Source of the DNA: Octopus sinensis
Taxonomy: Eukaryota
Direction of reading: 5' to 3'
DNA: 64,000 bases
Assembly (NCBI RefSeq): GCF_006345805.1
Contig: NC_043026.1
Location: forward strand, 12,503,579 to 12,567,578
Part shown: piece after piece, positions 1-64,000 of the stretch
Numbering within the stretch: the first letter of the stretch is position 1
Layout: every line of letters starts with the position of its first letter
The notes under the pieces: generated by a model
Database searches by the model: none
What the model was told of the DNA's origin: nothing
The model's input: the letters and a program-made list of their open reading frames with translations, nothing else
Translations under genes and position numbers: made by a program

Positions 1-609
1 ATATGGTTTCTCCCCTGTATGAATACGCACATGTTTAGTTAAATCTCCAGTTTGATAGAACGATTTACCACAGACGTCACAATGATATGGCTTCTCTCCT
101 GTATGAATATACTTGTGTTTACCCAAGTTACTACTTGTAGTGAATGATTTACCACAGATATCACAGTGATATGGCTTCTCTCCTGTATGAGTAAATTTGT
201 GTGTAGATAAGTTGCTTATCTGAAAGAACGATTTACCACAGATATCGCAGGAATATGATTTGTCTCCAGAATGTATATGCTTGTGTTTAGTTAAGGTACC
301 ACGAAGAGAGAAAGCCTTACCACAGTTGTCACACTGATAAGGTTTTTCTCCTGTATGAATTCTTTTGTGAGTGAGTAAAATATTTATTTGAGAGAATGAT
401 TTCCTACAAACACCACAGCGATGAGGCCTCTCTCTTGTGTGAATGCGTTTGTGTACAGCTAAGTGACTATTTACAGAGAAGTATTTATCACAGATATCAC
501 AATAATATAGCTTCTTGCCTCTGTTAACATATTTGTCTTTAATTTTCAGAGAAAATGATTTTTTAGGGATACCAGGATGGTATGATGATTCTTCAGTCTC
601 CTTTGACAT
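1..609 (-). CDS. C2H2 zinc-finger protein, 5' part; ORF is open to the window edge
   Basis: Manual translation from ATG at 609: MSKETEESSYHPGIPKKSFSL...CDICDKYFSVNSHLAVHKRIH...[27 protein letters not shown]. 203 codons without a stop; 6 intact fingers with TGEKPY-type linkers plus a degenerate first finger. Confidence 0.93.
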   Translation of the reverse strand, partial: MSKETEESSYHPGIPKKSFSLKIKDKYVNRGKKLYYCDICDKYFSVNSHLAVHKRIHTRERPHRCGVCRKSFSQINILLTHKRIHTGEKPYQCDNCGKAFSLRGTLTKHKHIHSGDKSYSCDICGKSFFQISNLSTHKFTHTGEKPYHCDICGKSFTTSSNLGKHKYIHTGEKPYHCDVCGKSFYQTGDLTKHVRIHTGEKPY

Positions 610-648
610 CTCTTCAAGAAAATAAGAATCAATTTTTAAGTTTCTTAC

Positions 649-725
649 TTAAATTGTATCATTAGATTTCTTCTCTTAAATTGTATCATTAGATTTCTTC
701 CATTATATCATTAGATTTCTTCTCT
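649..725. repeat. Short tandem repeat (about 27 bp x2.7) in the leader of gene 1
   Basis: Repeated TTAAATTGTATCATTAGATTTCTTCTC. Confidence 0.8.
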
Positions 726-954
726 CACAACAATATATGTACATCTTCTTGTTTAACTTTTAATAGTTTATTTCTTTCAAATATTCTTCAAAAGTATTTT
801 CCCATCAACTATGATTTTCATCAGTATTTCATGATGCAATGAATGAACAGATTTGAAAATCCATCCAATTCTTTCAACAAGTAGAGAAATGTTGCAATTA
901 ATTTCAATTTAGAAGAAATATTTCATTGTAGTTTACAATAGATTTATTTAAACA

Positions 955-1530
955 GTGAAGGCACACAGCCCAGTGGTTAGAGCATTAGGCTCGCAATCAC
1001 AAGGTAGTGAGTTCGATTCCTGGACTGGGTGCTGTGTGGTGTTCTTGAACAAGACACTTTATTTCATGTTGCTCCAGCTAATTCAGCTCTAGAAATGAAC
1101 TGTGACATCAATGGCACCAAGCTGTATCAACCTTTGCCTTTCCCTTGGATAACATCAGTGGTGTAGAGAGGGGAGGCTGGTATGCATGAGCAATAAGGCG
1201 GCGAGCTGGCAGAAACATTAGCATGTTGGGCGAAATTCGTAGCCGCATTTCGTCTGTTACGTTCTGAGTTCAAATTCCGCCGAGGTCGACTTTGCCTTTT
1301 GTCCTTTCGGGGTCGATAAATTAAGTACCAGTTACGCACTGGGGTTGATGTAATCGACTTAATCCGTTTGTCTGTCCTTGTTTGTCCTCTCCGTGTTTAG
1401 CCCCTTGTGGGTAGTAAAGAAATAGGTATGCATGAGTAATCACTTGTTTTCCATAAACAACCTTGCCTGGACCTGTGCCTTGGAAGGGAACTTTACAGGT
1501 GCAATCCCATTCCTGATCGAAGGGGGCCTT
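955..1530 (+). mobile_element. Old tRNA-head SINE (family E) interrupted by a SINE-A copy
   Basis: A-box-like CCCAGTGGTTAG and B-box GAGTTCGATTCC; related pieces at about 32400-32890 and 39110-39580. Confidence 0.65.
1195..1424 (+). mobile_element. tRNA-derived SINE family A (Meta-like central domain), full length
   Basis: GGCGGCGAGCTGGCAGAA head, GAGTTCAAATTCC B box, GCCTTT..CCTTTCGGGGTCGATAAATTAAGTACC core; 16-bp TSD GGTATGCATGAG(C/T)AAT at 1179-1194 and 1425-1440. Confidence 0.9.
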
Positions 1531-1803
1531 TTATATAAACAGAGTTTTATTTGTTCTGTAAGGCATTTTGTTCTAACCTTTAAAAGATGACAAATGTTGA
1601 AGACAAATTTGAGGTGAGTAATTCTTTGATGCCAAAGTTATCTGATATTCTTGTAGATACTGCAGACTAGAAATGCTGCCATCAATCTCCGTTCAGTTAT
1701 ATATTTGTTGTACGTCATGTTTTTCTTTAGTCTTTAAAAGATAATAAATGTTGACAATGAATCTGATGGAAGCAATTCTTTGATGTCACAGTTGTCTGAT
1801 ATT

Positions 1804-1846
1804 CTGAAATAAGAGAGAAACAACAGTATTAGATATAGAGGATATT
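1804..1846 (-). promoter_or_regulatory. Putative 3' splice acceptor of gene 1 (coding exon begins at 1803)
   Basis: Reverse complement reads CCTCTATATCTAATACTGTTGTTTCTCTCTTATTTCAG|AATATCAGAC, nearly identical to 22868-22915. Confidence 0.7.
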
Positions 1847-1850
1847 TTAA

Positions 1851-2575
1851 CCCTTTCGATTCCAACCTGGTTGAAACCGGCTCTGGCTCTGAGTACAATT
1901 GTCTTGTTTCCATAAGTTTTAAATTAAAATCTTCCACCAAACCTTAGTCACATTTTATGTTCCTAACACTAGCTTAATGGTAACTAAGTTATTTTACTGA
2001 ATTCTTTGTTATATTTAAAATAATTGAAAGAAACACAGAGCATCTCAACAGAAGTATGGTAACAAAAGGGTTAAAATATATAATAGAGAAACAATTCTTA
2101 ACCCTTTTGATACCAACCTGGCTGAAACCACTTCTGGCTCTGTAGTACAGATGTCTTGTTTTCATAAGTTTTGAATTAAAATCTTCCACCAAACTTTAGT
2201 CACAATTTATGTTCCTAACACTAGCTGAATGATAACTAAGTTATTTTACTAAATTCTTTGTTATATTTAAAGTAATTGAAAGAAACACAGAGCATCTCAA
2301 CAGAAATATGGTAACAAGAGGGTTAAAATATATAATAGAGAAACGATTCTTAACCCTTTCGATACCAACCTGGTTGAAACCATCTCTGGCTCTGTAGTAC
2401 AGATGTCTTGTTTTCATAAGTTTTGAATTAAAATCTTCCACCAAACCTTAGTCACAATTTATGTTCCTAACACTAGCTGAATGATAACTAAGTTATTTTA
2501 TTAAATTCTTTGTTATATTTAAAATTAATTGAAAGAAACACAGAGCATCTCAAAATAAATGCAGTAACAAAAGGG
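1851..2575 (-). mobile_element. piggyBac-like MITE trimer (3 x about 221 bp)
   Basis: Units 1851-2070, 2102-2322 and 2354-2575, each CCCTT...A(A/G)GGG and flanked by TTAA; 23-bp spacers between units. Confidence 0.88.
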
Positions 2576-2669
2576 TTAATAGCTGAAATGAAACAGTGGA
2601 AGTGTTACTACATTTCTCCAAAGGTAAGTTGTAGAAGTAAACATTCACCTGAACAACTGAACTTTACTT

Positions 2670-3702
2670 TTCAAGTTGGAACGACTCCTCTTCCGCTTTT
2701 TGTGGAAGGGAGGAAAGCCACTTGTGAGGCGCTCCGTTTGCTGCCAGGAACCGTTAAAGGGTGGACTGGGAATGCCCCTGGCTGATGATGCGCAGACATG
2801 CGTTGAGGCTGAGCCACCTCTGGTGCCACCTGGAGGGTGATAAGGTGTGGAGTTCGCTGGCGGAGGAGTTCTTGCCATGACTGGCCTCTTTGGAGAAATT
2901 TAAACCTGGTTTCATTAAAAGATGTAACCTGACTTTATGGCAGAAGGGTTAGGCGCTCTGGCTGATCCACAAGACGGGCAAGGCCAGCAGCAGGAATACC
3001 ACCTCGGTGTTCTATAGAGGGCTGGTAGAGGCAAAAAACGATGACATCCTAGGAGGGGCTCTGGGGTTCGATGAGAACCAACTTGCCAACCTGTTCAAAA
3101 AAACTTTCAGGCCGAGGTACTTGGATAACTTTCAAAAATCCCACCTGGCAGTGCTACAGGAATGCTGTACCTGTTCACAATAAGTTATCCAGGCACGAAA
3201 TGTCAGAGCCATCGACGTGTCCAAGATGCGGGTTGGACAATGAAACTGTCCAGCACGCTTTTGTACAATGTCAGGAGCTATCCAAGTTACATCGAACACG
3301 TGCTGTCGCATCTGGGACAAGTACAGGTGTCAGCTGAATCTATAATAAAGATGATACCGCCAACTGGACTCTCAAAGGAAGGTAAGGCATGTTTTGACTG
3401 TACGGTTGCAGTACTGAAAGAGTGTGTTTGGAGGACTAGAATGGAAGGTTCTGTGACAGGGTCCTTCATCTCTGGCCCCGGTTTGCTGTCTTACTTCATA
3501 TACCATCTGAAGAGCAAGATGGGGTTGGAGAGGAAGACCCTGCCACTGAGAGAATACGAGAAACGATGGAAGGATGTGATGAGAAAGGTGGGCGTTAGTA
3601 ACCCAGCTTAATCATTGATGAAAGGAAGACAGTTGCTGGGCCTTATAGGCTGCTGGGTTCGATCTTTTGAACTTTTATTCGTTTTCTTTCATTAAAAAAA
3701 AG
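2670..3702 (+). mobile_element. 5'-truncated, frameshifted Tx1/L1-clade non-LTR retrotransposon 3' end (zf-RVT region)
   Basis: ORF 3071-3337 has WQCYRNAVPV...CPRCGLDNETVQHAFVQC (zf-RVT-like) and continues in another frame (3162-3611); A-run at about 3694-3702. Confidence 0.8.
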
Positions 3703-3754
3703 TTCTAGTTAAAAGAAAAATTAATCGTTATATAAAATATTTTAAAACATAATA

Positions 3755-4160
3755 AGCGCAGGAGTGGCTGCGTGGTAAGTAGCTTGTTTACCAACCACAT
3801 GGTTCCGGGTTCAGTCCCACTGCGTGGCACCTTGGGCAAGTGTCTTCTGCTATAGCCCCGGGCTGACCAATGCCTTGTGAGTGGATTTGGTAGACGGAAA
3901 CTGAAAGAAGCCTGTCGTATATATGTATATATATATATGTATGCGTGTGTTTGTGTCTGTGTTTGTCCCCCTAGCATTGCTTGACAACCGATGCTGGTGT
4001 GTTTATGTCCCCGTTACTTAGCGGTTCGGCAAAAGAGACCGATAAAATAAGTACTGGGCTTACAAAAGAATAAGTCCCGGGGTCGATTTGCTCGAGTAAA
4101 AGGCGGTGCTCCAGCATGGCCGCAGTCAAATGACTGAAATAAGTAAAAGAGTAAAAGAGT
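3755..4160 (+). mobile_element. tRNA-derived SINE family B
   Basis: GCGCAGGAGTGGCTG head, GGTTCAGTCCC B box, GCACCTTGGGCAAGTG core, (GTAAAAGA)n tail; more than 12 copies in the window. Confidence 0.9.
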
Positions 4161-4619
4161 ATAATGCTCATTCGAACTCATATAACTTTTTTGTATTTGT
4201 TTGTCTTGTAATGTCCCTTTCTATGTACGATCCTTTTGATCATAATAAAGATTTCATTTCAAACTTGAAGAAAAAAAGCCTTGCATATTTGTTCTTCCCT
4301 GTTCCATTTGTGTATGTAAAATCCGCAAATTTCCAAGCAGAAAACAGAATCGAACTGTTATTTGCTTCCACGGAAATACATACCCGAAGTGAAATGTTTT
4401 GATTTTGTCGAGTTATATCGAAGGAATGCCAAAAATTGATTTGGAATCAAACAGAGAAAAGAATATTGATTGTTAAACACCAAAAACCATCCACATATGT
4501 TATTAGCAACCTAAATTACAAACTGATCGAAGTCAAGGAAAAATTTATGGAAAAAAAGTACTTGTCACATTTGTCTTAAATTCTCTCAACTTCAGGAACA
4601 ACAATGATTAACAAATGTG

Positions 4620-5012
4620 ACTCTCTTTTTACTCTTTTACTTGTTTCAGTCATTTGACTGCGGCCATGCTGGAGCACCGCCTTTAGTCGAGCAAATCGAC
4701 ACCAGGACTTATTCTTTGTAAGCCCAGTACTTATTCTATCGGTCTCTTTTTTGCCCAACCGCTAAGTGACGGGGACGTAAACACACCAGCATCGGTTGTC
4801 AAGCAATGCTAGGGGGACAAACACAGACACACAAACGCATATATATATACATATATACGACGGGCTTCTTTCAGTTTCCGTCTACCAAATCCACTCACAA
4901 GGCTTTAGTCGGCCCGGAGCTATAGCAGAAGACACTTGCCCAAGATGCCACGCAGTGGGACTGAACTCGGAACCATGTGGTTGGTTAGCAAGCTACTTAC
5001 CACACAGACACA
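4620..5012 (-). mobile_element. SINE family B
   Basis: Reverse complement of 3755-4160. Confidence 0.9.
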
Positions 5013-5077
5013 GGTACGTTTTTTCAATAAATTTTTCCTTGACTTCAATCAGATTGTAATTTAGGTTGCTAATAACG

Positions 5078-5301
5078 GTACTGCTTGCGAACAGTGGTCC
5101 CGATGCGCGCACTCGCGTAGTCGCACTAGCTAGTCGTGACTAGTCGATCCTACACAAAGTAAATAATTTTTGTTAAACAAAGTAAATAAAGCACACAAAA
5201 AACAAAGTAAATAACACACAAAAACACAAAGTAAGGATCGACTAGTCATGACTAGCTAGCGCGAGTGCGCGCACCGGGGGCCACTGTTCTCAAGTAGTAC
5301 C
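5078..5301. mobile_element. Mutator-like MITE (family M3) with about 75-bp TIRs
   Basis: GGTACT..GAACAGTGGTCCC...GGGCCACTGTTC..AGTACC; second copy at 30422-30671 has a perfect 9-bp TSD. Confidence 0.8.
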
Positions 5302-5657
5302 GTTATTAGCAACCTAAATTACATTCTGATATTGAAGTCAAGGAAAAATTTATTGAAAAAAAGCACCTGTCACATTTGTTTAAAATTCTCTCAACTTCAG
5401 GAACAACAATGATCACCAGTTTCTAAGCTCAAAGATGATACAACAGTACAAATAATGATGCAATACCTGCAATGTAATTTATTTAAACAGGTAGGGAGAA
5501 AAGAAGATATCGGATATTACTCATTTTGCCCCTCAACCCTACAATTTACTATCGCGATCCATTTATCACTCTATTACAGCGAGGGCTACAAATTTAATAC
5601 TAGTCATATTAAACAATCGATCAAATAAGTTATCACTTTTACACTGCTGAGTAAAGG

Positions 5658-5850
5658 ACTTACTAGTATTTTTCCATAAATTTCTAATTTCTGTTTCCCA
5701 TCTCGTCTAGTCTTAATCTTCCGTAAATAATTTCCTTGTGGAATACAAGAAAGTTGTAAAAGAAACCGACACGGTAAAATGAAACGAAACGTACTATAAC
5801 TCCGTAGAGTTTTGCATTTCAAACTATTTCTTCCGGCTAATCTGAACGTG
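5658..5850 (-). promoter_or_regulatory. Putative non-coding first exon and donor (GTAAGT, G at 5663) of gene 1
   Basis: Homologous to 17509-17680 and 29382-29560; CpG-containing; CCGGAAG ETS-like motif on the minus strand at about 5829-5835. Confidence 0.55.
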
Positions 5851-6276
5851 ATTTCAAATATACCCTGCACTATTCAATTAACATCTCCATGGCATATAAT
5901 CCCTAATACGTTTATAATCATTAAGTTCGTGGGATCTTTTCTGTTGCTGTCACAGACTTCAAATTTTTTTTTAAGGTTTCGTTCCAGTTTTCAAATTTGA
6001 CAAACTGATTTAGTTTTGTATGCTAATTATAGAGGTGAAAATCATTTTTGCCATTAATTAATAAATAAAAAGTTAATAGTTTTTTTAAATTTGCAAATTT
6101 TGGGTAATTTTAGCCAATCGAAAGCCACAGGCACATTGGTGCCCATAGTAACAAGCCATGGTGTTGTCTGCTTAAAATTACTACAAGTACAACGTGTAAT
6201 TTCTTAACCTATTTTTCTTTTACGAGTACCAATACTTTCGTTTTTAGATTTTCGCTACAAAAAAAAAAAAAAAATG

Positions 6277-6708
6277 GGCAATCTTTCGTCTCTAGTAGAC
6301 CTTTCCGTCGATTTCCGTAAAAAAATTTTTTTTTTTTACATATGGGCTTGCGGGAACTTTTGAAGTAATGAGAGCGAAAGAGACTAAGAGAAAGCGATTG
6401 GATGACGAGGGAAGTTCTTTTGAAGTTACTGTGCATGGCAAGCATTGATGTACATGTGTGTGTGTGTGTGTGTTTGATGGGGTGTGGGAGACAGACAGTA
6501 TGTTGTGTAAGTGAAGTGCTTCTGTTAGTGTGTGTGAAGAGACAGAGAGAGTAATGTGTGAAAGAGAGAGATAACTGAAATTTTTTACTCGGTGTATGTG
6601 TATATGTATGTATATTACTTCAAAAGTTCCCGCAAGCCCATATGTAAAAAAAAAAAAAATTTTTTTACGGAAATCGACGGAAAGGTCTACTAGAGACGAA
6701 AGATCGCC
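6277..6708. mobile_element. Long-TIR MITE family M2 (Mutator-like or hAT-like)
   Basis: About 90-bp TIR GGCGATCTTTCGTCTCTAGTAGACC...; flanking AAAAAATG duplication; 4 copies in the window. Confidence 0.85.
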
Positions 6709-6864
6709 AAAAAATGTATTAATTGTTTACATGAGCTGAGCTATTACCGTGGCTGGCAATAAAGTCAAAGGAAAAACGACACACTTTTGGCTAGGAAAAA
6801 AAAGTCACAACCAATTTATGGTGGCCGGTAATGAAGTCACAATTTTGTTAAGAAAAAAAAGTCA

Positions 6865-7265
6865 GGCGCAGGAGTGGGTGTGTGGTAAGTAGCTTACTTA
6901 CCAACCACATGGTTCCGGGTTCAGTCCCACTGCGTGGCACCTTGGGCAAGTGTCTTCTACTATAGCCTCGGGCCGACCAAAGCCTTGTGAGTGGATTTGG
7001 TAGACGGAAACTGAAAGAAGCCCGTCGTATATATGTATATATATATGTGTGTGTGTGTGTGCGTCTGTGTTTGTCCCCCTAGCATTGCTTGACCACCGAT
7101 GCTGGTGTGTATATGTCCCCGTCACTTAGCGGTTCGGCAAAAGAGACCGATAGAATAAGTACTGGGTTTACAAAGAATAAGTCCCAGGGTCGAGTTGCTC
7201 GATTAAAGGCGGTGCTCCAGCATGGCCGCAGTCAAATGACTGAAACAAGTAAAAGAGTAAAAGAG
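6865..7265 (+). mobile_element. SINE family B
   Basis: Full head to tail match to 3755-4160. Confidence 0.9.
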
Positions 7266-7340
7266 TAATCAAACAAAAATATTCAAGTCAGTCACAATTT
7301 ATTAAAGTACCATAAACAATTAAAGTTATAAAGCAGAAAA

Positions 7341-7759
7341 TGGATCTTTTCGGTTTGAACGGCAGTTTTTTTCTAGCGGTGTCATATGAAATTGTCACCC
7401 ATAATTATGACCCTAGTATCAATCTATTGCATTTCAATCTGTTTTAGGGTTAGGGGTTGGGAGGGAAGGGTATCTTTTTTCTTTACAAATGTAAATAAAC
7501 CCGATCTGTTTCTTAAACGAGGGACATATTCATACGGCACAGAATGTTTTTTTTTTACCTCAATAGACGTCACTGATTGGTTGAAATTGCAGAAATTGAA
7601 GAAGAAAAAACCCAAATATCTTACAAACTATATAATATTCTCAATAAAGCCAAGAGAAAAAGATGTTTTATAAACACATTTTACCAGTATACGAAGTTTA
7701 AAATTTTTTAGTTACCTAGAAATTATGTTAAAAACTGCCGGTCAAACCGAAAAGATCCC
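7341..7759. mobile_element. MITE family M4
   Basis: TIR GGGATCTTTTCGGTTTGA(A/C)CGGCAG at both ends; other copies at 29.8 kb and 44.5-46.3 kb. Confidence 0.85.
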
Positions 7760-8908
7760 TTTTTTCTGATGATTTTTCCTTTAAAATTGTTTCTATAAAA
7801 AAAAACGATAAACGTCGCCCTTTTCAAGCCTAGACAGGCTCATGGGCCCGGTTTCTGTGGCATATGTGTTCCCCCCAGCTGGACGGGACGCCAGTCCATC
7901 GCAGAAATTGTTTCTATGCTTGTTCGAAAATTTGTTTTGCATTATTGCAGGTGGGGCTCAGTTAGAATTTTCTTTTGGTCGAGTAAACCATTCCGCTCAA
8001 AAGGTCCCTGAATAAGGGTTATTTAAGGATGTTGAACGAAACACCCATGTTTCCAGAGGTGAATTATTCAAACCCCAAAGAATCCCTCTCAACACATGGC
8101 TATGATGCTCCCCCACTACTTCTGCTCGTGATCAGAGACGCACATATCGTCAGCCACTTAGGGACATGCTCAACTGGTTATGGTCAAACAACTGACAAGC
8201 AAATCTGTGGTATTGAGCAGAATATTTGCTGTAGCCCATCTTTTATACCAAGACAAAACAATGTACATGATAACACTTCCAATCAGTTAAGATCAGAAGC
8301 CATGAGAGCCACTGCCTGGTACTGCATCGAAAAGGAAGATGAGGTTAGAGAGGAGAGTGCTGTTTGATAGCAAGTTTTCTGAAAGGTGGGTGAATTGTGC
8401 AAGAATGGCCAGTGAAAATGGACCAATTCTGAGGTTTTGCCTGTAACTGAAAAAGGTATTATAAAAGGAGAAAGGGCTCTCTACCCCACTTTTGACCAGG
8501 CTTCCGTGGCTTTTATGGGTTTTTCCACGTGAGACCTTTTCTTTTTTTTTTTGAAGTGTCTCCTCTATTGGGAGTTTTTCGTTGTTAAACTGCCTTTTTA
8601 CTCGATGTTTTCACAAACGGACAAAACCCTTTGTAACCTTTCGTCCTGTTTTGTCCCTTTATGTTTACCAATCATGTTTGTCAGCCCTTGTGGCCAATAA
8701 ACAGAATTAATTATTATTATTACTATTAAAGTAGTGAGCAGATAGAACTGTTTGCATGCTGGGTAAAATGCTTAGCATGATTTCTTCTGGATTCAAGTAA
8801 ACTTCGCCTATCATCATTTTGAGCTCAATAAAATAAGTACCAGTTGAGCACAGAGTAATTGACTTATCCCTTCATAGAAATTGCTAGACTTATAACAGAC
8901 ATTATTAA

Positions 8909-9381
8909 CCCTTTCATTACTGTATTTATTTTGAGATGCTCTGTCTTTCTTTCAATTACTTTAAATTAAAGAAAGAATTTAGTAAAATAACTTAGTTACC
9001 ATTAAGCTAGTGTTAGGAACATAAATTGTGACTAAGGTTTGGTGGAAGATTTTAATTCAAAACTTATGGAAACAAGACATTTGTTCTACAGAACCAGAGG
9101 TGGTTTCAACCAGGTTGGTATCAAAAGGGTTAAGAATTGTTTCTCTATTATATATTTTAACCCTTTTGTTACTATATTTCTGTTGAGATGCTCTGTGTTT
9201 CTTTCAATTATTTTAAATATAACAAAGAATTTAGTAAAATAACTTAGTTACCATTCAGCTAGTGTTAGGAACATAAATTGTGACTAAGGTTTGGTGGAAG
9301 ATTTTAATTCAAAACTTATGAAAACAAGACATTTGTTCTACAGAGCCAGAGCCGGTTTCAGCCAGGTTGGTATCAAAAGGG
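8909..9381 (+). mobile_element. piggyBac-like MITE dimer
   Basis: TTAA-flanked units 8909-9129 and 9161-9381; same 23-bp spacer, reverse orientation to 1851-2575. Confidence 0.88.
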
Positions 9382-9636
9382 TTAAGGCAGCAAGGTGGCA
9401 AAGTCATCAGAATGGTGGGTGATGGCTTAGTGGCCTTTCATCTGTCTTTACATTCTGAGTTCAAATTCTGTGGAGGTCAACTTTGCCTTTCATCCTTTTG
9501 GCATTGATAAAATAAGTACCAGTGGAACACTGGTGGTGGTGGTGTGTGTGTGTGTGGGGGGGGGTGTAATCGACTTGGTTCCTCCCTTGAGATTAATGAT
9601 CTTCTGCCAAAATTTCAAACCATTATTATTACTACT

Positions 9637-9860
9637 AAGGTGGTAAGCTGGCAGAATTGTTAGCACGCCGGCTAAAATGCGTAGCCGTATTTCGTCTGCC
9701 GTTACGTTCTGAGTTCAAATTCCGCCGTGGTCGACTTTGCCTTTCATCCATTCGGGGTCGATAAATTAAGTACCAGTTACACACTGGGGTCTATCTAATC
9801 GGCTTAATCCGTTTGTCTGTCCTCTCTGTGTTTAGCCTCTTGAGGGTAGTAAAGAAATAG
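9637..9860 (+). mobile_element. SINE family A
   Basis: Head, B box, core and GTAAAGAAATAG tail. Confidence 0.88.
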
Positions 9861-9897
9861 ATCACTTCTCGGCCTTTTGGCTAAGATCAAAGTGTAG
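9861..9897 (+). pseudogene. RNU2: U2 snRNA 5' fragment (about nt 1-36) fused to a SINE-A
   Basis: ATCACTTCTCGGCCTTTTGGCTAAGATCAAAGTGTAG versus recalled U2 5' end ATCGCTTCTCGGCCTTTTGGCTAAGATCAAGTGTAG (1 substitution, 1 extra A). Confidence 0.85.
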
Positions 9898-10127
9898 AAT
9901 CGTTAGCTCACTGGGTAAATTAATTAGTGGCATTTCCTTTGTCCTTAGTTCTGAGTTCAAATTCCACGGAGGTCGGTTTTGCTTTTGATCCTTTTGGAAT
10001 TGATGAAATAAGTTCCAGTTTCGCACTGGGGTTGATGTAGTCGAACTGCTCCTCCCACCAAAAAACAAGAGTTTAAAGGACCAGTAATGATAAGGCTGTT
10101 GACTGGGAGAACACAAACATGGTTTAA

Positions 10128-10591
10128 CCCTTTTGATACCAACCCGGCTCTGGCTCTGTAGTACAAATGTCTTGTTTCATAAGTTCTGAATTAAAATCTG
10201 TCACCAAACCTTAGTCACAATTTATGATCCTAACAGTAGCTGAATGATAAGTAAGTTATTTTACTAAATTCTTTGATATATTTAAAATTAATTGACAGAA
10301 ACACAGAGCATCTCAACAGAAATATAGTAACAAGAGGGTTAAAATATATAATAGAGAAACAATTCTTAACCCTTTTGATACCAACCTGGTTGAAACCACC
10401 TCTGGCTCTGTAGTACAAATGTCTTGTTTTCAGAAGTTTTGAATTAAAATCTTCCACCAAACCTTCGTCACAATTTATGTTCCTAACACTAGCTGAATGG
10501 TAACTAAGTTATTTTACTAAATTCTTTGTTATATTTACAATTAATTGAAAGAAACACAGAGCATCTCAAAATGAATATGGTAACGAAAGGG
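10128..10591 (-). mobile_element. piggyBac-like MITE dimer
   Basis: Units 10128-10338 and 10370-10591, TTAA flanks, same spacer. Confidence 0.88.
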
Positions 10592-10689
10592 TTAAACAGT
10601 AAGCTTGGCAGGAAAGAAACGTGCCTTCAAGCAGTACAAAAGCAACAAAAAATGGAATGTTCTACATGTAAATATGACAGAAGAAGAAT

Positions 10690-10920
10690 TTAAGAATAAA
10701 ACAGTTTTATTTAGCTTTCATAGTCCTTAGATTGAAATGATGTTAAAACTAAAGATTCTGGCCATTGCAGATGATGAGATGATGAGAAAATTTGGCTTCT
10801 TTTATAACAAAATATGTCCATAAATGGACATGAAAATATGGATGGAGAATGTTCCATAAATTACATCAACCGTTTTGTATTCATATTAAGTTTATCGTTA
10901 CATTTACATATGCAAATTAA
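10690..10920 (-). other. Conserved downstream block (likely 3' UTR end with AATAAA) of the 13.2-kb gene, paralogous to 58460-58680
   Basis: CTTCTTT(T)ATAACAAAATATGTCCATAAATGGACAT..AAATATGGATG..AATGTTCCA.AAATTACATCAACCGTTTTGTATTCA shared; TTTATT near 10706 reads AATAAA on the minus strand. Confidence 0.65.
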
Positions 10921-11055
10921 CGTTCACTTCTGCCCCACTTGTGGGAGGGGCTTTCTTGCCCGGATTGGCCTCACCAGCCACCTCCGGTCTCATAGCAGCA
11001 ATTCCACCAAATGATGTCGATGGTCATCTTCGAACCTGAAGGACGAACATTATTA
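10921..11055 (+). mobile_element. RTE-clade (BovB-like) LINE 3' end fragment
   Basis: CPTCGRGFLARIGLTSHLRSH then stop and a GATGGTCATCTTCG..GAAGGACGAAC tail, typical of the RTE ORF C-terminus. Confidence 0.75.
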
Positions 11056-11107
11056 CAGAAATAATAAAAATTTTATGCAACTATAAAATAACATCAAAAT
11101 TATTTTA

Positions 11108-11250
11108 TTGGCGTTAGGAAGGGCATCCAGCCGTAGAAACACTGCCAGATCAGACTGGGCCTGATGCAGCCTTCGGGCTTCACAGACCCCAGTTGAACCG
11201 TCCAACCCATGCTAGCATGGAAAGTGGACGCTAAATGATGATGATGATGT
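11108..11250 (+). mobile_element. RTE-tail SINE (family D) 3' part
   Basis: TTGGCGTTAGGAAGGGCATCCAGC...CCATGCTAGCATGGAAAG..(GAT)n. Confidence 0.8.
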
Positions 11251-11574
11251 ATACATAAAATTTAAACATGCTTCCCAACCCCATGGTTCCAGGTTCAGTC
11301 CCACTGTGTGGTAGTACCATAGGCAGGTGTCTTCTGCTATAGTCCCAGGCCAACCATAGCCACGTGAGTGGATTTGGGAGACAGGAACTGGAAGAAACCC
11401 ATCATATAAATGTATATACCTGCGTGTGTCTTTGTGTTTGTCCCCCAACCATTGTTGGTTTTTTTTTTCTGTCCCCACAACTTAGCAAGAGTCTTTTTAT
11501 CACAGACTCAGGCCAAAGATTTGGAATGGACTACATAGACAAAAACTGAAAGACGCCCATCATATATATATATA

Positions 11575-11802
11575 TATTTCTTTACTACCCACAAGGGGTA
11601 GGACACAGAGGGGACAAACAAGGACAGACAAAGCCATTAAGTCGATGCCATCGACCCCAGTGCGTAACTGGTACTTAATTTATCGACCCCGAAAGGATGA
11701 AAGGCAAAGTCAACCTCGGCGGAATTTGAACTCAGAACGTAACGGCAGACGAAATACGGCTACGCATTTCACCCGGCGTGCTACCGTTTCTGCCAGCTCG
11801 CC
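11575..11802 (-). mobile_element. SINE family A (joined to SINE-B pieces 11270-11570 and 11803-11940)
   Basis: Reverse complement of the SINE-A consensus. Confidence 0.85.
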
Positions 11803-12495
11803 ATATGGTTCCAGGTTCAGTCCCACTACGTGGCACCTTGGGCAAGTGTCTTCTACTATAGCCTCGGGCCGACCAAAGCCTTATGAGTGGTTTTGGTAGA
11901 CGGAAACTGAAAGAAACCCGTCGTATATATATATATATATATAGTTAATCCAAACAAGAAAGCACAAAAAAAACACAACGCGTGGAACAAATATAGTATT
12001 ATTGGACGCTCAGGAAAGAAGGAAAGGAGGGTTTAACATTTCGAGCGGAGCTCTTCGTCGGAAACATAGAAGGAAAGATCCAGAGAAGGGAGAGATTGTA
12101 TTTTCCTCAGCTTAATATAGGTTCTGTCAATTTTTATAAACAACTAGCTTAAAGGCCACACCCTGTGCAGACTTTTAAGCTAAATCACACAGAGGACTAA
12201 TTGTGCCTGCAATGATAATAAAGTATTTGTTACCCTACCAATGTGGTATTACGTTAAATTCAGTTCAAATGAAAAACTTGTAGATTCACAAATTTTTTTT
12301 AGTTTTTTTAAAATTTGAATTTCCAACTGTTCACATATAACAAATCTTTGTCCAGACCTGATCTAAATGCTGGATGTTCAAGAACCAAATGAAGGACAGA
12401 TTTGCAATCTTGGTATCATCGTGATTCCAAAAAGGTATAATATGTCTATGTAGCCCAAAGGTAGGCTGAGTTACAGGGGTCCCAGACAGACAGAC

Positions 12496-12976
12496 GGACG
12501 TTAAACGATGATGATGATGATGAGGCCAGATCAAGATTGAAGCCTGGTGCAGCCATCTGGTTTGCCAGCCCTCAGTCATACGTCCAACCCATGCTAGCAT
12601 GGAAAGCGGATGTTAAACGATGATGATGATGATGAAGCCAGATCAAGATTGAAGCCTGGTGCAGCCATCTGGTTCGCAAGCCCTCAGTCATACGTCCAAC
12701 CCATGCTAGCATGGAAAGCGGATGTTAAACAATGATGATGATGATGAGGCCAGATCAAGATTGAAGCCTGGTGCAGCCATCTGGTTCATTAGTCCTCAGT
12801 CAAATCGTCCAACCCATGCAAGCATGGAAAGCGGACGTTAAACGACGATGATGATGATGAGGCCAGATCAAGATTGAAGCCTGGTGCAGCCATCTGGTTC
12901 ACCAGCCCTCAGTCAAATCATCCAACCCATGCTAGCATGGAAAGCGGACGTTAAACGATGATGATGATGATGATGA
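12496..12976 (+). repeat. Tandem array of SINE-D 3' ends (4 x about 113 bp plus a partial unit)
   Basis: Units start at 12524, 12636, 12748 and 12861 with (G/A)GCCAGATCAAGATTGAAGCC and end in (GAT)n. Confidence 0.9.
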
Positions 12977-13219
12977 TATTTTGTGTGAATACATTTATAG
13001 AGTTATACACTTTTTCTCACATGAAGATCTATGTCAAACTGTGTGTATCCTTGGATGTGTCAGGATAGGCAAATGACCATAAAACAGGGCCACGAAAAAG
13101 GAACCATGATGAGTACTGTTACCGACAAGAGTAAAGTCCCAAATGCTAAATGCCACGTTTGCAGAGAAAATGGTTTTCAAGGGTGAGTTGTTATGTAATG
13201 AATTTTGACATTGATGCAG

Positions 13220-14449
13220 TTATTCTTCTGTATGGATACGTACATGTGTAGCTAAGTTCCGCTTCTGAGAAAAGGATTTATCACAGATATCACAGTGATA
13301 TGGTTTTTCTCCCGTGTGAATGTATTTGTGTATGGTCAGGTTGCTACTCTGAGAGAAAGACTTACTACAGATATCACAACTGTATGGTTTGTCTCCTATA
13401 TGAATACGCTTGTGTTTGGTCAACGCTCCATTTTCAGAGAAAGATTTATCGCAAACCTCACACTGATACGGTTTGTCCCCTGTATGGATACGCTTGTGTT
13501 TGGTTAAGTCACTACTACGAGAGAAGGATTTATCGCAGATATCACAACTGTATGGCTTTTCTCCGATATGAATACGCTTGTGTTTAGTTAAAGCTCCATT
13601 TTCAGAGAAAGATTTATCACAGATATCACAGTGATACGGCCTTTCTCCTGTATGAATACGTATGTGTCTGCTTAGGTTACTACTTCCGGAGAATGATTTA
13701 TCACAGATGTTACAGTGATATGGTTTTTCCCCTGTATGAATACGTTTATGTGTACTTAGATCGCTACACTGAGAAAAAAATTTACCACAGACATCACAAT
13801 GATATGGCTTCTCCCCCGTATGAATACGCTTATGTTTAGTCAGGTTACTACTTCCAGAGAATAATTTACCACAGACAGCACAGCGAAATGGCTTTTCGCC
13901 TGTATGGACGCGTTTATGAATAGTCACTTCGTCATTTCGGGAAAATGACTTACCGCAAATATCACAATGATATGGCTTCTGTCCTGTATGAATATATTTA
14001 TGCTTAGTTAGGCTGTTCACTTGAGCAAAAGATTTACCACACATATCACAGTGATATGGCTTCTCTCCCGTATGACTGAATTTGTGAGTGGCCAGCTTCC
14101 CACTCTGAGTGAAAGATTTCCCACAGACATCACAACAGTATGGTCTCTCTCCTGTATGAATACGCTTATGCGTGGTTAGGTTGCCTTTCTGAGAGTATGA
14201 TTTACCGCAAATATCACAGTGATATGGCTTCTCTCCTGTATGAACGTGTTTGTGCTTGCTTAAGTCACTACTGCCCGAGAACGACTTACTGCAGACGTCA
14301 CAGTGATACGGTCTCTCACCTGTATGAATACGTCGATGTTTAACAAGGTTCCCTTTTTGAGAAAATGTCTTATTACATATATCGCACTGGTTGGATGATT
14401 TTTCAATCTCTTTTAACATATCTTCACATAAAATCAGTCCTGCCTCCAT
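13220..14449 (-). CDS. C2H2 zinc-finger protein, 14 fingers
   Basis: ORF track 13220-14545 starts at TTG; first ATG is 14449, and the family-conserved ATG ([10 protein letters not shown]) is 14419; 14 CX2CX12HX3H motifs. Confidence 0.95.
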
Positions 14450-14644
14450 TTTTTTTACCTCTTTGTGTCGTTTACTCAATAGAAACAATTCTCTTGCTAT
14501 ATTCCCATCGACTTTGCTTGTGGTCAATATTTGAAGACGATGCAAAAACCTTTATAAATTTCCTGAATTTAATCAATATGCAAAAAACCTTCTTGGATAC
14601 ATCCCAGGCACTGAAGTCAAGAAGTGTTAATATTTATCTTAGTT

Positions 14645-14864
14645 GGCAGAAACGTTAGCACGCCGGGCGAAATGCTTTGTGGTATTTCGTCTGTCGTTAC
14701 GTTGTGAGTTGAAATTCCGCCGAAGTCGACTTTGCCTTTCATCCTTCCGGGGTCGATAAATAAAGTACCAGTTTCGCACTGGGGTCGATGTAATCGGCTT
14801 AATCCGTTTGTCTGTCCTTGTTTGTCCCCTCTATGTTTAGCCCCTTGTGGGTAATAGAGAAATA
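14645..14864 (+). mobile_element. SINE family A in the leader of the 13.2-kb gene
   Basis: 16-bp TSD AATATTTATCTTAGTT at 14629-14644 and 14865-14880; empty site in the paralog at 62282-62297. Confidence 0.95.
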
Positions 14865-15017
14865 AATATTTATCTTAGTTTAGAGGAAATATTAAATATT
14901 AGGATTATATCTATCTTCTATATTTCATATGACATCTTCCTTTGGTTTTTAAAACATGATGAATATTGACAATGCATCTGACATAAATGGTTCTTTATAC
15001 CAATTTCACCTGGAAAT

Positions 15018-15055
15018 CTGAAAGAATAAAGAAACAATATAAGATATAGAGGATA
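15018..15055 (-). promoter_or_regulatory. Putative 3' splice acceptor (coding exon begins at 15017)
   Basis: Reverse complement CCTCTATATCTTATATTGTTTCTTTATTCTTTCAG; same context at 62458-62490. Confidence 0.7.
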
Positions 15056-15109
15056 ATACATTTTAATACTGATAAACCTGTGAATGAACAATTAAATTTC
15101 ATTATTAAT

Positions 15110-15200
15110 CTCTCTATATATAAAGCTGAAGTTGTCTGTGTATGGCAGGTTTGGTAGCCTTTAATTAACACTATCTCCTCCGTGACCCTGCAGAGCAAGT
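15110..15200 (+). mobile_element. Helitron-like family H1, 5' fragment
   Basis: A|TCTCTCTATATATAAAGCTGAAGTTGTCTGTG head as in the full copy 48437-48828. Confidence 0.7.
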
Positions 15201-15769
15201 TTCACTAAAAATTACCCATTTTTCTGAAAGTTATGTATAAAGAAAGCCGTCTTGCGTACATTTTCCGAAACTTTCCACGCCACCCTCGGAAACATTTTTC
15301 ACAACAAATTCTGATTTAGTGAGAATCTACATCATCTGAAGCATATGTATCGAAAATTTTATTTAAAAATATCCATTTTTCTGGAAATTATGGGGAAACA
15401 AAGTCGGTGGGGGGTACACATCTGTAGGAATGCCCACTGTAAAATGTTTGGTGTTACGAAGGGGATCCAGCCCCGGAAATCATGTCACAGGAATCATTGT
15501 AGCATAATGCAGTCCTTAGACCTGTTATATCTCGCTGAACCATCCAGCTTATGCCAGCATGGAGCACATGTTAAATGATAATGATGAGGAGGATTAGCCC
15601 TGGACAACCTTGACTGATTAGATCTATCAATTTGGCATGAATCAAGTCTAACCTGGCAATAGGCAACATGACCGTCCCAGTCTTCCTTATGGCAGTTTAT
15701 ATCTAGGACTACATTATCCTACGTTGCCCTCAATTTTCGAAACACAAAGGCACGTAACAAACACCATTC

Positions 15770-15992
15770 GATCGTGGCCGTTCGCCTCGTCTGGCACCTG
15801 TGTCGGTGGCACATAAAAACCACCCACTACACTCACGGAGTGGTTGGCGTTAGGAAGGGCATCCAGCTGTAGAAACACTGCCAGATCAGACTGGGCCTGG
15901 TGCAGCCTTCTGACTTCCCAGACCCCAGTTGAACCGTCCAACCCATGCTAGCATGGAAAGCGGACGTTAAACGATGATGATGATGATGATGA
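15770..15992 (+). mobile_element. SINE family D
   Basis: GGAAGGGCATCCAGCTG core and (GAT)n tail. Confidence 0.85.
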
Positions 15993-16337
15993 AAGATATA
16001 ATTAGAGTGAAACTTGGCTACTATTTCTAGCACGACGACTGACCACTTAAGGTCTCCCTATGAGAGTCGTTGCTGTTTAGGCCCAGGTCAGGCCTAAGTG
16101 AGCCGACCAATGATCAAAAGCAGATTGTTTACGGTGATGTTAGTAATTTTGCAGTAGATCAAACGAAAACAAGCATATTGACGTAGAAAAAATAGCAGAA
16201 TTCTGGTTTAAACACTCCCAGGTAACCCCCGCCGGATAGACAACTGTAAGAAGAAGACAAACACTTGTTATAGATCAGGTTCAGAAAATTATGACTGATG
16301 AATTTATTGTCTGTGGTTTGTATTCAGTATTTACTCG

Positions 16338-16745
16338 AGGCGGCAAGCTGGAAGAATCGTTAGCACGTCAGGCGAAATGCCGAGCGGTCTTTCGTCTGCC
16401 GTTACGTTCTGAGTTCAAATTCCGCCGAGGTCGACTTTGCCTTTCATCCTTTCGGGGTGGATAAATTAAGTACCAGTTAAGCACTGGGTTCGATTACATC
16501 AACTCAATACCTATGTCTGTCCATGTTTGTCCCCTCTGTGTTTAGCCCCTTGTGGGCAATAAAGAAATAGGTATTTCGTCTGCCGTTACGTTCTGAATTC
16601 AAATTCCACCGAGGTCGACTTTCCCTTTCATCCTTTCGGGGTCGATAAATTAAGTACCAGTAATGCACTGGGGTCGATATAATCTACTTAATCCGCCTGT
16701 TTGTCCCCTCTGTGTTTAGCACCTTGTGGGTAGTAAAGAAATAGG
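16338..16745 (+). mobile_element. SINE-A head plus two tandem bodies
   Basis: Second body restarts at GTATTTCGTCTGCC at about 16571. Confidence 0.88.
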
Positions 16746-16829
16746 TGTTTACTGAGATAAAAAAAAACAACAAAAACAAACAATATTGGTCTTTGACTAA
16801 TATTGTTTTCTCAAAGTATATATATTTCT

Positions 16830-17254
16830 GGCGATCTTTCGTCTCTAGTAGACCTTTCCGTCGATTTCCGTAAAAAAATTTATTTTTTTTACATATGGGC
16901 TTGCGGGAACTTTTGAAGTAATGAGAGCGAAAGAGACTAAGAGAAAGCGATTGTATGACGAGGGAAGTTCTTTTGAAGTTACCGTGCATGTGAAGCCATT
17001 GATGTACATGTGTGTGTGTGTGTGTTTGATGGGGTGTGGGAGACAGACAGTATGTTGTGTAAGTGAAGTGCTTCTGTTAGTGTGTGTGAAGAGACAGAGT
17101 AATGTGTGAAAGAAAGAGATAACTGAAATTTTTTACTCGGTGTATGTGTATATGTATGTATATTACTTCAAAAGTTCCCGCAAGCCCATGTGTAAAAAAA
17201 AAAATTTTTTTTACGGAAATCGACGGAAAGGTCTACTAGAGACGAAAGATCGCC
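16830..17254. mobile_element. MITE family M2
   Basis: GGCGATC...GATCGCC TIRs; ATATA(A)TTTCT flanks. Confidence 0.87.
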
Positions 17255-17508
17255 ATATAATTTCTTAATAATTGTTAAATGATTCTCTCAATAAATATAT
17301 CAAAACTAACATACATAGTATTTGTATTTTTCATAAAGATGGTGTCTGAACTATTTAGTACTGAAGCAATCCTATTTCCCCAATTTTCCATCAGTACTCA
17401 CATCTAAATCCATTCATCTTCCTTCTACAGTGAAGCCTGTATATCCAATTCTAGTTACATTAGACAAGGAATCAATTACGGTATCACTTCCACCCTGCAG
17501 AATAAAGG

Positions 17509-17720
17509 ACTTACTTGTATTTCTCCATAAATTTCTTTAAATTTCTACTTCCTTATTTCTTCCAACCTTTGTCTTGAGTAAATAATAATCTCTGCGTGGA
17601 ACTAAAAAATTTGACAAGTGAAATGTAAAAACTGACCCGGAAGTGGGAAAAAGGCGAAACGTACTAAAACATTCGGAGTTTGCCACCGAACCGAGTATCA
17701 TTATTTGCATAATCCCTCGT
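17509..17720 (-). promoter_or_regulatory. Putative first exon and donor (GTAAGT, G at 17514) of the 13.2-kb gene
   Basis: Homologous to 5658-5800; CCGGAAGT at 17637-17644; ATTTGCAT at about 17703. Confidence 0.55.
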
Positions 17721-18033
17721 ATGAACACGTATTTAAAATAAGAATTGCTTAAAATAAGAATTTACTCTTCGAACTCATCTATAGGCAGACAGATAACTCA
17801 TTCTTCTTCTTTAGAAATCTCTGCAATATCATAACTAGGGCAGGTGTTCCTACAATCCTACATTCTGACAGAAATTGCAGACATATAAATGTACAGAATC
17901 GCAACAATTGTGTATTTTAAATAAAATTTTCAGTTTTCCTGTACATTTAACACTGTGTTTATTTTACATATGAAGTAACACTTTTCGAAATAATATATAT
18001 ATATAATTAACCTAGCGTCATATCAAGAAGTAG

Positions 18034-18188
18034 GTACATTTCGGCTGCTTTCGTGTTTCCGAGTTGGTTTTTGTAAATTTCTGTTGTCAAAAATCCTAAT
18101 TCCGGTTGAATCGCTCTATTAAGAAGTAGAATTTCTTAATGACATTATTTTAATATAAACACTGATTTATGTACTACAACAGGTGAGA
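18034..18188 (+). promoter_or_regulatory. Putative first exon and donor (CAG|GTGAGA at 18183) of the 23.5-kb gene
   Basis: Loosely homologous, in inverted orientation, to 17600-17665; strong donor. Confidence 0.45.
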
Positions 18189-18317
18189 CAGAGCCTTTCA
18201 TCTTTTACTTGTTTCTGGCATTGGACTGCGGCCATGCTGGGGCACCTCCATGAAGGGTTTCGTCAAGAAGTTCTCAACCATTTTTTTTTTTTATCTATGG
18301 ATAAAATTTCTATTTTC

Positions 18318-18895
18318 TAGCACACCGGGCGAAATGCGTAGCCGTATTTCGTCTGTCGATACGTTCCGAGCTCAAATTCCGCCGAGGTCGACTTTGCCTT
18401 TCATCCATTCGGGGTCGATAAATTAAGTACCAGTTACGCACTGGGGTCGATGTAATTGACTTAATCCCTTCGTCTGTCCTTGTTTGTCCCCTCTGTGTTT
18501 AGCCCCTTGTGGGTAGTAAAGAATTAGGTATTTCGTCTGCCGCTACGTTCTGAGTTCAAATTCCGCCGAGGTCGACTTTGCCTTTCATCCTTTCGGGGTC
18601 GATAAATTAAGTACCAGTTACGCACTGGGGTTCGATATAATCGACTTAATCCCTTCGTCTGACCTTGTTTGTCCCCTCTGTGTTTAGCCCCTTGTGGGTA
18701 GTAAAGAAATAAGTATTTCATCTGCCGTTACGTTCGGAGTTCAAATTCCGCCGAGGTCGACTTTGCCTTTCATCCTTTCGGGGTCGATAAATTAAGTACC
18801 AGTTACGCACTGGGGTCGATGTAATCGACTTAATCCCTTCGTCTGTCCTTGTTTGTCCCCTCTGTGTTTAGCCCCTTGTGGGTAATAAAGAAATA
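18318..18895 (+). mobile_element. SINE-A partial head plus three tandem bodies (about 184-bp period)
   Basis: Bodies start at about 18343, 18528 and 18713. Confidence 0.9.
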
Positions 18896-19189
18896 TACTT
18901 TGTTTTAGTGGATCCCCCCCCATCATAGCCATTTGATGTTAAAAGATACTTCTTTCAAAATTCCTATTTTGTTTATCACGCGCACCGGGACCACTCTTCT
19001 TAAATAGTACCCACTTCTATATAGTTTGTGTGTATACACTTCTATGTACTTTATTTGTGAAAATTTTGCTAGTGTTTACTGTTGTTCCAGCCACGAGTAT
19101 GCTATAAATACATTGTTAAATATATTTGCAATTATAGATATTTTAGTATAATGTGGAAAGAGTTTGATAATACGAAAATATTTTCATAT

Positions 19190-19199
19190 ACGTGTGTGT

Positions 19200-19258
<59 letters not shown>

Positions 19259-19456
19259 GTATGTATATATATATATAATATATATATGTGTGTATATGTC
19301 TGTATGTATATATATATATATGTGTGTGTGTATGTATGTATATATATATATATGTGTGTGTATATGTATATATATATATGTGTGTGTGTATATATATGTA
19401 TATATATATATGCATATGTATGTGTGTGTGTATATATATATATATATGTATGTATA

Positions 19457-19504
<48 letters not shown>

Positions 19505-19583
19505 ATATATGTATTTATGTATATGCATGTATTTATGTATATGTATATATTTATGTATGTATATATATGTATGTATATGTTTA

Positions 19584-19625
<42 letters not shown>

Positions 19626-19648
19626 ATATGTATGTATATATATATGTA
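19190..19648. repeat. Compound (TA)/(TG) microsatellite
   Basis: Direct inspection; source of the spurious YI/CV-rich ORFs. Confidence 0.97.
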
Positions 19649-20017
19649 CTAGCAGTATCACCCGGCATTGCTCGGGTGTGTTTTCTTTTCAACCCTTTAG
19701 AATTGGAATTTTTGAAAAGCAAAAAATTTGCATTACGTAGCTTGTTATTTTCTTTAAGTGAACATTTTTCTGGTTGAAATACACTGAAAAATGCCAATAC
19801 AGCAGTAAAAAAATCGTAAAAAAATCGGGATTTTCATAGAAGAAAAGCACCTTTTTGATGTAAGTAATTTTTGGTGTTAACATGGTCTGATTTGAATTTT
19901 TTCTTCGACAGAAGGAAGAGCAAGCCTTCTTCTATCATACTCTCAATTTTGGTCAACTTGCACTGCAGGGTCTCGGAGGAGATAGTGTTAGTTGAAGGCT
20001 ACCAAACCTGCCATACA
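19649..20017 (-). mobile_element. Helitron-like family H1, 5'-truncated
   Basis: CTAG terminus with a sub-terminal GC hairpin; body is the reverse complement of 48470-48828. Confidence 0.8.
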
Positions 20018-20440
20018 GTTTGTAGGTTGTACAATCGCTAGACAACAGTCATTTACGACGCCCGATCAATTTGGAGGTCACTGTGGGGAGCATGAAAGCC
20101 ACAGCTGCGTATCTGAATAAAGGCATCCATGAACACTATACAACTTAGAATGGTCCTTGCAGACATTTCACATGAGTGATGGTCAGTGATGGTCTTCTTT
20201 GCTCAAGAGTTGATAGCCATCATCATCATCACCATATATACATTAATACATATATACATACATGGAGATTTCATGTTTACATATATACATAACTATAGAC
20301 AATCATACATACACAAATAAATCCAAACATAAGTATATACACACTCACACACATAAACAACTACAGACTTAAATACAAATAGAACTGTATACATACAAAC
20401 ACATACACTTAATTATCTGCATATATGTACATATACATAG

Positions 20441-20790
20441 TGGAGGCACAATGGCCCAGTGGTTAGGGCAGCGGAATCGTGGTCGGAGGATCGCGGTTTC
20501 GATTCCCAGACCGGGCGTTGTGAGTGTTTATTGAGCGAAAACACCTAAAGCTCCACGAGGCTCCGGCAGGTGGTGAACCCTGCTGTACTCTTTCACCACA
20601 ACTTTCTCTCACTCTTTCTTCCTGTTTCTGTTGTACCTGTATTTCAAAGGGCCAGCCTTGTCACAATCTGAGTCACGCTGAATCTCCTCGAGAACTACGT
20701 TAAGGGTGCACATGTCTGTGGAGTGCTCAGCCACTTGCACATTAATATCACGAGCAAGCTGTTCCATTGATCGTTGCAACCGACAGAGTG
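20441..20790 (+). mobile_element. tRNA-derived SINE family C
   Basis: GGAGGCACAATGGCCCAGTGGTTAGGGCAGCGG head, GGTTTCGATTCCC B box. Confidence 0.88.
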
Positions 20791-21089
20791 CTCCTATATA
20801 CATATACATAGCTATTTGCGTACCACCTATTTGTTGCACGATGAAAGATTCATTTAAAGGCTGACTCACTATTTCTTTTCTTTCACAATTCTAAAGAAAC
20901 TAAAAAAATATGTCAATCTTTTCTCATTACGTCTCTGCATCACTGAACTTGTAACTCTAAGGAAACTTGTCTTTATTCTAATCTTAGGTCACCCTTTTGT
21001 GTCAATTTAGTAAAACATGTAAAACCGAAATACATATACGCCCGCACTTATCCACCAATCTGTCTATACATACATGCAAAGTCGAAATC

Positions 21090-21540
21090 GAACCTCATCC
21101 GACGACAGGCACCCATGCCAACCCCCCTTCTCTGCTTGCGAAGACCTGTTGGGGCAAGTGAAATCGAAATCGGAATCAAAATTGAACCAATCCTATGACT
21201 GGCACCCTGGACTGGTGGTACATAAAAAGCGCTATCCGAATCGTGGCCGATGCCAGTGCCGCCTCGATTGGCTTCCGTGCCGGTGGCACGTAAAGTACAC
21301 CAATCCGACCGTGGCCGTTGCCAGCCTTGCCTGGCACCTATGCAAGTGGCACGTAAAAAGCACCCACTACACTCACAGAGTGGTTGGCGTTAGGAAGGGC
21401 ATCCAGCTGTAGAAACACTGCCAGATCAGACTGGAGCCTGGTGCAGCCTTCTGGCTTCCCAGGTCCCCGGTCGAACCGTCCAACCCATGCTAGCATGGAG
21501 AATGGATGTTAAACGATGATGATGATGATGATGATGATTG
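21090..21540 (+). mobile_element. SINE family D
   Basis: GTGGCACGTAAAA subrepeats, GGAAGGGCATCC core, (GAT)n tail. Confidence 0.8.
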
Positions 21541-21870
21541 CTCGATAAATTTGCTCGTAGATTTTTTACCAGCATCTTCTCTGTCGGCGGGTATGATTTG
21601 CGTCTGCACACTGGTCTGAAAAGTTAGGGTATACAGATCGTTAGATTTGCATGTGCTTCTAATGGTTTGTACGTCTCGGATTACAAAAGCTTCTTGCTGA
21701 TGATTCTGGCCTAGGCAGATAAATTCTATTCATTTGCTAAAAAAAAGATGAAACCGGTGTACAAGATTAGCTGAGTTGGTAAACGTTTTTGATTTTCATT
21801 CCATTTCATAAATTTATCCCCTTTTTGTGTATCTAGCCCTCGCTTCTTTATTTGGAAGCCTTTTAATGTA

Positions 21871-21910
<40 letters not shown>

Positions 21911-21918
21911 GATAAAGG

Positions 21919-22315
21919 AAGGCGGTGAGCTGCCAGAATTGTTAGCACGCCAGGCGAAATGCTTAGCGGTATTTCGTCTTCCGCTACATTGTGAGTTCAA
22001 ATTCCGCCGAGGTCGACTTTGCCTTTCATCCTTTCGGGGTCGATTAAATAAGTACTAGTTACGCACTGGGGTCGATGTAATCGACTTAATCCTTTTGTCT
22101 GTCCTCTCTGCGTTTAGCCCCTTGTGGGTAGTAAAGAAGGTCTGTTGTTACGTTCTGAGTCCAAATTCCGCCGAGGTCGACTTTGCCTTTCATCTTTTTG
22201 TGGTCGATATAAATAAAGTACCAGTTTTGCACTGGGGTTGATGTAATCGACTTAATCCCTTTATCTGTCCTTGTTTGTCCACTCTATGTTTAGCCCCTTG
22301 TGGGTAGTAAAGAAA
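21919..22315 (+). mobile_element. SINE-A head plus two bodies
   Basis: Second body from about 22141. Confidence 0.85.
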
Positions 22316-22329
22316 CATATGTATATATA

Positions 22330-22700
22330 TATCATCATCATCATCATCATCGTTTAGCGTCCGTTTTCCATGCTAGCATGGGTTGGACGGTTCTACTGGG
22401 GTCTGTGAATCCAGAAGGTTTCCTCAGGCCCAGACAAATCTGGCAGTGTTTCTACGGCTGGATGCCCTTCCTAACGCCAACCACTCCGTGAGTGTAGTGG
22501 GTGCTTTTTACGTGCCACCCGCACAGGTGCCAGACAGCTGGCAAACGGCCACGAACGGATGGTGCTTTTTATGTGCCACTGGCACGAGGCCAGTCGGGGC
22601 GGCGCTGGCAACGGTCGCGAAACGGAAGGTTCTCTTACATGCCACCGGCACTGGTAACACATCTGCAATTTCCATTGATCGATTTCGATTCTGATCCTTT
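22330..22700 (-). mobile_element. SINE family D
   Basis: (CAT)n CGTTTAGCGTCC...GGATGCCCTTCCTAACGCCAACC. Confidence 0.85.
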
Positions 22701-22853
22701 TTGTGATCCATATATATATATATATGGTATAGGCTTTGTACTATGTTTCGTGATGCAATTTTTTGCAAAGTAAAATCAGTTGTTGCGGTAAATGTTTACT
22801 TCTAGAATTTATCTCTGTAGAAATGGAGTAACGCTTCCATTGTTGCATCTCTG

Positions 22854-22905
22854 CTACTAAAATGATTCCTCTATATCTTATACTGTTGTTTCTCTCTTAT
22901 TTCAG
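22854..22905 (+). promoter_or_regulatory. Putative branch point and 3' splice acceptor (exon begins at 22906)
   Basis: CTACTAAAATGATTCCTCTATATCTTATACTGTTGTTTCTCTCTTATTTCAG; near-identical at 33422-33473. Confidence 0.72.
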
Positions 22906-22975
22906 AATATCAGACAACTGTGACATCAAAGAATTGCTCCCATCAGATTCATTGTCAACAACTGTTATCTTTTAA

Positions 22976-23194
22976 CCCTTTAGCATTTAATCCGGCCATA
23001 TCCGGCCAAAAGTATTCTACCTGTTTTATGTTCAAACTGGCCAGATCTGGTCTCTCACACCAACCCTACAATATCGTTTTAAAAATTAACAGCTACCTCA
23101 TCAAAATCTCAGCTACAAGATAATACATTATTAGTTCAAAACAATGTGGATAAAAAAGGATTAATTTTGGTAGAATAATGTGAACACTAAAGGA
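22976..23194. mobile_element. Second piggyBac-like MITE family
   Basis: TTAA|CCCTTTAG...CTAAAGGA|TTAA; empty TTAA site in the paralogous leader at 1734-1737; inverted copy at 36142-36351. Confidence 0.88.
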
Positions 23195-23554
23195 TTAAAG
23201 ACTAAAGAAAAACGTTGTATGCAACAAATATATAACTCTGTGGTAAACTACTGTGAAATATTTCTTGTGAATGGAAATTAATGGCAGCATTTCTCTACTG
23301 TGTAGTCTGCAGTATGTACAAGATGAATTTGCCTTCAGTAATTAAATTTGGATGAAGATTCAAATATGTTTGTGGCATCTTCAGATATTGATGAAAATCA
23401 GAGTTGATGGGAAAATAGCTGTAAAACATTTAAAAGAAATAAAAGATAAAAAGTGAAACAAGAAAATAAACCGTATATTGTTCTGAGAGAAGAAAACTAT
23501 TGAAGCAATGGATAATGTTACAGAGTTAAAGGATTGATTTATTATTTTGCTGAG

Positions 23555-25354
23555 ATGCAGAAAGTGACTGAAAAATCCTCATACCATTGTGGTATCTGTA
23601 AAAAATCATTTTCTCTGGAAAGTAGGCTCATTAAACACAAATGTATTGATAGAGGTGAGAAACCATATCCCTGTGATATTTGTGGTAAATCATTCTCTCA
23701 AAAAATTAGGTTACATAATCATAAACAAGTTCACATAGGAGGTAAACCATACTGTTGTGATATCTGTGGTAAATCATTCTCTCGAAGCTGTAGTTTGACT
23801 ATTCACATACGTATTCACACAGGAGAAAGACCATATGATTGTGATGTCTGTAGTAAATCATTCTCTCACTTAACCGCTTTACGTATTCACAAACGCATTC
23901 ATACAGGAGAGAAACCATATCACTGTGATATCTGTGGTGAATCATTCTCTAGAAATGATGGTCTCACTGGACATAAATGCATTCATACAGGAGAGAAGCC
24001 ATATCAGTGTGATATCTGTGGTATATCACTGTCAAAAAGTAGTAGTCTCACTAGGCATAAGCGTATTCATACAGGAGAGAAGCCATATCACTGTGATATC
24101 TGTGGTAAATCTTTCTCTGACTCTGGTCATGTAAATAAGCACAAACGTACTCATACAGGAGAGAAGCCATATCAGTGTGATATCTGTGGTAAAACATTTT
24201 CTGAATCTGGTAATGTAACCCAACACAAACGTACTCATGCACCAGAGAAGCCATATCAATGTGATATGTGTGATAAATCATTTTGTGAATCTGATGACTT
24301 AAATAAACACAAACGTACTCATACAGGAGAAAAGCCATATCAGTGTGATATCTGCGGTAAATCCTTCTCTAGACGTGATGGTCTCACTAGACATAAACAT
24401 ATTCATACACCAGAGAAGCCATATTACTGTGATATCTGTGGTACATCGTTCTTTAGGAATGATAGTCTCGCTCGACATAAACATATTCATACAGGTGAGA
24501 AGCTATATCACTGTGATATCTGTGGTAAATCATTTTCTGCTTTTGGTCACTTACATGAACACAAACGCATCCATACAGGAGAAAAACCATACCGCTGTGA
24601 TATCTGTGGTAAATCGTTTTCTAGAAGTAGTGCTCTCACTAGACATAAACGTATTCATACGGGAGAGAAGCCATATCAGTGTGATATCTGTGGCCATTCC
24701 TTTACTGAATCTGGTCATTTAAGTCAGCACAAACGTACTCATACAGGAGAAAAACAATATCGGTGTGATATCTGTGGTATATCATTTTCTGAATCTAGTC
24801 ACTTAAATAAACACAAACGTACGCATATAGGAGAAAAACAATATCGGTGTGATATCTGTGGTAAATCATTGTCTACAAATAGTGTTCTTACTAGACATAA
24901 ACGTATTCATACAGGAGAGAAGCCATATCGCTGTGATATCTGTGGTAAATCATTTACTAGAGAAAATGGTCTCACTACTCATAAACGTATTCATACAGGA
25001 GAGAAGCCATATCAGTGTGATATCTGTGGTAAATCATTCTCTGAATCTGGTCATGTAAATCTACATAAGCGTACTCATACAGGAGAAAAACCATATCAGT
25101 GTGGTATCTGCGGTAAATCATTCTCTAGACGTGATGGTCTCACTAGACATAAACATATTCATACACCAGAGAAGCCATATCAATGTGATATCTGCGGTAA
25201 ATCATTCTCTAGCAATGGTGGTCTCACTACACATAAAAGTATTCATAGAGGGGAAAAGCCCCATCACTGTGATATCTGCGGTAAATCATTCTCTAGAACT
25301 GATGGCCTCACTAGACACAAACGTATTCATACAGGTGAGAAACCATATAACTGA
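23555..25354 (+). CDS. C2H2 zinc-finger protein, 20 intact fingers plus a degenerate first finger
   Basis: ORF track 23534 starts at TTG; ATG at 23555 ([10 protein letters not shown]); ends GEKPYN* through an apparent 2-bp deletion. Confidence 0.95.
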
Positions 25355-25920
25355 TATCTGTGGTAAATCATTCACTGCTTTTGGTCACTTACATCAACAT
25401 GAACATATCTGTACAGGAAAAAAAAAAGCCATATCAGTGTGATATCTGTGGTAAACCATTCTCTTGAAGTAGCAACTTAACTAGACATAAACATTCTCTT
25501 ACAGGAGAGAAGCCATATCACTGTCACATCATCATCATCATCATTGTTTAGTGTCCGCCTTCCATGCTAGCATGGGTTGGACAGTTCGACCGGGAATCTG
25601 GGAAGCCAGGAGGCTGCACCAGGCCCAGTCTGATCTGGCAGTGTTTCTACAGCTGGATGCCCTTCCTAACGCCAACCACTCCATGTGTGTAGTGGGTGCT
25701 TTTTATGTGCCACTGGCACAGGTGCCAGACGAGCGTGGCAAATGGCCACGATCGGATGGTGCTTTTTACGTATCACCGGCACGGAGGCCAGGCATTTGTA
25801 GTAAATCATAAAACAAATGCATTCATAGAGAAGCCATATTAGTGATATCTGTTGTAAAACAAACATTTTACGTGCTCTTAAATGTATTCGGACAAGAGAA
25901 AACTCATAGCATTGTGATCA
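25355..25920 (+). pseudogene. Decayed zinc-finger repeats downstream of the stop, interrupted by a SINE-D (25527-25795)
   Basis: Out-of-frame [19 protein letters not shown] and [20 protein letters not shown]; further GAGAAGCCATAT relics at about 25830. Confidence 0.85.
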
Positions 25921-26245
25921 TCATCATCATTTAGCGTCTGTTCTCCATGCTAGCATGGGTTGGACGGTTCAACTGGGGTCTGTGAAGCTGGAAGGCTTCA
26001 TCAGGCCCAGTCTTATCTGGCAGTGTTTCTACGGCTAGATGCCCTTCCTAACGCCAACCACTCCGTGAGTGTAGTGGGTGGTTTTTACGTGCCAGACGAG
26101 GCTGGCAAACAGCCACGAACGGATGGTGCTTTTACGTGTCACCGGCACGGGGGCCAGGCGAGGCTGGCAACGGACACGAACGGATGGTGCTTTTACGTGC
26201 CACTGGCACGGGGGCCAGACAGAGCTGGCAAACGGCCACGCACAT
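25915..26245 (-). mobile_element. SINE family D
   Basis: (CAT)n start, GATGCCCTTCCTAACGCC, subrepeats. Confidence 0.82.
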
Positions 26246-26254
26246 ACAAGTGTA

Positions 26255-26900
26255 ACGTAAAGGCAGACGAAATGCCGCTAAGCATTCCCCTCAGCGAGCT
26301 AACGATTCTGCCAGCTTACTGCTTTCAAAATATTCTTTTCTACTCTAAGCACAAGGCCCGAAATTTTGGGGGAGGGGGCCAGTCGATTAAATTGGCCCCC
26401 CAGCATCCAAGTGGTACTTAGTTTATCGGCCCCGAAAGGATGAAAGGCAAAGTCGACTTCAGCAGAATTTGAACCCAGAACGTAGCGGCAGACCAAATAC
26501 CTATTTCTTTACTACCCACAAGGGGCTAAACATAGAGAGGACAAACAAGGACAGATAAACCGATTACATCGACCTCAGTGTGTAACTGGTACTTAATTTA
26601 TCAACCCTGAAAGGATGAAAGGCAAAGTCGACCTCGGCGGAATTTGAACTCAGAACGTAGCGGCAGATGAAATACCTATTTCTTTACTATCCACAAGGGG
26701 CTAAACACAGAAAGGACAGACAAATGGATTAAGTCGATTATATCGACCCCAGTACGCAACTGATACTTAATTTATAGACCCCGAATGGATGAAAGGCGAA
26801 GTCGACCTTGGCAGAATTTGAACTTAGAACATAAAGACAGATGTAATACTGCTAAGCATTTTGCCCTGTGTGCTAACGATTCTGCCAGTTCGCTGCCTTA
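26255..26900 (-). mobile_element. SINE-A array (head plus three bodies; the last has an alternative tail) and an extra head fragment
   Basis: Repeated GGATGAAAGGC(A/G)AAGTCGAC at about 26438, 26613 and 26787. Confidence 0.85.
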
Positions 26901-27024
26901 TTAACATCAAAATATTATTGTACCAATTCATTACCTCACACAACCACAAGCCTCTCAAGACCTTTTTTATTTACTGAAGTATTATGTACCCTTGACTTTA
27001 CCTAATCCCTCATCTCATTTTGAA

Positions 27025-27475
27025 ATCTCTATATATATAAAGCTGAAGTTGTCTGTGTATGGCAGGTTTGGTAGCCTTCAACTAACACTATCTCCTCCAA
27101 GACCCTGCGTCGCAAGTTGACCAAAATTGAGAGTATGATAGAAGAAGGCTTACTCTTCATTCCGTAGAAGAAAAAATTCAAATCGAACAATATTAAGACC
27201 AAAAATTATTTACATCAAAAAGGTGCTTTTTTCTATGAAAATCCCTATTTTTTACTATTTATAAAGCTGATGTTGTCTGTGTATGGCAGATTTGGTAGCC
27301 TTCAACCAACACTATCTCCTCTGAGACCCTGCAGTGCAAGTTGACCAAAACTGAGAGTATGATAGAAGAAGGCTTGCTCTTCATTCCATAGAAGAAAAAA
27401 TTCAAATCGGACAATGTTAACACCAAAAATTATTTACATCAAAAAGGTCCTTTTTTTCTATGAAAAATTTTTCCG
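27025..27475 (+). mobile_element. Helitron-like H1 5' region, internally duplicated
   Basis: A|TCTCTATATATATAAAGCTGAAGTTG head; body restarts at about 27258. Confidence 0.75.
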
Positions 27476-27787
27476 CATATTTTCAAAAAAAAAAAATTGT
27501 GGAAAAAGTTTAAAATGAAGGAAATGGAGGTGGTAATTTAGCCAAAAAGTGGGGTTTTGTCGGAAAAAAAAAATTTTTTAAGCGTGTTTTTTTGGTGGGG
27601 ACGGGACGGACGGAAGTCTTGCCTTTATTTGGTTTATACGTCTGTGACCATAAACAATATATTTCAACACGTTTTCACATCACGAATCTTGCAAAACAAA
27701 TACATAAATATAAATTTCAAAAATATTTCCTAGCTAAAACGAAGTGATTAAAACAAAACCATTATAGTGTCGATATTTAGTGCAGTT

Positions 27788-28222
27788 AGTGCGGCGAGCT
27801 GGCAGAAACGTTAGCACGCTGGGCTTAATGCTTAGCAGTATTTCGTCTGCCGTTACGTTCTGAGTTCAAATTCCGCCGAGGTTGACTTTGCCTTTCATCC
27901 TTTCGGGGTCGATTAAATAAGTACCAGTTACGCACTGGGGTCGATATTATCGACTTAATACCTATGTCTGTCCTTGTTTGTCCCCTCTGTGTTTGCCTCT
28001 CTATGTTTAGCCCCTTGTGGGTAATAAAGAAATAGGTATTTCGTCTGCCGTTACATTTTGAGTTCAAATTCCGCCGAGGTCGACTTTGCCTTTCATCCTT
28101 TCGGGGTCGATTAAATAAGTACCAGTTACGCACTGGGGTCGATATTATCGACTTAATCCGTTTGTCTGTCCTTGTTTGTCCCCTCTGTGTTTAGCCCCTT
28201 GTGGGTAGTAAAGAAATAGGTA
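27788..28222 (+). mobile_element. SINE-A head plus two bodies, inserted in the left arm of a long inverted repeat
   Basis: Second body from about 28036. Confidence 0.88.
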
Positions 28223-28434
28223 CTTATTGCAGTTTTTAAACCAAAAAAAAATGACCCCTAGGGTCTGCCCGTTTATTTTGGAATGAACATTATTTCCTGC
28301 TAGGATGGCAGGGGTGAGGGTGATTTTTGTGAAAGTGAGGTAATGTACTGAAAAACCCATTACTTTTTTCCCGTTTTAAAATTAGCTTACAAATCCTGAA
28401 TATCGCATGAATTCAATCATATAAGCGAATCAGA

Positions 28435-28480
28435 GTTGTGGTGCACCTGAGCACTGTATACAATAATTTCATTATTATTA
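28435..28480 (+). mobile_element. CR1-like LINE extreme 3' end with (ATT)n tail
   Basis: GTTGTGGTGCACCTGAGCACTGTATA.AATAATTTCATTATT, as at 59120-59175. Confidence 0.75.
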
Positions 28481-28993
28481 TCTATATATATAAAACTGTA
28501 GTTGTGTGAGTGTCTGTCCCCTTCGATTTACATTCCTAACTACTCCCACATTTTGCGGTGCAGTTTAACCAAATTCGGGTATCTTATAGTCGTGATTCAT
28601 ATCGAGCCCTTCTGGGTATTAGCGCACGTCTACGATGAGTCTACGATTTTAAAAATAATTTAACATCATTTTTTATTCCATTTTAATGCATAATTTTTCG
28701 TGTGTCGATGGCGGCGGAGTTGGCGTCCATGGTCACACCTGCACCTGTTTGCTTCTCCCCCTTCTTCCCACCCTCGTGAAGCTGTGGGGAAGGGAGTGTA
28801 AGGAAATCAACGTCGTAAAGCGTTGTCAAGGAGACCAGCGTTCTTTTAGAACAACGACTTCATGGCTTGAAGACACCAAAACAGAAATGGCTAAGAAAGC
28901 CCGAATTGGCATCTATAAGGGAAGTAACTCTCTAAAAATGCTTATATAGTTATTTCCCTTACAAACCCGAGCAACGCCGGGCGATACTGCTAG
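28481..28993 (+). mobile_element. Helitron-like family H2, full length
   Basis: A|TC start, GAGCAACGCCGGGCGATACTGCTAG|T end, no TSD; sits inside the CR1 (ATT)n tail. Confidence 0.87.
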
Positions 28994-29381
28994 TTATTAT
29001 TATTTTATTTAAGACAAGTAGTATAGAAAGAGGGATAAAAAATTGCGTTCCGATTAGCGGGAGATAACTTAACAGAAACGGATAATTTGAAGGATTGTAA
29101 GCTAATTTTAAAACGGGAAAAAAGTAATGGGTTTTTCAGTACGTTACCTCACTTCACTTTCACAAAAATCACACTCACCCCTGCCATCCTAGCAGAAAAT
29201 AATGTTCATTCCAAAATAAATGGGCAGACCCCCTAGAGGTCCTTTCTTTTGGTTTAAAAACTGCACTATGTATCGACACTATAATGGTTTCGTTTTAATC
29301 ACTTCATTTTAGCTAGAAGATATTTTTGAAATTTATGGGCAGACCCTAGAGGTCCTTTATTTTGGTTTAAAAACTGCACTA

Positions 29382-30060
29382 GTGACATTTTCTGGTTTCT
29401 TGGTGTTCTGTTTCGTTTCGATTTTCGGTGCCGGTTTTTACATGTCACTTGTGAAATGTTCTTTCCGCGAAGAGGTTATTTGCCGAAGACAAAGATTAGA
29501 GGGGATAGGAAAGAGAAATTGTAAATTTATGGAGAAATACAAGTTTTTTACTCAGCAGTGTGAAAGTAAAAACTTAGCGAATGATTGTATAATAGAATTG
29601 TGGAGAGGAAGTGAATCGTGTGCAAGAGTTTGGATAATTTGAAGGCTTTACACTCGTGACATTTTCTAGTTTCGTTTCATTTTTCGGTGCCGGTTTTTAT
29701 ATTTCCCTTGTGAAATGTTCTTTCCGCGAAGAGGTTATTTGCTGAAGAGGGGGATAGGAAAAAGAAATTATAAATTTATGGAGAAATATAAGGGATCTTT
29801 TCGGTTTGACCGGCAGTTTTTTAAAATAATTTCCATGTAATTAAAAAAATTTAAACTTCGTATATTGGTAGAGTGTGTTTATAAAACGGATCTTTTCGGT
29901 TTGACCGGCAGTTTTTTTTTAAATAATTTCTACGTAGCTAAAAAATTTTTAACTTCGTAAACATCTTTTTCTCTTACAAGTTTTTTACCCAGCAGTGTGA
30001 AAGTAAAAACTTAGCGAATCATTGTATAATAGAACTGTGGAGAGAGAGGAAGTGAATCGG
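29382..30060 (+). promoter_or_regulatory. Tandemly duplicated (274-bp period) copy of the first-exon module with the donor deleted; second copy split by M4 ends (29792-29974)
   Basis: AAATTTATGGAGAAATACAAG-TTTTTTACTCAGCAG versus the intact AAATTTATGG.AAATAC.AGTAAGTCCTTTA.TC.GCAG at 5.66 and 17.5 kb. Confidence 0.65.
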
Positions 30061-30089
30061 GTGCAACCCCTTCGGTGACGTTAGTGCGT

Positions 30090-30294
30090 AAGGGGCCCTG
30101 CCGGAAGAAGAAGAAGAAGAAGAAGAATTAGTGAAGTCAGGTTTGGCGAAAGTGTGACCAGCGTGGACCCCTTTGACCTCTGGCAATGGCATTGGAGGAG
30201 CCCAGTGTGGACGTACGAGCTAGAAAGGGAATTTATCGTAGGTCGCATCTTGGATTTCGTCCAGTTGGAATCGATACTGAAGAAGTAGGTGAGT
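30090..30294 (+). promoter_or_regulatory. Putative first exon of the 33.7-kb gene with donor AG|GTGAGT at 30289
   Basis: GC/CpG-rich, CCGGAAG motif at about 30100, consensus donor. Confidence 0.55.
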
Positions 30295-30421
30295 CGCAAT
30301 TTGTTCCTAATATTGGTTTCAAATTTTGGCACAAGGCCAGCAATTTCGGGGAGGGGGCGGGCGGGCGGAATTTTAATTTTTCTTAGTGAAACGCGTGCGG
30401 GTGTACTTTACCTTAATTTTC

Positions 30422-30671
30422 GGTACTACTAGCGAACAGTGGTCCGGGTGCGCGCAGTCGCGCATCCGCGCTAGCTAGTCGTGGCTAGTCGATCCTACAA
30501 CGACTACGTAGCAAAGTAAATAAAACACTAGATAAATCATTTTTTTACCCAAAGTAAATAATTTTTGTTAAACAAAGTAAGTAAAACAAAAAAAACACAA
30601 AGTAAGGTTCGACTAGTCATGACTAGCTAGCGCGAGTGCGCGCACCGGGACCACTGTTCGCTAGTAGTACC
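30422..30671. mobile_element. Mutator-like MITE family M3
   Basis: TIR GGTACTACTAGCGAACAGTGGTCC; perfect 9-bp TSD TTAATTTTC at 30413-30421 and 30672-30680. Confidence 0.92.
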
Positions 30672-31154
30672 TTAATTTTCATATATCACTACTATGCGCC
30701 CAATTTCTGGGTATAATTTGATCCTTTCACCCGCACGATTTTCACTAAGAAAAAAAAAAAAAACACTCGGATTTTTTGCGTGGAATCAATTAACCTGACC
30801 TCCTAATATGCCGACAATCTGTTGTTTTTGTTCGGAAAAAAGGGAATGTGGTGACCGCCTCCCATCCCGAAATCATTGGAAATTATATCGAAGTTATATC
30901 GAAGGAATGCCGATATATTTATTTTAAATCGCATCTTTGTAAAGAGGCAACTGTATTTTCTCTTCCCTACAAATTCCCCACACAAATTAGTTTGTGCACG
31001 AAAGATTTTTGGGGGTTTTTTCCCCCCTAAAACACTGGTATAAAGTAGAAAATATTTAATCAAAGAAAAAAGTGTGTTCTGTTGAGAATTAGTCCATTTG
31101 ACAAAGAGGTAAATAGCACTTTGTTGGTGAATTTTTACCTGTCTCCAGATACAT

Positions 31155-31468
31155 TGAAGCACTCCGTCGGTTACGTGTAAGTGGCTGAGCACTCCACAGA
31201 CACGTGTACCCTTAACGTAGTTCTCGGGGATATTCAGCGTGACACAGAGAGTGACAAGGCCGGCCCCTTCAAATACAGGTACAACAGAAACAGGAAGTAA
31301 GAGTGAGAGAAAGTTGTGGTGAAAGAGTACAGCAGGGATCACCACCATCCCCTGCCGGAGCTGCATGGAGCTTTAGGTGTTTTCGCTCAATAAACACCCA
31401 CAACGCCCGGTCTGGGAATCGAAACCGCGAGTCCGCTGCCCTAACCACTAGGCCATTGCGCCTCCACA
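31155..31468 (-). mobile_element. SINE family C
   Basis: Reverse complement of 39784-40180 with internal deletions. Confidence 0.85.
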
Positions 31469-31558
31469 TTTATATAAAATACACGCTATTATATATACAT
31501 ACATACATATACATACACGCTATTATATATATATATATATATAAATATATATAGAGAG

Positions 31559-31767
31559 AGAGTGGTTGTATACTGTCAACTTAACGTGACAGTCCCGTAA
31601 GGGAACTACACCACCGCTGTTTAGACTTAGTAAGCATCGAACGCTTCCTGTCGGCTTTGACACATTTTCTAGCCGACAGGAAGCGTCGATGCTTCCTAGG
31701 GCTAAACAGCGGTGGTGTAGTTCCCTTACGGGACTGTCACGTTAAGTTGACAGTATACAACCACTCT
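31559..31767. mobile_element. Near-perfect palindromic MITE or hairpin (about 97-bp arms, 14-nt loop)
   Basis: AGAGTGGTTGTATACTGTCAAC...GTTGACAGTATACAACCACTCT. Confidence 0.85.
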
Positions 31768-31917
31768 ATCGCTCCACCACCTCTCATGTCTCTTTGAGAC
31801 ATTTCGAAATTTAATATTTCTGATCTCTCTCTCTCTCTCTCTCTCAATATATATATATATATATAAATATATATAATGATAAATCTCAGAGCGAGTTATA
31901 AACAGTAGCGGTAACAC

Positions 31918-32197
31918 ATCGTGACGCATATTTTCCATTTGAATATGGCTAACCCCTAAGGGTGGATGCTACTGTAGTTTGTAGCCCCAGGAAGATATCT
32001 CCTCTAGCTGGCTATAGACACACTATCTGTGTCCTCTCAGTATTTGTGAAGGGGAGTCATCCTCCCCGTCTTCAACTCATGATACACACGTACCCAAGTT
32101 TCAAGGTGTTTACCTTTCATCAGCGTGGGGCTACAAACTACAGTAGCATCCACCCTTATGGGTTAGCCATATTCAAATGGCAAATATGCGTCACGAT
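31918..32197. mobile_element. MITE with about 70-bp TIRs
   Basis: ATCGTGACGCATATTTTCCATTTGAATATGGCTAACC... inverted at 32128-32197. Confidence 0.82.
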
Positions 32198-32509
32198 ATA
32201 TATATATATATATATATAATCATGTAAAGGGGAAGAAAGACAGATGATTAATTTGACCACCAAAAAAAGGGAGACGTATAGCTTCTATGTTGTATTTACA
32301 ATGAATACCATGATGTAGGTTCTGAAGTAGGACTTGTTTCTTATTTTACTAAGAAATTGAAATCATTCAGATGTAGAATGTATTTAATTTGTGTACATAC
32401 GTTGCATGGCTCAATGGTTAGAGCATCTGGCTACCAATCATAAGGTAGTGAGTTTGATTCCTGAACTGGGCTGTGCATTGTGTTCTTGAGCAAGAAACTT
32501 TATTTAATA

Positions 32510-32870
32510 CTAGCATTAAAGACCCGTCGTTGCCGGGTCATAGTGCTAGTGCATGTATATATATGTGTACATATTACATGTACATCTATATATATATATA
32601 TACATCTACACATAAAATACAAAATACAAAGTTATATCTTGATATCGCTAGTGATAACAATACTCAAAATATATAACACACTGGAATTGATATTGCTATG
32701 GGCTCGCTCTAGGCAAGAAGTTGACCTTTTTTTTTTTTGCCCATGAAACTACAAGGACCCTAAGTAAGGCATGTGTAAAATTTGAATGGAATTGGTTGTG
32801 TAGTTCTCAAGTTTTAGGGAAACACACAGACAGACAGACAGACACACATTCTCAGTTTTATATATAAAGA
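32510..32870 (-). mobile_element. Helitron-like element nested in a family-E SINE
   Basis: Minus strand TCTTTATATAT...GCTAG; the SINE sequence resumes (TTGCTCCAG) at 32871. Confidence 0.78.
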
Positions 32871-32911
32871 TTGCTCCAGTTCAATCAGCTGTAGAAATCA
32901 ATTTGACCACC

Positions 32912-32912
<1 letters not shown>

Positions 32913-33004
<92 letters not shown>

Positions 33005-33054
33005 ATACATATACATATATATATACATATATATATATACATATATATATATAC

Positions 33055-33113
<59 letters not shown>

Positions 33114-33123
33114 CATATATATA

Positions 33124-33154
<31 letters not shown>

Positions 33155-33175
33155 CACATATATATATATATACAC

Positions 33176-33262
<87 letters not shown>

Positions 33263-33287
33263 CATATATATACATATATATATATAT

Positions 33288-33330
<43 letters not shown>
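32913..33330. repeat. (TA)n/(TACA) microsatellite
   Basis: Direct inspection. Confidence 0.97.
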
Positions 33331-33332
<2 letters not shown>

Positions 33333-33421
33333 GATACAGGCTTTAAACTATGGTGTGTGATGTAATTATAATAACAAATTGAAAAGTAAAGTTCAGTTGT
33401 TCAGGTAAAGGAATACCTTTG

Positions 33422-33473
33422 CTACTAAAATGATTCCTCTATGTCTTATACTGTTGTTTCTCTCTTATTTCAG
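33422..33473 (+). promoter_or_regulatory. Putative 3' splice acceptor (exon begins at 33474)
   Basis: CTACTAAAATGATTCCTCTATGTCTTATACTGTTGTTTCTCTCTTATTTCAG. Confidence 0.72.
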
Positions 33474-33679
33474 AATGCCAGACAAATATGTTTGTGACAT
33501 CTTCAGATATTGATGAAAATCAGAGTTGATGGGAAAATAGTTGTAAAACGGTTGAAAGAAATAATTGATAAGAAGTGAAACAGAAAAATAAACCGTATAT
33601 TGTCCTGAGAGAAGAAAACTATTGAATCAATGGATAATGTTACAGACTTAAAGGATTGATTTATTATTTTGTTGAAGAG

Positions 33680-34879
33680 ATGCAAAACGAAACTGAAAAA
33701 TCCTCATACCATTGTGGTATCTGTCAAAAATCTTTTTCTCTGGAAAGTAACCTCATCAAACACAAATGTATTAAGAGAGGTGAGAAAACATATCCCTGTG
33801 ACATCTGTGGTAAATCATTCACTGCTAATCACAAGTTAACGAGACACATCCGTACTCATACAGGACAAAAACCATATCCTTGCGATGTCTGTAGCAGATC
33901 ATTCTCAGAGTTAACTGCTTTGCTTATTCACAAACGCATTCATACAGGGGAAAAACCATATCACTGTGACATCTGTGCCGAATCTTTCTCTAGAAACGAT
34001 GGTCTCATTAGACATAAATGCGTTCACACAAAAGAGAAGCCATACCAGTGTGATACCTGTGGTAAATCATTCACTGATACTAGCAACCTAACCAGACATA
34101 TCTTTATTCATACGGGAGAGAAACCATATCACTGTGACATTTGTGGTAAATCATTCTCTAGAAATAGTGATCTCACCAGACATATACGTATTCATACAGG
34201 AGAGAAGCCATATAACTGTGATGTCTGTGGTAAATCGTTCTCTGTGTCTGGACACTTAATCAAACACAAACGTATTCATACCGGAGAAAAAGCATATCAG
34301 TGTGATGTCTGTGGTAAATCATTCTACGAATCTGAATACTTGACTAAACACAAACGTACTCATACCGGAGAAAAACCATACCACTGTAATATCTGTGGTA
34401 AATCATTCTCTAGGAATGGTATATTAGCTACACACAGATGTATTCATCCAGGAGAGAATCTTTGTAAATGTGATATCTGTGGTAAATCTTTCACCGATAC
34501 TCGCAACTTAACCAGACACATCCGTATTCATACAGGAGAAAAACCATATCAGTGTGATATCTGTGATAAATCATTTGCTAGAAATGATGGTCTTATTCAT
34601 CATAAACGTATTCATGCAGGAGAGAAGCCGTATCACTGCGACATCTGTGGCAAATCTTTCTCTGAATCTGGTCACTTAACTAAACATAAACGTATTCATA
34701 CAGGAGAAAAACCATATCGCTGTGATATCTGTGGTAAATCTTTCCCTGGTACGTATGACTTAACTCAACACAAACGTATTCATACAGGAGAAAAGCCATA
34801 TCACTGTGATATCTGTGGTAAATCATTCTCGCAATCTGCCCACTTAACTAAACACAAACGTACTCATACAGGTGATTAA
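33680..34879 (+). CDS. C2H2 zinc-finger protein, 13 intact fingers plus a degenerate first finger; paralog of the 23.5-kb gene
   Basis: ATG at 33680 ([17 protein letters not shown]); shared leader and N-terminal fingers (LTAL..H; ESFSRNDGL). Confidence 0.95.
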
Positions 34880-34922
34880 CCTTATCACTGTGGTGAATAT
34901 TTTTCTGAAAATACTCATTTAA

Positions 34923-35395
34923 CCCTTTTGATACCAACCCGGCTGAAACCACCTCTGGCTCTGAGTACAAATGTCTTGTTTTCATAAGTTCTGAATTAAA
35001 TTCTTCCATCAAACTTTAGTCACAATTTATGTTCCTAACACTAGCTTAATGATAACTAAGTTATTTTACTAAATTCTTTGTTATATTTAAAATTAATTGA
35101 AAGAAACACAAATCATCTCAACAGAAATATAGTAACAAGAGGGTTAAAATATATAATAGAGAAACAATTCTTAACCCTTTCGATACCAACCTGGCTGAAA
35201 CCACCTCTGGCTCTGTAGTACAAATGTTTTGTTTTCATAAGTTTTGAATTAAATTCTTCCACCAAACTTTAGTCGCAATTTATGTTCCTAACACTAGCTG
35301 AATGATAACTAAGTTATTTTACTAAATTCTTTGTTATATCTAAAATAATTGAGAGAAACATAGAGCATCTCAAAATAAATACAGTAACGAAAGGG
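34923..35395 (-). mobile_element. piggyBac-like MITE dimer
   Basis: Units 34923-35143 and 35175-35395; TTAA TSD; same spacer. Confidence 0.9.
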
Positions 35396-35461
35396 TTAAC
35401 TAAATGTAAATGCAATCATACAGAGAAGCCATATAACTGCGATATCTGGCAAATCATTCTC

Positions 35462-35975
35462 TCATCATCATCATCGTTTAACGTCTGTTTTCCATGCTAG
35501 CATGGGTTGGATGGTTCAACTGGGGTCTGGGAAGCCAGAAGGTTGCACCAGGCCCAGTCAGATCTGGCAGTGTTCCTACGGCTGGATGCCCTTCCTAACG
35601 CCAACCATTCCGTGAGTGTAGTGGGTGCTTTTTACGTGCCACCTGCACAGGTGCCAAACGAGGCTGGCAAACGGCCATAATCGGATGGTGCATTTTACAT
35701 GCCACCAGCACGGAGGCCCATCGGGGCGGCGCTGGCAACGGCCACGTTCGGATGGTTCGCTTATGTGCCACCGGCACTGGTATCACAACTACAATTTTCA
35801 TTGATTTTGATTTTGATTCTCCTATAGAACCACGATCGGATGGTGCTTTTTACATGCCACCGGCACGGGGGCCAGACGAGGCTGGCAACGGCCACAATCG
35901 GAAGGTGAATTTTACGTGCCACCGGCACGGAGGCCAGTCAGGGCAGCGCTGGCAACGGCCACGTTTGGATGGTTA
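35462..35975 (-). mobile_element. SINE family D with subrepeats
   Basis: (CAT)n, GGATGCCCTTCCTAACGCC. Confidence 0.82.
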
Positions 35976-36141
35976 ATGATTTTTCTAAACACAAATGTAT
36001 TCACACGGCATTTGGATATCTGTGGGAATTTATTCTCCAACAAAAGCGAGACAATTATTTTATTTGCTGAGCATTATTTACCCTTAACTTTACCTAATTT
36101 CTAATCTCATTTTGTTTCCCCTTTTTGAAATAATCTTTTAA

Positions 36142-36351
36142 CCCTTTAGTGTTCAGATTACTCTGTTAAATGTAATATTTTTTTACTCAAATTGTTTTGA
36201 ATTAATCAAGCATTATCTTATAGCTTTGGGGTTTCAATGATGTGATTGCTTATTTTTAGAATGTCAATGTAGGTTAGGTGTGAGAGGTTAGATATCGCCA
36301 GTTTGAATATAAAACATATAGAATATTTGGGCCGGTTTAAACACTAAAGGG
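36142..36351. mobile_element. Second piggyBac-like MITE family
   Basis: TTAA|CCCTTTAG...CTAAAGGG|TTAA. Confidence 0.85.
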
Positions 36352-36534
36352 TTAAAGCTCAATACTTTTACTGATGCCAGCTGTTTAATCACCTTTTACA
36401 TTTTACGTACTCAAGACATGTGTTGTAAAACCAAGATACACGCAGTGTTTGTCAAAGGAAAGAAAATATAATGTTATTTTACATATAACTACTACTATGT
36501 CGACATGAGTGTGTAACTTACTGCTGTAATATTT

Positions 36535-37600
36535 CTAATAAAAATCATTTATTCACTTTGCTTGTTTGTCTTCCATCATGCCTGCCCCACTCTTCCGCAC
36601 CTGTCCTTGCAAATTATCCAACATCATGTCGCTTCTGTTGTCCCTCTCCTGTCTACTGTATCATCATTACTGTTCTGCTGCGTTGAATTCTCAGTCACTT
36701 CCTACTCTACCTCTCCCTCCCTACTAAGAAGGCTGTAATCTCATTTGACAGGAAACCTGGATGAAGAATATATAAAACAAGGCTGTGACTTTAAATACCT
36801 TTAATGTGGCCACATGTATATACACAAGCTGAATGATAAAGAAATAATCTCCCCCATTGATTCTCCTTACCATGCATTTTTGTATCCAATTTCTGTAATT
36901 TCAACCAATCAATGACGTCTATTCACTTTGCTTGTTTGTATTCCATTATGCTTGCCCCACCTGTCCTTGCAAATTATCCAACATCATGTCGCTTCTGTTG
37001 TCCCTCTCCTGTCTACTGTATCATCATTACTATTCTGCTGCGTTGAATTCTCAGTCACTTCCTACTCCCCCTTTCCCTCTCTATGTGTCTTACGTTGTTA
37101 CAGGTTGCCTACTTTCCATCTCTTCACCCTTACACCATCCCCACCTCCACCAAGTGTCCCACACTTTTCTCCCCCCTGCCCCACTCATACTTGTACTTTG
37201 AAGGCCAAGCTTAATACTCCATCACCCCTATTTTCATCTCTTTCTATGAAATCCATGAGATTCCTCATGATCCTTTCCTCCTCTTCTCAGCTGTACTACT
37301 CTTCTCTCAGTTTATCTGTTTGTCTCAGTCCTAACTGAGAATCTATTTGTCAGTGTCTGTCTGTCTGCCTTCTCAATCATATATTGTCTTGACTGTGTGG
37401 CCTATAATTTACATCAATAAATGACAGGTCATTCTAGTTTCTAATAAAAATCATTTATTCACTATGCTTATATGCATTCCATCATGCTTGCCCCACTCTC
37501 TCCCACCTGTCCTTGCAAATTATCCAACATCATGTCCCTCTCCTGTCTACTGTATCATCATTACTCTTCTGCTGCGTTGAATTCTCAGCCACCTCCTCCT
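36535..37600. repeat. Locally triplicated segment of about 170 bp
   Basis: TATTCACT.TGCTT...CACCTGTCCTTGCAAATTATCCAACATCATGTC...GCTGCGTTGAATTCTCAG at about 36550, 36921 and 37456. Confidence 0.85.
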
Positions 37601-37639
37601 GTATCCATCTGCCTATCTATTTCTGAAACATTTATCGTC

Positions 37640-37825
37640 TTGGTGGCACGTAAAAAGCACCCACTACACTCACGGAGTGGTTGGCGTTAGGAAGGGCATC
37701 CAGCTGTAGAAACATTGCCAGATAAGACCGGAGCCTGGGGCAGCCTTCTGATTTCCCAGATCCCCGGTCGAACCGTTCAACCCATGCTAGCATGGAGAAC
37801 GGACGTTAAATGATGGTGATGATGA
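37640..37825 (+). mobile_element. SINE family D 3' part
   Basis: TTGGCGTTAGGAAGGGCATC core. Confidence 0.82.
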
Positions 37826-38459
37826 CTGTGGCCTATAATCTTTACTTTTGACATCATGAAATCTAAAATCTATATAAATAAAGCTGGTTTATTCTTAAAT
37901 TATTTTTGTGTCATTTTTACATGTAGAACATTTGATCAAATCATGTTTATCCAGTCGGTAAACTTGCTCCAGCATGGCCACTGTCAAATGATTGAAACAA
38001 GTAAAAGAATTAGAAAATTACTATTATTAAATCTCAAATGAGAGATATTCAGCAACAGTACTTAGCGGTTTGGCAAAAGAGACCAATAGAATAAGTACCA
38101 GACTTCCAAAAAAATAAGTCCTGGGGTCGATTTGCTCGACTAAAAGGTGGTGCTCCAGTATGGCCACAGTCAAATGACTGAAACAAGTAAAAGAGTAAAG
38201 AGTACTTTGGAGTAAAGATTATTTGCTAACATAACATGGCAGTCCTGGTTTTAGGACAAATGTTGCTGTAATTTAGCCCCAGGAGACATCATCTCCAGCT
38301 GGACACAGATCGTGTCGTATAGCCAGCGGGAGACTCGACTAAATGCGATGCCCCAGCATGGCTACAGTCAAATGACAAACAAGTAAAAGAATATATATAC
38401 CAATATATAAAAAAACACTACACTTATATTAGATTAATCCCTTTGTTTTCAAATATAGG

Positions 38460-38840
38460 CAGACCTTAACATATCTTTTTTTCTCTGCGGCCATGCTGGA
38501 GCACCGCCTTTAATCAAGCAACTCGACCCCGGGACTTATTCTCTTGTAAGCCCAGTACTTATTCTATCAGTCTCTTTTACCGAACCGCTAAGTAAAGGGG
38601 ACATAAACACACCAGCATCGGTTGTCAAGCAATGCTAGGAGGACAAACACATATACATATATATATATATACATATATACGACGGGCTTCTTTCAGTTTC
38701 CGTCTACCAAATCCACTCACAAGGCTTTGGTCGGCCCGAGGCTATAGCAGAAGACACTTGCCCAAGATGCCGCACAGTGGGAATGAACCCAGAACCATGT
38801 GGTTGGCAAGCAAGCTACTTACCACACAGCCACTCCTGTA
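38460..38840 (-). mobile_element. SINE family B (tail fragments also at 37940-38210)
   Basis: Consensus match. Confidence 0.87.
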
Positions 38841-39252
38841 AGATACGTGTTTTTCCTATGTTTGTAACTGGTTTCAAGATATGAGATTTAACTAAAAAAA
38901 ACAAAAACAACATAACATGAAAAAATATTTTAAAAAAATTTATTAGCTTATATGTTATAATAAATGATTTGTACATATTTTCACAGGTATTTTATTTTAT
39001 TTTTGTATTTCAGAATTGGTTAAAGTCCGACAACCCAACTAAAGTTGAGGTTTTCTTTCTGTTAATTTCTTTCACCCTTTAGCATTCACATTCTTCTGTC
39101 AAATGTAGAAGACCCCCTTCGGTCATGAATGACCACGGAACTACACCAAGGAATTCCCATCAAAGGTACAAGTCCAGGCAAATTTGTTTATGGAAGACCA
39201 GCAGTCACCCATGCATACCAGCCTCCCTTCTCCATGCCATTATATGTATATA

Positions 39253-39468
39253 TATTTCTTTACTGCCCACAAGGGGCCAAACAAGGACAGACAAAGGGAT
39301 TAAGTCGATTACATCGACCCCAGTGCGTAACTGGTACTTAATTTATCGACCCCGATAGGATGAAAGGCAAAGTCGACCTCGGCGGAATTTGAAACCAGAA
39401 CGGAGCAGCAGACGAAATACGGCTACGCATTTCGCCCGGCGTGCTAACGTTTCTGCCAGCTCCCACCT
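39253..39468 (-). mobile_element. SINE family A
   Basis: Consensus match. Confidence 0.87.
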
Positions 39469-39783
39469 TATATGTATATAGGGTAAAGAACCCCTTTGGT
39501 TATGAATGGCTGTGGGGTTGCACCTAGTAAGTTCCCCTCTGAAGCAAAGGTCCAGGCAAGGTTGTTTGTGGAAGACCAGCACACGCACGCAGCTGTATAT
39601 GCATGCACTAGCATTATGACCCGGTGTTGCCAGGTCATAGTGCTAGTTCTAAATAAAAGATTTACTGCACATTTCACAATAAAACTGTCTTTACCTTCTG
39701 AGTTCAAATTCCACTGAGGTTGACTTTGCTTTTCATCTGTTTTTGGGGTCAATCAAACAAGTACTAATTGAGCACTGGGGTTG

Positions 39784-40180
39784 ATGTAATCAGTGGAGGC
39801 GCAATGGCCCAGTGGTTAGGGCAGCGGACTCGCGGTCATAGGATCGCGGTTTCGATTCCCAGACCGGGCGTTGTGAGTGTTTATTGAGCGAAAACACCTA
39901 AAAGTTCCACGAGGCTCCGGCAGGGGATGGTGGTGATCCCTGCTGTACTCTTTCACCACAACTTTCTCTCACTCTTACTTCCTGTTTCTGTTGTACCTGT
40001 ATTTCAAGGGGCCAGCCTTGTCACTCTCTGTGTCACGCTGAATATCCCCGAGAACTACGTTAAGGGTGCACGTGTCTGTGGAGTGCTCAGCCACTTACAC
40101 GTTAATTTCACGAGCAGGCTGTTCCGTTGATTCGTATCAACCGGAACCCTCATCGTCGTAACCGACGGAGTGCTTCCTTC
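39784..40180 (+). mobile_element. SINE family C, full length
   Basis: tRNA-like head to the GTAACCGACGGAGTGCTTCC tail. Confidence 0.9.
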
Positions 40181-40404
40181 TTCCCTTCCTGATGTAATCA
40201 ACTCATCCTCTCTCACAAACCAATTCATATGAAAGTACATGGGCAAAATGTTTAGCAGAGTTTGCTCTGACTCTATGTTCTGAGTTCAAATTCTGCAGAG
40301 GCTGACTTCTCCTTTCATCCTTTCAAGGTCAATAACATAAGTACCAGTAAAACACTGGGGTCGATGTAATCTTTTTACCCCATCTTGCTGGCCTTGTGCC
40401 AAAA

Positions 40405-40800
40405 TTACTCTCTTTTTACTCTTTTCAGTCATTTGACTGCGGCCATGCTGGAGCACCGCCTTTTAATCGAGCAACTCGACCCCGGGACTTATTCTTTTGT
40501 AAGCCCAGTACTTATTCTATTGGTCTCTTTTGCCGAACCGCTAAGTAACGGGGACATAAACACATCAGCATCGGTTGTCAAGCAATGCTAGGGGGGACAA
40601 ACACAGACACACAAACGCATATATATATATATATACATATATACGACGGGCTTCTTTCAGTTTCTGTCTACCAAATCCACTCACAAAGCTTTGGTCGGCC
40701 CAAGGCTATAATAGAAGACACTTGCCCAAGATGCCATGCAGTGGGACTGAACCCGGAACCATATGGTTGGTAAACAAGCTACTTACCACACAGCCACTCA
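40405..40800 (-). mobile_element. SINE family B immediately past the stop of the 40.8-kb gene
   Basis: Consensus match. Confidence 0.9.
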
Positions 40801-40813
40801 TCCACATGATTCA

Positions 40814-41704
40814 TCACGTTAGGGGTTTTTTCCCAACCTGACTACAATTGTGAATAATAAAAGATTTCTGAGCAAAATATTTGCCACACGTTTCACAGTG
40901 GAAGCGTTTTTCTCCAGAGTGTAAACTCTTATGTTTCGTTAAGATGCTGTTAGAAGAAAAAGATTTCAAACAGATTTCACAGTGAAACAACTTTTCACCA
41001 GAGTGGGTCCGTTTATGGATTGTCAGTTTAGAATTCTGGATAAAAGACTTCCCGCATATCTCACAGTGGAACTGTTTCTCCCCGGTATGACAACGTTTAT
41101 GCACCGTAAGTTTGGAATTGGTCGTAAAAGATTTACCGCACATTTCACAGTGAAACGGTTTTTCGCCCGTGTGGATTCTGACGTGGACCACAAGGTTAGC
41201 GTTATCAGAGAAGGACTTGGCACAGATTTCACAATGATATGGCTTTTCCCCGGTATGGATTCTCATGTGTTTCGTTAAACTACTGTTAGACACTAAATAC
41301 TTCCCGCATATTTCACAAGGGAACAGTTTCTCTCCCGTGTGACTACGTATATGGTTAAGAAGGTGAGAATTTTGCGTGAAGGATTTCCCGCAGATTTCAC
41401 AAAGATAGGGCCTTTCACTCGTGTGAATCCGTTTATGTCTTGTGAAGTCACTGTTATAGACGAAAGACTTGCCGCACACTTCACAGTGGAATGGTTTTTC
41501 CTTGTTGTGAATCTCCTTGTGTGTTAGAACTTCATATTCTGAAGTGAAAATTTTCCTACAAATCTCACAGCGAAATTTAGCAATATTTCTGGCAGATGAT
41601 TTCTGTTTAGTAAATGTTTCACTAAGTAAAGGCTTCTCATCACCGTCTGCCTCTGTTAATCTATCTCCATTGTTAGAAGTGTCCAAGTAATTAATGTCCT
41701 CCAT
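40814..41704 (-). CDS. C2H2 zinc-finger protein, 8 intact fingers plus a degenerate last finger; divergent CEIC-type subfamily with an acidic N-terminus
   Basis: ATG 41704; MEDINYLDTS...; CE(I/V/M)CGKSF fingers. Confidence 0.93.
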   Translation of the reverse strand: MEDINYLDTSNNGDRLTEADGDEKPLLSETFTKQKSSARNIAKFRCEICRKIFTSEYEVLTHKEIHNKEKPFHCEVCGKSFVYNSDFTRHKRIHTSERPYLCEICGKSFTQNSHLLNHIRSHTGEKLFPCEICGKYLVSNSSLTKHMRIHTGEKPYHCEICAKSFSDNANLVVHVRIHTGEKPFHCEMCGKSFTTNSKLTVHKRCHTGEKQFHCEICGKSFIQNSKLTIHKRTHSGEKLFHCEICLKSFSSNSILTKHKSLHSGEKRFHCETCGKYFAQKSFIIHNCSQVGKKPLT

Positions 41705-42350
41705 ATTATTAATTAATTAATACTCAAAGAATTCTTAAAGGTTGAGAAATTTCAGTCAGTACAATCTCTATTACAGAATAATTTGTTCATGATTCACAAA
41801 TTCATAAAAAGTTTCTCATCACCATCTGCCTCTGTTAATGTATCTCCATTGTTAAAAACAGTTGTATTAGAAGTGTCCAAGTAATTAATGTCCTCCATAT
41901 TAATTAATTAATTAATACTCAAAGAATTCTTAAAGGTTGAGAAATTTCAGTCAGTACAATCTCTATTACAGAATAGTTTGTTTATGATTCACATATTCAT
42001 AAAAAGTTTCTCATCACCATCTGCCTCTGTTAATGTATCTCCATTGTTAAAAACAGTTGTATTAGAAGTGTCCAAGTAATTAACGTCCTCCATATTAATT
42101 AATTAATTAATTAATACTCGAAGGATTCTTGAAGGTTGAGAAATGATGGTCAGTACAATCTTTATTACAGTTCAGCTTTTTTTTTGATTTACAAATTCAT
42201 AAAAAGTTTCTCCCCAATATCTGTCTCTGTTAATATATTTCCATTGTTAAGAACAGTTGTATTACAGGTATCCCGGTAATTAAAGTCTTCCGTATTAATT
42301 AATTGATACTTGAGGAATTCTGAAAGGTTGAGAAATATTAACCAGTATAA
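41630..42350 (-). repeat. Four tandem copies (194-200 bp) of a branch point/acceptor/ATG cassette
   Basis: ATG at 41704, 41898 and 42093, ACG at 42293; copies 1-3 are each preceded by G(T)ACTGAC..AATTTCTCAACCTT(T/C)AAG. Confidence 0.9.
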
Positions 42351-42364
42351 GAAATCTCTGTTAA

Positions 42365-42591
42365 CCCTTTCGTTACTGTATTTATTTTGAGATGTTCTGT
42401 GTTTCTTTCAATTACTTTAAATATAACAAAGAATTTAGTAAAATAACTTAGCTTGTAAAATAATTCAGCTTGTATTAGGAACATAAATTGTGACTAAGGT
42501 TTGGTGGAAGATTTCAATTTAAAACTTATGGAAACAAGACATTTGTACAACAGAGCCAGAGCCGGTTTCAGCTGGGTTGGTAACAAAAGGG
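42365..42591 (+). mobile_element. piggyBac-like MITE monomer
   Basis: TTAA|CCCTTTCGTTAC...AAAAGGG|TTAA. Confidence 0.88.
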
Positions 42592-43074
42592 TTAAGGTTC
42601 AGTTTGTTATTTCACATAATCATGGACTGCAGACGTGTACTTAATATACGATGTTGCTATATTTTCTTCTTACAACTTGAATACTTGTTCTCTTCTTTTT
42701 GGAACTTCTTCTCAATTGCATATTATTGTAAAACAAGAACCGTTTTACTTTGGACGTTAAAGGAACATAAGTCTGGTTGATAGATATGTCGGCTGAAAAA
42801 TGAAGAAAAAAGATTCGATAATAATTGATAATTGGTGGAAAAGTTCCTAGTAAAATCAAGAAGGGCGTAACTTTAGTATAAGTACCGGATACATTTCAAG
42901 AAAGTTTTTTATATATGGGGGGTTAGGGTTAGAGTTAAGGGTGGGAGAAAAGGGTTTCTCTTATCTCCAGAAATGTAAACAAAGTCACGTGTGTACCTAT
43001 ACCGAAGGATCGCCATCAAGAAGTCTTCCGTTAACCTGTCGTGGAAGATCAGTAAATTTTTACTATTACACTCT

Positions 43075-43478
43075 CTTTTCTCTCTTTTACTCGTTTCAGT
43101 CATTTGACTGCGGCCATGCTGGAGCACCGCCTTTAATCGAGCAACTCGACCCCAGGATTATTCTTTTTGTAAGCTCAGTACTTATTCTATCGGTCTCTTT
43201 TGCCGAACCGCTAAGTAACGGGGACATAAACACATCAACATCGGTTGTCAAGCAATGCTAGGGGGACAAACACAGACACACAAACATATACACACACACA
43301 CACATATATATATATATACGACAGGCTTCTTTCAGTTTCTGTCTACCAAATCCACTCACAAGGCATTGGTCGGCCCGGGGCTATAGCAGAAGACACTTGC
43401 CCAAGATGCCACGCAGTGGGACTGAACCCGGAACCATGTGGTTGGTTAGCAAGCTACTTACCACACAGCCACTCCTGT
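43075..43478 (-). mobile_element. SINE family B
   Basis: Consensus match. Confidence 0.9.
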
Positions 43479-43639
43479 GCCTCATTTTGAATGTAAGATG
43501 CTTGTTTTTCCTATGTCTTTTTTTGTTGTTGTTGTTAAGTCTTTTGAACGAATCTGACCGCCAGAAACCATTATGTTTTAAAGGCAAATACTTTCATACA
43601 GGTGAGACGGCAGAAGGTAGTAAAAATTATTAAAACTTC

Positions 43640-44059
43640 GGCGATCTTTCGTCTCTAGTAGACCTTTCCGTCGATTTCCGTAAAAAAATATTTTTTTTTT
43701 ACATATGGGCTTGCGGGAACTTTTGAAGTAATATACATACATATACACATACACCGAGTAAAAAATTTTAGTTATCTCTTTCTTTCACACATTACTCTGT
43801 CTCTTCACACACACTAACAGAAGCACTTCACTTACACAACATACTGTCTGTCTCCCACACCCCATCAAACACACACACACATGTACATCAATGCTTCACA
43901 TGCACGGTAACTTCAAAAGAACTTCCCTCGTCATACAATCGCTTTCTCTTAGTCTCTTTCGCTCTCATTACTTCAAAAGTTCCCGCAAGCCCATATGTAA
44001 AGAGAAAAAATTTTTTTACGGAAATCGACGGAAAGGTCTACTAAAGACGAAAGATCGCC
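43640..44059. mobile_element. MITE family M2 (opposite orientation to 6277)
   Basis: TIRs; flanks TAAAACTTC / AAAAACTTC (9 bp, 1 mismatch). Confidence 0.88.
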
Positions 44060-44197
44060 AAAAACTTCTACTACAGGTTGGAATAGAACGATTAGTTCGC
44101 AGAAATGTTAAGAAAAAAGACAGGATGGTGATGTCAAAGAATGTGTGTATGTTTTGTTTACCGAAAACATCAAGAATACACAACGTGTGGATATTAC

Positions 44198-44475
44198 TCT
44201 CTTTACTCTTTTACTTGTTTCAGTCATTTGACTGCGGCCATGCTGGAGCACCGCCTTTAGTCGACCAAATCGACCCCGGGACTTATTCTTTGTAAGCCAA
44301 GTACTTATTCTATTGGTCTCTTTTGCCGAACCGCTAAGTGACGGGGACGTAAACACACCAGCATCGGTTGTCAAGCAATGCTAGGGCGACAAACACAGAC
44401 ACACAAACACATACACACACATACATATATATATATACATATATACGACAGGCTTCTTTCAGTTTCCGTCTACCA
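44198..44475 (-). mobile_element. SINE family B, partial
   Basis: Consensus match. Confidence 0.85.
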
Positions 44476-44548
44476 TATGGTGATAATCTAAATCAATTCG
44501 CAAAAAAAATTCTGAAAATTCCATAAAATAAAAAGAAGTTACAAGGGG

Positions 44549-46271
44549 TGGATGTTTTCGGTTTGAACGTCGGTTTTTTCTAGCGGTATCATATGAAATT
44601 GTCACCCATAATTATAACCCTAGTATCGATCTATTGCATTTCAATCAGTTTTAGGGTTAGGGTTAGGGGTGGGGGGAAGGGTATATTTTTTTCTTCAGAA
44701 ATGTAAATAAACCCAATCTGTTTCTTAAACGAGGGACATATTCATACGGCACAGAATGTTTTTTTACCTCAATAGACGTCATTGATTGGTTGAAATTGAA
44801 GAAAAAAACAACAACTAATGTCTTACAAACAATAGAATTTTCTCAATAAAGCCAAGAGAAAAAGATGTTTTATAAACACATTCTACCAGTATACGAAGTT
44901 TAAAAGTGTTTAGTTACGTGGAAATTATGTTAAAAAACTGCCGGTCAAACCGAAAAGATCCCCTGATTTCGGTAGAGTGAGACGCCAACAATGACAAGAG
45001 CTTCGCTGTTAACGGCTCAGGAATGTTTTCACCTCAATAGATGTCAGTGATTGGTTGAAATTGCAGAAATTGAAGAGAAAAAAAAACAACAAATATCTTA
45101 CAAACTATAGAATTTTCTCAATAAAGCCAAGAGAAAAAGATGTTTTATTTTGACACATTCTACCAGTATACGAAGTTTAAAAGTGTTTAGTTACGTGGAA
45201 ATTATTTTAAAAAAACTGCCGGTCAAACCGAAAAGATGCCAAGGGGTTCTATGAGATGGTTAAACCATAATTCTGACGACATAAATACTTACTTTAGATC
45301 TGATAGTTAACTGGAAAGCCAAGAATGGTCAGCAAAGTTATTAATTCACTCATTCGTTGGTGATTAAAGAAAAAAAACCCTCTTTTCCTTGTCTTGTAAA
45401 ATAAGTGAACAACAAATTGGCGACGTGATGTAGTTTGTGATGAGACAAAACATTTGATCGTGGAGGTGATGGAACACCGACTGAGTTGCCATACGCTGTC
45501 CACGCAAACCAACGTCTACCTATTAATTAGATAATAATTATCAAACAAAATATAATTACAATAAACACACACACACAAAAAAAGGCGGTGTCTTTGGCAA
45601 TTACTTCCCGCCCGAATGACAACGGTGTCGTAAGTCAAAAAGTCACTAGTGTAATTTAATACTTTCAGAAATACCTTCAAAAATAAATCTATTCATTTTT
45701 GCGATCGATCCAATTCTTGGTAACTTGAGAAGTTATCATCTTGCAAAATAAAATATTACGTATCAACGTGGAATCATTTACGTGGCCGTGCAGGATCTTT
45801 TCGGTTTGAACGGCAGTTTTTTAAAAAATAATTTCCACGTAACTAAACACTTTTAAACTTCGTATACTGGTAGAATGTGTTACATAAAACATCTTTTTCT
45901 CTTGGTTTTATTGAGAAACCTCTATAGTTTGTAAGATATTTGGGATCTTTTCGGTTTGACCGGCAGTTTTTTAAAATAATTTCCACGTAACTAAACACTT
46001 TTAAACTTCGTATACTGGTAGAATGTGTTTATAAACCATCTTTTTCTCTTGGTTTTATTGAGAAAATTCTATGGTTTGTAAGATATTTGGCCTCTAATTT
46101 CTTGCATTTCGGCAATTTCAACCAATCAATGACGTCTATTGAGGTGAAAACATTCTGTGCCGTATGAATAATATGTCCCTCGTTTAAGAAACAGATTGGG
46201 TTTATTTACATTTCTGAAGAAAAAAAAAGGGATCTTTTCGGTTTGAACAACCGTTCAAACCGAAAAGATCC
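44549..46271. mobile_element. Cluster of M4 MITE copies and TIR fragments
   Basis: Full copy 44549-44962; right half about 45020-45240; left ends at 45793, 45942 and 46229; mini-hairpin 46229-46271. Confidence 0.82.
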
Positions 46272-46773
46272 TAAACAAATTCTCCAACGTGGTGCTCCAA
46301 CATGGTCGCAATCTCACGAGTGACACAAGAGAGCAATTCTGGGAGGGAGCCCCAAACTGTACATATGCCTCGTAATAAATTTGTAATTAATATATAAGCA
46401 GTCTTATTTACACTCGTGAGATATCAATATCACAAAACCCCCTTTCTCTCTCTTGGTTACTACACAATTAATCACATGATCTAAACTACCCAATGAAAAT
46501 TCAAGAAATCCAATTTCTGGTTTGATTTCAATATATTTTTTTAATTGCGAATCGCGGTTTGATTGCTTCATTAATTTATCCTGTTTAATCAAAGAATCTG
46601 AAGACAAGAAATTATTTGTCATACCTGTATAGTTTTTCGTCTATGACATTTTACTGACAAGGTATATTATACTTTACTTTAGCATTTTCTCGTTACAATA
46701 GCGACGCATAGAGAAGCTACATTTTTCTTTAAATTAACATTTGTAAAATAACTTTCCAAATTTATATAATAGA

Positions 46774-47173
46774 CTAGCAGTATCGCCCGGCGTTGCTCGG
46801 GTTTGTAAGGGAAATAACTATATAAGCATTTTTAGAGAGTTATAGCCAAAAGATAGCAAAAAAAAATGCATTAAAAATGGGAAAAAAATGATGGTAAATT
46901 TTTTTTTAATCGTTGACTCATCGTAGACATTTTTAGAGAGTTACTTCCCTTATATAATAGCGAAAAAATGCATTGAAATGGAAAACAAAATGATGGTAAA
47001 TTTTTTTAAAATCGTAGACTCATCGTAGACGCGCGCTAATACCCAGAAGGGCTCGATATGAATCACGACTATAAGATACCCGGTTTTGGTTAAACTGCAC
47101 CGCAAAATGTGGGAGTAGTTAGGAATCTAAATCGGAGGAGACAGACACACAACTTGACTTTTATATATAAAGA
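46774..47173 (-). mobile_element. Helitron-like family H2
   Basis: Reverse complement of 28481-28993 with A|TC and CTAG|T termini. Confidence 0.87.
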
Positions 47174-47649
47174 TTTATCGTTTCAAATTTATATAATTTA
47201 AGTATTAGAAAATATTTTCTTATGGGTAATAGCTTCGTTTTAACTAAGTGAAACGAAGAATATTTTCGCCAAATTTCAGTTCGGATGTCATATGAATCTA
47301 ACCTTTATCTTTATTGTTTTGGGCGAGTTGTCCGGACTAGAACTACTCTCTCTCTTCCAAGTGTTTCTGTCTTCCGTGACATTTTGCGGACTTATATTTC
47401 TAATTCTACATCGCTAGAGAGTTGGTCAATGTACTTTCATTCTTAGTCGTCCGACATGAGAATTGCCATGGTTCGGGGCGCACAGGAGGAGTTCCTCTTT
47501 GCTTCGATAGCAGTGACCAGCATATCTTGTGCTCTGCCCTCGAATGAATTAATATACCGGGGATATTTCCATAAAGCCCTTTTTCGTTGGCTGTTATTTC
47601 CATGATTTGTTGGTTCTCAACAAATGAACCTAAACTAAAAAAAACAATA

Positions 47650-47957
47650 ATTGCAGCGTGGAAGGTGTTTGTAAGCCATTTAAGAAACACACAAAAGCCG
47701 TTCGATTCACTTCAACATTTAAGTTTAATTTGTCAAAATATTTTCGTCGCTTTAAGACCACGACCTCTTCACTGACAAAAATCCATGCTGAATAAGGTTT
47801 ATATATATATAGACAATTGCAGCGTGGAAGGTGTTTGTAATCCATTTAAGAAACACACAAAAGCCGTTCGATTCACTTCAACATTTAAGTTTAATTTGTC
47901 AAAATATTTTCGTTGCTTTAAGACCGCGACCTGTTCACTGACAAAAATCCGTGCTGC
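47650..47957. repeat. Tandem duplication of about 140 bp (165-bp period)
   Basis: AATTGCAGCGTGGAAGGTGTTTGTAA...CTGACAAAAATCC(A/G)TGCTG twice. Confidence 0.9.
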
Positions 47958-48436
47958 ATCACGGATAATAATAATAATAATAATAACTAACTATTAAATG
48001 AATACTAGCTATAGTAAACATTCCCTAAACTTTGGAACCAGTGAGGGCTGTCCAGGGTGGCTGAGAAAAAGCCCGATGGACTCATCTCCTCTAGGGTAGG
48101 GCCACTGTTCATTGCTCGTTTTGTTCTTCCGCACGTCCGTTAATCTTCTACCAACTTGCAGTGGGTGTTGTGAGGATACCTGTTTCCGTAACTGGAGTAA
48201 ACAAGGTACTAAAATGCCATAATCTGTCGGAGAAATACATATTACAGCCAGCTGTTTTCGAGACTTTTAGTGAGTGCAGTACTTTTCATAACGGCTCGCA
48301 ATATTGATGTAACGTATGATGCGCGGAAGGGTTCCTGACTGTGCCAGCGCTTCGACCTTGCATCAATCACCCGCGGTAATGTTTTGACGTGTCTCGAAAG
48401 ATCGCTTAGCTTTACCCGGGTTGCAGTGTATGTGAA

Positions 48437-48828
48437 TCTCTCTCTATATAAAGCTGAAGTTGTCTGTGTATGGCAGGTTTGGTAGCCTTCAACTAACACT
48501 ATCTCCTCCGAGACCCTGCGACGCAAGTTGACCAAAATTTAGAGTATGATAGAAGAAGGCTTGGTCTTCATTCCGTAGCAGAAAAAATTCAAATCGGTCC
48601 ATGGTAACACCAAAACTTATTTACATCAAAAAGGTGCTTTTTTTCTATGAAAATCCCTATTTTTTACGATTTTTTGACTGCATTGTCGCCATTTTTCGGT
48701 GTATTTCAACCACAAAAATGTTCAATTAAAGAGAATAACAAGCTACATAATGCAAAATTTTTACTTTTCAAAAATTCCAATTCTAAAGGGTCGAAACAAA
48801 CCCAAGCAACGCCGGGCGATACTGCTAG
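48437..48828 (+). mobile_element. Helitron-like family H1, full length
   Basis: A|TCTCTCTCTATATAAAGC...GCAACGCCGGGCGATACTGCTAG|T. Confidence 0.88.
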
Positions 48829-49597
48829 TCATGTATGAAAATGCAAACCTATTTTTTTAATTATTTATTTACTGATTTCCTTTTTGCAATTATTTTTTTT
48901 TCTTTTTATAAATAAACTTGTAATTTGAAAATAAATTTTAAAATCATTTCTGGAAAAAACATATACTTAAAATAACGCCATTCATTAAAAAAATCCAAAC
49001 AGATGAGAGAAAAAATCATCGAATTTGATATATTTCGATATTAGATCTTATGATAATGTAATGCATGAATATTCTAATTAATAACCATTTCGCCATTTTC
49101 TTAGCTGTCTGTAATTAGGACGTGATGTGGCTGCAACTAAATTAAATATAATTAATATAATCGTATTAACTATTTACTCTGATCCAGGGAGCTTATTTTT
49201 AATACTCGGTAGAACAAAACATTACAGCATCGAAACCGATAACCAAATTATTTATAGTAACACAATAGCTCTATTGCTAATGTAGTTAGTTGTTGCTAAT
49301 TAGTTAGCAGCAGTAATTAAATAAATCGCCATATTAATTATTCGTTGTAATGCACAGAATGATGAAGTCATCAAATTTTAAAATGGATATTCGTTTATTT
49401 CAGTGATTGATCGACTTTGAATTAGATGATCTGCCTTTCTATACCTCTTCGTCTGAGTTTATTTTTATCGAATTTATCTGTCAGTTAGAGTATTTTTGCT
49501 TTCTATCTTGATGTATTGGTTGTGATGTTTTAATATTTGCAAGAAATACACACACAAGCCCGCTTCATATATATATCTATATATATATATATATATA

Positions 49598-50051
<454 letters not shown>

Positions 50052-50665
50052 ATGAGGGAGATAAATTAATATTAATTTTAATATCAATTTAAAACCAGTA
50101 GTCTAGCATACAAAAAATCTGAGAAATCAGAGAAAATTCTAATATATGTGTATATTGGCAGGGCAAGACTGCTAGGTAGTCGGCCGTATGCTAGAAATAG
50201 ATCATCAACGATCAAACTGCAAAGAAAGTTCTCTAGAGGAAAAATTCAGCGAACACCAGAACCAAATTTGGCGGGCAGGACAGATGAAAATTTATATAAA
50301 AAACAGAATTAATTGCATACCTTATATATATAAGTTCAGCAACAATTTAGATTCAAATGAATATGGTACTTAATTTAGATGCACCAGAATTTTGTATGGT
50401 GTTATCCATAAAAATTTGCGGGGTGATTATAATGAAAAATAAGCAACAAGAATGACTCCGGTAATTTGGTACGATCGTTTCGTACTACATCATTTTATTA
50501 AATGTTGTAAGTATTACAGTAGATTTAAGATGCTGAGTGCTCATCGGCCAATTATATAGGTTTTCCATTAATACAGAAGCTTTCGAATCAAGTAGGAACA
50601 TTATAGAGAAGGTAGATATACAGATAAAGATGTAGATTTAAATTTTGTGTATAAATATATATTAT

Positions 50666-51062
50666 AGGCGCAGGAGTGGCTGTGTGGTAAGTAGCTTGCT
50701 AACCAACCACATGGTTCCGGGTTCAGTCCCACTGCGTGGCATCTTGGGCAAGTGTCTTCTGCTATAGCCCCGGGCCGACCAATGCCTTGTGAGTGGATTT
50801 GGTAGACGGAAACTGAAGGAAGCTCGTCGTATATATGTATATATATATATGTATGTGTGTGTGTTTGTCCCCCTAGCATTGCTTGTCAAACGATGCTGGT
50901 ATGTTTATGTCCCCGTTACTTGGCGGTTCGGCAAAAGAGACCGATAGAACAAGTACTGGGCTTACAAAAAGAATAAGTCCCGGGGTCGAGTTGCTCGATT
51001 AAAGGCGGTGCTCCAGCATGGCCACAGTCAAATGACTGAAACAAGTAAAAGAGTAAAAAGAG
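50666..51062 (+). mobile_element. SINE family B
   Basis: Consensus match. Confidence 0.9.
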
Positions 51063-51309
51063 TATATATTTTCCACAAGATCTTAGACCCCCCCTTGGAG
51101 TAAACATCCTGACCAACTACAAAAGAAACCAGCAAAACAATTTTTTCTTCTTCCCTCTCTCCCTTTTCTTCCTTCAATTCTTTATCTTTAACACCTTTTT
51201 CAGATACAAAAACACACACGCACACATGCTCTCTCTCACTTTCTCCCCATTCACCACCCTCTTGTACTATCTTATATCCCTCCCCACCACTACACACTCA
51301 GTGACACTA

Positions 51310-51695
51310 TCTCTCTCTATATAAACGGCAGTTTGTCTGTGCGTGTTTCTGTGTGTCTGTTTTCTCGTACCCTCACTCTGACCACGGCTTTCAACCGATT
51401 CTGATGAAACTTGACACACACATAGCCCAATGTCATAATTCAAAACTAACGCAGCGAAAATTTTGAAAAGTTCCCCCAGTTCTGAAAAAAATCGATAAAT
51501 TCGACATGGGGGTCGAGAATCAGAAACCCAAACCACAGACTGTCTAGGGGACGCAACTCCACCTTTTTTAACTCTCAAAAAAAATTTACCATAATTTTTT
51601 TTCCATTTTTTTGCTACTTTTTGGCTATAACTCTCTAAAAATGCTTTATAGTTATTTCCCTTACAAACCTGAGCAACGCCGGGCGATACTGCTAG
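51310..51695 (+). mobile_element. Helitron-like family H3
   Basis: A|TCTCTCTCTATATAAACGGCAG head; same 3' end as H2. Confidence 0.85.
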
Positions 51696-51809
51696 TAACA
51701 CTATAAAATTGTCAAAATTTTTCCACAGGAACTTGTCATATGTTCTAACCACTGCACCATGTACCTTCATTGTGTAATGAAAGGAAGAGAAAAAAAGTTA
51801 TACTTTACG

Positions 51810-52212
51810 CTTCTACTTGTTTCAGTCATTTGACTGCGGCCATGCTGGGGCACCGCCCTTTAGTCGAGCAACTCGACCCCTGGACTTATTCTTTGTAAGC
51901 CCAGTCCGTATTCTATCAGTCTTTTTTGCCGAACCGCTAATTGACGGGGACGTAAACACACCAGCATCGGTTGTCAAGCAATGCTAGGGGGACAAACACA
52001 GACACACAAACATACACACACACACACTTATATATATATACATATATACGACAGGCTTCTTTCAGTTTCCGTCTACCAAATCCACTCACAAGGCATTGGT
52101 CGGCCCGGGGCTATAGCAGAAGACACTTGCCCAAGATGTCACGCAGTGGGACTGAACCCGGAACCATGTGGTTGGTTAGCAAGCTACTTACCACACAGCC
52201 ACTCCTGCGCCT
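51810..52212 (-). mobile_element. SINE family B
   Basis: Consensus match. Confidence 0.9.
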
Positions 52213-52225
52213 TATATTGCATCTT

Positions 52226-52790
52226 ATCATCATCATCATCGTTTAACGTCCGCTTTCCATGCTAGCATGGGTTGGACAGTTCAACTGGGGTCTGGGGAGC
52301 CCGAAGGCTGCACCAGGCCAGTCAGATCTGGCAGTGTTTCTACAGCTGGATGCCCTTCCTAGCGCCAACCACTCCGAGAGTGTAGTGGGTGATTTATGTG
52401 CCACCGACACAGGTGCCAGACGAGGCTGGCGAACGGCCACGCTCGGATGGTGTTTTTTTTATGTGCCACTGACACAGGTGCCAGACGAGGCTGGCAGACG
52501 GCCACGCTCGGATGGTGTTTTTTATGTGCCACCGACACAGGTGCCAGACGAAGCTGGCGAATGGCCACGCTCGGATGGTGTTTTTTTTATGTGCCACTGA
52601 CACAGGTGCCAGACGAAGCTGGCGAACGGCCATGATCGGATGGTGTTTGTTACGTGCCCACAGCACGGAGGCCAGTCGATGCGGTACTGGCTACGGCCAC
52701 GTTCGGATGGTTTTCTTATGTGCCACCGGCACTGGTACCACAAGGATACAAATTCCATTGATGTTCATCTATTTTGATTTGGTTGTCTAT
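52226..52790 (-). mobile_element. SINE family D with an expanded 62-65 bp internal subrepeat (x4)
   Basis: GTGCCAC.GACACAGGTGCCAGACGA.GCTGGC..A.GGCCA.GCTCGGATGGTGTTTTT repeated at about 52399-52650. Confidence 0.88.
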
Positions 52791-52867
52791 CATAATTTCT
52801 GTCACTTGCTGTTTTTAGCAGTCTTTGAGTTTCTTAGTATTTCACATTTGTATCTTTACTATTTAAA

Positions 52868-52902
52868 TATCTTATACTGTTTTTTTCTTCTTCTTATTTC
52901 AG
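52868..52902 (+). promoter_or_regulatory. Putative 3' splice acceptor of the 53.9-kb gene (exon begins at 52903)
   Basis: TATCTTATACTGTTTTTTTCTTCTTCTTATTTCAG, the same family motif. Confidence 0.68.
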
Positions 52903-53007
52903 ATTATTGGATTATATTTGCAATTAAAGGATTATTCACATCAGACACAGTTATATTTATCATGTTTTGAAGATGAAAAGAAAAATGTTTGAATGAAGAT
53001 ATTAACA

Positions 53008-53172
53008 TGTTGGAGTGGTTGGCATTAGGAAGGGCATCCAGCTGTAGAAACATTGCCAGATAAGACTGGAGCCTGGTGCAGCCTTCTGGCTTCCCAGATC
53101 CCCGGTCGAACCATCCAACCCATACTAGCATGGAGAACGGACGTTAAACGATGATGGTGATGATGATGATGA
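53008..53172 (+). mobile_element. SINE family D 3' part in the leader
   Basis: Core and (GAT)n tail. Confidence 0.83.
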
Positions 53173-53469
53173 TATCAGTCTGTGGTGAATTAAGCTGAAA
53201 TGTTTCTTCTAAACTGTGATAAGCAAAAATGCATTCCTTAACATTTTCTGCAATATCACCAGAGGGTGAGCTTGCAATCTAACTGGAAATATTTATAAAT
53301 GCATTTGCAGCATCTTAAGATATTGACGAAGATCACAGGTGATGGAAATATACATCAGTGAAAGTATTTTTTAAGGAATGAAACGATAAAACTGGAAACC
53401 AGAAATATAACAATATACCTTCATGAGAAAAATATTAATAATGGAAAAACTGAATCAAGAAATTTATAT

Positions 53470-53887
53470 ACTCTTTACTCTCCTTTACTCTTTTACTTGT
53501 TTCAGTCATTTGACTGCGGCCATGCTGGAGCACCGCCTTTTAGTCGAGCAACTCGACCCCGGGACTTATTCTTTTTTGTAAGCTCAGTACTTATTCTATC
53601 AGTCTCTCTTTTTGCCGAACCGCTAAGTGACAGGGGACGTAAACACACCAGCATCGGTTGTCAAGCAATGCTAGGGGAACAAACACAGACACACAAACGC
53701 ACACCCATACATATATATATATACGACAGGCTTCTTTCAGTTTCCATCTACCAAATCCACTCACAAGGCATTGGTCGGTCCGGACTATAGCAGAAGACAC
53801 TTGCCCAAGGTGCCACGCAGTGGGACTGAACCCGGAACCATGTGGTTGGTTAGCAAGCTACTTACCACACAGCCACTCCTGCGCCTA
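53470..53887 (-). mobile_element. SINE family B ending about 31 nt before the ATG
   Basis: Consensus match. Confidence 0.9.
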
Positions 53888-53903
53888 TGAGTGATTTTTT
53901 TAA

Positions 53904-54779
<876 letters not shown>

Positions 54780-54869
54780 CTGTATTAATAATCCTTTATA
54801 TTTTAGGCACAGGGCCGGAAATTTTTGTTGACCAGGGTACAGTTGATTACATCGATCCTCATGCTTAAC

Positions 54870-55520
54870 TGCTTTTTGCGTGCCACTGGCACAGAAGCCA
54901 GTCAGGGCAGCGCTTGCATCAGCCATGTTCGAATGGTGCTTTCTACGTGCCGCCGGCACAGATATCACAATTACAATTTCCATTTGATATTTATTTTTAT
55001 GGCGTTAGGAAGGGGCATCCAGCCGTAGAAACATTGCCAGATCAGACTGGAGCCTGGTGCAGCCTCCTAGCTTCCCAGACCCCAGTTGAACCATCCAACC
55101 TATGCTAGCATGGAAAGCGGACGCTAAATGATGATGATGATGTTGATGTACTTGACACAATAGGTCTCCTCAAGCACAGCAGGTCACGTGCCACCGGCAC
55201 AGAAGCCAGTCAAGGCGATGCTGGCATCGGCCACGTTCGGATGGTGCTTTTTAAGTGCCGCTGGCACAGGTATCACAACTACAATTTCCATTTGATATTT
55301 ATTTTGATGTTGTTGTACTTGACTCAATAGGTCTCCTCAAGCACAGCAGGTCACGTGCCACCGGCACAGAAGCCAGTTAAGGTGGCGCTGGCATCGGCCA
55401 TATTCGGATGGTGCTTTCTATGTACCGCCGGCACAAATATCACAACTACAATTTCCATTTGATATTTATTTTGATGTTGATGTACTTGACTCAATAGGTC
55501 TCCTCAAGCACAGCAGGTGG
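54870..55520. mobile_element. Mosaic of SINE-D pieces: about 167-bp tandem units (minus) around a plus-strand 3' end (55000-55140)
   Basis: Repeated GTACTTGAC.CAATAGGTCTCCTCAAGCACAGCAGG at about 55149, 55315 and 55482. Confidence 0.78.
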
Positions 55521-55799
55521 CCCTACGATCCAAGGCAAGCACAGCGGGTCGTTCTGCAATCCAAGGTACTTCGAATGGGCTGGGGCTGCTATATGAAACT
55601 GGTGCAGGAAGCAGCCATGAACTCACATTATTTGTCGGGTCTATACATGTTATTTATATTCTAGATCTTATATATGCTTCTTTCATAAATCTCATATGTA
55701 TATTCTGAAATAAAATATTATTAAGTCTATCCCATCAATGAAATGACTCTGTTGTTATATTTTGCTTGTTTCAGTCATTAGACTGTGATTATGATACAG

Positions 55800-56690
55800 A
55801 AGTTGAGTGTCGGTTTTTCAGAGTTGCGGTGATGATATTGTGAGCTAAATTTTGTTATTGAAAATTGTTATTTTGGACGTTTTATTGATTGTTGAATTTT
55901 TGAAAACTGTTTTCCTGCTGCCGCCCACTGTTGGCTATGCAAGCTGTGACTTACGCGCGAGCAGCAGGTAAAAGCCTCTCTGCCGATGCGATGCAGTTGA
56001 AGGATGTAAAAATTGAAAAAAAAAACCTGGAAAAATATTTTGAGAGTTTTAAAAAAGAAGGAGACTGCCTGAGAATCATATCGCCGAAAGACGCAGTACA
56101 AAAAGCAGGGAAAAAAAACCCATCACCTACAGAACGTGGAATGTAGCCACAAAGAGAATTGAAGTGGCAGAAATAGAGGATATAGAGCAGTGTCTAGAAG
56201 AGATAAAGGACAGGACCACCTTTTACACAAGAGGGAGGAAGTATGCCACGGTAGAAGTACGTTTTGAAAGCGAAGAAGCGAGTAGACACGCCACAACAGC
56301 ACTGAAAACAACTAGGTGGGTACTCCTACCTACATACTGCAGTAGATGAGCTGCGAGAATTAGAATTGGAAAAGTGTCGCCGGAAATGGACATGGAAAGG
56401 CTGGTAGCAGCCATAATATATAATTGCAAAGAAAAGGTGGATATCCTTAAAGTAGAGAAGTCTAGAGATATTAACTGGTGGGGTTATGGAGTTGAAGCTT
56501 TATTACACAAAACCCTGCCAGATTTGCATAACATTTCAGAGTAGTTGGTGCTCCTCGAGAGTTGTGGTGGAGGGGAGACCTCCAGTATGCTATAAGTGCA
56601 AAAGCAGAGGGCACATAAAGGCAATGTGTCCTCTAAGAGAATTGCATGTAGAAGAGATGACTCAATGAGAGACGAAGAAGCAGAGAGGAT
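55800..56690 (+). mobile_element. Degenerate gag-like ORF1 of a non-LTR (Tx1/L1-like) retrotransposon with a CCHC knuckle; 5' portion only
   Basis: Frameshifted pieces 55931-56146, 56164-56349 and 56486-56668; GRPPVCYKCKSRGHIKAMCP = CX2CX4HX4C. Confidence 0.78.
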
Positions 56691-56942
56691 TAGGGTTAGA
56701 GCAATCCCTGCTGTACTCATTCGCCACAACTTTCTCTCACTATTTCTTCTGTTGGCCTGCTTGCTTAGCCAGTGAGGTGGTGTCATTTGAAGACTAAAAC
56801 AATGCGAAGCGCATTGTGACCAGAGATGTGTAGCAACATCTGAGAGCCTGGTCGGTCACAGTGACCACGGTGATAAATGTATGTATGTATATATATATAA
56901 CTACAAGATATTATAACAATAAATTTACATATTATGATATAT

Positions 56943-57235
56943 GTGGAGGTGCAATGGCCCAGTGGTTAGGGCAGCGGACTTGCGGTTTCGATTCCCAGAC
57001 CAGGCGCTGTGAGTGTTTATTGAGCGAAAACACCTAAAAGCTCCACGAGGCTCCGGCAGGGGGAGGTGATCCCTGCTGTACTCCTTCACCACTCTTTCTC
57101 ACACTCTTTCCTCTGTTGGCCTGCTCGCTTAGCCAGCGGGGTGGCGTCATTCGAAGGCTAAAACAATGCGAACGCATTGTGACCAGCGATGTGTAACAAC
57201 ATCTGATGGTCTGGTCGGTCACGTGATCACGTGAT
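56943..57235 (+). mobile_element. SINE-C head with an alternative tail (tail also at 56700-56875)
   Basis: Same head as 39784, diverging after CTCTTTC into CTGTTGGCCTGCTCGCTTAGCC...GTGATCACGTGAT. Confidence 0.82.
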
Positions 57236-57284
57236 TATGATATATTAAATACATTATAATATGGGTGGCTATTTATTTATGCGC

Positions 57285-57558
57285 CCTTTTCAAGCTTAGC
57301 CAGGCTCATGGGCCCGGTTTCCCGGTTTCTGTGGGGTATGTGCTCCCCCCAGCTGGACTGGACGCCAGTCTATCGCAGCATTACCCAAGAAACAGGAAGT
57401 AAGAGTGAGAGAAAGAATATAACAGGGGTCGCCACCACCCCCTGCTGGAGCCTCGTGGAGCTTTTTAGGTGTTTTCGCTCAATAAACACAGAACACCCGG
57501 TTTGGGAATCGAACTGTGAGTCCGCTGCCCTAACCACTGGGCCATTGCGCCTCCACAT
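57285..57558 (-). mobile_element. SINE-C head with a third tail type (tail alone at 7815-7905)
   Basis: GCCCTTTTCAAGC.TAG.CAGGCTCATGGGCCCGG...CCCCCAGCTGGAC.GGACGCCAGTC. Confidence 0.78.
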
Positions 57559-57883
57559 GGGTGGCTATAGCGATTAAAAACCAAACAGGTAAAATACATG
57601 AATAAGGGTGAAAAATAGCACCAGTAATTGCTAGAAATAGGAGCTAAAAAATGTAACTCGAATAGCCAGGCAAAATCACCAGCCTCATGAGATGTTCAGG
57701 AACTGCGAAAGGAAAGCCACGTCTTCCTCCAGCGAGATAAAACTCACTGAATGAAGTACTAGCATCTGTGCAGGTTGTTCAGCAAAAAATTGTGAAATCC
57801 TCATCTGATGTCTGCGACAGGAGAATCCACAGTAATCTTTATAATTAGACCAACACATGATTTGATTACATGCTCTACATGTA

Positions 57884-58440
57884 AGGCGCAGGAGTGGCTG
57901 TGCGGTAAGTAGCTTGCTAACCAACCACATGGTTCTGGGTTCATTTCCACTGCATGGCACCTTGGGCAAGTGTCTTCTACTATAGCCCCGGGCCGACCAA
58001 AGTCTTGTGAGTGGATTTGGTAGACAGTAATTGGAAGAAGCCCATCATATATATATGCATGAGTGTGTGTATATATTTGTGTGTCTGTTTGTCCCCTCAG
58101 CATTGCTTGACAACCGATGCTGGTGTGTTTACATCCCCATAACTTAACGGTTCGGCAAAAAGCCGACCAAAGCCTTGTGAGTAGATTTGGTAGACGGAAA
58201 CTGAAAGAAGCCCGTCGTATATATGTATGTGTGTGTATATGTTTGTGTGTCTGTGTTTGTCCTCTTGACAACTGATGGTGGTGTGTTTACATTCCCGTAA
58301 CTTAGCTGTTCGGCAAAAGGGACCGATAAAATAAGTATTAGGTTTCCAAAGAATGAATCCTGGGGTCGATTTGCTCGACTACAGGCAGTGCTCCAGCATG
58401 GCCAGTCAAATGACAAACAAGTAAAAGCGTAAAAGAGTAT
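57884..58440 (+). mobile_element. Composite SINE-B with an internal duplication
   Basis: Body restarts at about 58160. Confidence 0.83.
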
Positions 58441-58680
58441 GTAAAAATGACAGAATAATTCAAGAATAAACCAGTTTTATTTTAATTTCATATTGTCTTG
58501 AGAGAGAAATGATGTAAAAATTAAAGATTCTGGGCATTGTAGTTGAGATGTCAGACGAAGATAAAATCTGGCTTCTTTTATAACAAAATATGTCCATAAA
58601 TGGACATTAAAATATGGATGAGGAATGTTCCACAAATTACATCAACCGTTTTGTATTCACATTAAGTTTAATGCTACATT

Positions 58681-59175
58681 CAGCGACATGCAACCATATT
58701 CTGAACGCCTTACTTCCCTGGGCATGGACACATTGAAACTCCATGTGGCATCTGACTTGGCAGACACCTATAAAGTTTATTAACCATCTTACAAAAACTA
58801 ACTCTGAGCACCTTTTCAAACTCCACCCGTCTAACACCCGTGGACATGTTTACAAAGTCAGAAACCAGCACAGCTCCCATGACTTTCGGAAACATTTTTT
58901 CACGCTGAGAGTAGCTGAAGCATGGAACAGACTGCCGGCATCAGTTGTTAGTTGTCGGAGCACTGCATCCTTCAAAACTTCCATGCTTTCTGAGATTCGC
59001 CAACACTACACCTGATTTTCTCCCCTCCATACACACACAAGCATGTATCTGACTCATACATTGTTCGCTTTCCAGACATTTGTACATTACTGCATATACT
59101 TTATACACACTTTCTGACAAGTTGTGGTGCACCTGAGCACTGTATAGAATAATTTCATTATTATTATTATTATTT
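58681..59175 (+). mobile_element. CR1-clade LINE 3' fragment
   Basis: PYSERLTSLGMDTL...DLADTYKV / TRGHVYKVR...FRKHFFTLRVAEAWNRLPASVV..FK; (ATT)n tail. Confidence 0.88.
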
Positions 59176-59440
59176 ACATATGTAAATTAATATTTACTGT
59201 TAAATCATAATATTGTATAATAGGAATAACAAAAAAAAAGTAGGAAGTGAGCTGGCAGAATCATTAGCACACTGGGAAAAATGCTTAGCTGTATTTCATC
59301 CATCAATGTTCTGAGTTCCAACTCTACCTTTCATCCTTTAAGGGGCAATAAAATAAATACGAGTTGAAAACTGGGGTTGATGTAATCAACTTACTCCTTC
59401 CCTCAAATTGCTAGCCTTGTACCAAAATGTGGAACCAGTA

Positions 59441-60085
59441 TCTCTATATATATAAACGGCAAAATGTCTGTCTGTGTGTGTGTCCTTTATACAAATCCAC
59501 AATTTTTCAGTTAGAGGGCTCGCACTTTCTATGGTCATTCAAAACCGTCCAAGGGTGGTCGTGCACATCTTTACATTTCCCCAGTCACCCCGCAAATCTC
59601 TCTATATATAAATGGCAAAATGTCTGTGTGTGTGTCCTTTATACAAATCCACAATTTTTCAGTTTGAGGGCTCGCACTTTCTATGGTCATTCAAAATCGT
59701 CCAAGGGTGGTCGTGCACATCTTTACATTTCCCCAGTTACCCCGCAAATCTCTCTATATATAAACGGCAAAATGTCTGTGTGTGTGTCCTTTATACAAAT
59801 CCACAATTTTTCAGTTAGAGGGCTCGCACTTTCTATGGTCATTCAAAACCGTCCAAGGGTGGTCGTGCACATCTTTACATTTCTCCAGTCACCCCGCAAA
59901 GCCATTAAAAAATCAATAGAAGATTTTTTTGTGAATTTTCTATTCAAAACCCAATCAAAATGCCCGAAACTTGATACGCCAATTGAATGCCTGCTAGCTG
60001 TATGTGGTTGGTCGGAGATTTGGACAGTACTCGCGTGTATGTACACACACACGCAGCTGTATATGCATGCACTAGCACTATCTAG
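59441..60085 (+). mobile_element. Helitron-like element with a triplicated 5' head (152-156 bp period)
   Basis: TCTCT(CT)ATATATA(T)AAA(C/T)GGCAAAATG at 59441, 59597 and 59749; ends CTAG|T with the hairpin deleted. Confidence 0.8.
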
Positions 60086-60355
60086 TAAATAATAAGACTG
60101 TACTAAATCTAAGCTAATGTTAATATCATTACCCTGAAAGGGTTATAATAGAAAATAGTGTTAGGGGAGAATTATCGCACACTGTTACATATTCTTTTGA
60201 ATGTGGATATATTTACATTTATATATTTTTCTTATAGGAAGAACAATGTTAAACTGTGTGTATCCCTGAATGTTTTTAAAGGACACTAAAGAAGTTAATC
60301 TCACAACAGGTAAATGACTGTAAAACTTGGTCTCAAAAAGGGAACCAGGAAGAGT

Positions 60356-60727
60356 GGAAGCACTCCGTCGGTTACGACGACGAGGGTTCTGGTTGATCCG
60401 AATCAACGGAACAGCCTGCTTGTGAAATTAACGTGTAAGTGGCTGAGCACTCCACAGACACGTGTACCCTTAACGTAGTTCTCGGGGATATTCAGCGTGA
60501 CACAGAGAGTGACAAGGCCGGCCCTTTGAAATACAGGTACAACAGAAACAGGAAGTAAGAGTGAGAGAAAGTTGTGGTGAAAGAGTAGAGCAGGGATCGC
60601 CACCATCCCCTGCCGGAGCCTCGTGGAGCTTTTTAGGTGTTTTCGCTCAATAAACACTCACAACGCCCGGTCTGGGAATAGAGACCGCGAGTCCGCTGCC
60701 CTAACCACTGGGCCATTGCGCCTCCAC
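60356..60727 (-). mobile_element. SINE family C in the 3' region of the 60.9-kb gene
   Basis: 13-bp TSD AACCAGGAAGAGT at 60343-60355 and 60728-60740; empty site at about 13102-13114. Confidence 0.93.
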
Positions 60728-60853
60728 AACCAGGAAGAGTATGGTTACTGACAAAGGCTAAGTCCAAAATGCTAAATGCCATTTTAGCAGAGAAAATGGT
60801 TTTCAAAGGTTTGTTGTCATCATGTGTTGAAATGAATTTAGATATTTACAAAG

Positions 60854-61831
60854 TTATTTTTCTGTATGAACACGTGCATGAGTAACTAGGTTACGTTTCA
60901 AAGTAAAAGATTTGCTACAGATATTGCAGTGGTATGGTTTCTCACCTGTATGAATACGTCTGTGGTTAATTAAGTTACTACATCTAGAGAAAGATTTACC
61001 ACAGATATCACAGTCATATGGCCTCTCACCTGTATGAATACGTATATGTTTACTTAGATTACTGCTTCCCGCGAAGGATTTACCACAAACGCTACAGTGA
61101 TATGGTTTCTCACCTGTATGGATACGTTTATGTGTACCTAAGTCACTACTTCCAGAGAACGATTTACCACAGGTGTCACAGTGATATGGCTTCTCTCCAG
61201 TATGGATACGTTTGTGTTTAGTTAAATGACTATGTCTAGAGAATGATTTACTACAGATATCACACTGATATGGCTTCTCACCTGAATGGATACGTTTGTG
61301 TGTACTTAAGTCACTATTTGCAGAGAACGATTTACCACAAGTATCACATTGATATGGCTTCTCACCTGTATGAACACGGATATGCTTACTCAGGTTACTA
61401 GTTCCTGAGAAGGATTTACCACAAACATCGCACTGATGTGCTTTCTCACCTGTATGAGTACGTTTATGTGTCGTTAAGTCACTACTTCCAGAGAACGATT
61501 TATCACAGGTGTCACAATGATACGGTTTCTCCCCTGTATGAATACGTTTATGTTTTGTTATGTGACTACTTCTAGAGAAAGATTTCCCACAGATATCACA
61601 CTGATACGGTTTCTCTCCTGTATGAATACGTTTGTGTACAGTCAAGCCACTACTTCCAGAGAAAGATTTACCACAGATATCACAGGGATAAGGCTTCTCT
61701 CCTGTATGGATACGTCGGTGTTTCACAAGGTCGCTTTTTCGAGAGACTGACTTTTCACAAATATCACATGCGTAAGATGATTTTCCGATCTCTTTTAACA
61801 TCTCACCTGTTAAAACCACTCCCTTTTCCAT
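60854..61831 (-). CDS. C2H2 zinc-finger protein, 11 fingers; paralog of the 13.2-kb gene
   Basis: ORF track start 62029 is GTG inside a SINE; ATGs at 61921 (SINE-derived), 61831 (MEKG) and 61801 (EMLKEI). Confidence 0.94.
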
Positions 61832-61904
61832 TATTTGTTGTTTTTCACCAAAACATTTTTTTTTCTTGCCGTCTTTTGAATAGTCTATTTCATAGAAATA
61901 ATTA

Positions 61905-62137
61905 CCATCATCATTTAACATCCACAGAGTTTCACTAGGAGCTGGTATGTTGGAGAGCTGCTCTGGACTGAAGTCTGTTTTTGCTTGGTCTCTATGGTTG
62001 GATGTCCTTCTTAATGCTAACCTTCCCACAGTGTATTGAGTACCTTTTATAGGTCACCAACACTGGGCATGTCTATGATTTTTCTTGGATTGACGTGTCT
62101 TCTCAGGCACAGCAAATAGCCAAACATCTTGGTCATT
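61905..62137 (-). mobile_element. Diverged SINE-D-like insertion in the leader
   Basis: CATCATCATTTAACATCC...GGTTGGATGTCCTTCTTAATGCTAACC; absent from the paralogous leader at about 14480-14500. Confidence 0.7.
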
Positions 62138-62457
62138 ATTTCTACATTCCCAGGAACTGTGGTTGTTGCCAATATTTGAAGACGACGCAAATGAATTTGT
62201 AAAATTTCTGAACATAATTAATATAATTAATATACAAAAACTTTTTTGAACACATCCCAGGTATCGAAGCCAAGAAGCATTAATATTTATCTTAGTTTAG
62301 AGAAAATGTTTCACATTAATTTTCCCATTTATATAAACAGGATTATATTTAATCTTCCACATTTCACAGGACATTTTCCTTTGGTCTTTAAGACATGACG
62401 AATATTGACAATGGATCTGATGTAAATGGCTCTTTTATACCAATGTCACCTGGAGAT

Positions 62458-62490
62458 CTGAAAGAATAAAGAAACAGTATAAGATAAACC
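62458..62490 (-). promoter_or_regulatory. Putative 3' splice acceptor (exon begins at 62457)
   Basis: Reverse complement TATCTTATACTGTTTCTTTATTCTTTCAG. Confidence 0.7.
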
Positions 62491-62583
62491 TGGCATAATT
62501 TCGTTATATCTATACTCCACAACCCATGGAAGTGAAATGTCTCGACCTTGTTGAGCTATATCAAAGGAATGCCTTCTTTCTTA

Positions 62584-63554
62584 TTTCTTTATTACCCACA
62601 AGGGGCTATACACAGAGGGGACACACAAGGACAGACAAACAGATTAAGTCGATTACATCGACCCCAGTGCGTAACGGTTACTTATTTAATCGACCCCGAA
62701 AGGATGAAAGGCAAAGTCAACCTCGGCGGAATTTGAACTCAGAATGTAAGCTAAACGATATACCTATTTCTTTACTGCCCACAAGGGGCTAAACACAGAG
62801 GGGACAAACAAGGACAGACAAACGGATTAAGTCGATTATATCGACCCCCACTGCGTAACTGGTGCTTAATTTATCGACCCCGAAAGGATGAAAGGCAAAG
62901 TCGACCTCGGCCGAATTTGAACTCAGAACGTAGTGGCAGACGAAATACCTATTTCTTTACTACCCACAAGGGGCTAAACACAGAGGGGACACACAAGGAC
63001 AGACAAAGGGATTAAGTCGATTATATCGACCCCAGTGCGTAACTGGTACTTATTTAATCGACCCCGAAAGGATGAAAGGCAAAGTCGACCTCGGCGGAAT
63101 TTGAACTCAGAACGTAACAGCAGACGAAATACCTATTTCTTTACTACACACCAGGGGCTAAACACAGAGGGGACAAACAAGGACAGACATAGGTATTAAG
63201 TCGATTATATCGACCCCAGTGTGTAACTGGTACTTATTTAATCGACCCCGAAAGGATGAAAGGCAAAGTCAACCTCGGTGGAATTTGAACTCAGAACGTA
63301 ACGACAGACGAAATACCTATTTCTTTACTACCCACAAGGGGCTAAACACAGAGAGGACAAACAAGGACAGATAAACGAATTAAGTCGATTACATCGACCC
63401 CAGTGCGTAACTGGTATTTAATTTATTGATCTCGAAAGGATGAAAAGCAAAGTCAACCTAGGCGGAATTTGAACTCAGAACGTAACGGCAGATGAAATAC
63501 CGCTAAGCATTTCGCCCGGCGTGCTAACAATTCTGCTAGCTCGCAGCCTTTTTT
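62584..63554 (-). mobile_element. SINE-A: one head plus five tandem bodies (about 183 bp)
   Basis: Whole array bounded by the 16-bp TSD AATGCCTTCTTTCTTA (62568-62583, 63555-63570). Confidence 0.93.
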
Positions 63555-63739
63555 AATGCCTTCTTTCTTAATAACCTTCGACTGTCTCACTCATTAAAGA
63601 CGTTAACATAACATTTTTCATACAGATGAATTATTTAATTTCGTTTTGGGATTTGGTTTGCAAGATTCTTTATGTGAGTTCGTGTGTTGAAGCATATTCT
63701 GTTGTCTGGGAAGAATCCTTCTCTTTTAATGCCTTATAA

Positions 63740-64000
63740 GGCGATCTTTCGTCTCTAGTAGACCTTTCCGTCGATTTCCGTAAAAAAATATTTTTTTTTT
63801 ACATATGGGCTTGCGGGAACTTTTGAAGTAATATACATACATATACACATACACCGAGTAAAAAATTTCAGTTATCTCTCTCTTTCACACATTACCCTGT
63901 CTCTTCACACACACTAACAGAAGCACTTCACTTACACAACACACTGTCTGTCTCCCACACCCCATCAAACACACACACACACACACATGTACATCAATGC
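63740..64000. mobile_element. MITE family M2, truncated by the window end
   Basis: Left TIR and internal sequence match 43640-43900. Confidence 0.88.

What the first reader, a model, noticed from the sequence alone, without database searches (positions are those of the whole stretch)
41630..42350. Four-fold tandem cassette of branch point, 3' splice site and start codon: a possible splice-controlled uORF dial
Seen (minus strand): copies 1-3 read G(T)ACTGAC..AATTTCTCAACCTT(T/C)AAG|AAT...ATTAAT ATG GAG GAC (A/G)TT AAT TAC. Copy 1 (ATG 41704, 15-bp deletion) opens the ZNF. Copies 2 and 3 (41898, 42093) encode near-identical 34-aa peptides MED(I/V)NYLDTSNTTVFNNGDTLTEADGDEKLFMN(L/M)* that mimic the protein's own N-terminus. 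Copy 4 has ACG. Inference: the acceptor chosen sets whether 0, 1 or 2 strong uORFs precede the CDS, tuning translation or NMD, and may release N-terminal decoy micropeptides. Copy number could vary between individuals.
Basis: partly seen in the sequence, partly recalled or inferred. Interest (0 to 1): 0.75.

Follow-up and report, generated by a model that had tools for sequence, protein, structure and literature searches.

The report
Duplicated gene start in octopus zinc-finger gene
A 195-base piece holding the intron end, splice acceptor and start codon of an octopus zinc-finger gene has been copied head-to-tail four times, most likely as a neutral by-product of unequal recombination in a repeat-rich genome rather than as an evolved translation dial.

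Summary
On the minus strand, a 195-bp unit is repeated in tandem. Each unit holds a branch-point-like TACTGAC, a pyrimidine tract, an AG, a (TTAA)n leader, an ATG and 30 codons. Copy 1 opens a 296-aa C2H2 zinc-finger ORF. Copies 2 and 3 give the stated 34-aa ORFs. Copy 4 has ACG.

The array is larger than reported. It has four complete units spanning 41628-42623, and a 235-bp TTAA-flanked MITE (42361-42595) splits the oldest unit.

The window is Octopus sinensis (CM016888.1, about 12.50-12.57 Mb), inside a zinc-finger gene cluster.

Two distant relatives share the N-terminal leader joined to finger 1, so ATG 41704 is the true start. One relative carries a single cassette, so this array is specific to this locus.

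Identity between copies is mosaic, as expected from unequal crossover at the (TTAA)n tract. Copy 4 looks neutral: 15-25% diverged in every segment, ATG and branch point lost, MITE inserted, dN/dS 0.73 on 16 changes.

About 13 similar short tandem arrays lie in the same 64 kb.

The acceptors of copies 1 and 2 are sequence-identical, so uORF-carrying isoforms are physically plausible. No RNA data could be reached, and nothing supports a selected "dial" or decoy peptides.

The parts
41628..42623 (-). Whole tandem array. Four complete 195-bp units, with a MITE insertion in the oldest one. After removing the MITE the length is about 765 bp, which is 4 x 195 minus the 15-bp deletion in copy 1.
41628..41805 (-). 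Unit 1, joined to the zinc fingers. It holds TACTGAC 41761-41755, the AAG acceptor ending at 41734, a (TTAA)n leader, and ATG 41704. The 15-bp in-frame deletion is a derived state. Unit homology ends at ...GAGAAGCCTTT.
   Evidence: relatives keep the 5 deleted codons
41806..42000 (-). Unit 2. It holds TACTGAC 41956-41950, the AAG acceptor ending at 41929, and ATG 41898. Its 34-codon ORF is 41794-41898, and the stop lies 4 codons past the duplication junction, inside unit 1. From 40 nt upstream of the AG to the ATG it is identical to unit 1, apart from one base in the TTAA run.
42001..42200 (-). Unit 3. It holds TACTGAC 42155-42149, the TTCAAG acceptor ending at 42128, and ATG 42093. Its 34-codon ORF is 41989-42093. 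The coding part differs from unit 2 at 1 of 86 positions; the intron and leader part differs at 8 of 70.
42201..42360 (-). Unit 4, the oldest, 3' part. The branch-point motif has decayed to TACTGGT, the acceptor is TTTCAG ending at 42320, and ACG at 42293 replaces the ATG. It is 15-25% diverged in every segment.
42596..42623 (-). Unit 4, 5' part (ATGATTATGTGAAATAACAAACTGAACC), separated from the rest of the unit by the MITE. It marks the left edge of the array.
42361..42595 (.). 235-bp MITE with TTAA at both ends and terminal inverted repeats TTAACCCTTT(T/C)GTTAC (15 of 16 matched). It inserted 41 nt upstream of the unit-4 AG. Nine other full-length copies lie in the window.
40814..41704 (-). 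296-aa C2H2 zinc-finger ORF. A 45-aa acidic leader is followed by about 9 fingers, and the last finger is degenerate.
41752..41790 (-). Extra 12-codon ORF (MNKLFCNRDCTD*) between the unit-2 ORF and the main ATG. It would be present in any mRNA spliced at an upstream acceptor.
41705..41721 (-). The (TTAA)n run just upstream of the main ATG. The same run lies at 41901-41916 and 42096-42115 in units 2 and 3. It places stop codons in all three frames and varies in length between units. It is the likely crossover point.
   Evidence: direct reading of the sequence

Best explanation
This is a young tandem array, specific to this locus and similar to a minisatellite. The original 195-bp segment covered the last ~75 nt of an intron (branch point, pyrimidine tract, AG), a ~30-nt leader with a (TTAA)n run, and the ATG with the first 30 codons of a lineage-specific Octopus sinensis C2H2 zinc-finger gene. 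It was duplicated head-to-tail and then expanded to four units. At least one step was an unequal crossover with its breakpoint in or near the (TTAA)n tract.

Only unit 1 is joined to the fingers. In units 2-4 the truncated coding part runs into former intron sequence and stops 4 codons past the junction, which creates the 34-codon ORFs.

The upstream units are passengers that evolve neutrally. Depending on which acceptor is used, they are either intronic or 5'-UTR ballast.

The acceptor cassettes of units 1 and 2 are sequence-identical, and unit 4 has the most consensus-like AG. I therefore infer that some transcripts are spliced upstream and carry one or two 34-codon uORFs plus a 12-codon uORF. 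That would lower translation of this one paralogue as a tolerated side effect, not as a tuned dial.

Shown: the anatomy, the phasing, the mosaic identity, the decay of unit 4, the MITE insertion, and the homology of the leader. Inferred: the unequal-crossover mechanism, neutrality, and any use of the upstream acceptors.
For: - Four complete, in-register units appear once the MITE is removed.
- Identity between units is mosaic. For units 1 and 2, the intron and leader parts differ at 0 of 69 positions and the coding parts at 2 of 71. For units 2 and 3, the coding parts differ at 1 of 86 and the intron and leader parts at 8 of 70. This is the pattern expected from a crossover between misaligned units at the leader/CDS boundary.
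- The (TTAA)n run at that boundary varies in length between units.
- Unit 4 is 15-25% diverged in every segment. It has ATG>ACG and TACTGAC>TACTGGT, carries a MITE insertion, and has dN/dS 0.73 against units 2 and 3 from 4 synonymous and 12 non-synonymous changes. About 3.3 synonymous changes are expected under neutrality.
- The array is not a family feature. The paralogue L003 has one cassette and no tandem repeat. P0045 has a different internal duplication of 187 aa.
- Thirteen other non-zinc-finger tandem arrays with periods of 61-252 bp and 2-5 copies cover about 9% of the same 64 kb.
- The leader is real coding sequence. Among 1.84 billion representative proteins, the only phmmer hit to it is P0045, at E 9e-7, with the leader joined to finger 1. 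The only indel in a coding part is the in-frame 15-bp deletion in unit 1.
Against: - No transcript evidence could be reached, so acceptor use and even expression are unknown.
- The coding parts of units 1-3 are more alike (3 of 71 positions differ) than their intron and leader parts (about 14% differ). This could reflect gene conversion or weak constraint rather than history alone.
- Units 2 and 3 keep an intact branch point, AG, strong-context ATG and open frame, which is also what a selected device would look like.
- The acceptor matrix I used is generic and written from memory. It was not trained on octopus.
Confidence: 0.6

Rival explanations
1. The array is a selected regulatory device. 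Regulated choice among the tandem acceptors sets how many strong uORFs precede the zinc-finger ORF and so tunes translation or mRNA decay. The uORF peptides may act as N-terminal decoys.
For: The cassettes of units 1-3 are intact, with strong start contexts at all three ATGs. The acceptors of units 1 and 2 are identical, so both should be recognised. The (TTAA)n run closes all three frames before each ATG, which forces discrete ORFs. Control of uORF inclusion by splicing or by start-site choice is a known mode of regulation (10.1101/813840; 10.1101/2024.04.25.591216).
Against: No relative keeps the array. The oldest unit has lost its ATG and branch point, carries a MITE, and has dN/dS 0.73, not distinguishable from 1. 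The intact state of units 2 and 3 is explained by 0-3% divergence since the last event. No protein resembling the 34-aa peptides is on record. Nothing is known about the function of the leader: Pfam finds no domain in residues 1-45.
Confidence: 0.12
2. The locus is a silent or decaying paralogue, a pseudogene in the making. Neither the upstream units nor ATG 41704 appear in a stable mRNA, and the array is plain junk DNA at a dead gene's 5' end.
For: The 296-aa product is not on record for an assembly whose neighbouring genes are on record. No annotated protein shares its N-terminal 99 aa. The last finger is degenerate (HCETCGKYFAQKSFIIHNC...). The relative L003 is itself frame-shifted after finger 1.
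Against: The frame is open for 296 codons with about 9 recognisable fingers. The only indel in the unit-1 coding part is in-frame (15 bp). Within the 24 shared codons, the differences between unit 1 and unit 2 are 2 synonymous and 1 non-synonymous. Absence from an annotation is weak evidence.
Confidence: 0.2
3. The upstream units are alternative cassette exons. Each would run from AAG|AAT to TTT|GTGAAT (about 131 nt), be spliced in series or exclusively, and give N-terminal protein variants, as in classical tandem exon duplication.
For: A GTGAAT or GTAAAT lies 8 nt past each duplication junction.
Against: These donors score only at the 61st-79th percentile of all GTs in the window. They lie in former intron sequence. 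Any read-through from one unit into the next meets stop codons in all three frames in the (TTAA)n run. The units duplicate only the 5' part of an exon, not a whole exon.
Confidence: 0.03
4. Assembly artefact: a single cassette wrongly expanded in a long-read assembly.
For: None specific. Tandem repeats are a known weak point of assemblies.
Against: The units differ by 4.5-23% and by several indels, and one carries a MITE insertion. Artefactual expansion gives near-identical copies.
Confidence: 0.03

Closest known systems
Tandem exon duplication giving alternative or mutually exclusive exons (reviewed in PMC9013439; PMC9741552)
   Same: A local head-to-tail duplication of a gene segment that includes a 3' splice site. 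It creates competing, near-identical acceptors.
   Different: Only the intron end and the first 30 codons of the exon were copied. There is no matching donor, and the copies end in a stop 4 codons past the junction. They cannot substitute for one another in the protein, so the outcome would be uORFs rather than protein isoforms.
uORF inclusion controlled by 5'-leader splicing or by start-site choice (for example phyB-induced intron retention in the PIF3 leader, 10.1101/813840; TSS-dependent uORF inclusion, 10.1101/2024.04.25.591216)
   Same: If upstream acceptors are used, the leader gains strong-context uORFs that should reduce translation of the main ORF.
   Different: Here the uORFs are recent paralogues of the main ORF's own start, made by duplication. 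No isoform data and no conservation support regulation.
Minisatellites and VNTRs expanded by unequal crossing-over (established knowledge)
   Same: Head-to-tail units, a mosaic register-shifted identity pattern, a microsatellite at the inferred breakpoint, and many similar arrays nearby.
   Different: The unit is unique genic sequence spanning a splice acceptor and a start codon, not a transposon fragment or anonymous DNA. Copy-number polymorphism was not tested.
Cephalopod C2H2 zinc-finger gene expansions (PMC12513265)
   Same: The gene sits in a cluster of six C2H2 zinc-finger ORFs in 64 kb of the O. sinensis genome.
   Different: This paralogue belongs to a small sub-group with its own acidic leader (MED.NYLDTSN...). 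Only two other sequences with that leader were found, in libraries of 1.84 and 5.8 billion proteins.

Membership tests
Minisatellite-like tandem array formed by unequal crossing-over | Head-to-tail units in one register, well beyond chance | tested here: met
   TRF period 195, score 975. Four complete units after re-phasing. blastn E 1e-43 to 1e-75.
Minisatellite-like tandem array formed by unequal crossing-over | Mosaic identity between neighbouring units, consistent with a crossover between misaligned units | tested here: met
   Intron and leader parts of units 1 and 2 differ at 0 of 69 positions. Coding parts of units 2 and 3 differ at 1 of 86. The reciprocal comparisons differ at 2 of 71 and 8 of 70.
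Minisatellite-like tandem array formed by unequal crossing-over | Copy number varies between individuals | not testable with these tools
   Only one assembly was reachable.
Tandem exon duplication with alternative or mutually exclusive use | A whole exon is duplicated with both splice sites | tested here: not met
   The unit is an intron end plus the 5' part of an exon. The candidate donors GTGAAT and GTAAAT are weak, at the 61st-79th percentile.
Tandem exon duplication with alternative or mutually exclusive use | Copies are interchangeable in frame | tested here: not met
   Units 2-4 stop 4 codons past the junction, and the (TTAA)n run closes all three frames.
Splicing-gated uORF regulation | A strong-context AUG uORF lies in sequence that can be included in or left out of the leader | tested here: inconclusive
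   The ATGs have A at -3 and G at +4, and acceptors lie upstream of each. Whether any upstream unit is exonic is unknown.
Splicing-gated uORF regulation | Alternative isoforms are observed | not testable with these tools
   No RNA data. Exact look-ups of the 296-aa and 34-aa products found nothing.
Splicing-gated uORF regulation | The uORF is conserved in relatives or under purifying selection | tested here: not met
   L003 has a single cassette. dN/dS for unit 4 against units 2 and 3 is 0.73, not distinguishable from 1, and unit 4 has lost its ATG.
C2H2 zinc-finger protein gene | An array of C2H2 fingers with TGEKP-type linkers | tested here: met
   Pfam zf-C2H2 E 1.6e-43 and zf-H2C2_2 E 1.1e-58.
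TTAA-specific (piggyBac-like) MITE | TTAA target duplication, terminal inverted repeats, and many copies | tested here: met
   TTAA at both ends, inverted repeats matching at 15 of 16 positions, and 10 full-length copies at 83-89% identity in the window. Assignment to the piggyBac superfamily is my inference from the TTAA and CCC termini only.

The most novel reading that the evidence does not exclude
The array is a heritable translational rheostat whose copy number varies. The spliceosome chooses among near-identical acceptor cassettes, and each upstream choice adds a strong 34-codon uORF cloned from the gene's own start. Unequal crossover at the (TTAA)n tract adds or removes steps, giving rapid and reversible tuning of the dosage of one lineage-specific zinc-finger transcription factor.
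Probability: 0.08. Interest if true: 0.6.

Novelty: new member of a known kind. Interest (0 to 1): 0.25.

Why it matters
If the ordinary reading holds, this is a clean small example of how unequal recombination in a repeat-rich cephalopod genome can clone a gene's own splice acceptor and start codon. That creates strong uORFs from nothing, and it shows one way young zinc-finger paralogues may be dampened or lost. It also warns annotators that the first ATG cassette met in such loci need not be the one joined to the coding body. If the acceptors turn out to be used differentially, the locus would be a natural minigene series for studying competition between identical 3' splice sites 195 nt apart. 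It would also show duplication-born uORFs acting as a dosage control.

Tried and rejected
- **Whole-protein homologue search.** It was swamped by vertebrate zinc-finger proteins and was uninformative.
- **Word-indexed search with the N-terminal 99 aa.** It found no candidates.
- **Exact-product look-ups.** Nothing was on record for the 296-aa ORF, the two 34-aa ORFs, two other zinc-finger ORFs or P0045. Only the neighbour at 53919-54779 was on record, and that hit identified the assembly.
- **Metagenome scan with P0045.** It returned only distant zinc-finger proteins at 26-47% identity, with no source contig.
- **Paper search for SRR11869391.** It found nothing, so the species behind L003 is unknown.
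- **The true acceptor is the CAG at 41603 (tttactaaacag|AAATCA), making all four cassettes intronic.** Rejected. P0045 and P0121 encode the leader joined to finger 1, and the site scores only at the 80th percentile.
- **Cassette-exon reading.** Rejected because the donors are weak and stops lie in all three frames.
- **Higher conservation of the coding parts as evidence for selection on the peptides.** Rejected. The staggered-crossover history accounts for the near-identity of the unit 2 and unit 3 coding parts, and unit 4 shows no such contrast. A smaller contrast across units 1-3 remains unexplained and is listed as evidence against the best explanation.
- **The invariant 13-nt ATTTCTCAACCTT block as evidence for constraint.** Rejected. 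By my own estimate, a perfect run of about 17 nt is expected by chance in about 170 nt at 82% identity, and the longest perfect run is actually in the tail segment.

Full report
**1. What is in the sequence**

Tandem Repeats Finder reports a 195-bp period, 3.4 copies, 88% matches and score 975 at 41673-42336. blastn of one unit against the whole window finds only the four local copies (E 1e-43 to 1e-75) and nothing else in 64 kb. This is a local duplication of unique sequence, not an interspersed repeat.

The landmarks are as follows:
- TACTGAC lies at 41761, 41956 and 42155. Copy 4 has TACTGGT.
- ATTTCTCAACCTT(T/C)AAG ends at 41734, 41929 and 42128. Copy 4 has TTTCAG ending at 42320.
- ATG lies at 41704, 41898 and 42093. 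Copy 4 has ACG at 42293.
- ATG 41704 opens a 296-aa ORF (40814-41704). Pfam recognises it as a multi-finger C2H2 protein: zf-C2H2 E 1.6e-43 and zf-H2C2_2 E 1.1e-58.

**2. Where it comes from**

The neighbouring ORF 53919-54779 is an annotated 286-aa gene on NCBI GCA_006345805.1, record CM016888.1. The fetched locus is 100% identical to window 50919-57779. The window is therefore about CM016888.1:12,503,579-12,567,578. A paper identifies that accession as the Octopus sinensis assembly (10.1101/2023.05.16.540928).

The window holds six C2H2 zinc-finger ORFs, which fits the known cephalopod C2H2 expansions (PMC12513265). The neighbour at 60854 (minus strand) is annotated as a gene whose span runs on upstream beyond the fetched locus, with a 345-aa product. 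That fits a multi-exon gene with upstream exons, so upstream exons spliced onto a zinc-finger exon are plausible here.

**3. Re-phasing the array**

Directly upstream of copy 4 lies a 235-bp element (42361-42595). It has TTAA at both ends and terminal inverted repeats TTAACCCTTT(T/C)GTTAC. Nine other full-length copies at 83-89% identity lie in the window. It is a MITE.

Upstream of the MITE, the sequence 42623-42596 (ATGATTATGTGAAATAACAAACTGAACC) continues the unit homology exactly where collinearity predicts. The local alignment alone is only marginal: score 29, against a shuffle mean of 21.2, s.d. 2.8 and maximum 29. With the MITE taken out, the four units align end to end.

Units start with ATGA[AT]T[AT]TGT[GA]AA at 42623, 42200, 42000 and 41805. 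The array is therefore four complete units spanning 41628-42623. Its length without the MITE is about 765 bp, which is 4 x 195 minus the 15-bp deletion in copy 1.

The original duplicated segment held:
- about 75 nt of intron 3' end;
- the AG;
- a leader of about 30 nt containing a (TTAA)n run;
- the ATG and 30 codons.

The junction reads ...GAGAAACTTTTT|ATGAATTTGTGA. The uORF stop codons therefore lie four codons past the junction, in what was intron sequence.

**4. Is copy 1 the real start, and are the acceptors real?**

A phmmer search of the 45-aa leader against 1.84 billion representative proteins gave one hit, P0045 (E 9e-7). Its sequence begins MENVDRLNTSNTIVLNDTDTVRETDGDEETVNGEVFTKERSLQGNIAEYRCDVCRK. 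This aligns with the leader and runs straight into finger 1.

A profile search found one more relative, P0121, encoded on the Logan contig L003. Both relatives keep the five codons that copy 1 lacks. The 15-bp deletion is therefore derived, and the upstream copies preserve the older state.

The (TTAA)n run puts stop codons in all three frames just before each ATG (direct reading). No N-terminal extension is possible.

In L003 the ATG is preceded by TGTACTCAT, then 21 nt, then AG, then 9 nt. The window units have TGTACTGAC, then 21 nt, then AG. The motif and its spacing to the AG are shared even though the intervening bases differ (read by eye). This supports a real branch point and acceptor just upstream of the start codon in this sub-family.

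I also considered a rival acceptor, the CAG at 41603, which would make every cassette intronic. It scores at the 80th percentile, and the contiguous leader-finger coding in the relatives contradicts it.

**5. History**

Divergence by segment is mosaic:

| Comparison | Intron end + leader | Coding part |
|---|---|---|
| Units 1 vs 2 | 0 of 69 differ | 2 of 71 differ |
| Units 2 vs 3 | 8 of 70 differ | 1 of 86 differ |

This is the pattern expected if an unequal crossover between misaligned units, with its breakpoint at the leader/CDS boundary, produced unit 2. Unit 2 would then be a hybrid of unit 1's 5' part and unit 3's coding part. The (TTAA)n microsatellite sits at that boundary and differs in length between units.

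Unit 4 is 15-25% diverged in every segment. At least three events are needed, and the last one is recent: about 2% divergence over the 194 bp it copied.

P0045 carries its own, different internal duplication of 187 aa, with halves that are 86% identical. L003 has no tandem array. Duplication at the 5' end may therefore recur in this sub-family, but the 195-bp array is specific to this locus.

**6. Tests for function**

- **Peptide constraint.** Nei-Gojobori counts for unit 4 against units 2 and 3 give 4 synonymous and 12 non-synonymous changes, dN/dS 0.73. About 3.3 synonymous changes are expected under neutrality, so this is not distinguishable from 1. Units 1-3 differ by too few changes to say anything.
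- **Decay.** Unit 4 has lost its ATG and its branch-point A, and has taken a MITE 41 nt upstream of its AG.
- **Background.** Thirteen other non-zinc-finger tandem arrays with periods of 61-252 bp and 2-5 copies cover about 9% of this window. With six gene starts in the window, one of them lying in such an array is not surprising.
- **Splice-site strength.** I used a generic acceptor matrix with values from memory, so this is indicative only. Unit 4's CAG ranks at the 97.7th percentile of all 7208 AGs in the window. The AAG sites of units 1-3 rank at the 82nd-86th percentile, and a TAG 34 nt upstream in units 1 and 2 at about the 87.5th.
- **Donors.** The GTGAAT and GTAAAT sites after each junction rank at the 61st-79th percentile. 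The cassette-exon reading is therefore weak.
- **Start contexts.** All three ATGs have A at -3 and G at +4. An mRNA spliced upstream would also carry a 12-codon ORF, 41790-41752.

**7. What could not be tested**

No transcript data were reachable.
- The 296-aa product and both 34-aa peptides are not on record in the collection of gene calls.
- No annotated protein shares words with the N-terminal 99 aa.
- The gene therefore appears unannotated in the collections searched, which is weak evidence for low or no expression.
- A metagenome scan gave only distant zinc-finger proteins.

**8. Verdict**

The most likely explanation is a neutral array, similar to a minisatellite and grown by unequal crossover, that happens to span the acceptor and start codon of a young zinc-finger paralogue (confidence 0.6).

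The acceptor cassettes of units 1 and 2 are identical from 40 nt upstream of the AG to the ATG. The spliceosome cannot tell them apart by local sequence. Some upstream splicing, and so some uORF-bearing mRNA, is a reasonable inference. I read it as a side effect that dampens this paralogue, not as an evolved dial.

The rivals are:
- a silent or decaying paralogue (0.2);
- the cassette-exon reading (0.03);
- an assembly artefact (0.03).

Splicing-gated or start-site-gated uORF inclusion and tandem exon duplication are both known. This locus meets the sequence preconditions of the first, fails the defining features of the second, and fits a tandem array formed by unequal crossover.

Noticed in passing
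window 1847-2579, 8905-9385, 10124-10595, 34919-35399, 42361-42595: A 235-bp TTAA-flanked MITE family with termini TTAACCCTTT...AAAGGGTTAA has 10 full-length copies in 64 kb. Nine of the ten sit in head-to-tail pairs or triplets with a period of about 242-252 bp (element plus a spacer of about 17-24 bp). Only the copy inside the array is solo. The tandem arrangement of a MITE is unusual and unexplained.
   Followed up: partly
P0045 (metaclust protein, 332 aa), residues 1-187 vs 188-332: The only clear relative of the leader carries its own internal tandem duplication: leader plus about 4 fingers plus an open 44-aa junction. The halves are 86% identical, and the first 69 aa differ at one position. 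Its source contig could not be found.
   Followed up: partly
L003 (Logan SRR11869391 contig, 916 bp) 634-916: A paralogue or orthologue of the leader-bearing zinc-finger gene, with a Cys-to-Phe change in finger 1 (YRFEIC) and a frameshift before finger 2. It is either a pseudogene or an assembly error. Its species is unknown.
   Followed up: no
window 38000-44300 and elsewhere (for example 38027-38186, 40385-40591, 42941-43261, 43891-44295): A SINE-like interspersed repeat recurs many times on both strands. Its spurious translations contain ...SFDCGHAGAPP... and ...MLQHGRSQMTE.SK.... It flanks the zinc-finger gene on both sides.
   Followed up: no
window 19132-19777 and 32885-33332: Long (TA)n and (TATG/TACA)-type microsatellite tracts of 400-650 bp generate long spurious ORFs made of Y/I/H/T runs.
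   Followed up: no
window 42920-42942: A short interstitial telomere-like run, (GGGTTA) x 3.7, lies about 300 bp upstream of the array on the minus-strand gene's 5' side.
   Followed up: no
window 23534-23560 and 33656-33685: Two plus-strand zinc-finger paralogues share near-identical upstream sequence ending ...ttgatttattattttg(c/t)tga(g/a)... around their ATG. This may be a splice acceptor, which would mean their coding sequence begins in an upstream exon, unlike the gene studied here. Neither product is on record.
   Followed up: no
window 12495-12973, 18344-18895, 59440-59900, 62582-63501: Further high-identity (91-95%) tandem arrays with periods of 112-185 bp and 3-5 copies. Short tandem arrays cover roughly a tenth of this window.
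   Followed up: partly
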